Source: an uncultured Oscillospiraceae bacterium (GTDB lineage Bacteria > Bacillota > Clostridia > Oscillospirales > Oscillospiraceae). Taken from it: DNA of 37,889 nucleotides. A program made the position numbers and the translations under genes. Under the pieces are notes generated by a model. It had not been told where the DNA came from and made no database searches. It saw nothing but the letters and a program-made list of their open reading frames with translations. Shown here piece after piece: positions 1 to 37,889 of the stretch. The stretch lies in assembly GCA_964428625.1 (NCBI GenBank), contig CAYRYT010000001.1:1-37889 (forward strand). The letters run 5' to 3'. Positions within the stretch are counted from its first letter, which is position 1. Every line of letters starts with the position of its first letter.

Positions 1-80
1 TCTTCGGGGATGGGAGCGGGGCCGTGGTAGGCACCCTTGGCCACGGTGCACATATTCTGTACTTCTGCACTGTAAATCAT
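1..80 (-). CDS. 5' part of a conserved clostridial NifU/IscU-like Fe-S scaffold-type protein (runs off the window)
   Basis: Hand translation from ATG at 80 gives MIYSAEVQNMCTVAKGAYHGPAPIPE..., an N-terminus I recognise from the clostridial family usually next to GGGtGRT genes. Consensus promoter upstream. Confidence 0.7.
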   Translation of the reverse strand, partial: MIYSAEVQNMCTVAKGAYHGPAPIPE

Positions 81-159
81 GGCAAAATTCCTTTCTTTAC
101 AAAAGACGGTTTTCCCGTCTTTGGATTTACATAGTGGAAAACCGAGATTTTCCGCATAT

Positions 160-188
160 ATTATACATGGACGAGGGGGAAATGTCAA
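160..188 (-). promoter_or_regulatory. sigma70/sigmaA promoter for the gene at 80
   Basis: Minus strand TTGACA (188-183), 17 nt, TATAAT (165-160); perfect consensus. Confidence 0.8.
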
Positions 189-225
189 TCCGCTCCCGGG
201 AAAATCGATATAAAAATATCAGTTG

Positions 226-876
226 TCAGGCCTGGATGGTCTTGACGAAGGCAGATCTGTCCTGAGCCTTGAAATAGGCCGAACCCGCCACCAGCACCTG
301 GGCACCGTTTTCCTTGCACAGGCCGCAGGTCTGGGCATCCACGCCGCCATCCACCTCCAGCAGGCACCGGGGATTGACTTCATCCAGCATAGCCCGGAGC
401 TTGCGGACCTTGGGCATCATATCCGCCATGAATTTCTGGCCGCCGAAGCCGGGCTCCACCGTCATCACCAGGACCATATCGCATTTCTCCAGGTAGGGGA
501 TGGCCGCCTCCGCCGGAGTTTTCGGCTTGAGGACGATTCCCGCCTTGCATCCCAGGGCACGGATCTTATCCAAGGCCTCCAGGGTATTCTGGGGCTGATC
601 CGCCTCCACATGAATGGTGACATAATCCGCACCCGCCCGGACAAAGTCCTCCACATAGCGCACCGGCCGGTCGATCATCAAATGCACATCCAGGGGCAGA
701 TCGGTCACGGGGCGCAGGGCCTTCACCACCGGAATGCCGATGGAAATATTGGGCACAAAGATCCCGTCCATCACATCCACATGGACAAAATCACTGCCGT
801 GATCCTCAATATCACGAATATCCCGGGCAAGATTGGCAAAATCCGCAGCCAGGATGGAAGGGGCTATTTTCGCCAT
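226..876 (-). CDS. rpe: ribulose-phosphate 3-epimerase
   Basis: IAPSILAADF, HVDVMDGIFVPNISIG, DVHLMI, MTVEPGFGGQKF and EVDGGV motifs. GGAG RBS before ATG 876. Confidence 0.96.
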   Translation of the reverse strand: MAKIAPSILAADFANLARDIRDIEDHGSDFVHVDVMDGIFVPNISIGIPVVKALRPVTDLPLDVHLMIDRPVRYVEDFVRAGADYVTIHVEADQPQNTLEALDKIRALGCKAGIVLKPKTPAEAAIPYLEKCDMVLVMTVEPGFGGQKFMADMMPKVRKLRAMLDEVNPRCLLEVDGGVDAQTCGLCKENGAQVLVAGSAYFKAQDRSAFVKTIQA

Positions 877-947
877 GGTCAACTCTCCTAACGATTTGAT
901 ACCATTAGGGTACCACAAAACCGCGAAAAAAGCAACGGCGGGCCGGG

Positions 948-976
948 GAATAGTTTGGAGATTTCCGGCCATACTA
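948..976 (+). promoter_or_regulatory. possible forespore sigmaF/sigmaG-type promoter
   Basis: GAATA (948-952), 17 nt, CATACTA (970-976) within GGCCATACTA, upstream of the DUF1540-type gene. Confidence 0.45.
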
Positions 977-1006
977 TCCCTGACTTCAAGAAAAGGAGGA
1001 ACTACC

Positions 1007-1171
1007 ATGAACGATCATGCCAACAAGAGCATTGCCTGCACCGTTTCCCAGTGCGCCCATCACTGCCAGGGCCAGAACTATTGCTCTCTGGATTCCATTC
1101 TGGTGGGCACCCACGAGTGCAACCCCACGGTGGATCAGTGCACCGACTGCAAGTCTTTCCGGAAGAAGTAA
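1007..1171 (+). CDS. small Cys-rich DUF1540-type protein
   Basis: AAGGAGG RBS; 54 aa with IxCxVxxCxHH...NYC...I.V...TDCxSF pattern. Confidence 0.85.
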   Translation: MNDHANKSIACTVSQCAHHCQGQNYCSLDSILVGTHECNPTVDQCTDCKSFRKK

Positions 1172-1180
1172 TGCCGGGAA

Positions 1181-1206
1181 CCCCTCCCCTTTCCGGGGAG
1201 GGGTTT
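1181..1206 (+). terminator. probable terminator hairpin
   Basis: CCCCTCCCC-tttcc-GGGGAGGGG followed by TTT, just after the stop. Confidence 0.55.
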
Positions 1207-1216
1207 GCGCCGCCCC

Positions 1217-1245
1217 TTGACAAGGCCGCCGCCCTGTGATACCAT
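1217..1245 (+). promoter_or_regulatory. sigma70 promoter with extended -10
   Basis: TTGACA (1217-1222), 17 nt, TGn-TACCAT (1240-1245). Confidence 0.65.
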
Positions 1246-1278
1246 CGACCCAGAAACAGGCGGGAAGGAGCGCATACC

Positions 1279-1737
1279 ATGGATCACAGCAAGAAAGCCG
1301 GAGAACTATTCTGCCAGGGCTATAACTGCGCCCAGGCGGTGGTGGTCGCCTTCTGCGATGTCACCGGTCTGACACCGGACTACGCTGCCCGGCTGGCCTC
1401 CTCCTTCGGCGGGGGCATGGGCCGGATGCGGGAGGTCTGCGGCGCTGTCAGCGGAATGCTCCTGGTGGCGGGGCTGCTCTATGGCTACGACACCCCGGGG
1501 GATGACACCGCCAAAAAGGCCCACTATACCCTGGTTCAGAATCTCGCCGGGGAATTCCGGAACTGCCACGGTAGCATGATCTGCCGGGAGATCCTGAAAA
1601 ATCCACCCTCCGACCCCAATCCTACGCCCCGCACGGCGGATTTCTATGCCCGGCGTCCCTGCGCCTGGATGGTCATGTCCGCCGCCGGGATTCTGGATAC
1701 CTACATTGCCGCCCATCCCCTTCCCCAAAAACCATAA
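1279..1737 (+). CDS. C-GCAxxG-C-C family putative redox-active protein
   Basis: GYNCAQAV, SFGGGMG, VCGAVSG, GSMICREI and RPC motifs; AAGGAG RBS. Confidence 0.9.
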   Translation: MDHSKKAGELFCQGYNCAQAVVVAFCDVTGLTPDYAARLASSFGGGMGRMREVCGAVSGMLLVAGLLYGYDTPGDDTAKKAHYTLVQNLAGEFRNCHGSMICREILKNPPSDPNPTPRTADFYARRPCAWMVMSAAGILDTYIAAHPLPQKP

Positions 1738-1827
1738 AAACGCCTGGTCCCGAATGCTATGTGGTCGTAAAACAGTAAAAGTGAACTGGCAAAATATTCA
1801 GAAAAACTTGATTTTATGGAGGAAACA

Positions 1828-2277
1828 ATGATTGAGATAAAGCGACTGAATGTAGAACATGTGCGTCAGATTATGCTGTTTGATAAAACTTGTTTTCCGA
1901 CTGATTTTTGGAAAGAAGAAGACTGGAAAGAACTTCTGGCAGATCCAAGAGCAATTTATTACGCTCTGCTTGACGGAGAAGAAATTGTAGGAGATGTTTT
2001 TATTTACAATTGGAAAGGCGAAAGAGACTACATAAAGATTATGAACATTGCGGTTCATGCTGATTACAGAAATCGTGGTTTGGCGCATAAGTTACTAAAT
2101 TATGTGGCAACAGAAATGAAGAAGATAGGTATGCATCGTTTTTGCGGCGAAACAAGAGCATCAAATCATGCAATGCAACATGTTTTTGCAAACTGTGGTT
2201 ACATATTAAACATGATTGAAGAGGATTATTATGATAATCCCAATGAAAGCGCCTATAAGTATGTTTTGCAAATATAA
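1828..2277 (+). CDS. GNAT N-acetyltransferase (RimI-like)
   Basis: GGAGG RBS before ATG 1828; acetyl-CoA motif IAVHADYRNRGLA and ETRASNHAMQHVF...GY...DYY. Confidence 0.9.
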   Translation: MIEIKRLNVEHVRQIMLFDKTCFPTDFWKEEDWKELLADPRAIYYALLDGEEIVGDVFIYNWKGERDYIKIMNIAVHADYRNRGLAHKLLNYVATEMKKIGMHRFCGETRASNHAMQHVFANCGYILNMIEEDYYDNPNESAYKYVLQI

Positions 2278-2409
2278 CAGCAGTGTGTTTGGCGAATTTC
2301 CATTTATCAAACAGGAATTGCGCACCTCTATACACCTTCGCATGTGGCGTATTAGGTGAGGTGCTTGACTCCCCTATGAAGGAGTCAAGGCTGCGGACTT
2401 TGCCAGATT

Positions 2410-2459
2410 AAAACAGTTTGTGGAGCGTATCAATGCCGATACGCTCCACAAACTGTTTT
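2410..2459. repeat. perfect 22-bp inverted repeat (bidirectional terminator or REP-like)
   Basis: AAAACAGTTTGTGGAGCGTATC-aatgcc-GATACGCTCCACAAACTGTTTT; core shared with 30629-30666. Confidence 0.9.
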
Positions 2460-2504
2460 TTGAACACCCACCTAAATGGGATCAGGCGTTTTATGACAGA
2501 GGTC

Positions 2505-2738
2505 TCAGATGCTGAATGCAACCAGCACAACATCCTTGCCCAGCTTGGCAGAGAGCAGCTTCTCCAGCTCGGTGATCTTGGCCAGTGCTTCCCCATCCTG
2601 GTCCAGCTCAGCGAACTTCACAGGGCTGTAGGCCACCAGGGAAACATCCTTGCCGGTCTTGGCGGTGAGCTCCTGCTCCAGCGCGGTGATAGAATTCAGC
2701 AGATCTTCCCGGCCGTTGAGATTGGTAAAAGTATTCAT
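2505..2738 (-). CDS. 77-aa hypothetical protein made of two tandem ~36-aa repeats
   Basis: AAGGAG RBS and TTGCTT-17-TGn-TATAAT promoter (2798-2770). Repeats ITALEQELTAKTGKDVSLVAYS and ITELEKLLSAKLGKDVVLVAFS. Confidence 0.8.
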   Translation of the reverse strand: MNTFTNLNGREDLLNSITALEQELTAKTGKDVSLVAYSPVKFAELDQDGEALAKITELEKLLSAKLGKDVVLVAFSI

Positions 2739-2809
2739 GGTTTTTCTCCTTATATCTTGGGATTCGGTGATTATAGCATACAGCAGGAAAAAAAGCAACC
2801 AAAAAACCG

Positions 2810-2838
2810 TTGCCATTCGGCACTTTTTGTGGTAGGAT
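2810..2838 (+). promoter_or_regulatory. promoter of the cob operon leader
   Basis: TTGCCA (2810-2815), 17 nt, TGn-TAGGAT (2833-2838), immediately before the riboswitch. Confidence 0.6.
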
Positions 2839-2857
2839 AGGGCTAAAAAACGCATCT

Positions 2858-2994
2858 GCCACGGTATCCTTTGGAATGGGGAAATCTCAACGGTACCAAG
2901 CCGCCGTATCGGGCAGGCAGCCGTGCGTCCCATTGGGTAATTCCCGAGAAGGGCCGCACATGAAGGCGCCCGGAGTCGGAATACAGGCCGTGAC
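2858..2994 (+). ncRNA. cobalamin riboswitch (compact variant)
   Basis: GGAA-TGGGG-AAAT-CTCA, GCCGCCGTA, CCATTGGG...CCGAGAAGG and B12-box-like AGTCGGAATAC. P1 CACGG/CCGTG. Lies upstream of cob genes with a terminator downstream. Confidence 0.8.
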
Positions 2995-3047
2995 GGAAAG
3001 CCCGGGACTCTTGGGGGGCTGTCCTAGGCGGCTTTGCCATGCCCTTT

Positions 3048-3070
3048 GCCCTCGAAAGAGGGCTTTTTTT
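3048..3070 (+). terminator. riboswitch attenuator terminator
   Basis: GCCCTC-GAAA-GAGGGC-TTTTTTT in the leader. Confidence 0.85.
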
Positions 3071-3087
3071 CTTTGTCAGGAGGGATT

Positions 3088-3840
3088 ATGCGAAAAGAAC
3101 AATGCTACTTATCCACCATCGATCCCCAGGCCCATACCCTGGCCGCCGCCCATGGACTGGGATTGGAGATTGCCGAATTCTGCACGGCTTGGAATATGGA
3201 TCGGGAGCTTCCCGCCACCGACCGGCTGGTGCGGGAGAAGATCGCCGCCGTTCCCCGGCGGCTCCTCCACGGGCCCTTCAATGAGCTTTTTCCCTGCGCC
3301 ATCGATCCCAAAGCCCGGGAGCTGGCTGCCTTCCGCTACCGCCAGGCCCTGAACCTGGCCCGGGAATACGGTGGAGAAAAGGTGATCCTCCACGGCGGTT
3401 TCCACCCCCGGAGCTATTATCCCCAATGGTATATCCAGGAATCCATCGCCTTCTGGCGGGAGTTTCTGGTTCAGGAACCTCCGGTGACCATTGTGCTGGA
3501 AAATGTTATGGAGGAAGAGGCCGGCTGGCTGGTGGAGATCGTCCGGGCCGTGGATCACCCCAAACTGCGGCTGTGCCTGGATGTGGGTCATGTCAATGCC
3601 TATTCCCGGGAGCCGGTGATGGCATGGCTGACCCAATGGGCACCCTGGCTGGATCATTTCCACATCCACAACAACGACGGCTCCTGGGACACCCATGATG
3701 CTCCGGGCCGGGGAACCATTCCCATGGTTTCCCTTCTGACCCGGGCCGGGGAGCTGTGCCCCCAGGCAATCTTCACTCTGGAACTGCCCAATGCCCAGGC
3801 GGGAATTCAATGGATGGAGGAACAAGCCCTATGGAATTAA
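3088..3840 (+). CDS. AP endonuclease 2 / xylose-isomerase-like TIM-barrel metalloenzyme; candidate CbiR-like cobamide-remodelling phosphodiesterase
   Basis: LHGPF, ILHGG, LENV, CLDVGH, HFHIHNNDGSWDTH and TLE metal motifs. GGAGG RBS. First gene after a B12 riboswitch and overlaps the cobT start. The fold is well supported; the CbiR function is inferred. Confidence 0.8.
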   Translation: MRKEQCYLSTIDPQAHTLAAAHGLGLEIAEFCTAWNMDRELPATDRLVREKIAAVPRRLLHGPFNELFPCAIDPKARELAAFRYRQALNLAREYGGEKVILHGGFHPRSYYPQWYIQESIAFWREFLVQEPPVTIVLENVMEEEAGWLVEIVRAVDHPKLRLCLDVGHVNAYSREPVMAWLTQWAPWLDHFHIHNNDGSWDTHDAPGRGTIPMVSLLTRAGELCPQAIFTLELPNAQAGIQWMEEQALWN

Positions 3841-4919
3841 CGGAAATGCTGGCGCAGATCCGCCCTCTGGATCAGGCGGCCATGGCTGCCGCCCGGGCAC
3901 GCCAGGCCCAGCTGGCCAAACCCCCGGGAAGTCTGGGACGGCTGGAAGATCTGTCAGTCCAGCTGGCGGGCATCACGGGAAATGTCCACAACACTATGGC
4001 CCGGCAGCATCTGCTGGTCTTTGCCGCAGACAACGGGGTCGTGGCCGAAGGGGTGTCCAGTTCCCCCCAGTCCGTGACCCTGAGCCAAAGCGTCAACCTG
4101 ACCCGGGCCAAAACCGGTGCTTCCACCCTCTGCGCCCATTTTGGTGCCGGCATCACCGTCTGCGATGTGGGCATCAACGGTCAGCTCCCCCCCTGCCCCG
4201 TTTTGAACCGGAAAATCGCCTGGGGGACAGGGAACATTGCCCAGGGCCCGGCCATGACCCGGGACCAGGCCATCCGGGCCATCACCACCGGCTTTCAGCT
4301 GGCGGTGGATACCCCGGCGGATGTGCTGGGAATCGGAGAAATGGGCATCGGCAACACCACCACCTCCGCGGCGGTGCTGGCTGTTCTGCTGGACGCGGAG
4401 GTGGAGGCCGTCACCGGTCGGGGCGGCGGCATCACGGACGAGAGCTTCCGGCGAAAAAAAGCCGTCATTGCCCAAGCCATCCGGCAAAACCGCCCGGATC
4501 CCGGGGATGCGGTGGATGTGCTGGCCAAGGTGGGCGGCTTCGACCTGGCGGCCATGTGCGGTGCCTTCCTGGGTGCCGCGGCCAGCCATCGGCCCGTGGT
4601 CATCGACGGGCTGATCTCCGCCGCCGCGGCCCTGTGCGCCGCTCGACTGTGTCCGGGGGTGGAGGGCTATTTTGTGGCCAGCCACGCCTCGTTTGAGATT
4701 GGTTACCGCCTTGCCATGGAGGCGCTGGGACTGCAGCCCCTTTTCGACCTGGGTATGCGCCTGGGTGAGGGTAGCGGCTGTCCCCTGGCCTTCCAGGTGC
4801 TGGAGGCCGCCTGTGCCGTGATCAACGACATGGCCACCTTCGACCAGGCAGGCATCGATGACGGCTATCTGGAGGAAATTCGCCAGGGGGACAAATTCAC
4901 CGTGGAGGGCCGGCCATGA
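3831..4919 (+). CDS. cobT: nicotinate-nucleotide--dimethylbenzimidazole phosphoribosyltransferase
   Basis: LAKPPGSLGRLE, VFAADNGV, GEMGIGNTT, IDGLIS and LGMRLGEGSG motifs. Confidence 0.96.
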   Translation: MELTEMLAQIRPLDQAAMAAARARQAQLAKPPGSLGRLEDLSVQLAGITGNVHNTMARQHLLVFAADNGVVAEGVSSSPQSVTLSQSVNLTRAKTGASTLCAHFGAGITVCDVGINGQLPPCPVLNRKIAWGTGNIAQGPAMTRDQAIRAITTGFQLAVDTPADVLGIGEMGIGNTTTSAAVLAVLLDAEVEAVTGRGGGITDESFRRKKAVIAQAIRQNRPDPGDAVDVLAKVGGFDLAAMCGAFLGAAASHRPVVIDGLISAAAALCAARLCPGVEGYFVASHASFEIGYRLAMEALGLQPLFDLGMRLGEGSGCPLAFQVLEAACAVINDMATFDQAGIDDGYLEEIRQGDKFTVEGRP

Positions 4920-5452
4920 CTATTTTTATTTCCGGCGGTGCCAAAAACGGCAAATCCACCCTGGCTCAGGATCTGACCCTGGCCCTGGCCGGGGGCGGAA
5001 CGCGGTACTATGTGGCCACCATGATCTCCACTGGCCCGGAGGATGACGCGCGGATCCTGCGGCACATTGCCGACCGGGCGGGCATGGGCTTTCAGACCCT
5101 GGAATGCCCCAGGCACATTCTCCCCCTGGCGGAGCTTCCCGGGACCTTTCTGGTGGACAGTGTCACCGCTCTGATGCAAAATGCCCTGTTCCCCGTGGAG
5201 GCAGATTACGAAATGGATCTGGAGGCGGCCCGGCGGTGCGGCGATGAGCTGGTTGCCTTTGCGAAGCGGGTCCCCAACGCCGTATTTGTCAGCGACTACA
5301 TCGGCTCCGACGGGGAACGCTACGCTCCCACCACGGAGACCTACCGCCGCCTCCTGGCCCGGGTGGACCGCCGTCTGGCGGCGGTGTGCGATACGGTGAT
5401 CGAGGTCTGCGCAGGGCAAGCCACGGTATTTAAGGGAGAGCTGAAACTATGA
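4916..5452 (+). CDS. cobU: adenosylcobinamide kinase / cobinamide-phosphate guanylyltransferase
   Basis: P-loop GGAKNGKS, YVATM, RIxxHxxxR with the guanylylation His, VDSVT. Confidence 0.9.
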   Translation: MTIFISGGAKNGKSTLAQDLTLALAGGGTRYYVATMISTGPEDDARILRHIADRAGMGFQTLECPRHILPLAELPGTFLVDSVTALMQNALFPVEADYEMDLEAARRCGDELVAFAKRVPNAVFVSDYIGSDGERYAPTTETYRRLLARVDRRLAAVCDTVIEVCAGQATVFKGELKL

Positions 5453-6183
5453 AGCAATATTTCCACGCCTTTTGTATGTGCCAGAGTATGTTCTGTGCCC
5501 TGCCGGCACCCCAGGTCTGGGACGAGGAGGCCCGGGGGAAGATGCTCCTGTTCCTGCCCCTGGTGGGGCTGGAAATGGGCCTGGGCTGGGCCGGTATGAG
5601 CTGGCTGTGCCAATTTCTGGCTCTTCCCCGGCTGATATCCGCCCTGGTGCTGGCCCTTTACCCCTACCTGGTCACCGGCTACCTCCACCTGGACGGCTTT
5701 ATGGATGTGACCGATGCCGTGCGGTCCTGGCGGGATCTGGACCGTCGCCGGGAGATCCTGAAGGATTCCCATGTGGGCAGCTTTGCGGTGATTTCCCTGG
5801 CCCTGGTGTGCCTGGCCCAGTTTGCCTGTGCCGCCAGCCTCCCCCAGGGGAAGCACACCATGCTGATCCTCATTCCGGCGGTGAGCCGGTGCTGCTCCGC
5901 CCTGGCGGTGACGGTGCTGAAGCCCATGGCCACCAGCCAATACGCCGCCACCACCCGTCCCAGAGGCCATGTGCCGGTTTTGCTGGGGCTTCTGGCCCTG
6001 TTCCTGACCCTGGGCTTCCTGCTGGGGCGGTGGGACGGTCTGGCCCTGATCGGATGTCTGGTGGGCTACGCCCTGGCCCTGGGCCGGGGATACCGCTCCC
6101 TGGAAGGAATGAACGGCGACATCGCAGGCTACGCCCTGACCATCGGGGAGCTGTGTGCCCTGGCGGTTTACGCATTGGTATAA
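5449..6183 (+). CDS. cobS: cobalamin synthase (adenosylcobinamide-GDP ribazoletransferase)
   Basis: TGYLHLDGFMDVTDA, ILKDSHVGSFA and GMNGDIAG motifs; hydrophobic membrane protein. Confidence 0.95.
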   Translation: MKQYFHAFCMCQSMFCALPAPQVWDEEARGKMLLFLPLVGLEMGLGWAGMSWLCQFLALPRLISALVLALYPYLVTGYLHLDGFMDVTDAVRSWRDLDRRREILKDSHVGSFAVISLALVCLAQFACAASLPQGKHTMLILIPAVSRCCSALAVTVLKPMATSQYAATTRPRGHVPVLLGLLALFLTLGFLLGRWDGLALIGCLVGYALALGRGYRSLEGMNGDIAGYALTIGELCALAVYALV

Positions 6184-6193
6184 GGAGGATACT

Positions 6194-6556
6194 ATGATTT
6201 TGATTATCGGCGGTGCTTACCAGGGAAAGCTGGATTTCGCCCGGGAGGCTTTCTCCCTGACGGAGGAAGATATCTTCCCCTGTCACGGCCCGGAAATTGA
6301 TTTTTCCCGAAAATGTATCTGCCAGCTGGAGGAATTCACCCGCCGCGCCCAGGATCCCCTGGCCTACTTTCAGGCGCATCGGGCAGACTGGCAGGGCAGC
6401 ATTCTGATCCTGGAGGATATTTTCTGCGGGGTGGTGCCCATGGGCCGGGAGAACCGGGCCTGGCGGCAAAAGACCGGCCGGTTGGCCCAGTATCTCAGTC
6501 GGGAGGCCACCCAGGTCAGCCGGATCTTCTGCGGATTGGAGCAGCGGCTGAAATGA
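6194..6556 (+). CDS. short CobU-like P-loop protein
   Basis: AAGGAGG RBS; IIGGAYQGK and DIFCGVVP...RAWR..TGRL...A..V.RIFCG pattern of the short clostridial CobU paralogue. Confidence 0.85.
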   Translation: MILIIGGAYQGKLDFAREAFSLTEEDIFPCHGPEIDFSRKCICQLEEFTRRAQDPLAYFQAHRADWQGSILILEDIFCGVVPMGRENRAWRQKTGRLAQYLSREATQVSRIFCGLEQRLK

Positions 6557-7092
6557 GTATCCTTCTGATCCGCCATGGAATGACCCCGGCCAACGAATCC
6601 CACCTCTACTGCGGCAGCACGGACCTGCCCCTGTCCCCCAGAGGGAAATCCCAGTTGGAGGCTCTGTCCTATCCCCTTCCCTCGGGCCCGTTTTTCACCA
6701 GCGGAATGCGCCGGGCCAACGAAACCCTGGCGATTCTCTTCGGACCCGTTGCCTACACCGTTGATCCCCGGTTCCGGGAGGTGGATTTCGGCATTTTCGA
6801 AATGAAAAGCTATGCCCAGCTGAAGGACGACCCGGCCTACCAGACCTGGCTCACCGGGGATAACGAGGCAAATATCCCGCCCCAGGGGGAAAGCGGTGCC
6901 CAAATGACTGCCCGGGCCCTGGATGCCTTCCACCAATTGCCAGCGGATGCGGTGGTGGTGACCCACGGCGGTGTCATCGCCGCCATTATGGCGGCTCTTT
7001 TCCCCGACGAGGGAAAGAACCGTTATCAATGGCAGCCCCAGCCGGGCCACGGTTACCGGCTGGAACCGGGAAAATACAGCCAAATTCCATAA
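6553..7092 (+). CDS. cobC: histidine phosphatase, probable alpha-ribazole/adenosylcobalamin phosphatase
   Basis: RHG, EVDFGIFE, GES and VTHGGVI motifs; last gene of the cob operon. Confidence 0.85.
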   Translation: MSILLIRHGMTPANESHLYCGSTDLPLSPRGKSQLEALSYPLPSGPFFTSGMRRANETLAILFGPVAYTVDPRFREVDFGIFEMKSYAQLKDDPAYQTWLTGDNEANIPPQGESGAQMTARALDAFHQLPADAVVVTHGGVIAAIMAALFPDEGKNRYQWQPQPGHGYRLEPGKYSQIP

Positions 7093-7098
7093 AATCCG

Positions 7099-7127
7099 TT
7101 GACCTTTCCAAGTCTGTGTGCTATACT
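7099..7127 (+). promoter_or_regulatory. sigma70 promoter for the tandem riboswitch leader
   Basis: TTGACC, 17 nt, TGn-TATACT. Confidence 0.75.
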
Positions 7128-7141
7128 ATACGAAACGGAAT

Positions 7142-7341
7142 ATGGCACAGTGGCAATGCGACCGTAACGGCCTTCCGGCCAGGCGCAACGCTTAAAAAGG
7201 GAATGGGGTACAAGCCCCGCATGAACCAATACCGTGGGCATCGAGAGACTTCTTCGTTGGCGAAAGCCAGTCATTGGGGGCACCTGAGAAGGCAGAAGAA
7301 GATCTCGCCGGAGATGCGAGTCGGGAGAACTACTGCGCCGT
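7142..7341 (+). ncRNA. cobalamin riboswitch (first of tandem pair)
   Basis: AAAAGGGAA-TGGGG-TACAAG-CCCCG, ATACCGTG, GTCATTGGG...CCTGAGAAGG and GAGTCGGGAGAACT. P1 GGCACAGTGG/CTACTGCGCC. Confidence 0.85.
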
Positions 7342-7356
7342 GCAATATGCATCGAG

Positions 7357-7414
7357 AATGGTTACGAGGATATTGCGCCCTTTTTGGGGCGTATCCCGTA
7401 ACCATTTTTTGTTT
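7357..7414 (+). terminator. attenuator terminator of riboswitch 1
   Basis: AATGGTTACG...CGTAACCATT stem with inner GCGCCC/GGGCGT pairing, followed by a T-tract. Confidence 0.8.
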
Positions 7415-7454
7415 ATCCCCGCCGGGGAACCGGCGGTATCCTATATCCGGCTTA

Positions 7455-7673
7455 TTCGTGGCATATGCGCGACCTGCCCCCGGGCAGACACGCATAGGGC
7501 ATTCAGCTGAACAAGGGAACCCGGTGGAAATCCGGGACACGGCGGGCATGGCCCGCGGTGCTGTCAGCGTGGAGTCGGCCTCCTTTCTGGGAAACCAGGT
7601 CATTGGGCGCAAGCCTGAGAAGGCGGGAGGCGGCATTGGGAAACCTGAACACGCAAGTCAGAAGACCTACGAA
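7455..7673 (+). ncRNA. cobalamin riboswitch (second of tandem pair)
   Basis: AAGGGAA-CCCGG-TGGAAAT-CCGGG, GCTGT, GTCATTGGG...CCTGAGAAGG and B12 box AAGTCAGAAGACCT. P1 TTCGTGG/CTACGAA. Confidence 0.9.
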
Positions 7674-7786
7674 CCGCGTTAACTGCGGCCTAAGCGACAC
7701 ACCGCCCGGCGGTGTGAGCCGGCTAACTCCTTTTTCCGCCGTCAGGCGTGTGATACAGCAAACATATTCTAGAAGGTTTCTTAACT

Positions 7787-10700
7787 ATGAAAAAACGCAT
7801 TCTCTCCGCCCTTCTTGCGCTGGTGTTGGTATTCTCCGTGATGCCCGCCAGTGTTTTTGCGGAGAACATTCACGAAAATCAAGTCCGAGTGATCGTCGAA
7901 AATACTACCTTCTCCGTAGAGGACGGTGCCCCCTGGGACGGAACTCTGGTGGACACCTGGGTAGACATCGACGAAGACGCAACCATGATGACCTGCATCG
8001 TGGATGCCCTGGCCCAGTCCGACTATGAGCAGACCGGTGCGGAGTACAACTACATCTCCGAAATCAACGGTCTGAGCGAGTTTGACGGCGGCGGAATGTC
8101 CGGCTGGATGGGCACCCTGAACGATTGGTTCACCAACGAAGGCTTCGGTGCCTTCACCGTTGCCGACGGCAAACTTCTGGCCGGTGATGAGATCCGGATC
8201 ATGTACACCTGTAACGGCTTCGGTGCCGACCTGGGCGGCAGCTGGGGTAACAGCGACAAGACCGTCAAGGCTGTGGAATTCAGTGCGGGTACTCTGGATA
8301 CCGACTTTGATAAGGATACCCACGATTATACCCTCACCGTCCCCGCCGGTACCACCGAGCTGACGGTTCGCCCCACCGCCTCCAACAAGAACTACATGGT
8401 TCGCACCAAGACCGATGCCGACGATACCTGGTATCGCTGCAACGATCTGATCCCCGTGGAGATGGGCACCGTGATCACCGTTGTGTGCGGCGATTCCAGC
8501 TGGCCCTCCATGAACGACAATTCCGTTCCCGCTGAGGAGTACCGCTTCACCGTGGCCCTGGAGGGCAAGTCCGACAGCGAGCTGATCGCAGAGGTCACCG
8601 CCCGCATCGATGCCATTGGGGAAGTCACCCTGACCAGCGAGAATGCCATTCTGGCCGCCCGGGCCGCCTATGAGGCCCTGGAGCCGGAGCTGCAGGCACA
8701 GGTTACCAATTATGAAACCCTGACCGCCGCCGAAGCCGCTCTGGCCCAGCTGAAGGCCGCCAACGAATCCGTTTCCGCCCAGTGGCCCAGCTTCCGCGGC
8801 AATGCCGCCAACAACGGCGTGACCAACGCCGCCACCCCTGTGGATCTCGACACCGTGACCCTGAAGTGGAACCACTGCTTCAAGGAAAATGCCAGCGACT
8901 GGTCCACCGCCCCCAGCGTGCAGATCATCGTGGACGATGCCCTGGTGGTCATGTGCAAGACCAGCCTTTACAAGGTTGACCTGGAGACCGGCGAGATCCT
9001 CGCCACCGGCACCATGTCCGCCGCCCCCAGCTACGGCTACACTCCTCCCATTTACGCTGAGGGTATGATCATCTGCCCCCTGGGCAATGGCACCATCCAG
9101 GCCTTTGACGCGGAGACCCTGGAGTCCCTGTGGGTCTACCACGACGCTCTGGGCGGCCAGGCCCTGAGCCCCATCTCCTACTCCGGCGGCTACATCTACA
9201 CCGGCTTCTGGAACGGCGAGACCGCCGATGCCAACTTCGTCTGCGTTGCCGTCTACGACGAGGATCCCGCCTCCGCTGAGGAGGAGAAGACTGCTGTCTG
9301 GACCCACACCCAGGCCGGCGGTTATTACTGGGCCGGCTCCGTGGTCGTTGGCGATACCGTGATCGTCGGCTGCGACGATGGCAACAATGGCACCACCGGC
9401 GACTCCACCCTGACCGGCTTCAACAAGTTCTCCGGCAAGATCATCAGCCAGCTCACCCTGACCGGCATGGGCGACCAGCGCAGCTCCCTGTGCTATGCCA
9501 ACGGCTACCTGTACTTCACCACCAAGGGCGGCTACACCTGCAGGGTCGAAATCAGCGGCAACGGCCAGCTCACCGACCTGGTTTCCTTCCGCCCCGACGC
9601 AACCACCGTTCAGAGCACCTGCACCCCCGTCGTGTACGGCGGCTATGTCTACCTCGCCCTGTCCGAGAAGTCCGGCACCAGCTGGAAGGATCCCACCTTC
9701 TACACCGTCTATGTTCTGGATGCCGATACCCTGGCCGTTGCCGGTACTGCCGACATGAGCACCTACGGCTATCCCCAGTGTTCCCTGCTCCTGACCACCG
9801 CATACCAGGCCAGCGGCAACCTCTACCTGTACGCCACCTATAACAAGACCCCCGGCGGTATCGCCATGATCACCGTCCCCACCGATTCCCTCAGCGTGGA
9901 GTCCCCCGCTACCCTGACCGTGGATCACCTGTACCAGGCAGAAGGCTTTGAGCAGTACTGCATTTGCAGCGTGATCTGCGATGACAACGGCACCCTGTAC
10001 TACAAGAACGACTCCGGCAATGTCTTTGCCATCGCCACCGATCCCGTGAAGGAAGTGGAGGCCAAAATCGATGCCATTGGCGAAGTCACCCTGGACTCCC
10101 GGAAAGCCATTACCGAGGCCCGGAAGGCATACGACGCCCTGACCGAGGCTCAGCAGAGCCAGGTAACCAATGTCGATACCCTCCAGGCTGCTGAGGAGAC
10201 CTTCTCCCAACTTCTCGCCCAGTATTATAAGGATGTCTACACCACCACCGGCAATTATATGTCCACTCTGGGTACCCCCGGCGTTGGCTCCATCGGCGGT
10301 GAGTGGATGGTCCTGGGCCTGTCCCGTGCCGATCTGACTGTTCCCGGCAGCGATGCCTACTACGAAGCCGTTGTGGCGTATGTCCAGTCCCATATCAACG
10401 ACAAGGGGCAGCTCCACCGTGCCAAGTCCACGGATAACTCCCGGATCATTCTGGCCCTCACCGCTATGGGCAAGGATGTCACCGATGTGGGCGGCTTCAA
10501 CCTGCTGAACGGTCTGAACGATCTGACCTGCATCCAGAAGCAGGGCATCAACGGCCCCATCTGGGCCCTGATTGCCCTGGACAGCCACAATTATGAGATC
10601 CCTGCCGGCGATGTCACCCGGGAAAAGCTGATTGAGGTCATCCTCAAGGCCCAGCTCCCCGACGGCGGTTGGACTCTCTCCGGCAGCGTCGCTGACCCGG

Positions 10701-11401
10701 ATATGACCGCCATGGCTCTCCAGTCCCTGGCTCCCTACTACAGCAAGCTCGACCAGGTCAAGGCCGCTTGCGATGCCGGTATCCAGGCACTGAGCGACAT
10801 TCAGCAGCCCTCCGGCGGCTTCAGCACCTGGGGCTCCGAGACCAGTGAATCCACCGCCCAGGTCATCGTGGCCCTTACCGCCCTGGGTATCGATCCCACC
10901 ACCGACGAGCGTTTCATCGTTGACGGACGGAATCCTGTGGATGCCCTTTGCGACTACTATGTCCAGGGCGGCGGCTTCAAGCATCTGCTCGATGCCGAGC
11001 TCAATGGCATGGCCACGGAGCAGGGATTCTATGCTATGGTCTCCTACTTCCGGTTCCTGGAAGGCAAGACCGCCCTGTACAACATGAACGATGTGGTTCT
11101 GGATATTCCCGAGGTTCCCGAGATCCCCGACCAGCCTGACCAGCCTGACCAGCCTGAGAACCCCGATCAGCCCGAGAATCCTGATCAGCCTGAAACCCCC
11201 GATCAGCCCGAGAACCCCGACAAGCCCGAGAATCCTGAGAACCCCACTGAGAAGCCCGAGGATCCTACCGACAAGCCCGTGGAGAAGCCCACCACCCCCG
11301 CCACCGGCGACTACGGCATCACCCTGTGGGCCATGACTCTGATTCTGTGCGCCCTGGGCGCCACTGCCCTGATCGGCAACCGTAAGAAGTTCCAGTTCTA
11401 A
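7787..11401 (+). CDS. 1204-aa sortase-anchored surface protein: DUF4430 (transcobalamin-like beta domain), cadherin-like sandwich, PQQ-type beta-propeller, prenyltransferase-like alpha-barrel, Pro-rich stalk
   Basis: Signal peptide; YISEINGL.EFD.G..SGWM...N.WF (DUF4430); WPSFRG propeller start; QW-like repeats (AQLPDGGW, IQQPSGGF); PDQPEN stalk; TPATG + TM + RKKF tail. B12 binding is inferred from the riboswitch context. Confidence 0.85.
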   Translation: MKKRILSALLALVLVFSVMPASVFAENIHENQVRVIVENTTFSVEDGAPWDGTLVDTWVDIDEDATMMTCIVDALAQSDYEQTGAEYNYISEINGLSEFDGGGMSGWMGTLNDWFTNEGFGAFTVADGKLLAGDEIRIMYTCNGFGADLGGSWGNSDKTVKAVEFSAGTLDTDFDKDTHDYTLTVPAGTTELTVRPTASNKNYMVRTKTDADDTWYRCNDLIPVEMGTVITVVCGDSSWPSMNDNSVPAEEYRFTVALEGKSDSELIAEVTARIDAIGEVTLTSENAILAARAAYEALEPELQAQVTNYETLTAAEAALAQLKAANESVSAQWPSFRGNAANNGVTNAATPVDLDTVTLKWNHCFKENASDWSTAPSVQIIVDDALVVMCKTSLYKVDLETGEILATGTMSAAPSYGYTPPIYAEGMIICPLGNGTIQAFDAETLESLWVYHDALGGQALSPISYSGGYIYTGFWNGETADANFVCVAVYDEDPASAEEEKTAVWTHTQAGGYYWAGSVVVGDTVIVGCDDGNNGTTGDSTLTGFNKFSGKIISQLTLTGMGDQRSSLCYANGYLYFTTKGGYTCRVEISGNGQLTDLVSFRPDATTVQSTCTPVVYGGYVYLALSEKSGTSWKDPTFYTVYVLDADTLAVAGTADMSTYGYPQCSLLLTTAYQASGNLYLYATYNKTPGGIAMITVPTDSLSVESPATLTVDHLYQAEGFEQYCICSVICDDNGTLYYKNDSGNVFAIATDPVKEVEAKIDAIGEVTLDSRKAITEARKAYDALTEAQQSQVTNVDTLQAAEETFSQLLAQYYKDVYTTTGNYMSTLGTPGVGSIGGEWMVLGLSRADLTVPGSDAYYEAVVAYVQSHINDKGQLHRAKSTDNSRIILALTAMGKDVTDVGGFNLLNGLNDLTCIQKQGINGPIWALIALDSHNYEIPAGDVTREKLIEVILKAQLPDGGWTLSGSVADPDMTAMALQSLAPYYSKLDQVKAACDAGIQALSDIQQPSGGFSTWGSETSESTAQVIVALTALGIDPTTDERFIVDGRNPVDALCDYYVQGGGFKHLLDAELNGMATEQGFYAMVSYFRFLEGKTALYNMNDVVLDIPEVPEIPDQPDQPDQPENPDQPENPDQPETPDQPENPDKPENPENPTEKPEDPTDKPVEKPTTPATGDYGITLWAMTLILCALGATALIGNRKKFQF
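11105..11295 (+). repeat. coding tandem repeats (PDQ/PEN) forming a cell-wall-spanning stalk
   Basis: Repeated GACCAGCCT and GATCAGCCCGAGAA units encoding PDQPDQPDQPENPDQPEN... Confidence 0.85.
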
Positions 11402-11423
11402 ATTTCCTCTTTCCCCAGATCCA

Positions 11424-11474
11424 AGGGGCCGGGTCATGCCGGGTATGGCTTTGCCATAACAGCACCCGGCCCCT
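11424..11474 (+). other. intra-operon GC-rich stem-loop without U-tract
   Basis: AGGGGCCGGGT...ACCCGGCCCCT outer stem and TATGGC-ttt-GCCATA inner stem. Confidence 0.7.
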
Positions 11475-11500
11475 ACCATATTCCTTCCGGAGATGATCAC

Positions 11501-12799
11501 ATGAAGAAAAAACACATTGCCAATCTTATTATGGCCCTGCTGATGGTGCTCATCGCCGGGGTCGCTTTGTTCACCCTGGGCCATTTCCTGGGTTGGTACG
11601 ATACGCCCAGCGTCGACACGGCGCTGATGCGCAGCCCCCGGGGCCTGGTGACCCTGGAGCGGGACGGCGCATCCTTCTATGTCCAGGCAGACACCCCCCT
11701 GCGTGCCGGGGACCGCATTGTCTGCAATGCCGGTGCCACGGTGGAGCTGACCCTGGGCGACCACTACATCGTCCTGGGGCAGAATGCCCAGGCCACTGTC
11801 ACCCAGCCCGCCACCGCCGGCTTCTCCCTGGCGCTGGAAAAAGGCGAAGCCTTTGTCCATGCGGGCCCGGCCATCACCCTCTCCTTCCAGGAGCAGGTAG
11901 TTACTTTTGAAGATTCCGTTGCCACTGTTAGCGTCCGCAGCGGCGCATCCAGTGTCAGCGTTTACTACGGCAGTGCCGCCGATGCCCAAGCAGGCCAGAT
12001 CCGGGAATGGATCGGCCAGGAGACCTCGGTCCGCAACTGTCCGATCTCCAGCCTCAATGATTTTGCCATCAACCAGATCCGCCGGGCCAACCAGGGGCTG
12101 ACCCTGTGCTTCACCGACAGCCAGCTGGCCCAGCTGGAGGCGGACCGCCTGGCCCAAATGCAGGCTCCTGCCACTACCATTCCCCAGGAGACCCAGCCCC
12201 CGGAAACCACCGCGTCGGTGGAGACCACTACCCCCGATCAGACACCGGAGAGCAAGCCCCGGCCCACCGACCCCGTAGCCACGGAGCCCAAGGCCACAGA
12301 CCCCGACGAGACCACACCCCCGCCTGCGACGGAGCCCAAGCCCACAGCGCCCCCGGAAACCACACCTCCCACCACCCAGCCGGATACGGCCCTGACCTGC
12401 ACCATCACCATTCGCTGTGACACCATCCTGGACAACTGGGATGACCTGGACCCTGCCAAGGCCCCCTATGTCCCGGAAAGCGGCTGCATTCTCGCCCCGG
12501 TGACGGTGACCTTCACCGAAGGGGAGACGGTATTCCATGTTCTCCAGCGAGTCTGCGAAACCTATGGCATCCAGCTGGAATACAGCTGGACCCCCATGTA
12601 TGACAGCTATTACATCGAGGGGATCAACCACCTATATGAGTTCGACTGCGGCTTTGAGTCCGGCTGGATGTATAAGGTCAACGGTTGGTTCCCCAATTAC
12701 GGCTGCTCGGCCTACACCCTCACCGGCGGGGAGACGATCGTCTGGTGCTACACCTGCAAGGGACTTGGCGCCGATGTGGGCAGCGTCTGGATGGGGTAA
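11501..12799 (+). CDS. membrane-anchored protein: FecR-like domain, Pro/Thr stalk, C-terminal DUF4430
   Basis: N-terminal TM helix; LRAGDRIVC..GATVELTLGD..IVLGQN...LEKGEAFV...VSVYYGS (FecR-like); P/T linker; YYIEGINHLYEFDCGFESGWMYKVNGWFPNYG (DUF4430). Confidence 0.85.
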   Translation: MKKKHIANLIMALLMVLIAGVALFTLGHFLGWYDTPSVDTALMRSPRGLVTLERDGASFYVQADTPLRAGDRIVCNAGATVELTLGDHYIVLGQNAQATVTQPATAGFSLALEKGEAFVHAGPAITLSFQEQVVTFEDSVATVSVRSGASSVSVYYGSAADAQAGQIREWIGQETSVRNCPISSLNDFAINQIRRANQGLTLCFTDSQLAQLEADRLAQMQAPATTIPQETQPPETTASVETTTPDQTPESKPRPTDPVATEPKATDPDETTPPPATEPKPTAPPETTPPTTQPDTALTCTITIRCDTILDNWDDLDPAKAPYVPESGCILAPVTVTFTEGETVFHVLQRVCETYGIQLEYSWTPMYDSYYIEGINHLYEFDCGFESGWMYKVNGWFPNYGCSAYTLTGGETIVWCYTCKGLGADVGSVWMG

Positions 12800-12801
12800 G
12801 T

Positions 12802-13683
12802 ATGGAACGAGACGCCTTTTCCAAGCAGCACCCGGCGGTGAACTTCCTGTTCTTTGTGGGGGCCATCGGCTCCGCCATGCTGATCCAGCACCCGGCCTAT
12901 CTGCTGGCCGGGCTGGTGGGCAGCGGTGCCTACTACCTGCTGCTCCACGGCCCAAAGGGTTGGCGGCTGATCGCCGGAATGGTTCCCTTGTTCCTTCTGG
13001 TCACCTTTGCCAATCCCCTGCTGAACACCTACGGCCAGACGGTGCTGTTTACTTACTTTGGCCGCCCCTATACCCTGGAGGCCCTGTACTACGGCGGAGC
13101 CATCGCCGCGGTTTTCGTGGAAATGCTGCTGTGGTTCGGCTGCTATAATGCCGTCCTCACCAGCGACAAATTCACCTGCCTCTTCGGCAATCTCATCCCC
13201 GCCCTGTCCCTGCTGTTGGTGATGGTGCTGCGGCTGATCCCCAGCTTCCTGCGAAAAGCCCAGCAGATCTCCGGTGCCAGAAGCTCCATCGGAAAGGGCA
13301 CGGTGGAACAGGACACCCTGGAGGAAAAGCTCACCGAGGGGCTGACGGTGCTGGGCACCCTCACCTCCTGGGCCCTGGAGGGCAGCATCGTCACCGCTGA
13401 CTCCATGCGCAGCCGGGGCTATGGCAGTGGCAAGCACACCAGCTTCATGCGCTACACCATGACCGCCTCCGACTGGGCCCTGATGGCCGCCCAGGTTCTT
13501 CTGCTGGCGCTCACGCTCTTCCTGGGGGATACCACCGCAACCTACACCCCGGATTTCTATTTGGCACCGGTCACCGGTCGCTTTGCAATTGGCCTGGCCG
13601 CTTACTGGGCCTTTCTGCTGATTCCCACTGCACTACACTTGAAGGAGGCCGTTCAATGGCACATTTCCATCTCCAGAATCTGA
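12802..13683 (+). CDS. ecfT: ECF transporter transmembrane T component (1)
   Basis: HPAVNF start, multiple TM segments, VLRLIP, GAR and ADSMRSRGY coupling motifs. Confidence 0.9.
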   Translation: MERDAFSKQHPAVNFLFFVGAIGSAMLIQHPAYLLAGLVGSGAYYLLLHGPKGWRLIAGMVPLFLLVTFANPLLNTYGQTVLFTYFGRPYTLEALYYGGAIAAVFVEMLLWFGCYNAVLTSDKFTCLFGNLIPALSLLLVMVLRLIPSFLRKAQQISGARSSIGKGTVEQDTLEEKLTEGLTVLGTLTSWALEGSIVTADSMRSRGYGSGKHTSFMRYTMTASDWALMAAQVLLLALTLFLGDTTATYTPDFYLAPVTGRFAIGLAAYWAFLLIPTALHLKEAVQWHISISRI

Positions 13684-15308
13684 CTTTTTCCTACGCCAGC
13701 GCCCAGGGCAAGCGCTCTCTGGATGGCGTGACCCTGACCATCCAGCCGGGGGATTTCCTGGTCCTCTGCGGCCGCTCCGGCAGCGGCAAGAGCACCCTCC
13801 TGCGGCATCTGAAAACCGTCCTGACCCCCAACGGCAAGCATTCCGGCGAAATCCTTTTTAATGGCGTACCCCTGAAGGATGTCCCGGACCGGGAGCAGGC
13901 GGCTAAGATTGGCTTCGTTATGCAAAACCCCGACGATCAGATCGTCACGGACAAGGTCTGGCACGAGCTGGCCTTCGGTTTGGAGAGCCTGGGCTGTGAC
14001 CAGACCACCATGCGCACGAGAGTTGCGGAAATGGCCTGCTATTTCGGCATTCAGGACTGGTTCCACCGGGATGTGGCGACTCTGTCCGGCGGCCAGAAGC
14101 AGCTGCTGAACCTGGCCTCCATCATGGCCATGCAGCCGGAGGTGCTGATTCTGGATGAGCCCACCAGCCAGCTGGATCCCATTGCGGCCTCCGACTTTCT
14201 GAATACCGTGCGCAAGATCAACACGGAGCTGGGCACCACCGTCATCATCACCGAGCATCGCCTGGAGGATATCTTCCCCTACGCCGACCGGGCTGTGGTG
14301 ATGGAAAGCGGCAAGATCATTGCCGATGATGTGCCCGCCAAGGTTGGCCAGCTCCTGTTCCAGCAGCACAACCCCATGTTCACCGCCATGCCCACCCCCA
14401 TCCGGGTGTTCTACGGTGCCGATTGCACCGGGGAAAGCCCCCTCACCGTCCGGCAGGGCCGCAACTGGCTCAGCAAGGAATTCCCGACGGAGGTAGCCAT
14501 CAAGGCTGAGCCGGCTCCCAAGCCGGAGGAGATCGAGCATCCCGCCTTGAGTCTGAAGGAGCTGTGGTTCCGCTATGAGAAGGACAGCGCCGATATTCTC
14601 CGGGGCGTGTCCGCCGATATCCCCGCCGCCAGTATTTATGCCATCCTGGGTGGCAACGGTGCAGGCAAATCCACCACCCTGAAGGCCATTTCCAGCATTT
14701 GCAAGCCCTACCGGGGCAAGGTGAAGCTCTTCGGAAAGCCGGTGGAAAAATACAAATCCAAGGAGCTGTTCCGGGGCTGCCTTGCCATGCTGCCCCAGGA
14801 TCCCAAGAGCCTGTTTGTGAAAAAAACCGTCCGGGAAGATCTGGAGGAAATGACTAAGGACAGCCAAAAAATCACAGAAACCGCCGATTTGTGTCAGATC
14901 ACGGAGCTTCTGGACAGTCATCCCTATGACTTGTCCGGCGGCGAGCAGCAGCGGGCAGCCCTTGCCAAGGTACTGCTGACAGAGCCGAAGATCCTCCTGC
15001 TGGACGAGCCTACCAAGGGCATCGACAGCTTCTTCAAGGAGACCTTTGCCCAGATCCTCATGGATCTGAAAAAGCGGGGCATTACCGTCGTGATGGTGTC
15101 CCACGATGTGGAGTTCTGCGCCCGGTATGCCGATCTGGTGTCCATGTTCTTCGACGGCCAGATCCTCACCACCGACAACCCCAAGCGCTTCTTCGGCAAC
15201 AACAGCTTCTATACCACCGCCGCCCACCGGATGAGCCGCCATCGCTTCCAGATGGCAGTGACGGCGGAGGATGTCATCGATCTGTACAAGAAAAACAAGG
15301 AGGCCTGA
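13656..15308 (+). CDS. ECF transporter fused double ATPase (A-A')
   Basis: Two ABC domains: GRSGSGKS / QNPDDQ / LSGGQKQ / LDEPT and GGNGAGKS / LSGGEQQR / LDEPT. Confidence 0.93.
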   Translation: MAHFHLQNLTFSYASAQGKRSLDGVTLTIQPGDFLVLCGRSGSGKSTLLRHLKTVLTPNGKHSGEILFNGVPLKDVPDREQAAKIGFVMQNPDDQIVTDKVWHELAFGLESLGCDQTTMRTRVAEMACYFGIQDWFHRDVATLSGGQKQLLNLASIMAMQPEVLILDEPTSQLDPIAASDFLNTVRKINTELGTTVIITEHRLEDIFPYADRAVVMESGKIIADDVPAKVGQLLFQQHNPMFTAMPTPIRVFYGADCTGESPLTVRQGRNWLSKEFPTEVAIKAEPAPKPEEIEHPALSLKELWFRYEKDSADILRGVSADIPAASIYAILGGNGAGKSTTLKAISSICKPYRGKVKLFGKPVEKYKSKELFRGCLAMLPQDPKSLFVKKTVREDLEEMTKDSQKITETADLCQITELLDSHPYDLSGGEQQRAALAKVLLTEPKILLLDEPTKGIDSFFKETFAQILMDLKKRGITVVMVSHDVEFCARYADLVSMFFDGQILTTDNPKRFFGNNSFYTTAAHRMSRHRFQMAVTAEDVIDLYKKNKEA

Positions 15309-15311
15309 CCC

Positions 15312-16013
15312 ATGAAACGATCCCATATTGCCATGCTGGTAGATTTCCTGGTGGTGATCCCCCTTACCCTGTATTTCGGCCTGCGGCTCCCCGGCCGGGG
15401 CTATTACATCACCAGCACCCTGGTCATTGTGGAGCTGATGATCCCCTTCCTCCTGGCCTTTGAAAGCCGGAAGCCCCAGGCCCGGGAGCTGGTGGTCATC
15501 GCCGTACTCTCGGCTTTGGCCGTTGCCGCCCGGGTGGTCATCCCCATTCCCCATTTCAAGGCTATCTTCGCTGTCATTATGCTCTCCGGCATTGCCTTTG
15601 GCCCGGAGGCTGGCTTTATGGTGGGTGCCATCTCCGCCCTGGCCAGCAACTTCTTCTATGGCCAGAGTGCCAACACCCCCTGGCAGATGTTCGCCTATGG
15701 TGCCGGCGGTATGCTGGCGGGTTTCCTGTTCGCCAAGGGGCAGTTGCCCCGGAAGCCCCTGGTTCTGGGTATTTTCGGCTTTTTCGCCACAGTGCTCTTC
15801 GTCGGCCCCCTGCTGGACACCGCCTCCGTCTTCCTGGCCCTGCCTGTGGTGTCCTGGGATAGGGCGCTGCCTCTGTTCATTTCCGGTTTTCCGGTGAATG
15901 TGAGCCAGGGCATCAGCACCTTCCTGACCATGCTCCTCTTTGGCAATCCCCTGCTGGAAAAGCTGGACCGGGTAAAAACCCAGTACGGAATGGGAGAAGA
16001 CGATGGGCTTTGA
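15312..16013 (+). CDS. ECF transporter S component, probably cobalamin-specific (CbrT-like)
   Basis: Hydrophobic; ELVVIAVLSALAVAAR (AxxxA motif), FGPEAGFMVGA, SNFFYGQ..NTPWQM. Substrate is inferred from the riboswitches. Confidence 0.85.
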   Translation: MKRSHIAMLVDFLVVIPLTLYFGLRLPGRGYYITSTLVIVELMIPFLLAFESRKPQARELVVIAVLSALAVAARVVIPIPHFKAIFAVIMLSGIAFGPEAGFMVGAISALASNFFYGQSANTPWQMFAYGAGGMLAGFLFAKGQLPRKPLVLGIFGFFATVLFVGPLLDTASVFLALPVVSWDRALPLFISGFPVNVSQGISTFLTMLLFGNPLLEKLDRVKTQYGMGEDDGL

Positions 16014-16911
16014 AAGCTGCCACCCTGCGGTGAATTTCTTCTTCTTCACCCTGGTGCTCTTTGCCGGCGGCACATTTACCCATCCCGTCTTTCTGGCCAT
16101 CGGCTGGGTCTGCGCCTTTGCCTACAGCGTCAAGCGGGGCGGCTGGAAGGTACTCCTCTTCGATCTGCTCCTGTTGCCCCTGGCGGCCCTCTACGCCGTG
16201 CATTATGCCTGCTGCAACCATTTCGGTGTCACCGTCTGGCAGCAGAATTTCATCGGCAATAATCTGACGGTGGAAAGCGTGGTCTACGGTCTGGTGGAGG
16301 GGCTGCGCATCGGGGTGGTGTGTATGTGGTGCAGCAGTCTGTTCCGGGTCTTTTCCTCGGACAAGGTGGTGTATCTCTTCGGGCGGATCAGCCCCCGGTT
16401 GTCCCTGTTCCTCACCATTCTCCTGCGCCTTGTTCCCCGGCTGAAGCTGGAGGCCCAGCGCATCAACCTGGCCCAGCAGGGCATTGGCCGGGGTGTCAAT
16501 CAGGGAAATATCCTTCAGCGTCTGCGGAACTGCCTGCGAATCTTCTCCATGCTCATCACCTGGCTGATCCAGGCCCTAGCCCTGGAAGCAGACTCCATGA
16601 AAAGCCGGGGCAGCAACCTCCGGGGCAGAACAGCCTTTTCCATTTACCGTTTCGACAACCGGGACCGGGCCTTTGTGCTGGTCATGTTCACCGCCACCAT
16701 GTTCACCGCACTGGCCATCGCCCTGGGTGCCTGCCACATGGTCTACAATCCCCGGATCCTGTGGAAGCCTCTTACCTGGTTCAACACCCTCACCGCCCTG
16801 GGTTACGCCTTCGTGGCCCTCATGCCCCTGGGCCAGGAGCTCTGGATCGCCTGGCGATTCTCCCAAGCCCGCAGAAACAGCGCTCCCACAGGAGCGCCGG
16901 AGCCTGTATAG
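16003..16911 (+). CDS. ecfT: ECF transporter transmembrane T component (2)
   Basis: HPAVNF start, LLRLVP and ADSMKSRG motifs; paralogous to 12802-13683. Confidence 0.88.
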   Translation: MGFESCHPAVNFFFFTLVLFAGGTFTHPVFLAIGWVCAFAYSVKRGGWKVLLFDLLLLPLAALYAVHYACCNHFGVTVWQQNFIGNNLTVESVVYGLVEGLRIGVVCMWCSSLFRVFSSDKVVYLFGRISPRLSLFLTILLRLVPRLKLEAQRINLAQQGIGRGVNQGNILQRLRNCLRIFSMLITWLIQALALEADSMKSRGSNLRGRTAFSIYRFDNRDRAFVLVMFTATMFTALAIALGACHMVYNPRILWKPLTWFNTLTALGYAFVALMPLGQELWIAWRFSQARRNSAPTGAPEPV

Positions 16912-16913
16912 CA

Positions 16914-16953
16914 AAAAAAGTCTCTTTTGTCCGAGGACAAAAGAGACTTTTTT
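16914..16953. terminator. bidirectional terminator between the ECF operon and tRNA-Ala
   Basis: AAAAAAGTCTCTTTTGTC-cgag-GACAAAAGAGACTTTTTT, perfect 18-bp stem. Confidence 0.9.
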
Positions 16954-17028
16954 GGTGGACTTGAGGAGATTCGAACTCCCGACCCCCACAATGCGAATGT
17001 GGTGCGCTCCCAACTGCGCTACAAGCCC
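16953..17028 (-). tRNA. tRNA-Ala(CGC)
   Basis: 76-nt cloverleaf GGGCTTG...CAAGTCC-ACCA; anticodon loop TT-CGC-AT; G3:U70 alanine identity pair; TTCGAAT T-loop. Confidence 0.97.
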
Positions 17029-17042
17029 GTGATTACCATAAG

Positions 17043-17108
17043 ATTATACTCCCCCCGGGAGGATTTGTCAAGGGAGGACTTGACTTTTTCTGTGGCGCGT
17101 AGTATATT
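17043..17108. promoter_or_regulatory. divergent promoters (tRNA-Ala on minus, MATE on plus)
   Basis: Minus: TTGACA (17071-17066)-17-TATAAT (17048-17043). Plus: TTGACT (17080-17085)-17-TATATT (17103-17108). Confidence 0.8.
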
Positions 17109-17147
17109 TGTTGCATCCGCAACGAATATAGAAAGAAGGGTCATATC

Positions 17148-18512
17148 TTGACGCAATCCAACTCCCTTACCCAGGGCCCCATCTGGAAAACCATGCTGCT
17201 GTTTGCCCTGCCGGTATTCCTGGGGAACCTGTTCCAGCAATTCTACAACACCTTTGACTCCTGGTGTGTCGGCAATTTTCTGGGGGACGATGCCCTGGCC
17301 GCCGTCAGCTCCTCCGGCAGTCTGATTTTCATGATGGTGGGCTTTTTCAACGGTGTTGCCATGGGTGCCGGTGTGATCATCGCCCGGTTCTACGGTGCCA
17401 AGGACTACGACTCCATGGAAAAGGCCATTCACACGGATGTGGCCTTCGGTCTCACCGCCGGGATCCTGCTCACCGTGGTGGGCGTCACCTTCACCCCCAC
17501 CATTCTGCGGTGGATGGGTACCCCCGCCGATGTGCTGCCCCAGTCCATCACCTATTTCCGCTACTACTTCTGCGGTGCCATTTTCACCGTGATGTACAAC
17601 ATCTTCGTGGGAATTCTCCACGCCGTGGGGGACAGCCGGCACCCTCTGTACTACCTGATTTTCTCCTCCTTCGTCAATGTGGTGCTGGATCTGCTGTTTG
17701 TGGCGGTGTTCCACCTGGGTGTTGGCTCCGCCGCCCTGGCGACCACCATTTCCCAGGGCATCAGTGCCGCCCTGTGCTGCTTGCAGCTGCTGCGAACCAA
17801 CGCCCCCTACCGGCTGAACTGGCGCAGGATCCGCTTCCATATGCCCAGCTTCCGGCTGATCCTGAAATATGGTCTGCCCTCGGGCATTCAGAACTCCGTG
17901 ATCTCCATTGCCAATGTGGTGGTTCAGAGCAATATCAACAGCTTCGGCAAGGAAGCCATGGCCGGCTGCGGTGCCTATTCCAAGATCGAAGGTTTTGCCT
18001 TCCTGCCCATCACCTGTTTTGCCCAGGCCCTCTCCACCTTCGTTGGGCAGAATCTGGGTGCGAAGCAGTACGACCGGGTGAAGAAGGGTGTGGGCTTCGG
18101 CATTGCCTGTTCCGTGACCCTGGCAGAGCTGATCGGCGTGGCTCTGTGGTTCCTGGCGCCCCAGCTCATCTCCTTGTTTAACAAAAAGCCCGAGGTCATC
18201 GCCTTTGGTACCGCCCATATGCGCACCATTTGCCTGTTTTTCTGCCTGCTGGCCTTCTCCCATTGCATCGCCGGCATTCTCCGGGGCGCGGGCAAGGCAA
18301 CGGTGCCCATGTTCACCATGCTTCTGTGCTGGTGCCTGCTGCGGGTGAGTTATATCACCGTGGCTATTCGTTATGTCAGCCAGCTCACCACTGTTTCCTG
18401 GGCCTACCCCATCACCTGGGCCTGCAGCAGCCTGGTGTTCCTGGTGTATTTCTGCAAGGCCGACTGGCTCCACGCCTTTGACCGGGCAGAAGCCCGCCTG
18501 CGAGACTCCTGA
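17148..18512 (+). CDS. MATE family efflux transporter
   Basis: LTQGPIWK, GNLFQQFYNTFD, GDSRHPLY, FVGQNLGA and GILRGAG motifs; about 12 TM segments; TTG start. Confidence 0.93.
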   Translation: MTQSNSLTQGPIWKTMLLFALPVFLGNLFQQFYNTFDSWCVGNFLGDDALAAVSSSGSLIFMMVGFFNGVAMGAGVIIARFYGAKDYDSMEKAIHTDVAFGLTAGILLTVVGVTFTPTILRWMGTPADVLPQSITYFRYYFCGAIFTVMYNIFVGILHAVGDSRHPLYYLIFSSFVNVVLDLLFVAVFHLGVGSAALATTISQGISAALCCLQLLRTNAPYRLNWRRIRFHMPSFRLILKYGLPSGIQNSVISIANVVVQSNINSFGKEAMAGCGAYSKIEGFAFLPITCFAQALSTFVGQNLGAKQYDRVKKGVGFGIACSVTLAELIGVALWFLAPQLISLFNKKPEVIAFGTAHMRTICLFFCLLAFSHCIAGILRGAGKATVPMFTMLLCWCLLRVSYITVAIRYVSQLTTVSWAYPITWACSSLVFLVYFCKADWLHAFDRAEARLRDS

Positions 18513-18521
18513 AGGAATCGA

Positions 18522-18552
18522 AAAGCCCTCCCTCGTTCTGAGGGAGGGCTTT
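18522..18552. terminator. bidirectional terminator
   Basis: AAAGCCCTCCCTC-gttct-GAGGGAGGGCTTT between convergent genes. Confidence 0.85.
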
Positions 18553-18558
18553 GCCGTT

Positions 18559-19596
18559 TCAGCAGAAGCGGAACCGGGTTTGGTGGCTGTAGAGCTCCCC
18601 GGGGCCCAGGAGAATGGAGGGATACCGGGAATGGTTCGGCGTATCCGGGAAGAACTGGGTCTCCAGGCAGAAGCCCTGGCGGGGGCCATATACGCAGCCC
18701 TTCCCCGGGGTACCCGCCTCCAGGTAATTGGCGGTGTAGAGCTGCACCCCCGGCAGGGTGGTCTCTACCTCCATGGTAATGCCGGAGTCCTCGCTCCAGG
18801 CCCGGGCCACAGGACGCAGCTGCCCCGGTGTGCCATCCACCACATAGGTATGGTCATAGCCCCGGGCCTGGGTCAGCTGGACAAAGGGCTCCCCGATCCG
18901 TTCGCCCAGGGTATAGGGCTGGGTGAAGTCCATGGGAGTTCCCGCCACCGGAGCCTTTTCCCCCAGGGGGATGGAAGTGGCGTCCGTGGGAAGATAGTCC
19001 CGGGCAAAGAGCTGCATATGCTGGCCCAGCACCGTACCCGCATCCTGGCCATCCAGGTTAAAATAGCTGTGGTTGGTCAGGGCACACACCGTCAGGGCCG
19101 AGGCGCTGGCCCAGTGCCCCATCTCCAGCGTCCGGCCCACCAGGCGGAAGTCCGCCCGGACGGTAAGGGTGCCGGGATAGCCCTCCTCCCCGTCGGGGCT
19201 TGTGAGGCCCAGAAGCACCCGATCCTTCTCCGCCCGGATCACTTGCCAATTCCGGTGAGAAAACCCCGTCAGGCCGCCGTGGAGATGGTTGGGGCCATTG
19301 TTCACCGCCAGGGTGTAGTCCCGGCCTTCCAGGGTAAAGTGGCCTCCCGCAATGCGGTTGGCCACCCGGCCTACGGTGGCCCCCAGGTAGCCGTCCCGGC
19401 GGACATAATCCTCCAGCTTCTCGTAGCCCAGCACCACATCCCGATATTGGCCCTGGCTATCCGGAACCTCCAGGCTCTGAACCGTAGCGCCAAAGGTCAG
19501 GATTCGGCAGCGAAGCTGGCCGTTATCCAGAAGGATCTGCTCCACCTGCTCTCCCTGGTCTGTCACCCCGAAGGGCAGGATCGTATTGTCACACAT
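18559..19596 (-). CDS. galM: aldose 1-epimerase (galactose mutarotase)
   Basis: GRVANRI, NHLHGG, GYPG, TNHSYFNL, GYDH and GFCLETQ motifs. AAGGAG RBS; TTGACT-17-TAAACT promoter at 19657-19629. Confidence 0.95.
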   Translation of the reverse strand: MCDNTILPFGVTDQGEQVEQILLDNGQLRCRILTFGATVQSLEVPDSQGQYRDVVLGYEKLEDYVRRDGYLGATVGRVANRIAGGHFTLEGRDYTLAVNNGPNHLHGGLTGFSHRNWQVIRAEKDRVLLGLTSPDGEEGYPGTLTVRADFRLVGRTLEMGHWASASALTVCALTNHSYFNLDGQDAGTVLGQHMQLFARDYLPTDATSIPLGEKAPVAGTPMDFTQPYTLGERIGEPFVQLTQARGYDHTYVVDGTPGQLRPVARAWSEDSGITMEVETTLPGVQLYTANYLEAGTPGKGCVYGPRQGFCLETQFFPDTPNHSRYPSILLGPGELYSHQTRFRFC

Positions 19597-19700
19597 GCGC
19601 GCCCACTCCTTTTTTTGTTTCTGCCTGTAGTTTACCAAGGACTTTGGGGGAAGTCAAGCCGCTTTTCCCCCGGGGATAAAATCTTATCCCCGCAAAGCCA

Positions 19701-19734
19701 AATCCACCCCCTGGCCGCAGCCGGGGGGTGGATT
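19701..19734 (-). terminator. terminator after the ABC gene
   Basis: AATCCACCCCCTGG...CCGGGGGGTGGATT inverted repeat. Confidence 0.7.
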
Positions 19735-19742
19735 CTTTTGGA

Positions 19743-22493
19743 TTATTCGGTTCGCAGCGCAGCCACGGGATCCATCTTCGCCGCCTTTTTGGCGGGCATC
19801 AAGCCGCCCAGCATGGTAATCACCACACTGACACCCACCAGGATCACCGCCGCCGTCATCGGCAGCTGGGCAGTCATATCCGCCGTACCCAGCAGGTTTT
19901 CCAGCAGGCCGTTGATGGGGAAGGTCAGGGCGATGGTAATGCCCACGCCCATGGCACCGGCGCACAGGCCGATGATCAGCGTCTCCGCGTTGAACACCTG
20001 GGACACATTGGCCTTGGAAGCACCCAGGGCCCGGAGAATGCCGATCTCCTTAGTACGCTCCATAACGGAGATATGGGTGATAATGCCGATCATAATGCAC
20101 GAGACCACCAGAGACACCGCCACAAAGGCGATGAGCACATAGGAGATCACATCGATAATGGAGGTCAGGGAGGCGGTCATCATCTGGACATAGTCCACAT
20201 AGGTGATCTGGTCGTCCTCCTGGGCCTTTTCGTTATAGGCAGCGATGCACAGGGCCACTGCCTCCTTGCCCTCGAAGGAATCGGTGTAAATACTAATGGA
20301 TGCGGGGGCATCGTAGCTGACCTTACCGAAGGCGGTCATATTCTCCTCGTAGCTGGCATCCCCCAGATACCGGTCATACACAGCAAGGAGTACCTCCTGA
20401 TCCGGGTCAGCATCCAGCCACTGGTCCATTGCCGCCGCCATAGCGCTCTGGTCCATGGGCTGCTGGGCACCGCCCATCTGGGAATAGCCGCCCATCTGCT
20501 GGGCCGCATCGGGCTGCTGGGCCGCGGCATTCTGCGCGCTCTGGTACTGGATCATGGTGAACAGGGAAACCTTGTCCGCTTCGGACATTCCCCGAATATA
20601 GGACGCGGCATCCTCTGCCTTCTGGCTGTCCTCCTTGGCCTGGAAGGCAATGCCCGTGAGGACATTCACATCCCGAACCGCCTCCTGGGCCAGGATCACC
20701 GGGCTTTCATTGGTATAGCGGATGATCGCATCCGTCAGTTCCGCAGTATAGCCCACCACAGCAATGGACAGCATTCCTGCCTGATCCTCGGTGGGGCGGA
20801 CAATGCCGCAGATCTCCAGTTCCATACCCAGTTCCCCGAAGTCCTGGGCCGTACCCTCCAGCTGGTGGAAGATCCCGTCCTCGCCCTGCACATAGCCGTC
20901 ACAGGCGGGAACCAGGTAGAAGGTGTGGCCGCAGACCTGGGCATAGTCCAGCTGCTGCTCCCGGGTATCCTCCTCTGCCTCCACCTGGCGGCAGATCTCC
21001 TCGTATTCCTCCTGGGTCATCAGGCCCAACTGGTAGAGGGCCAGGGTATCCACGGCATTGTTCCGGTCCACCATGAGCACCACCTGGTTCTTCTCCTGGG
21101 GCCAGTGGCCGGAGAGAATCTCATAGCTGTCCATGACCACCTGGCTGATTCCCGTGCCGCCGGGGCCGGGCATCAGCTGGGTGAAATTTCCGGCGCTGCC
21201 GGCGGAAGTTCCCATCATGGTCTGCATCTGCTGGAACAGCGGGCTGGAAACCTGGGAATTCTCATCGGGATCCGTATCCGTATCCCGCCAGGCCCCTGCG
21301 GCATCCTGGGTGTAGACCCGGAAGCTGGTATCGTAGTGGTAAACCAGACCATTCTCCCCCAGATACTGGTGGATTTCGCTGCTGGGATCCTCCAGGTACT
21401 GACGGAAGACGGTGAGGTTGTTTTCCGTAATGTTGGAGACCATCATATTGGAGATCTCCAGGCTGGAGCTGTCGCTGTAAACGCCCCGGCGGCTGGGATC
21501 CACAGGTGCCTGCTGGGCACCGATGATCTCCGCCCGCACATTCATCATGGCGGACATATCCACCGTCTGGTCACTGATGGTGATGGGATAGGACGCCATG
21601 GTCTGCTTCTGGATGTCGGCAATATAGGTGTTGACACCGGTGGACAGGGCCAGGATCAAAGCTATGCCAATGATGCCAATGGAACCGGCAAAGGCGGTCA
21701 GCACCGTGCGGCCGATTTTGGTCCGCAGGTTGTTGAAACTCAGGGAGAGGGCCGTCAGGAAGCCCATTTTCGCCTTACCCAGGCGCTGGCTCCGGGGCTT
21801 TTCCTCCCGCAAAGGGGTATAGGGATCGGAGTCGGAGATGATCTTACCGTCCCGGAGCTTGACGATCCGGGTGGAATACTGCTCCGCCAGCTCCGGGTTA
21901 TGGGTCACCATGACCACCAGCCGGTCCTTGGCCACTTCCTTCAGCAGCTCTATGACCTGGATGGAAGTCTGAGTGTCCAGGGCACCGGTGGGTTCGTCTG
22001 CCAGGAGAATATCCGGGTCATTGACCAGAGCCCGGGCAATGGCCACCCGCTGCATCTGGCCGCCGGAAAGCTGATTGGGCCGCTTATGGCACTGCTCCCC
22101 CAGCCCCACCTTCTCCAGGGCCTGGCGGGCACGGTTTTTCCGCTCCCCGGGACTGATGCCGCCAATGGTCAGCGCCAGCTCCACATTGGCAAGGATGGTC
22201 TGGTGGGGGATCAGATTATAGCTCTGAAAAACGAAGCCGATGCTGTGGTTGCGGTAGGCATCCCAGTCCCGGTCCCGGTAATCCTTGGTGGACACGCCGT
22301 TGATGATGAGGTCGCCGGTGTCATACCGATCCAGGCCGCCGATGATGTTCAGCAGCGTGGTCTTGCCGGAGCCGCTGGGGCCCAAAATGGACACAAACTC
22401 GTTATCCCGCAGGCACAGGCTCACACCGCCCAGTGCCTCCTGTACCAGATTGCCAGTACGATAGTGTTTGGTAATGTTTTGAATTTGAAGCAT
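19743..22493 (-). CDS. MacB/FtsX-type ABC transporter, fused ATPase and permease
   Basis: [32 protein letters not shown]; one TM, a large extracellular domain, [14 protein letters not shown], three more TMs, [11 protein letters not shown]. Alternative GTG start at 22499. Confidence 0.93.
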
Positions 22494-22601
22494 GGTCACA
22501 CATCCTTTCTACGGTCCCTATCCTACACGGTCAAAGTAAACCGAAACGAAACAAAGGGAAATAATTCCCATTATTTACAGTTTATCCATAATTATCCGAA
22601 G

Positions 22602-22639
22602 AAAACCGCCAACTTGCAGCGGTTCTGCAAGCCGGCGGT
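22602..22639 (-). terminator. probable terminator of the minus-strand operon
   Basis: ACCGCC..CTTGCAG / CTGCAAG..GGCGGT stem with T-run on the minus strand. Confidence 0.55.
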
Positions 22640-22644
22640 CTCTC

Positions 22645-24456
22645 TTATTTTTCGTAGGCCAGGGGCGTATCCAGATACTGCTCCCACAGGAAGCTCCGGG
22701 TATCCTTCTTCCACTTGGCCGCGGCCCGGATGGCCCGGCACAGGGCATCGAGCTTATGCTGCATCATGGGGCTTTCAAAGATCGCCTCATTTCCCGGCAG
22801 CATAGCCGCCGCCAGCAGCTCCGCCCGGTCCTCCCGCTCGCCGGTCATGGCCTGGGCATTTACAAAGGCCCGTTTCTCCCCTTCCAGCCACTGCCCATCG
22901 GCCTGCTGGCCATAGGTGAAGCCCGGGGGATTGTAGGTGTCCCAATCGTCGAGAATATTGCTGCGGTTGCGCACATAGGTGTCCAGCACGCCGGAAAGTC
23001 CCCGGCAGAAATCCGCCTCCAGACTGTCCCCGATCACCAGGGTCACATAGGCGTTGCCATCCTGCCAATACTGGGCCTGGGTCTGGCCGGTGAGAATGCT
23101 CCGCATCAGATTCACCCGGATCCAGCCGCAGTCGGCCACGGAGCCAACCTTATCCAGGAATTCCTCCGGCAGCTGGGCAAACAGGGCCTCCAGCCGATCC
23201 AGGGTCTGGGCAATGGTTCGGGTCAGGTACTCTGCCTTGAGGATCAGGTTCCCTGGGGCCTTCACCCCATCCTCCCAGATGCGGATGGTAATGCCGTAGG
23301 TATCCCCCAACGCCTTGGCCCGCTGGGACAGGGCTTCCAGGCCCTGGGTATCCGGATTCTCAGCCGTATACCAGGGCTCGGTGTAGTCCGTGGTGTCCCC
23401 GGTGGGGTTCCGGGTGTAGTCCCAGCGATAGAGGATATCCTCGCCGGAGTTTCCCTGGGCCAGGAGCCAGATGATCCCATCCTCCCCGGCCATCACATTT
23501 CGCAGCTGGCCCAGACCCGTCACCGCCAGGCTGCTCAGGTGCCGGCCGGTGGCGAAATCATACAGATCCAGCTGGGTCTGCGTGCCCTGGTTCACCAGAA
23601 GGGCACTATGGAGCTGGGGCAGTGCCCACACATCTCCCGTCTGCTGGGGAACAAAAACCCGGCTGTCCTGGCCCCGGCGGCCAAAGATCATCTGCTCCAG
23701 GGTGCCGTCCATCCGTTTGAGGAAATAGGCATCCCCAGCGGCGGTGAGGACGGACTCCATATCGTCTACCCCCAGGAGCTGGCCGTTTTCCGTGGATAGG
23801 TAGGCCGTGTAGCGGCTGCCGTCCTCCCCTACCATGGTGCAGGTCACCACCGTATTGCCGAAGAGAACCTGGCCCATGGTCAGGCAGCTATCCGTCTGGC
23901 TGCGGAGCATCCGGGTGACCCCGTTGCTGATATCCATGGCCCGCACCCCTTTGGCGGTGCAGTAATAGAGGGTCTTCAGATCGCTGGTCACGGCGGGAAT
24001 CCCCACCAGATCCTGGGGCAGCAAAATGCGATTGGCGCATTTCAGATCCCGGTTCACCAGGGCCACCTCATGGGTCTGTTCATCGTAATACGCAAAGCCC
24101 TGGGCCACCTGGTAGAAGCCCGTCTGCCCGGGGGCGATGGTTACCTCCAGCTGGCCGGTCTTTTCCTCCCGGCAGGTGTCCCCCGTGAGCAGGCGCAGCC
24201 GGGTCCCCGATTCCCCGGAGAACAGCACAACGCCGCTGTCCGTGGCGATCATGCCGGTATAATCCTCCCGGCCCAGGGGATAAGCCCGGAGGGAGCCCTG
24301 GGACTGGTGCTCCACATCGCTGTCCGGCTGGTAAAGGCCGGGCTCCGTGGCCGGAGCGGTGGTAGTAGGCGGGGTGGTGTCGACAGGCGTCTCCCCGCCG
24401 CCGGCGCAGCCCGTGAGGAGCAGTGCGATCAGCGCCAGCGCCATCCATTGTTTCAT
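22645..24456 (-). CDS. 603-aa lipoprotein with beta-rich N-region and C-terminal degenerate zincin-like domain
   Basis: Lipobox LLLTG-C, P/T linker, and C-terminal W..YNP.GF.Y...FV...AM...EDRAE..., with no HExxH. Confidence 0.75.
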   Translation of the reverse strand: MKQWMALALIALLLTGCAGGGETPVDTTPPTTTAPATEPGLYQPDSDVEHQSQGSLRAYPLGREDYTGMIATDSGVVLFSGESGTRLRLLTGDTCREEKTGQLEVTIAPGQTGFYQVAQGFAYYDEQTHEVALVNRDLKCANRILLPQDLVGIPAVTSDLKTLYYCTAKGVRAMDISNGVTRMLRSQTDSCLTMGQVLFGNTVVTCTMVGEDGSRYTAYLSTENGQLLGVDDMESVLTAAGDAYFLKRMDGTLEQMIFGRRGQDSRVFVPQQTGDVWALPQLHSALLVNQGTQTQLDLYDFATGRHLSSLAVTGLGQLRNVMAGEDGIIWLLAQGNSGEDILYRWDYTRNPTGDTTDYTEPWYTAENPDTQGLEALSQRAKALGDTYGITIRIWEDGVKAPGNLILKAEYLTRTIAQTLDRLEALFAQLPEEFLDKVGSVADCGWIRVNLMRSILTGQTQAQYWQDGNAYVTLVIGDSLEADFCRGLSGVLDTYVRNRSNILDDWDTYNPPGFTYGQQADGQWLEGEKRAFVNAQAMTGEREDRAELLAAAMLPGNEAIFESPMMQHKLDALCRAIRAAAKWKKDTRSFLWEQYLDTPLAYEK

Positions 24457-24457
24457 A

Positions 24458-24628
24458 TCATTGTCTCCTTGCTAAGGTGTAGTCATCCCCCTGGCGGTAA
24501 TAGGGACACCGGCTCTGGGGTGTGGAAAAGGCCCGGTAGAATTCATCCTCGTCCAGGTCCATCATACAGTAGTACTCCTCGTACTCCTCGTCATAATCGT
24601 AATACCAGCAGGTTTCGCACTGATCCAT
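24458..24628 (-). CDS. small Cys/acidic DUF6472-like protein
   Basis: GGAGGAG RBS; CETCWYYDYDEE...C..DLDEDE...CPYYR.GDDY...RRQ. Confidence 0.8.
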   Translation of the reverse strand: MDQCETCWYYDYDEEYEEYYCMMDLDEDEFYRAFSTPQSRCPYYRQGDDYTLARRQ

Positions 24629-24630
24629 AC

Positions 24631-25155
24631 TCACTCCTCCAGGATCCTGGGGGTAAAGACCCCGTCCGCATATACCAGGCAGCTGTGGCTCCCATCCTTG
24701 GGAATGGATACAGATCCGGGGTTCAGGCAACGGATCCCCTGGCGCACCTCGTCCAGCTTCACATGGGTATGCCCGGATAGGAATACGCTTCCCTCGGGGA
24801 GTGGGGGCAGGGCATCGGGATTTTCGTGGTGGCCATGGGTCAGGTAGAAGGTTTTTCCATCCACCACCAGCTGTGCATAGTCCGCCATGCAGGGGAAGGG
24901 CAGCACCATCTGGTCCACCTCCGCCTCACAGTTGCCCCGTACGGCCAAGATCCAATCCTTCCACCGGCTGAGCATGGGGATCACCGCCTTGGGGGCGTAA
25001 TCCCGGGGCAAATCGTTCCGGGGGCCGTGGTACAGCAGATCCCCCAGCAGCAGGAGCTTGTCCGGCTGTTCCCGCTCCGCCAGTTCCATCAGCTTTCCAC
25101 ACCAATAGGCGCTGCCGTGGATGTCGGAGGCGATCAAAAGTTTCATATCATTCAC
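24631..25155 (-). CDS. yfcE: metallophosphoesterase (YfcE family)
   Basis: SDIHGS, GDLLYHGPRN, VRGNCE, THGH, SGHTH and NPGS motifs. ATG at 25146 is an alternative start. Confidence 0.93.
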   Translation of the reverse strand: MNDMKLLIASDIHGSAYWCGKLMELAEREQPDKLLLLGDLLYHGPRNDLPRDYAPKAVIPMLSRWKDWILAVRGNCEAEVDQMVLPFPCMADYAQLVVDGKTFYLTHGHHENPDALPPLPEGSVFLSGHTHVKLDEVRQGIRCLNPGSVSIPKDGSHSCLVYADGVFTPRILEE

Positions 25156-25765
25156 CCAATTCCTTCAAATATTGTGCCATGTCAAAGGTCTGGATCTTCT
25201 CATCCTTGCGTAGGTACAAGGGGTGGTGGGGATGTCCCTTTTTGCTCCGCTTTCCCGCGCAGTACCACCGGGCACCGCACTGCTCCCCCACCGCGGCCAT
25301 ATCCCGCAGGCATCGGGGCAGATAATCCCGCTTTTCCACAATGGTGCCCCAGGCAGCCCACACCGCCGGCTCCGGGGACAGCTCCAGCACATAGCGGAAG
25401 GCCTCCAGATTTTCCCGGTGCAGGGCGGGATTGCACTGCTTTTCCATGGTGTCCGGGTCCGTCGCCCGCTGAGCGTAGACATTGAACATGATGAAGCTGT
25501 CAAATCCGTTGCCCAGGGCGATCCGTTCCACGGATTTTAGGGTATTGTCCAGCGCATCCGGCCGGGCGGTGGAGGGATTGATCCCCACGCAAATCAGAGG
25601 CTTTTGCCCCCGGGTACCCAGAATGTAGCGGTACTCCGAGTAGAAATTCGGGGCATAGAGCCATTTTTCGATATCATAGTCCGGACTGGGGGTGTTTGCC
25701 GCCGCCAGGGCCTGACGGAAGGTCACCAGCTCCAGGGCATCGGTGGTTCCCTTGGGTATGTGCAT
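25148..25765 (-). CDS. DUF1643 family protein
   Basis: YRY.L, GINPSTA...D.T, NVYAQRATDP, AAWG and GHPHHPLY motifs. Confidence 0.85.
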   Translation of the reverse strand: MHIPKGTTDALELVTFRQALAAANTPSPDYDIEKWLYAPNFYSEYRYILGTRGQKPLICVGINPSTARPDALDNTLKSVERIALGNGFDSFIMFNVYAQRATDPDTMEKQCNPALHRENLEAFRYVLELSPEPAVWAAWGTIVEKRDYLPRCLRDMAAVGEQCGARWYCAGKRSKKGHPHHPLYLRKDEKIQTFDMAQYLKELGE

Positions 25766-25767
25766 GG

Positions 25768-26328
25768 TTACACCTCCACCGGGGGGAACCAGCAGCTGTT
25801 GTCCGGGTCATGGAAGGGACAATCCGCCGGATCCTTCCCCCGCTGGCTACACCACTGCCGGAAGGCATGGTCCAGGAAAGGGTACAAGCCCGTCATGCTG
25901 TCCTGAAGCTGGACGGTGCGGCCGTCCCCCATGTGCAGCTCGATGACGATGCTGCCGTAGCTGTTGTAGAGCTGTTGGGCCCGGATCTGACTGAAGCGAT
26001 AGGTCGTACTTCGCTTACCGAAGGTGGTGAGAACAAAGCTGTCCTCGTCGTAGTAGATGCCGAAGGTCATGTAGTAGGTCACAAGGCCCACACCCACCAG
26101 AATCAGCAGGCCGCCACCGGCGCTGAGGACCCAGGTATCCGCCATTCCGGCGAACACGGCGGCAATGCCCACCACCACCAAAATCAGGCCAATGGAGCCG
26201 TAGCGCTTGCTCAGGCGCACCGAAAGGCCGGAGCTGTGCTGGCTCCGCCCCCGGAAGATCCGGGCGAAGCCCCGATCCACCAGATAGCAAAGGCTGAAGG
26301 TCACGGCCACTACCAGAATCATTTCCAT
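25768..26328 (-). CDS. membrane protein with C-terminal PH-like/DUF6560-like domain
   Basis: GGAG RBS before ATG 26328; three TM helices followed by a beta-rich domain; in operon. Confidence 0.75.
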   Translation of the reverse strand: MEMILVVAVTFSLCYLVDRGFARIFRGRSQHSSGLSVRLSKRYGSIGLILVVVGIAAVFAGMADTWVLSAGGGLLILVGVGLVTYYMTFGIYYDEDSFVLTTFGKRSTTYRFSQIRAQQLYNSYGSIVIELHMGDGRTVQLQDSMTGLYPFLDHAFRQWCSQRGKDPADCPFHDPDNSCWFPPVEV

Positions 26329-26344
26329 ATGTCGTTCTCCTGTC

Positions 26345-26878
26345 TTATGCCCACAGAACAAAGTCCACGGGAATATCATGGGGCTGGGTTTCCAGATGGG
26401 GAAGCATCTGGAAATCATAGCAAAGGGCCAGGGTGGGATGGTTCCGCTCCCGGGCCAGGAATTTGTCATAAAAGCCGCCGCCATAGCCGATGCGATGGCC
26501 CTGTGGGTCAAAGGCCAGGCCGGGCATGAGGACCAGGGCCGTCTCGTCCGTGGCCACCGGCCCATCGGCAATGGGCTCGGGGATCCCGGCATAACCCTTC
26601 TCCACGGCATTGAGGTCCCGCAGGAGGATGAACTTCATCTCCTCCCCAAAGACCTTGGGCACCGCCACGGCCTTGCCGTCCCGCAAGGCCCGCTCCAGCA
26701 TGGGCACCGTGCGCACCTCCTGGTTATAGGGCAGATAGCCGTAAATCGTCTTGGCCCGGCGGTAGGCGGGATGGGCGAAGAATTTTCCCCCCAAGATCTG
26801 ACTCTTTTCCTCCACTTCCGCCGGTGTCATGGCCCGTTTCCGATCCCAGATGCTCCGGCGCAGTTCTTGCTTATCCAT
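26345..26878 (-). CDS. ygfA: 5-formyltetrahydrofolate cyclo-ligase
   Basis: KQELRR, GIPEP, MPGLAFD..GHRIGYGGGFYDKFL and HDIPVD motifs. Confidence 0.95.
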   Translation of the reverse strand: MDKQELRRSIWDRKRAMTPAEVEEKSQILGGKFFAHPAYRRAKTIYGYLPYNQEVRTVPMLERALRDGKAVAVPKVFGEEMKFILLRDLNAVEKGYAGIPEPIADGPVATDETALVLMPGLAFDPQGHRIGYGGGFYDKFLARERNHPTLALCYDFQMLPHLETQPHDIPVDFVLWA

Positions 26879-27524
26879 CGATCTGTTCCTCCTCTCCTAT
26901 GTTCCGGAACAGCCGGAACCAAAGCAGCACGGCAATCTGGCCGGGGATCCCCAGCAGGAACACCCGCCACACATTTACCCGGCAGAAGGCCCACAGAGAA
27001 ATAAAAATGCTCATCAGACTGCCCCACACAATGGTGGAGATCAGCATCCGGTTCCACCGGAAATCATGCCAGGCCGAGCGCAGGCTCAGGGACACGATGG
27101 CGTTCACCGGCACGGCATAGAAGAAGGCCACCCAGCTGTTGGGCAGTTCCAGGCTGGACAGCACCACATACACCAGCAGGGCAATGGACCAGACCAGGGT
27201 CGTGGTCAGGGCCAGGATGACTTTCTTGTTTGCCTTGCGCTTCAGGCGCTTCTCCACCACCTTGGTCACAACCTGCTGCACAGCCCCCTTCTCCTCCGGC
27301 AGGGCATTGGGGTCGGTCATCAGGTCATTGACGGTGATCCCCAGACACTGGGCCAGCGCCGCCAGTGTCATCACATCGGGCACGGACTCCCCCCGCTCCC
27401 ATTTGGAAACGGCCTTGTCGGAATAGTTCAATTGTTCCGCCAGGCCCACCTGGGTCAGGCCGGCCCGCTTGCGGTAGGACGCGATATTCGCGCCGATGTA
27501 TTGTCTCAGCTTTGCTTCATCCAT
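26871..27524 (-). CDS. XRE-family HTH regulator with C-terminal TM segments
   Basis: GLTQ..LAEQLNYSDKAVSKWERGES.PD followed by about four hydrophobic helices. Confidence 0.9.
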   Translation of the reverse strand: MDEAKLRQYIGANIASYRKRAGLTQVGLAEQLNYSDKAVSKWERGESVPDVMTLAALAQCLGITVNDLMTDPNALPEEKGAVQQVVTKVVEKRLKRKANKKVILALTTTLVWSIALLVYVVLSSLELPNSWVAFFYAVPVNAIVSLSLRSAWHDFRWNRMLISTIVWGSLMSIFISLWAFCRVNVWRVFLLGIPGQIAVLLWFRLFRNIGEEEQIDG

Positions 27525-27612
27525 GGGGTCTCCTCCAGCGTATAGTTGTGTTTATTTTACCAAAGAATCCGGCGCTTTTCAACACCCAATGTCCCCGCTT
27601 CCAGGAAATATG

Positions 27613-27671
27613 GCAAAAAAGGCCCCTGTTTTGCAAAAAAGGCCCCTGTTTTGCAAAACAGGGGCCTTTTT
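27613..27671. repeat. 20-bp tandem duplication overlapping a perfect 36-bp palindrome (terminator-like)
   Basis: GCAAAAAAGGCCCCTGTTTT twice (27613-27652); AAAAAGGCCCCTGTTTTG|CAAAACAGGGGCCTTTTT (27636-27671). Confidence 0.9.
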
Positions 27672-27691
27672 GGGGGTATGGATGGATGAGT

Positions 27692-28105
27692 TCAGTCCTC
27701 GTGGAACAATTCCTGCTGGCAATACTTGATGATGGCGCGGCGGGTGATGATACCGATGAACGCATCCTTATCGTCCACCACAGGGACGAAATTCTGGCTG
27801 GTGGCCCGCTCCACCAGGTCGTGCATGGAAGTGGTGACCCGCACCGGCACATTGTCCTTCCGCCGGGAGATCTCCATGACCCGCCGGGCTTCGGCCTGGC
27901 GCATATCCATGTAGCACATATTTTTCATGGCCCACAGCAGGTCACCCTCTGTCAGGGTTCCCCGATACTCTCCTCTGCGGTTCAGGATCGGAAGGCCGGC
28001 ATAGCCCGCCGATTCCATTTTCTCCAGGGCCTGTCGAATGGTGTAGTCGTCATATAAGAAGGCGCACATTGCCTTCGGTGTCAGAAAAAATAAGATATTA
28101 TTCAT
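27692..28105 (-). CDS. stand-alone tandem CBS-domain protein (YkuL/DarB/CbpB-like)
   Basis: TIRQALEKM...Y..LPIL...G.Y.GTLTEGD and FVPVVDD...FIGIITRR motifs; AAGGAG RBS. Confidence 0.88.
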   Translation of the reverse strand: MNNILFFLTPKAMCAFLYDDYTIRQALEKMESAGYAGLPILNRRGEYRGTLTEGDLLWAMKNMCYMDMRQAEARRVMEISRRKDNVPVRVTTSMHDLVERATSQNFVPVVDDKDAFIGIITRRAIIKYCQQELFHED

Positions 28106-28187
28106 GGCAGCTCCTTTTCCGGGCGGTCATCTCTGCCACCCATAACATTATAGCACAAATCCCAGGAAACAGCATGAAAATAATTTG

Positions 28188-28228
28188 AAAACGGCTCGTT
28201 TCTCCGCCGAAAAAACGAGCCGTTTTTT
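28188..28228. terminator. terminator after lysA
   Basis: AAAACGGCTCGTTT...AAACGAGCCGTTTT. Confidence 0.85.
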
Positions 28229-28244
28229 GTGCACAACGCCTAAA

Positions 28245-29513
28245 TTATGTACGGAATTCGAACGGCGTCATGTCGAATGTTGCAAAATAATCATTGGGAG
28301 TCTCCGCCCGGCGGATCATCTGGAAGGATCCATCGGGGTGGAGCAGCACCTCCGCGGAGCGGAGCTTGCCATTGTAGTTGTAACCCATGGCGAAGCCGTG
28401 GGCACCGGTATCGTGGATGGCCACCATGTCCCCGATCTCAATGGCGGGGAGGCTGCGCTCCACGGCGAACTTGTCGTTGTTCTCGCACAGGCCACCGGTG
28501 ACATCGTACACATGGTCCAGGATGGCATCCTCCTTGCCCAGGACGGTGATGTGGTGGTAAGCGCCGTACATAGCGGGGCGCATCAGGTTGGCAGCACAGG
28601 CATCCAGGCCCACATACTCCCGGTAGATATGCTTCTGGTGAAGCACCGTGGCAATGAGATGGCCATAGGGTGCCAGCATAAACCGGCCCAGCTCCGTAAA
28701 GATCGCCACATCATCCATCCCCACGGGGGTCAGGATAGCCTCGTACTTCTGGCGCACGCCCTCACCGATGGCGGCAATGTCGCACTTGGGCTGCTCCGGC
28801 CGGTAATCCACGCCCACGCCGCCGGAGAGGTTGACGAAGGCAATGTGGGCGCCGGTGGCATTGTGCAGCCGCACCGCCAGACGGAACAGGATGGCCGCCA
28901 GCTCGGGATAGTAGCCGTTCTGTGTGGTGTTGGAGGCCAGGAAGGCATGGATGCCAAAGTGCTTCACCCCCAGCTTCTGGAGGCGGTTGATGGCACCGGC
29001 CATCTGGTCCTCGGTCATGCCGTACTTGGCATCCCCGGGCATATCCATGATGGTATTGCCCAGGCTGAAGGATCCGCCGGGATTGTAGCGCAGGCACACG
29101 GTATCGGGCATATTCCCCCGGGCCATCCGCTCCAGGAACTCCACATGGGTCGCGTCGTCCAGGTTGATGTAGGCCCCCAGCTCCAGGGCCTTCTCCATAT
29201 CCTGCTGAGGGGTCACATTGGAGGAGAACATGATCTCCCGGCCGGTGATCCCGGCAGCCTCGGACATGACCAGCTCCGTATAGCTGGAGCAGTCGCAGCC
29301 GCAGCCCTCCTGATGGAGGATGTCCAGAATGTAGGGGTTGGGAGTCGCCTTCACGGCAAAATACTCCCGGAAGCCCTTGTTCCAGGCAAAGGCCCGGTTC
29401 AGCTCCCGGGCGTTGGCCCGGATGCCGGCCTCGTCATAGATATGGAAGGGGGTGGGGATCTGTGCAGCGATTTCCCTGGCCTTGTCCAGGGTCACAAAGG
29501 GTGTTTTTTTCAT
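28245..29513 (-). CDS. lysA: diaminopimelate decarboxylase
   Basis: TPFHIYDE, FAVKATPN (PLP Lys), KYG, NLSGG.G, ELGRF, GGLCENND and GAHGFAMGYNYN motifs; lysine riboswitch upstream. Confidence 0.95.
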   Translation of the reverse strand: MKKTPFVTLDKAREIAAQIPTPFHIYDEAGIRANARELNRAFAWNKGFREYFAVKATPNPYILDILHQEGCGCDCSSYTELVMSEAAGITGREIMFSSNVTPQQDMEKALELGAYINLDDATHVEFLERMARGNMPDTVCLRYNPGGSFSLGNTIMDMPGDAKYGMTEDQMAGAINRLQKLGVKHFGIHAFLASNTTQNGYYPELAAILFRLAVRLHNATGAHIAFVNLSGGVGVDYRPEQPKCDIAAIGEGVRQKYEAILTPVGMDDVAIFTELGRFMLAPYGHLIATVLHQKHIYREYVGLDACAANLMRPAMYGAYHHITVLGKEDAILDHVYDVTGGLCENNDKFAVERSLPAIEIGDMVAIHDTGAHGFAMGYNYNGKLRSAEVLLHPDGSFQMIRRAETPNDYFATFDMTPFEFRT

Positions 29514-29546
29514 AAGAAGCCTCTTTCGGTAATCAAAAAATGTGAT

Positions 29547-29579
29547 AAAAATAGCCCTGCGCCAAAATGAGCGCAGGGC
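29547..29579 (-). terminator. lysine riboswitch attenuator
   Basis: Minus strand GCCCTGCGC-tcattttg-GCGCAGGGC-TATTTTT. Confidence 0.85.
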
Positions 29580-29598
29580 GAATGTTGCCAATTCGTCC

Positions 29599-29766
29599 CC
29601 AAAACAGCGCTCCATCGAAACTCGATGACAGTCCCACGCATATTCTGCGGGGGACCAGGAAAATCTTCCTTGGCAGAAAGAAGCTCCTTCGGCGGCGTGC
29701 CCTTTCCCGCTCCGGCAATTGCCTGATCCGAAGCGATACTCTTGCAAACCGCGACCTCAGTCTTGG
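29599..29766 (-). ncRNA. lysine riboswitch (L-box)
   Basis: Minus strand GAGGTCGCG...AGAGTA...GGGAAAGGG...CGCCGAA...CTGGTCC...AATA...GGACTGTCA...TGGAGCGCT. P1 CCAAGAC/GTTTTGG. TTGACA-17-TAAAAT promoter at 29806-29778. Confidence 0.93.
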
Positions 29767-29942
29767 TACATCATTAGATTTTATACGATAGAATACCGTT
29801 TGTCAATATCTTTTCCCACTCTACCCAGAGTAGAATGGTGAAAATTTTTCAGTAGAGAAAAAATTCCCCAGGGAGGTACCATTTTTCCGTCCCCTGTGGT
29901 ATAATCCCCTCATCGATTTTACCACGGAAGGCGGAATGCTTT

Positions 29943-30617
29943 ATGAAACGAACCAAATTGCGGGACCGGATCCTGCCCAACTACACCCTGGGACAGGAGA
30001 TTGCCAACATGGTCACCCACATCATCGGCGGTGCCCTGGGTGTCGCTGCCCTGGTGCTGTGCATCGTCCAGGCCGCTGTCAACGGAGGCGATGCCCTGGA
30101 TATTCTGGGGGTGATCTTTTACGGCGTATCCCTCATCGCCCTGTACACCATTTCCAGTGTCTACCATGGTCTGCGTCCCGGAACGGGCAAAAAGGTTCTG
30201 CAGGTCATCGACCACTGCACCATCTATCTGCTGATCCTGGGCTGCTACACCCCGATCCTTCTCAGTGCCCTGCGGCCCAACCACCCCTGGATTTGCTGGG
30301 GCCTGATGATTGCCGAATGGGCCTTGGCCGCCCTGGCCATTACCCTGACGGCCATTGATCTGAAGAAATACCGGGTACTGTCCATGACCTGCTACATCGG
30401 CATGGGCTGGGGCATCATTTTCTTCTGGCGCCAGACCCTGGAGGCCCTGGGTACCACAGGCTTTGGTCTGCTTCTGGCAGGCGGTATTGCCTACACCGTC
30501 GGTGCCATTCTCTACGGCATCGGATCCCGGAAGCCCTGGATGCACGCGGTCTTCCATGTCTTTGTGGTTCTTGGCAGCGTGTTCCAGTTCTTCGCCATCT
30601 ACTGCTACGCACTGTAA
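29943..30617 (+). CDS. hemolysin III / PAQR family membrane protein
   Basis: EIANMVTH, SSVYH, DHCTIYLLI.G.YTP, YIGMGW, GGIAYTVG and HAVFHVFV motifs. Confidence 0.93.
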   Translation: MKRTKLRDRILPNYTLGQEIANMVTHIIGGALGVAALVLCIVQAAVNGGDALDILGVIFYGVSLIALYTISSVYHGLRPGTGKKVLQVIDHCTIYLLILGCYTPILLSALRPNHPWICWGLMIAEWALAALAITLTAIDLKKYRVLSMTCYIGMGWGIIFFWRQTLEALGTTGFGLLLAGGIAYTVGAILYGIGSRKPWMHAVFHVFVVLGSVFQFFAIYCYAL

Positions 30618-30628
30618 CTGCCATCCAA

Positions 30629-30666
30629 AACAGGGGAGCGTATCGAAACCGATACGCTCCCCTGTT
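30629..30666. terminator. bidirectional terminator / REP-like palindrome
   Basis: AACAGGGGAGCGTATCG-aaac-CGATACGCTCCCCTGTT between convergent genes. Confidence 0.85.
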
Positions 30667-30696
30667 CGCTGCCTTCCGCGCCTCCCCAGGCCATTC

Positions 30697-30984
30697 TCAC
30701 TCCAGCACATGCTCCAGACCCATTTGCAAAATGGTCAGCACATGGTCATCCGCCAGGGAGTAGAGAAGGTTCTTCCCCTCCCGGCTGAACTTCACCAGAT
30801 GCATCTGCTTGAGGATCCGCAGCTGGTGGGACACGGCGCTCTGACTCAGCTGCACCGCCTCGGTGATCTGACTGACGCACTGCTCTCCCTCCACCAGGGT
30901 GGAAAGGATCTGCACCCGGGTGGGATCGGCGAAGGCCTTAAACAGCTCCGCAATTTGTTCAATTGTCTCCTTTGTCGGAACCAT
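30697..30984 (-). CDS. ArsR/SmtB family metal-sensing repressor (CzrA/SmtB-like)
   Basis: FKAFADPTR, SQSAVSHQLRIL and alpha5 site DDH-x10-HxxE. Confidence 0.92.
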   Translation of the reverse strand: MVPTKETIEQIAELFKAFADPTRVQILSTLVEGEQCVSQITEAVQLSQSAVSHQLRILKQMHLVKFSREGKNLLYSLADDHVLTILQMGLEHVLE

Positions 30985-31059
30985 CCACTCGCCCCCTGGG
31001 GTATTTTCCCTTATTTTAGCCCAGATTTCGAAAAAATGCAACTGCAAATTCCCTCTGGC

Positions 31060-31093
31060 AAAAAAACCGCACTTGCATACACAAGCGCGGTTT
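31060..31093 (-). terminator. tRNA-Gly terminator
   Basis: AAACCGC.CTTG...CAAG.GCGGTTT stem with T-run on the minus strand. Confidence 0.7.
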
Positions 31094-31100
31094 CAATTCA

Positions 31101-31176
31101 TGGAGCGGGTGACGAGGCTCGAACTCGCTACCTCCACCTTGGCAAGGTGGCGCTCTACCGGATGAGCTACACCCGC
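31101..31176 (-). tRNA. tRNA-Gly(GCC)
   Basis: 76-nt cloverleaf GCGGGTG...CACCCGC-TCCA; anticodon loop TT-GCC-AA; TTGACA-16-TATAAT promoter at 31225-31198. Confidence 0.97.
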
Positions 31177-31285
31177 ATCTCCTGCGGAACGTTGTTCATT
31201 ATACCAGAATATTTCAAAATGTCAAGGGCTTTTTTCAAATATTTTTCTTTTTTTCACCCCCGCTTTTGCGGGGGTGAAAAACCGC

Positions 31286-32326
31286 TTATTTGCCCAGGAC
31301 TTCCGCCAGAATCTCCTGGGTATCCGCCCCAAAGAGGGGGCCATTGTTCAGCTGGTGAAAATCCAGCTGTCCGAAATACAGATTCGCCTCGATGAGCAGC
31401 GGCTCCCCCGTCTCCGTCACGGAGAAGTCCCAGGATACCAGCCGGAAATGGGGCACCTGGACATGGAGCTTCTCCACAGCCGCCACACAGTCCGCATATC
31501 CCGGAATGGCATGCCCCGCAAACACCAGACCCGTATCCGGGTGCTGGGTGAAGCGTTCTCCGGCGGTATTATAGGCGTAGGTCTTCAGCTTCCCCTCCGG
31601 AGTAATGCCGCAGGTGATGCCGCCACTGCTGGCGTTGTCCACCCGGGCACCTCCCTGACCGATGCGCAGAATACCGGAGTATACCTTCACCTGCCCCTGG
31701 CGCAGCAGGGAGATCAGCCGGATGGTATTGACAGAACTGGCATTCACCGCCGCCAGCTGGGGATGCTGGCGAATGGGCCGCTGGATCACGATGTCGTGAC
31801 GGATCCGCCCCTCCACCTGATCGAACTGATCTCCGGGCAGGAAGAACACACCCTTGCCGCCCTCCGAACCCATAGCCATCTTCACCACGATCTCCGGTTC
31901 TTTGGCCAGCAGGGCCCCCAGTGCCTCCCGGGAAATGGGCGCATAATCCCCGGTGAACCACATTCCGCCCACCCGGGCAGCCAGCTCCTCCGGCTGACGC
32001 ACACCCTGGAACATCCGGCGGTAGTAGCACTTGTTGTCCAGGTAGGTACCCTCATGCCAGTCGTTGAAATGGGGGTCGATTCGGCAGTAGTACAGATCCT
32101 CCGGCAGATAATCCACCCGGAATTCCCCGGTTTTCTGGAAGTAGAAATTGTGGAACCAGGTATCCACCTTGCCGTAGGGGCGGTAGAATGCCTGGATCTG
32201 TTCCTCCTGCTCCCGGGTCAACACATATTTCGGAGCCAGGGACCGGATTCGGTGGCGGAAATAGCGTCTGCGCCGCCGGATCAGAATTCTGTCCCGCAGG
32301 GCACGAAAGGCGGTAGTCAGTGACAT
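31286..32326 (-). CDS. sugar-transfer-associated ATP-grasp family protein
   Basis: DNKCYY, VVK...GSEGGKGV, IQ..IRQHP.L...N.SSVNTIR, VDN.SSGG, SWDF and LIEAN motifs. Confidence 0.85.
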   Translation of the reverse strand: MSLTTAFRALRDRILIRRRRRYFRHRIRSLAPKYVLTREQEEQIQAFYRPYGKVDTWFHNFYFQKTGEFRVDYLPEDLYYCRIDPHFNDWHEGTYLDNKCYYRRMFQGVRQPEELAARVGGMWFTGDYAPISREALGALLAKEPEIVVKMAMGSEGGKGVFFLPGDQFDQVEGRIRHDIVIQRPIRQHPQLAAVNASSVNTIRLISLLRQGQVKVYSGILRIGQGGARVDNASSGGITCGITPEGKLKTYAYNTAGERFTQHPDTGLVFAGHAIPGYADCVAAVEKLHVQVPHFRLVSWDFSVTETGEPLLIEANLYFGQLDFHQLNNGPLFGADTQEILAEVLGK

Positions 32327-32359
32327 AGAAAAGCCTCGCTTCTTCGTTGGTTTTCTTTG

Positions 32360-32388
32360 ATTATACCCTCCTCGGGCCGGATTGTCAA
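32360..32388 (-). promoter_or_regulatory. consensus sigma70 promoter for the ATP-grasp gene
   Basis: TTGACA (32388-32383), 17 nt, TATAAT (32365-32360). Confidence 0.8.
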
Positions 32389-32401
32389 TGTCCCTCCGTA
32401 A

Positions 32402-32633
32402 CCCCGCCCCCTTTGCCCCATGGGGTGGGACACCGTGGGGGCCTTGGAGAGGGTTTCCCGGCCTGATTTCAATCCACCCACCCCGTATGGGGTGGGACTT
32501 CTTTTTCCCATAATATACCGCCCCATGGTTGCGATTTCAATCCACCCACCCCGTATGGGGTGGGACATCGGTATCAAACCTCCGTGAAATGCTCATGCTT
32601 ATTTCAATCCACCCACCCCGTATGGGGTGGGAC
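32402..32633 (-). CRISPR. type I-C CRISPR array: 3 identical 33-bp repeats, 1 degenerate trailer repeat, 3 spacers
   Basis: Repeat GTCCCACCCCATACGGGGTGGGTGGATTGAAAT (minus) at 32601-32633, 32534-32566 and 32466-32498. Spacers of 34, 35 and 34 nt (32567-32600, 32499-32533, 32432-32465). Partial repeat ending at 32431. Confidence 0.96.
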
Positions 32634-32804
32634 AGCAAAAGTGTACAAAAAATGCTTGTATCACTTATGCGCTAAGTACAAAAAGTTCGCAATTGGGAGA
32701 ACATATCCCCTTTTGATTGCTTCGGTTTCTTCCAATTATCCCCTACAACGGCCGTTTCCCCGGTGCGAACCGGCCGGGAAAACGGCGGGAGCTTCTGCTT
32801 CGCA
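32634..32804 (-). promoter_or_regulatory. CRISPR leader
   Basis: AT-rich next to the first repeat; lies between cas2 and the array; GTGCGAA / TTCGCA motifs that I associate with I-C leaders. Confidence 0.7.
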
Positions 32805-33095
32805 CTATACCATCAGAATGCCCTCAGGCTCGTAGGTCTGCTTGGTGCCGTAATGCTCAATTTTCGTCTGGTAATGGTTTCCCAAATAGTAAAATCGCAG
32901 GCTGTCCTTGTCCGCATCCATGATTTTCAGAAGTTTATTCTGAAGAACCTTCCATTGGGCCGCATCCAGAACACATTCAAACACGGAATTCTGCACCCGC
33001 TGACCGTGATTGACGCATTGCTTTGCAATTTGCCGCAGGCGCTTTCTCCCCTGGGCATCCTCAGTGTTCACATCGTAGGTAATCAGAACCATCAT
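32805..33095 (-). CDS. cas2: CRISPR-associated endonuclease Cas2
   Basis: VLITYDV, RVQNSVFEC and DSLRFYYLG motifs. Confidence 0.97.
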   Translation of the reverse strand: MMVLITYDVNTEDAQGRKRLRQIAKQCVNHGQRVQNSVFECVLDAAQWKVLQNKLLKIMDADKDSLRFYYLGNHYQTKIEHYGTKQTYEPEGILMV

Positions 33096-33104
33096 ACAGA
33101 TCCC

Positions 33105-34136
33105 TCACTTCCATAAAAACGGCGCATAGGCATCCATATCTTCCCGCAAATAGCGGGCCAGTAACAATGCCTGAATGTAAGGTACCAGCCCCCAGGGAAT
33201 TTTCTCTTCCAGATAGGGATGGGTAATGGTCTCCTGCTTTTTCATCTGCCACTGCCGCAGGAATTTCTGTCGTCCCTGATCGGTCATACGCACAGCCCCG
33301 CTTTCCTCGTGGATGAAATCCTCCGGAGATAATATGCGGTTATTGACAATCGTCAAGACAAAACGGTCTGCCATGCAGGGCCGAAGCTCCTCCATGAGGT
33401 CCAGAGCCAGGGATGTTTGCCCGGGCCGATCCCGGTGGAGAAAGCCGACATAGGAATCCAGGCCCACGCTTTCCAGTGCTGATGCGCAGTCATTGGCAAG
33501 CAAACTGTAGGCAAAGGAAAGCATGGCATTGATATTGTCCAGCGGTGGGCGGCGATTCCGTCCATGGAAGAAGAATTCCTCCTTTTGCCGAAGAAGCATA
33601 TCGTCAAACAGGGCGAAATAACCGGCAGCGGCCGCCCCTTCCAATCCACGCAGGGCCTCGCTGTCTGGGCATTCCAGGATTTGTGGAAGAAGATTCTTCA
33701 AATTCTCCGATGCGGTACGGAATTGCTCCTCATCAATGCGCATTTTGTGATCCCGGCGGGTCCGTTCCAGACTCCACCGTGCGTTGTAAACCTTACCGAA
33801 AATCATATTCCGGGCGATCTGACAGCTTTTCACAGGGTCATCAGCGGCACGATACTGGGTTCGGCGCAGGAACACATTCCCCCTGCTGATACCGGATGTG
33901 CGAGCCAGGAATTTCCCCCGTGGGGAGCAAAATACCAATGCCACATCCCGCTGGGCACAGGCTCCCATAAGCGCCGGGGATGCCCCGGCATAGGAAAAAC
34001 TGATGATCCCTTGCAGGGTATGCAGTGGGAAACGGGCAACCTCTGCTTTTTCCCGATTGACAACCACATTCTCTCCGTCCAAACTGAGCCAGGCATCCTC
34101 CGAAGTTACAAACAGCGTATTGAGCAAATGTCTCAT
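33105..34136 (-). CDS. cas1: type I-C Cas1 integrase
   Basis: LLNTLFVT, LRGLEG.AA..YF, NAMLSFAY, GFLH.DRPG..SLALDLMEELR and YAPFLWK motifs. Confidence 0.97.
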   Translation of the reverse strand: MRHLLNTLFVTSEDAWLSLDGENVVVNREKAEVARFPLHTLQGIISFSYAGASPALMGACAQRDVALVFCSPRGKFLARTSGISRGNVFLRRTQYRAADDPVKSCQIARNMIFGKVYNARWSLERTRRDHKMRIDEEQFRTASENLKNLLPQILECPDSEALRGLEGAAAAGYFALFDDMLLRQKEEFFFHGRNRRPPLDNINAMLSFAYSLLANDCASALESVGLDSYVGFLHRDRPGQTSLALDLMEELRPCMADRFVLTIVNNRILSPEDFIHEESGAVRMTDQGRQKFLRQWQMKKQETITHPYLEEKIPWGLVPYIQALLLARYLREDMDAYAPFLWK

Positions 34137-34795
34137 GGTGCATCCTCCGCACTGGCACGCAGATATTCTGTTACAGACTTTTTCCGACTGAGCTTTGACA
34201 GGCACAGCTCCCGAAGGGAACAGGCGTTGCAGCTTTTGCCGGGTTTGACCTTAGGTGTGTAGCTGCGCCTGTAGAGGTCATGCATTTCCGAGAGCATAGC
34301 GCACAAGCGTTCCCGGAGTTCCGGTGTGAGGGGCACCGCTTCCCGGCGGCGGGTCTCCCCGTAAAAGAGCGCCCCCTCCGGGACTTCACAGCAAAGCATT
34401 TCTTCCAAGCACATGCCCTGGGCACATAGCTGCAATCTGTCCGCATCTGTAAGTTTGGGAGAGCCCCGCTTATATTCCACTGGGTAAGGCTGCCACAGCC
34501 CCTCCCGTCCCGGCAAGGAGATCCCGTTGACGCTTCTGCGGAACTCAACGACATCACAAGCTCCGCTGATCCCTAATGTTGGGGAATGGATCTGCATTCC
34601 CCGGGTAATCCATACATCCCCCCGCTGCTCCCGGCTGTCGCTGTCGTGGGCTTTTTCATGGAGGATATTTCCCTGAACGGTCAGCAGATTCTCCGCCCAC
34701 TGCTGCTCTATGTGGATCAGCGCCCATTGCCGCCGACAGAAGGCAAAATGCTGCACCCCGGATAGCTGGAGAAAATCCTCCTCATTATAGACCAT
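34133..34795 (-). CDS. cas4: Cas4 exonuclease
   Basis: FCRRQWAL, DVVEF, PVEYKRG, QLCAQ and CxxCSLxxxC Fe-S cysteines. Confidence 0.96.
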   Translation of the reverse strand: MVYNEEDFLQLSGVQHFAFCRRQWALIHIEQQWAENLLTVQGNILHEKAHDSDSREQRGDVWITRGMQIHSPTLGISGACDVVEFRRSVNGISLPGREGLWQPYPVEYKRGSPKLTDADRLQLCAQGMCLEEMLCCEVPEGALFYGETRRREAVPLTPELRERLCAMLSEMHDLYRRSYTPKVKPGKSCNACSLRELCLSKLSRKKSVTEYLRASAEDAP

Positions 34796-35630
34796 CGATA
34801 ATCTCCGGTGTTAAACCAGGCAGCTCATCCAGGGTGATGTCGTAATCGTCAACGCACTTGGGAACGATGACACCAGCCTTTGGAGCGACGCACACGCTGC
34901 GGTGGACTTTCGCGGTGGAATACTGCCCGGCGGGGCAGTTGTGTTCGAACCAATAGAGCTTGACCACTTCCATGGAGCCTTCGGGCCGGGCGGAGGAAGC
35001 GTCTCCCTCAAACAGCGTGCGCAGGGCTTCCTTGATGACAAGGGAATCCCCGTGTGTGAAACCGGTTTTCTGCGCCAATTGCACATTGATAGAGCCCTTG
35101 ATCTTGTAAAGGCCAAAGCGGACATAGTGTTTCTTTCCCATGGTGTCGGAAGTACGAGTTTCTCCCTTTTCTCCGTTGACACTTTTGGTTATTTGCAATG
35201 TTTCAACTTCCACAGGAGAAACGCTGACTGCTTGGTGGACAGAAACAGGACCGCGGACACCGACCGAAACACCTTTCGATTCTTTGTCCTTAAATGCAAA
35301 TACCTGTCCAAAGCTGCGCACATCCAACCAGGTCTGGCAGGCTTTTTGCGCATAGGTGTCCCGATTTTTTTCGCCTTTCATCACATTGCTGGCCCGCTCG
35401 GACAGACTTCCGAAGCCGTCGTCACACCGGTCATCCGACTGGACAAAGATGGAGCAGCCCAGATCCTGCATTCGATTGCGGATCTTGCGCTTGATACACA
35501 CATCGCTCATCTCTCCAAAACCACTGTAATCCGTGCGGGGGCGGTTGCCGTTGAGGGGATCGCCGTTGGCGTTTGCCCGCTCTACCGAGACCAATGCCAC
35601 AAAATCTATCTTGTTATTCAGCGCACTCAT
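34785..35630 (-). CDS. cas7: type I-C Cas7/Csd2
   Basis: NANGDPL.GNRPR, SDVCIKRKIRN, DVRSFGQV, TMGKKH and DASSARPEG motifs. Confidence 0.95.
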   Translation of the reverse strand: MSALNNKIDFVALVSVERANANGDPLNGNRPRTDYSGFGEMSDVCIKRKIRNRMQDLGCSIFVQSDDRCDDGFGSLSERASNVMKGEKNRDTYAQKACQTWLDVRSFGQVFAFKDKESKGVSVGVRGPVSVHQAVSVSPVEVETLQITKSVNGEKGETRTSDTMGKKHYVRFGLYKIKGSINVQLAQKTGFTHGDSLVIKEALRTLFEGDASSARPEGSMEVVKLYWFEHNCPAGQYSTAKVHRSVCVAPKAGVIVPKCVDDYDITLDELPGLTPEIIDGL

Positions 35631-37395
35631 TTTCTTTATCCTCCATATCCTTATCTTTTTTGGTGTACAGTGCATTTCTTTGCAGGTAATATCCCATTAA
35701 GTAGGTATCCGACAGGGGCAGATCCCACTGTTGCTCCGGTGTCTGGCTGATGATCTCCATGATCTGGGATATCATGGCCTTGTACCACCCACGAAGTCCG
35801 GGGTTGAGCCGTGGGAAGTAGGCTTGTTCCAGTTGCTTTTCGATGATCCCGGCAGCGTACATGGGACGCTGACAGAATACGGACTGCATTCGGATGGCGT
35901 TGGGTTCCCGGCCCTCGGTGCTGTCGTATGTATCCCGCTCCACTTTTTCCATTACCGCCAGTAGCCGTCCAAATTGATAGCTGCGGTCGTTCTTTTCTGG
36001 CTCCAGAGCCATGTTCCATTCCTCCTTAAATCGGTCATATCTGTATTTTCGGATCACCGCACAGGCGGTGGACAGAATCGTTTCCCATACATCGTGATCG
36101 TACGCCTGGGGTTGAGAGGCTTTGCGGACCAAAGCTTTGACGATATCTGCGCCAACGGAAGCTCGCTCCACCCGACAGGCAAGCAGGCGTTGCAGTTCTT
36201 GCCGCATGATCTGGTCGTCGGCGGTGATGCGAGTGGCACCTTTTTCGGTTTTTGGGGTGCCAAAGGCACAATTGATGATTTGCCGCAGGCTGGGAGACTG
36301 AATGCCATAACGCCGGTCTGGCCAGCAGCAGGTGTTGTCCCAATCGTAGAGCCGCTGCAAAGAATCATGGGCCTGGAATTCATTGTAGTAAGTCAAAGCC
36401 AATCGGCCGGTGGTGGCTGCGTCAAAGACGGCGACCACCACATTGTCGTCAATGGTGAAGTCACGCTTGGTACCGTTCAAGACCCGTTGGAGATCTTCTT
36501 GATAGCTGACGGGATCCCAAATGGATTTGGCTGGGCGCATGGGTCCGGTCGGTTGCAGGACGGTTTTTCCTTTTGGGTTCCAGCATAGAAATGCCCGACC
36601 ACCGAAGATGGCACCCTGTTCCTGTATCAGCCAGCGCAGAGCGCTGTGGGCTTTTTGCGAGGCTTCGTAGCCGACTTGCGCAGCTTGCCATTCTTCGCTG
36701 AAGCGCCCACGGTAGGAAAAGCCTACTTTGTCATTGGCAGAGATCAGCTTGGCGTTGCCGTTTAGGGAAAACACACCCTTTGGATGTTGGCTGGCAATGC
36801 CAACTTGTGCACCGGTCACCATACACAGTCCTTCTGGCCGTTGGGTCTGGCTGAGACTATATCGGGTAAAAGCTTCAAGCAAGGCGGTGTTACGCCAGCA
36901 TTCCTCCGGGATATCTCCCTGTATCCGCCAGCGGATCATCAGTTTGTCGTTTTCTGGCATTCCATTTCCATCCACCTTGATCAGCCCACATTTTTGCAGG
37001 TTCTCCAGGATCGTGGCACCTTTCACATACTGCAATACAGGGGCCAACTTGGGATGGGAATACTCGGAATTTGCCCAGGCCTCCAGCTGTTGCACATAGA
37101 GATCGTATTTTGTGCTATTTTGCGGAAGGAGATATCCGATCTGCTCGCAAAGAGGATGGGGACAGGGGGCGCTGGTACGACCGGCAGAGCCTTCTGTGGC
37201 GGGCATTACGATTTTGGACGCATTTTTTTCAACAGCCGAAGCAAGGACAAATTTTCCCTCCGGATCCAGCGTGATCTCCAGATCCGCCCGGGTCACGATG
37301 TGCCCCACCGGTGCCATGGGAGTCATATTATTCTGGTTTTCTGTGTAGTGAATATGGCTTTCGTAGGTTTCCAAGGCTCGTTGAAACAGTCCCAT
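35614..37395 (-). CDS. cas8c: type I-C Cas8c/Csd1
   Basis: PHPLC, CMVTG, NAKLISAND, ATTGRL, SYQFGRLLA and YLMGYYLQR motifs; lies between cas5 and cas7. Confidence 0.93.
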   Translation of the reverse strand: MGLFQRALETYESHIHYTENQNNMTPMAPVGHIVTRADLEITLDPEGKFVLASAVEKNASKIVMPATEGSAGRTSAPCPHPLCEQIGYLLPQNSTKYDLYVQQLEAWANSEYSHPKLAPVLQYVKGATILENLQKCGLIKVDGNGMPENDKLMIRWRIQGDIPEECWRNTALLEAFTRYSLSQTQRPEGLCMVTGAQVGIASQHPKGVFSLNGNAKLISANDKVGFSYRGRFSEEWQAAQVGYEASQKAHSALRWLIQEQGAIFGGRAFLCWNPKGKTVLQPTGPMRPAKSIWDPVSYQEDLQRVLNGTKRDFTIDDNVVVAVFDAATTGRLALTYYNEFQAHDSLQRLYDWDNTCCWPDRRYGIQSPSLRQIINCAFGTPKTEKGATRITADDQIMRQELQRLLACRVERASVGADIVKALVRKASQPQAYDHDVWETILSTACAVIRKYRYDRFKEEWNMALEPEKNDRSYQFGRLLAVMEKVERDTYDSTEGREPNAIRMQSVFCQRPMYAAGIIEKQLEQAYFPRLNPGLRGWYKAMISQIMEIISQTPEQQWDLPLSDTYLMGYYLQRNALYTKKDKDMEDKENECAE

Positions 37396-37889
37396 TTATG
37401 TCACCTCCCCAAATTCCTTTAGGCCGGTGAAGTTTTGAAGATCTTCACCAAAGGGCTTTATCTGCATATCTGCCAGCACCTTGTGGTGCGGGCACTGCTC
37501 GGGACGGGGAAAATGGATCACGCCGTGTTCCATCACAGGCCGCCAGAAGCGGGCGGTCATGTGCCCGGCGGTCTCAGAAGAATAGGCTTCGTCTGCATAG
37601 GTGATACCGTGGTACATCAGACCGAATTCCAGCCTGGGGATGTTGTCGTATGCGCCGGGACCCTCACCAAACACGCAGGGCTCCACATATCCCTGACATT
37701 CCCGGGTGCCCAGGAAAATATCCCGGCGTCCACCTTTGCGGATCATTTTCAGTGCGATCTGATGGTGTTTGTTCTCGTTACGGTCACATTCCAGCTCCGG
37801 TCGGTTTTCGTTCCATTCAAAATGAGCCCGCACTTGATAGCGGCAATTTTTCAAATAGGTGTAGTACGCCAGATCGTTGCCACCGCTGT
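37396..37889 (-). CDS. cas5: type I-C Cas5c (Cas5d), 5' end outside the window
   Basis: Frame open to the window edge (SGGNDLAYYTYLKNCRYQV...); GGRRDIFLGTRECQG and GLMYHG motifs. Confidence 0.93.
   Translation of the reverse strand, partial: SGGNDLAYYTYLKNCRYQVRAHFEWNENRPELECDRNENKHHQIALKMIRKGGRRDIFLGTRECQGYVEPCVFGEGPGAYDNIPRLEFGLMYHGITYADEAYSSETAGHMTARFWRPVMEHGVIHFPRPEQCPHHKVLADMQIKPFGEDLQNFTGLKEFGEVT

Follow-up and report, generated by a model that had tools for sequence, protein, structure and literature searches.

The window, that is, the whole stretch of 37,889 nucleotides that was analysed, carries a 719-bp cassette with a single gene, encoding a GNAT acetyltransferase, inside the loop of a host terminator-like hairpin. 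The cassette is real and recently mobile; it was very probably put into the loop of a predicted two-way terminator by a large serine recombinase (LSR) of the DUF4368 type, provided in trans by parent integrative mobilizable elements (IMEs), and its sequence makes it most likely a recombinase-less satellite of such multi-targeting serine-recombinase IMEs. The ends of the element, its core, the hairpin used as target, its recurrence elsewhere and the parents with an LSR beside the arm are all directly observed.

Boundaries of the cassette and the split host hairpin

The window corresponds to contig C1 of the G000 assembly, which is 78% complete. The insert lies between a gene for a C-GCAxxG-C-C family protein and a convergent 77-aa gene; it is AT-rich, as stated in the original prediction (38% GC, compared with 61% and 54% in the flanks), and ORF and domain searches of 1755-2473 agree with the earlier view that the GNAT ORF is its sole gene, with no transposase and no integrase of its own. 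The features, in window coordinates, are the following:

1279..1737 (+): host flank gene, C-GCAxxG-C-C family protein (PF09719, E 6e-35)
1737..1751 (+): left arm of the split host terminator-like hairpin, left half of attB (inverted repeat, rejoined fold)
1753..1754 (+): AA crossover dinucleotide, left junction (family register; loose ends at 1753)
1755..1776 (+): left 22-bp element arm, attP half-site (arm score 26.7)
1828..2277 (+): cargo, 149-aa GNAT acetyltransferase with RimI-like fold (PF00583, E 8e-16)
2316..2333 (+): degenerate MOBQ-type oriT-like motif (3 mismatches in 18 against the parent IME motif)
2364..2389 (no strand): small hairpin (sequence; MFE and centroid fold)
2410..2459 (no strand): perfect 22-bp hairpin with T runs on both strands, predicted terminator (inverted repeat, terminator score, fold)
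2452..2473 (-): right 22-bp element arm, attP half-site (arm score 29.0)
2474..2475 (+): AA crossover dinucleotide, right junction (family alignment; loose ends behind 2475)
2478..2492 (+): right arm of the split host hairpin, right half of attB (inverted repeat)
2505..2738 (-): convergent host flank gene, 77 aa, internally repeated, no family (ORF, repeat and family searches)

The two 15-bp host arms, 1737-1751 and 2478-2492, are complementary at 14 of 15 positions, with one G-T pair, and removal of the insert does restore one host hairpin between the two convergent genes, as had been proposed: the rejoined site folds at -25.5 kcal/mol when AATG is counted once and at -25.4 kcal/mol when AA is counted once. 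Since the two values are nearly equal, folding cannot pick the junction. The ends were set by family alignment, in which a 22-bp arm stands next to an AA core; the insert first described as 718 bp at 1757-2474 is real, but its extent is corrected to 1755-2473, and its removal leaves a host loop of 5 nt. AATG is present at 1753-1756 and 2475-2478, one base out of register with the true junctions. It had been considered either a target-site duplication or a recombination core; the latter is retained, with a core of 2 bp (AA) in place of AATG, and a duplicated AATG unit is contradicted by the loose ends found in sequencing runs, which fall at 1753 and behind 2475/2476, not 2478. In the same way, the imperfect terminal inverted repeats exist as inverted ends, but consist of two 22-bp arms abutting AA. 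The left arm is identical to the two arms of the IME L396 at 14 and 16 of 22 positions, and the right arm at 16 and 17 of 22.

No Rfam family was found in the insert. The 77-aa protein (2505-2738) is composed of two 38-residue repeats and has no Pfam or NCBIfam match. Beyond it, the region 2824-2971 is a pile-up of many unrelated contigs in four runs; the stretch at about 2870-2990, upstream of cobalamin salvage genes, resembles by eye a diverged cobalamin riboswitch, and Rfam gave no match there, though it detected a cobalamin riboswitch at 7514-7668.

A family of elements with the same ends

Right ends aligned from genomes of the genus have AA directly after the 22-bp arm in 19 of 22 cases, and left ends show AA followed by the same arm inverted. 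The conserved bases of the arm are those at positions 12-22 from the core; the bases adjoining the core vary. Of 60 genomes, 22 contain matches to a core-blind arm pattern, 68 in total, compared with 7 when the pattern is reversed as a control. The right-end pattern occurs in at least 120 stretches of metagenome contigs, the estimated total being about 620. In G000, 26 arm matches were found, 15 of which adjoin AA or TT. Arm-pattern matches in viral contigs (17 and 14) nearly all lack hairpin flanks; they were treated as chance and excluded from the family counts.

Pairing of the arms, without using flanks or core and with an arm matrix trained on these same elements, yielded 46 elements of 188-10,933 bp, several of which share a site and so are not independent. 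Their cargo is varied and includes other GNATs, a glyoxalase-family protein, an alpha/beta hydrolase and unknown proteins. The same dinucleotide is found at both ends in 36 of the 46 elements, 19 of the 46 having come from a pattern that requires AA at one end; it is AA/TT in 34 of the 36 (AA/AA in the window), and the two ends differ in the other 10 pairs. Among 19 elements obtained with the core-blind pattern, 11 have a matching core and 14 a rejoined MFE <= -15. The perfect 22-bp hairpin at 2410-2459, which had been regarded as the cassette's own replacement hairpin, extends into the conserved distal portion of the right arm; it was described correctly as a hairpin, but its core is not unique, being present in 8 copies in G000 and in 28 of the 46 members.

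Additional members and remnants were seen in G000: a 661-bp element with an unknown 112-aa gene (C33:9533-10193), one of about 790 bp in which a GNAT-like gene lies in reverse orientation between AT/AA ends (C61, about 8630-9417), a gene-less copy of 167 bp (C150:1998-2164) and a lone right end (C60:128). The 12-bp-arm palindrome of the cassette also occurs with no adjoining att arm, at 30633-30662 of the window and in C11, C16, C17, C70 and C83; such copies are possibly remnants or domesticated terminators. An internal arm with AA lies about 350 bp inside the right end, before a DUF6061 gene, in L318:717 (G000 C27:16416) and in G000 C25, which suggests nested or tandem elements. A single host terminator holds three different cassettes in different samples (L095, L128 and L160; 1000, 514 and 1439 bp). 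Finally, in L093, L109, L116, L117, L119 and L142 the left and right flanks come from different sites seen elsewhere; such non-matching flanks may reflect rearrangement between copies or misassembly.

Target sites

Rejoined flanks fold at <= -15 kcal/mol in 35 of the 46 elements, a value that mismatched flank pairs reach in 14.6% and random AA sites in 21.6% of cases, and the core is located in a hairpin loop in 44 of the 46 rejoined sites. Going outward, host half-sites pass from G-rich to T-rich sequence, with a T tract in 86 of 113 (6.5% of controls), which in sequence terms is the pattern of a two-way intrinsic terminator. Re-formation of the host hairpin by the element arms at the junctions was also considered and discarded, since permuted pairs perform just as well (right end p 0.29, left end p 0.77, n 36).

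These data could also be read as loose insertion by the same LSR, with terminator loops not chosen at all and only harmless intergenic copies surviving selection. The rejoined flanks are indeed weak in 11 of the 46 elements, the attB listed for cluster 7388 of Durrant et al. 2022 is by eye not an obvious terminator, and in the available part of PMC13137831 another multi-targeting LSR is nearly random in a foreign host. However, the position of the core in the loop in 44 of 46 sites is more exact than an intergenic location would predict; moreover, G makes up 52-58% of host half-sites at positions 6-9 and is also present there in the element arms, consistent with a direct readout of sequence, and near-identical recent copies too abut A-run/GC flanks. 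Loose insertion followed by selection is thus considered unlikely, and targeting of terminator loops by the LSR is preferred.

Parent elements and the serine recombinase

Complete members of the family carry a DUF4368 LSR gene just inside one arm. A recombinase with Resolvase, Recombinase, Zn ribbon and DUF4368 domains is found inside the complete elements L396, L402, L469, L470 and L473, three of which rejoin to a strong hairpin (L402 and L469 do not). The parents L396 (8.5 kb) and L402 (10.9 kb) encode a 572-aa LSR together with DUF3847 and a MobA/MobL relaxase (PF03389); the best PDB match of the parent LSR is TnpX (2MHC, E 7e-34). Among 30 loci with LSR relatives, those with at least 58% identity have an arm ending 59-82 nt after the gene in 11 of 11 cases (scores 12.1-31.3), 3 of these having been first found through the arm and 8 not selected by it; one relative at 49% identity also has the arm after the gene, and at 45% identity or less an arm within 100 nt was found in 0 of 18. 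The cores adjoining the LSR vary (AA 6, TT 4, AT 1). The arm therefore tracks the LSR clade, as it is present in 11 of 11 close relatives and in 0 of 50 relatives of another clade. The latter belong to a 562-aa LSR in a MobV IME located about 250 bp inside the right arm in L104, L134 and L144, which had been the first candidate and was rejected on this control (relatives with at least 60% identity and at least 500 nt downstream); its IME is most likely a nested element. In L443, L447, L448 and L454, DUF4368-like LSRs of 43-45% identity are followed, at the same distance after the gene, by a different conserved motif and then by GC/T-run flanks; these more distant LSRs are possibly sister systems with arms of their own.

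In the G000 assembly, which is 78% complete, searches for the LSR and for MobA gave no match. Its contigs C71 and C80 end in a stretch of 54-55 bp that is 83-87% identical to the DNA following the LSR stop codon in L435 and L437, where the LSR is 61% identical to that of L396; both contigs break 7-8 nt short of the position of the LSR stop in the homologous ends. Rejoining of flanks gave -29.5 for C80 with C27 and -32.6 for C11 with C38, the best of 12 pairings tried, while C71 with C78 (-19.0) is no better than C71 with C27 (-19.5). The homology of contig ends and the rejoined flanks together indicate that the G000 host likely carries parent-type elements, the middles of which were lost in assembly. 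C11:23990 and C38:208 are the ends of one large element, unassembled between them, that occupies a terminator; next to the C11 end there is what resembles a TnpV fragment and the start of a phage-type DNA polymerase.

A different kind of enzyme, a DDE transposase, would be needed if the cassettes were MITEs or mobile insertion cassettes (MICs); the arms would then be terminal inverted repeats of 22 bp, and AA a target duplication of 2 bp. On sequence alone, inverted ends with a short direct repeat look the same in both cases. Ends recognized by transposases, however, have conserved terminal bases, whereas in the arms the terminal bases vary and the conserved ones lie 12-22 bp inside; in addition, no recombination enzyme but the LSR was seen immediately beside an arm, in scans where DDE families were covered unsystematically. 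A DDE transposase is accordingly very unlikely.

Movement of the cassettes by a REP-flanked DUF559 nuclease or by a RAYT/Y1 transposase is highly improbable. The DUF559 module is whole or partial in 24 of the 46 elements; yet it is bounded by its own repeats and often deleted, neither the multi-site window cassette nor L396 or L402 contains it, and no Y1_Tnp match was found in G000 (78% complete). In L093:3260-3640 and 23 other elements the DUF559 gene stands between two palindromic repeats and is gained or lost as a module.

Hardly credible, finally, is derivation from IS1111/IS110 elements guided by an RNA from the structured 3' region. The cassette does have a structured non-coding 3' region (z -6.9) and a short core, and subterminal repeats are a feature of IS1111 according to the portion of PMC11187229 available; nevertheless, the terminator hairpin and the oriT-like motif account for the structure, which has no Rfam match, the two arms mirror each other across the core, and the parents encode an LSR. 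Integron gene cassettes, which have an attC site and an IntI partner and form tandem arrays, do not fit either, as the elements stand singly in hairpins between two arms, and no match to a tyrosine integrase was found beside an arm in the loci scanned.

The mover is therefore most likely an LSR acting in trans, and not a transposase. The prediction of a non-autonomous passenger-gene element in terminator loops, mobilized in trans, is thus supported by other cargos, other sites and recombinase-bearing parents, and the search for its ends did find copies with other cargo or a recombinase in hairpin loops.

Recent movement

The same cassette, 91% identical, is present in L050 among other host genes, between terminator-like hairpin halves and with AA at both ends, and a worn copy is found in G200. 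Eight sequencing runs were examined at the contig level, and five of them (X2, X4, X5, X6 and X7) contain cassette contigs with 3-7 differences in about 700 bp and other flanks. The depth of these contigs, which is not a copy number, is 4 to more than 10 times that of the contigs with the window flanks: 46.5 vs 5.2 in X2, 21.6 vs 3.5-4.2 in X4, 38.9 vs 2-4 in X5, 19.6 vs 5.2 in X6 and 40-54 vs 3.2 in X7. Loose left ends with other flanks occur at 1747, 1748 and 1753 (the last in X6 and X7), and loose right ends behind 2475 in X2, X3, X5, X6 and X7 and behind 2476 in X5. The near-identical recent copies also adjoin A-run/GC flanks. Either several copies reside in one strain or copies reside in several strains; either way, the sequences indicate recent spread.

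Two further items of the original prediction were looked for and not seen. An empty allele, of the window site or of any other, was found neither in the eight runs nor in the fetched loci, and the 60 genomes include no close relative (best 77% identity on the flank gene); the circle junction was also not seen in the contigs of the eight runs. No host match for one metagenome site was found in sets of 5 and 400 genomes, and the cassette has no match in the plasmids or phages searched.

Cargo, transcription and oriT-like motif

The GNAT gene starts at 1828, with an in-frame ATG also at 1816 and GGAGG at 1818-1822. Its product scores 65.4 bits against TIGR01575 (RimI), below the cut-off of 86.4, its homologs are mostly of 149 aa, and matches to resistance acetyltransferases are weak only. 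None of 15 relatives with 57-74% identity is flanked by an arm pair, indicating that the cargo was picked up from elsewhere. No promoter-like site was found before the gene, and the window copy has no hairpin inside its left end; the gene is thus likely expressed by read-through from the upstream host gene. The earlier statement that the insert restores termination holds in part: terminator prediction picks the hairpin at 2410-2459 on the minus strand, and this hairpin likely replaces termination at the right end, but the left end has no counterpart.

The oriT-like motif, which the original prediction does not mention, precedes DUF3847/mobA in L396. With at most 3 mismatches it occurs in 37 of the 46 elements, and G000 has just 2 occurrences. 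Read on the opposite strand, the motif agrees with the core of the MOBQ oriT consensus given in the accessible part of PMC3832669. The window copy (2316-2333) has 3 mismatches and is altered inside the consensus core; runs X2 and X7 contain a variant one base closer. Judged by its sequence, the window motif could equally well be functional or defunct.

Proposed mechanism and relation to known systems

The chemistry of serine recombinases is established and underlies excision as a circle and re-integration; together with the precedent of TnpX, it is the basis for assigning both steps to the AA dinucleotide. The DUF4368-type LSR, supplied in trans by larger IMEs with the same ends, would recombine the two junctions at AA and free a circle, in which the joined arms would form an attP of 22+2+22. 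The circle would then integrate at a relaxed quasi-palindromic attB, made of an A run, a C-rich stretch, AA, a G-rich stretch and a T run; in these genomes such attB sites would be intrinsic terminators, chosen by sequence readout of the relaxed palindrome. More tentatively, the oriT-like motif would let the parent MobA/MobL relaxase, with a helper conjugation system, move the circle between cells.

MICs likewise hold cargo between intact ends with no enzyme of their own, and use DDE transposases. CIMEs, in the descriptions available, share this organization; however, they are decayed and moved in cis with a neighboring element, whereas the cassettes described here stand alone at many sites, with fresh copies. 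An integrase of their own, as expected of IMEs, is encoded by L396 and L402 and not by the window element, the ends of which match the att arms beside the DUF4368 LSR (14-17 of 22 identical to L396).

Multi-targeting DUF4368 LSRs of a TndX-like clade, with many unrelated targets, are listed in the available passages of Durrant et al. 2022 (PMC10083194). Their clusters 7388 and 5552 are similar to the parents, with the same domain set including DUF4368 and, by eye only, an attP in which two 22-bp arms enclose a dinucleotide and show the same distal motif; the attB of cluster 5552 is by eye an A-run/GC-stem/T-run inverted repeat. Those passages treat LSR-bearing elements only, whereas the window element encodes no recombinase; the words terminator, hairpin and palindrome have 0 matches in the main text, and "cluster6538" is not in the supplement. 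An AA-core multi-targeting integrase, MTI_6538, is mentioned in the text seen of PMC13137831, and that of the SPLASH preprint links DUF4368 to IMEs.

Tn4451/Tn4453 TnpX is described, in the part of PMC5704250 available, as a serine recombinase with 2-bp identical cores, no directionality factor, low specificity and several copies. Tn4451 thus shares with the parents a serine recombinase acting on a 2-bp core, but it encodes TnpX and a MobV relaxase, whereas the parents have MobA/MobL and the cassette has no mobility gene and belongs to a family with a core that is mostly AA. The MOBQ2 IMEs of Faecalibacterium, with DUF3847, reported in the accessible sections of Guedon et al. 2025 (PMC12084326), resemble L396 and L402 in having a PF03389 relaxase beside DUF3847; that survey searched for elements with a relaxase or integrase gene and so would miss cassettes with att sites and oriT alone, and "terminator" has 0 matches in it. 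This word is also absent from the text seen of Durrant et al. 2022, PMC13137831 and the SPLASH preprint. In the literature searched, most subscription papers being outside its scope, no description was found of terminator-loop targeting by an LSR or of mini-cassettes with att sites and oriT.

The LSR class, its form of attP, the MOBQ IMEs and the 2-bp cores are already known parts, and the window is a fresh, multi-site example that opens no new category of element. At about an even chance, gut Clostridia have a distributed cassette system, in which one LSR clade reads two-way terminators as attB and hundreds of tiny cassettes with att sites, oriT and a swappable single cargo hop within and between genomes; some, like that of the window, would be promoterless and read through from the host gene whose terminator they split. 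The finding offers a concrete and directly testable integration rule for one multi-targeting LSR clade, namely AA in the loop of a two-way terminator, and a layer of mobile cargo below 2 kb with neither recombinase nor relaxase, which is therefore missed by gene-based IME finders. For gut Clostridia, an enzyme whose sequence preference brings it to intergenic positions would make a useful integration tool, and the whole points to a mode of gene spread that has drawn little notice, in which the incoming gene settles between other genes and leaves these intact.

Follow-up and report, generated by a model that had tools for sequence, protein, structure and literature searches.

Which forms of B12 gut microbes can share is decided by cobamide remodelling, and genome-based predictions of remodelling count only CbiZ, CbiR and some CobS proteins. 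Remodelling in human gut samples is discussed in the report on CbiR, the cobamide-remodelling phosphodiesterase of Akkermansia muciniphila (Amuc_1679; NCBIfam NF041277) (Mok et al. 2020, PMC7733943). The window, a 37,889-nucleotide stretch from an uncultured Oscillospiraceae bacterium, raises the question of what a TIM-barrel metalloenzyme does at the head of an operon for cobamide assembly. The initial annotation took it for a remodeller, either CbiR-like or independently recruited, that automated annotation would call a sugar-phosphate isomerase.

The operon and its leading enzyme

The TIM-barrel gene starts at an ATG preceded by AGGAGG (3078-3083), and the ATG of cobT (3831) lies inside its end, 10 nt being shared with its stop. 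Its placing as the first gene behind a B12 riboswitch, overlapping cobT, is thus confirmed, the leader being kin to cobalamin riboswitches (Table 1). The cobT-U-S-C order given earlier is right as to the four genes, but a gene for a second CobU-family protein, of 120 aa, between cobS and cobC had been overlooked. The reported absence of cbiB and cbiZ held beyond the window; neither they nor cobQ and cbiD were found in the whole genome to which it belongs (78% complete), and, as regards cobD, there was no aminotransferase among the 30 window ORFs scanned.

Table 1. Features of the cobamide locus, in coordinates of the window.
Feature	Position	Strand	Basis or remark
Sigma-70-like promoter, TTGCCA-17-TAGGAT	2810-2838	+	Consensus match only
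Divergent cobalamin riboswitch without P2 arm	2858-3017	+	Pattern copies, profile, covariation; Rfam misses the window copy
Intrinsic terminator hairpin and U run, just 5' of the RBS	3048-3071	+	Predicted expression platform
TIM-barrel gene, PF01261 metalloenzyme, 250 aa	3088-3840	+	Candidate cobamide phosphodiesterase
cobT, nicotinate-nucleotide--DMB phosphoribosyltransferase	3831-4919	+	Exceeds NCBIfam cut-offs
CobU-family protein	4916-5452	+	P-loop and RIxxH motif kept; EVGxGIVP motif missing
cobS, cobalamin-5'-phosphate synthase family	5449-6183	+	
Second CobU-family protein, short, 120 aa	6194-6556	+	P-loop and CGVVP motif kept; His loop missing
cobC-like histidine phosphatase	6553-7092	+	Top NCBIfam match TIGR03162, under its cut-off
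Cobalamin riboswitch, sub-threshold, first of tandem pair	7145-7350	+	25.8 bits, E 0.0011
Cobalamin riboswitch, second of tandem pair	7514-7668	+	54.2 bits
Predicted corrinoid capture/uptake operon	7787-16911	+	Domain and NCBIfam matches, recurring neighbourhood

The product matched PF01261 in Pfam (E 1.6e-22), and its predicted model (pLDDT 97.9) is an eight-stranded barrel matching 3ayv. The predicted metal ligands are H61, H102, E138, D165, H168, H192, D201, H203 and E232, all nine positions being invariant across the 38 clade rows of the alignment. In the alignment they correspond, in this order, to H69, H109, E145, D179, H182, H216, D229, H231 and E261 of E. coli endonuclease IV. Against six rows of the CbiR model, eight of the positions aligned directly and the column of D201 was shifted; H194 is common to all six rows and is Asn in Nfo and TTHB071. 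Among solved relatives the nearest is TTHB071 from Thermus thermophilus HB8 (PDB 3ayt, 3ayv; E 2.8e-9, Z 27.1, rmsd 2.6 Å over 233 residues), a nucleotide phosphatase with GTP-phosphatase activity; by sequence and fold, MJ1311 (PDB 3wqo; E 4.2e-13, Z 24.7) is also among the nearest structures. TTHB071 shares all nine ligand residues with the window protein and falls in the same wider tree branch. Both proteins are 23-26% identical to the window protein, and the TTHB071 gene, on pTT27, forms a pair with surE at about 5 kb from cobQ, outside any cob operon.

The automated labels are such as had been foreseen. Database entries read 'sugar phosphate isomerase/epimerase' or 'TIM barrel protein', and the ESM Atlas yielded only generic clusters under the former name. 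No NCBIfam Nfo model was among the matches of the protein at E<=1e-3, and a separate nfo homologue is encoded on another contig (C7) of the genome. The isoelectric point was considered as an argument against DNA binding and was abandoned because Nfo of E. coli is just as acidic.

The leader and the adjoining uptake operon

The Rfam model RF00174 (gathering score 31.5 bits) left the window leader unmatched even at E<=1 in a scan of 2700-7900. A 36-base pattern taken from the leader had 22 copies in metagenomes, 20 of which precede B12-type genes (an ecfT homologue in nine, a DUF4430 protein in six and the TIM gene in five). At the motif in 15 scanned copies, RF00174 passed its gathering score six times, fell below it five times and found no match four times. 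On a profile from which it was left out, the window leader scored 100.6 bits, the profile set having been collected by the window-derived pattern. Covariation was present in helices outside the search pattern, with 91.5% of cells paired compared to 30-52% in slid controls; folding of the single leader sequence was uninformative (z -1.1). The order of the P4 T-loop, P5, P6, B12-box arm and J6/3-like motifs of RF00174 is kept, as are the kissing-loop complement and the place upstream of B12 genes. A kissing loop is predicted between the L5 bases CCAAG (2896-2900) and their complement, the invariant CUUGG that lies in 3008-3016. In contrast to RF00174, the leader is without the P2 arm and its L5 is UACCAAG instead of a C-rich loop. 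Judged by its sequence relatives, the window leader is a divergent cobalamin riboswitch, for which ligand binding and switching are predicted. The earlier assignment stands on the homologous copies that pass RF00174 and precede B12 genes, although Rfam is blind to the window copy itself. The P2-less variant indicates that the B12 regulons of these bacteria are undercounted by Rfam scans. Terminator-like hairpins occur at the equivalent place in most aligned leader copies, and terminator-like sites in the scanned region were not commoner than in shuffles.

The predicted uptake operon behind the tandem riboswitches encodes a 1204-aa secreted protein with DUF4430, PQQ-like and alpha-alpha toroid domains, a DUF4430 protein, an ecfT-like protein, an ECF ATPase, an ECF S component and a second ecfT-like protein. 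In transcobalamin-like proteins, DUF4430 forms the C-terminal domain (PMC4350170). The same ECF and DUF4430 genes flank or surround the TIM gene in many genomes, which supports the proposal of a capture-import-remodel locus.

Neighbourhoods and distribution of the TIM gene

Close homologues are mostly linked to cob or B12-type ECF genes: among 80 close loci, 66 hold a cob gene, ten B12-type ECF genes only and four neither (76/80 linked). The window gene is co-oriented with its cob genes, and only two of the 66 cob-holding loci have the opposite orientation. The arrangements comprise TIM-cobS-cobC, TIM-cobU-cobS, divergence from cobT, and positions within or at the end of an ECF operon; in another family the TIM gene closes cobT-U-S-C. 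Two clusters (P0170, P0293) contain proteins in which TIM and CobT are cleanly fused in frame. An apparent TIM-CobT protein from the search for longer homologues (P0272) looked like a frameshift read-through and was left out of this count, and TIM-RecQ (P0132), a single record, was set aside. Outside Oscillospiraceae, five of eight matches have B12 context, one of them directly behind a 103-bit cobalamin riboswitch. Distant relatives had been supposed to be unlinked to B12, which proved wrong, four of 18 having B12 neighbours and 14 none. The neighbourhood is also unrelated in two of the 20 carriers of the family and in one relative of 40% identity.

We surveyed 150 genomes of the family, 63 with cobS and 87 without. 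The TIM gene was carried by 20, all with cobS, and was found in none of the 87 cobS-negative genomes. Within the cobS-positive set it was present in nine of 13 genomes without cbiB versus 11 of 50 with it; the Fisher p-values for carriage (0.002 and 4e-9) overstate these associations, because the genomes are related. In each of three genera with two cobS-positive genomes differing in carriage, the carrier was the one without cbiB. Nineteen cobS-positive genomes lack cbiD and are counted as non-producers. Ten of them have the TIM gene only, four cbiZ only, none both and five neither; nine of the ten TIM carriers are without cbiB, whereas all four cbiZ carriers have it. Ring-making genomes carry the gene in ten of 44 cases, three of these with cbiZ too. 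The gene is missing from 43 of the 63 cobS-positive genomes, including four of the 13 without cbiB, so the operon can also occur on its own, for plain cobinamide salvage. The CbiZ route (PF01955), present in cobS-positive non-producers of this same family, likewise begins remodelling by removal of the lower loop. It differs in fold, in the bond cut and in needing CbiB downstream, and it never accompanies the TIM gene in the 19 non-producers.

Relation to CbiR and the predicted reaction

The protein is not a CbiR orthologue by NCBI's model, NF041277, on which it reached 35.9 bits against a curated cut-off of 105, and on that model this form of the earlier reading fails. The score resembles the 35.2 bits obtained with the FrlC model (fructoselysine 3-epimerase, NF007360; cut-off 305), and NF041277 also gives weak matches in 11 of the 14 genomes used as controls. 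Ten relatives of the window protein scored 37-66 bits on it, and P0289, a CbiR named as such by NCBI, 267.6. Alignment to P0289 by hhalign gave a probability of 97.8 at 22% identity, with the same His/Asp/Glu positions. The window clade and CbiR lie on separate branches in two maximum-likelihood trees, in which P0289 was the one named CbiR and the Akkermansia protein was absent. Searches of plasmids and viral contigs led by P0289 gave no further true CbiR sequences. An origin independent of CbiR is favoured by both trees, as the alternative of independent recruitment had anticipated, but the AU test leaves a joint clade unrejected (p=0.111) and four of the 18 distant relatives do have B12 neighbourhoods. 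With CbiR the candidate shares the PF01261 barrel, a gene beside cobT, cobS or cobU and often transporters, and, by prediction, the reaction; unlike CbiR, its operon is without cbiB and cobDQ and has the mini-CobU and the divergent riboswitch. In Table S1 of the CbiR survey, the names Clostridia, Oscillospiraceae, Ruminococcaceae and Lachnospiraceae are absent, and Firmicutes fill only three rows, none of which is cob-adjacent (PMC7733943).

Gene context, fusions and distribution support the remodeller reading well, and we consider it probable that the TIM protein is a CbiR-like phosphodiesterase yielding cobinamide-phosphate for CobU, CobS, CobT and CobC. Points against it are the low NF041277 score, the kinship to TTHB071, the cobS-positive genomes without the gene, the ring-making carriers, the unrelated neighbourhoods and the distant relatives without B12 context. 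The ECF/DUF4430 operon would capture and import cobamides, from which the trinuclear-metal enzyme would cut the nucleotide tail. Endonuclease-IV chemistry predicts hydrolysis at the ribose-3'-O-P bond. This bond would be the one hydrolysed, as by CbiR, giving cobinamide-phosphate and an alpha-riboside; CbiR, an oxygen-sensitive enzyme, converts AdoCbl into AdoCbi-P and alpha-ribazole. The CobU pair would then make cobinamide-GDP, CobT would activate a free base, CobS would join the two parts and CobC would take off the phosphate, so that the rebuilt cobamide would bear the lower base used by this organism. On binding cobamide, the leader would adopt the terminator form (3048-3071). An entry point at cobinamide-phosphate would account for how ring-less carriers can manage without CbiB, which the CbiZ route needs.

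It is unlikely, though worth weighing, that the protein is instead a phosphatase or recycling enzyme of nucleotide-loop assembly, acting on pathway intermediates rather than finished cobamides; it might dephosphorylate alpha-ribazole-phosphate or cobamide-5'-phosphate, hydrolyse cobinamide-GDP, or cleave cobamides at the opposite side of the phosphate, with cobinamide as the product. The nearest structure, TTHB071, a GTP phosphatase, would fit such a role, as would the ring producers with the TIM gene, the operons from which cobC is missing (e.g. Vescimonas fastidiosa) and one genome (G420, 94% complete) where the gene precedes cobS-cobC and neither cobT nor cobU was found. However, 60 of the 80 close loci have a cobC homologue, so a second phosphatase seems redundant. 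Loci where the gene sits in an ECF uptake operon apart from cob genes (L010, L013, L024, L026, L217) fit an imported substrate, and complementarity with cbiZ and cbiB would be unexpected for a phosphatase. We regard as distinctly improbable a role in feeding CobT, for example by hydrolysing NaAD or NAD to a mononucleotide donor or by releasing lower-ligand bases. The position directly 5' of cobT in most loci, the overlap seen here and the two CobT fusions speak for it, but the gene stays with cobU/cobS or ECF genes where cobT has moved (G529, G546, G483) or was not found (G420). Very improbable, despite the database names and the 14 distant relatives without B12 neighbours, is a reading in which a general phosphoesterase, an AP endonuclease or a sugar epimerase lies beside cob genes through inherited gene order, without common function, since the link outlasts several gene orders and families with a riboswitch of its own, no carrier was found among the 87 cobS-negative genomes, the genome has a separate nfo, no Nfo model matches the protein and its FrlC score is below the cut-off.

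A wider form of the phosphodiesterase reading we advance only tentatively: the TIM clade may form the core of a second family of phosphodiesterases that cut cobamides, one still without a name, which would have arisen in the TTHB071-like branch independently of CbiR and would replace the CbiZ-plus-CbiB route in gut Clostridia unable to make the corrin ring, reaching well beyond Oscillospiraceae as a main route of gut remodelling. If so, a CbiR-like enzyme would lie hidden as a 'sugar isomerase' in 20 of the 150 genomes sampled from a common gut family, and many apparent cobinamide salvagers would count as remodellers. The TIM enzyme is a candidate agent for the remodelling in human gut samples, and the published CbiR assay is directly applicable to it.

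As to the use of corrinoid in this organism, a MetH-type B12-binding domain, NrdJ, methylmalonyl-CoA mutase, QueG and CdhD were not found in its genome (78% complete), which speaks against the remodeller reading. One metatranscriptome (word share 0.05) held short pieces only, which have no bearing on expression. Contig C46 carries acsB and a riboswitch-led acsV, and the corrinoid is probably used in this acetyl-CoA-synthase/methyltransferase system.

The operon and the adjacent predicted uptake locus

The TIM gene, a candidate cobamide phosphodiesterase gene, shares 3831-3840 with cobT at the head of the cob operon, as the initial annotation had stated, and the joints between the genes of the operon are mostly ATGA overlaps. 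The cobT-U-S-C order proposed there holds for cobT, cobU, cobS and a cobC-like phosphatase gene, but a second CobU-family gene (120 aa) intervenes before the last. Because the motifs of E. coli CobU are split complementarily between the long and short CobU-family proteins, their sequences suggest a split-function pair; the short gene occurs in 61 of 80 loci (the best 80 of 105 GTDB relatives). The proposed uptake operon is likewise present: downstream of the cob operon come another promoter-like site, a tandem pair of cobalamin riboswitches and the DUF4430/ECF operon. With its domain set, the secreted 1204-aa protein calls to mind B12 capture proteins similar to transcobalamin.

Close-homologue records are titled Oscillospiraceae, Faecousia or Clostridia, their source often being animal or human gut. 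cbiZ and cbiB, noted as lacking from the window, were not found in its whole genome (78% complete) either, nor were cobQ and cbiD. The presence of acsB and a riboswitch-led acsV in this genome points to a corrinoid need. Models for MetH-type proteins, NrdJ, mutase, QueG and CdhD gave zero matches in the same 78%-complete genome, and no CdhD-family gene was found in its assembly.

Features and loci (window coordinates unless a genome or locus is named)
Feature	Position	Remarks
Leader	2858-3017 (+)	putative riboswitch
Terminator hairpin and U run	3048-3071	
TIM gene	3088-3840 (+)	PF01261, 250 aa; ORF and domain search
cobT	3831-4919	overlaps TIM gene by 10 nt
CobU-family protein, long	4916-5452	keeps RIxxH loop of E. 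coli CobU
CobU-family protein, short	6194-6556	keeps EVGxGxVP-like motif of E. coli CobU
Cobalamin riboswitch, sub-threshold	7145-7350	Rfam
Cobalamin riboswitch	7514-7668	Rfam
Secreted 1204-aa protein	7787-11401	DUF4430, PQQ-like, alpha-alpha toroid domains
tRNA genes (two)	16956-17028; 31104-31176	
Lysine riboswitch and lysA-like decarboxylase gene	28245-29768	riboswitch 5' of the gene
Type I-C-like cas genes	33105-37854	Csd1, Cas7, Cas4, Cas1
acsB, cobalamin riboswitch, acsV	G000:C46:6861-11328	window's genome
Three clustered cobalamin riboswitches	L028:13063-13969	
Distant TIM relative	L121 (G095:C1:680100-690700)	divergent from btuF-like gene
Minimal TIM-cobS-cobC operon	L147 (G420:C8:14100-28900)	cobT, cobU, cbiB, cbiZ not found in genome
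ApmA-like aminocyclitol acetyltransferase	L150:7736-8554	438 bits (cut-off 550); directly 5' of unlinked clade member

The TIM protein and its relation to CbiR

The HMM comparison proposed in the initial annotation went against membership: the TIM protein scored 35.9 bits on the NCBIfam CbiR model (NF041277; cut-off 105) and 35.2 bits on FrlC (NF007360), and we do not class it as CbiR itself. Because the CbiR model also gives weak matches in 11 of 14 control genomes, the match marks superfamily membership only. Proteins above the cut-off include P0289 (267.6 bits), named CbiR by NCBI. The model may over-call, since one protein above the cut-off (154 bits; locus L177, G155:C1) has a sugar-binding protein on one side, a PHP-like gene on the other and zero cob genes within 1.5 kb.

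In both of two quick ML trees with 88 rows apiece (8 rows dropped and 8 added in the second), the clade fell among TTHB071-like relatives (SH-aLRT 91 twice) and the CbiR-model rows, mostly outlying members and without the Akkermansia protein, on a separate branch. The suggested phylogeny thus separates the two in both trees, but an AU test did not reject their joining (delta lnL 35.6, p=0.111). Since B12 links recur in distant sub-branches, repeated recruitment and an old corrinoid role of the wider family are both possible.

The AlphaFold model (pLDDT 97.9; 104 input rows, made up of the query, 87 out of 150 representatives and 16 out of 120 close matches) has TTHB071 as its nearest solved fold (Z 27.1), followed by MJ1311 (24.7). 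Nine residues are identical across all 38 clade rows and line up with H69, H109, E145, D179, H182, H216, D229, H231 and E261 of E. coli Nfo, the ligands of its three-metal site. The predicted site points to phosphoester hydrolysis rather than sugar isomerisation. Conserved residues specific to the clade include C32, E66, Y110, W114, H190 and N195, and H194 is common to the clade and the CbiR-model rows.

On balance the enzyme probably works as CbiR does, cutting cobamides to cobinamide-phosphate for rebuilding by CobU, CobS, CobT and CobC. Of the earlier wording, "CbiR-like or independently recruited", the first part is favoured as to action; as to descent, the two trees lean towards independent recruitment, but the AU test did not reject a joint clade. 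The clade is widespread and unnamed, and its function is open to a clear, cheap test. Table S1 of the CbiR survey (PMC7733943, Mok et al. 2020) holds three Firmicutes rows, none cob-adjacent, and Clostridia-type names are absent from it. Searches for the clade in print, with subscription journals mostly outside coverage, surfaced only the CbiR paper, papers mentioning CbiR and one preprint on an unrelated subject.

Gene neighbourhoods and distribution

Neighbourhood analysis bore out the link to cob genes: among the loci of the best 80 of 105 relatives in GTDB genomes, 66 have a cob gene, 10 ECF genes only (5 of these ending within 220 bp downstream of the TIM gene) and 4 neither. An even sample of family genomes (n=150; carriers at E<1e-40, 2 weaker matches excluded) contains 20 that carry the clade, the TIM gene being cob-adjacent in 16, at the end of an ECF operon in 2 and unlinked in 2; two genomes of this set are also among the best-80 loci. 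A class sample (300 genomes, one unscored) gave 8 further matches, 5 in B12 context. These five arrangements are ECF-cobT-U-S-C-TIM, a riboswitch-led ECF-DUF4430-TIM, a riboswitch immediately 5' of the TIM gene, TIM and DUF4430-protein genes in divergent orientation, and TIM-cobQ-cbiB. Clean TIM-CobT fusions occur in two clusters. Distant phylum-level relatives (n=18, 25-35% identity) have B12 neighbours in 4 cases and none in 14, and one 40%-identical relative is located between feoB and lspA. Locus L121 further holds cbiA, genes for an ECF S component and a cblT/cblS-like AIRS-fold protein and cobU under two cobalamin riboswitches.

Within the 150 family genomes, cobS is present in 20/20 carriers and the TIM gene in 0/87 cobS-negative genomes; 43 cobS-positive genomes do without it. 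Carriers make up 9 of 13 cobS+/cbiB- genomes versus 11 of 50 cobS+/cbiB+ genomes. Three genera pair a carrier with a non-carrier among their cobS+ genomes (G420/G512, G463/G535, G544/G480), and cbiB is missing from the carrier each time. Nineteen cobS+/cbiD- genomes, the non-producers, comprise 10 with the TIM gene (9 without cbiB), 4 with cbiZ (all cbiB+), none with both and 5 with neither; among 44 producers the TIM gene occurs in 10, 3 of them with cbiZ. Such a distribution would be expected of a TIM enzyme that hands cobinamide-phosphate directly to CobU. Because the sampled genomes are related and most of them are MAGs, the p-values are overstated and an absence means "not found". The main reading gives no account of G420, which has TIM-cobS-cobC and in which cobT and cobU were not found; its operon may represent a CobS-direct remodelling route or reflect a gap in the assembly.

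A divergent leader upstream of the TIM gene

The B12 riboswitch reported before the TIM gene finds support in copies elsewhere: an Rfam scan of the window leader gave no match, but of 15 copies scanned elsewhere 6 pass the RF00174 cut-off at the motif, with 5 below it and 4 unmatched. These 15 belong to 22 metagenome copies found with a pattern derived from the leader, which precede the TIM gene (5), ecfT (9), a DUF4430 protein (6) or other genes (2); the leader is also kept 5' of the same TIM gene in 3 other loci. In a 26-row alignment, pairing holds in 91.5% of cells versus 30-52% in slid controls, with two-sided changes in helices lying outside the search pattern; P1 pairs in 59% of cells only, while P4, P5 and the kissing loop show (almost) no variation and are hence uninformative on covariation. 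The element is without P2, and the complement of its L5 loop is an invariant CUCUUGGGG. We read the leader as a divergent cobalamin riboswitch, predicted to bind cobalamin and to work via the terminator. The P2-less variant (window copy and L155-L176), with its UACCAAG loop and invariant partner, is frequently unseen by Rfam, and at L161, L165 and L174 it stands back-to-back with canonical riboswitches.
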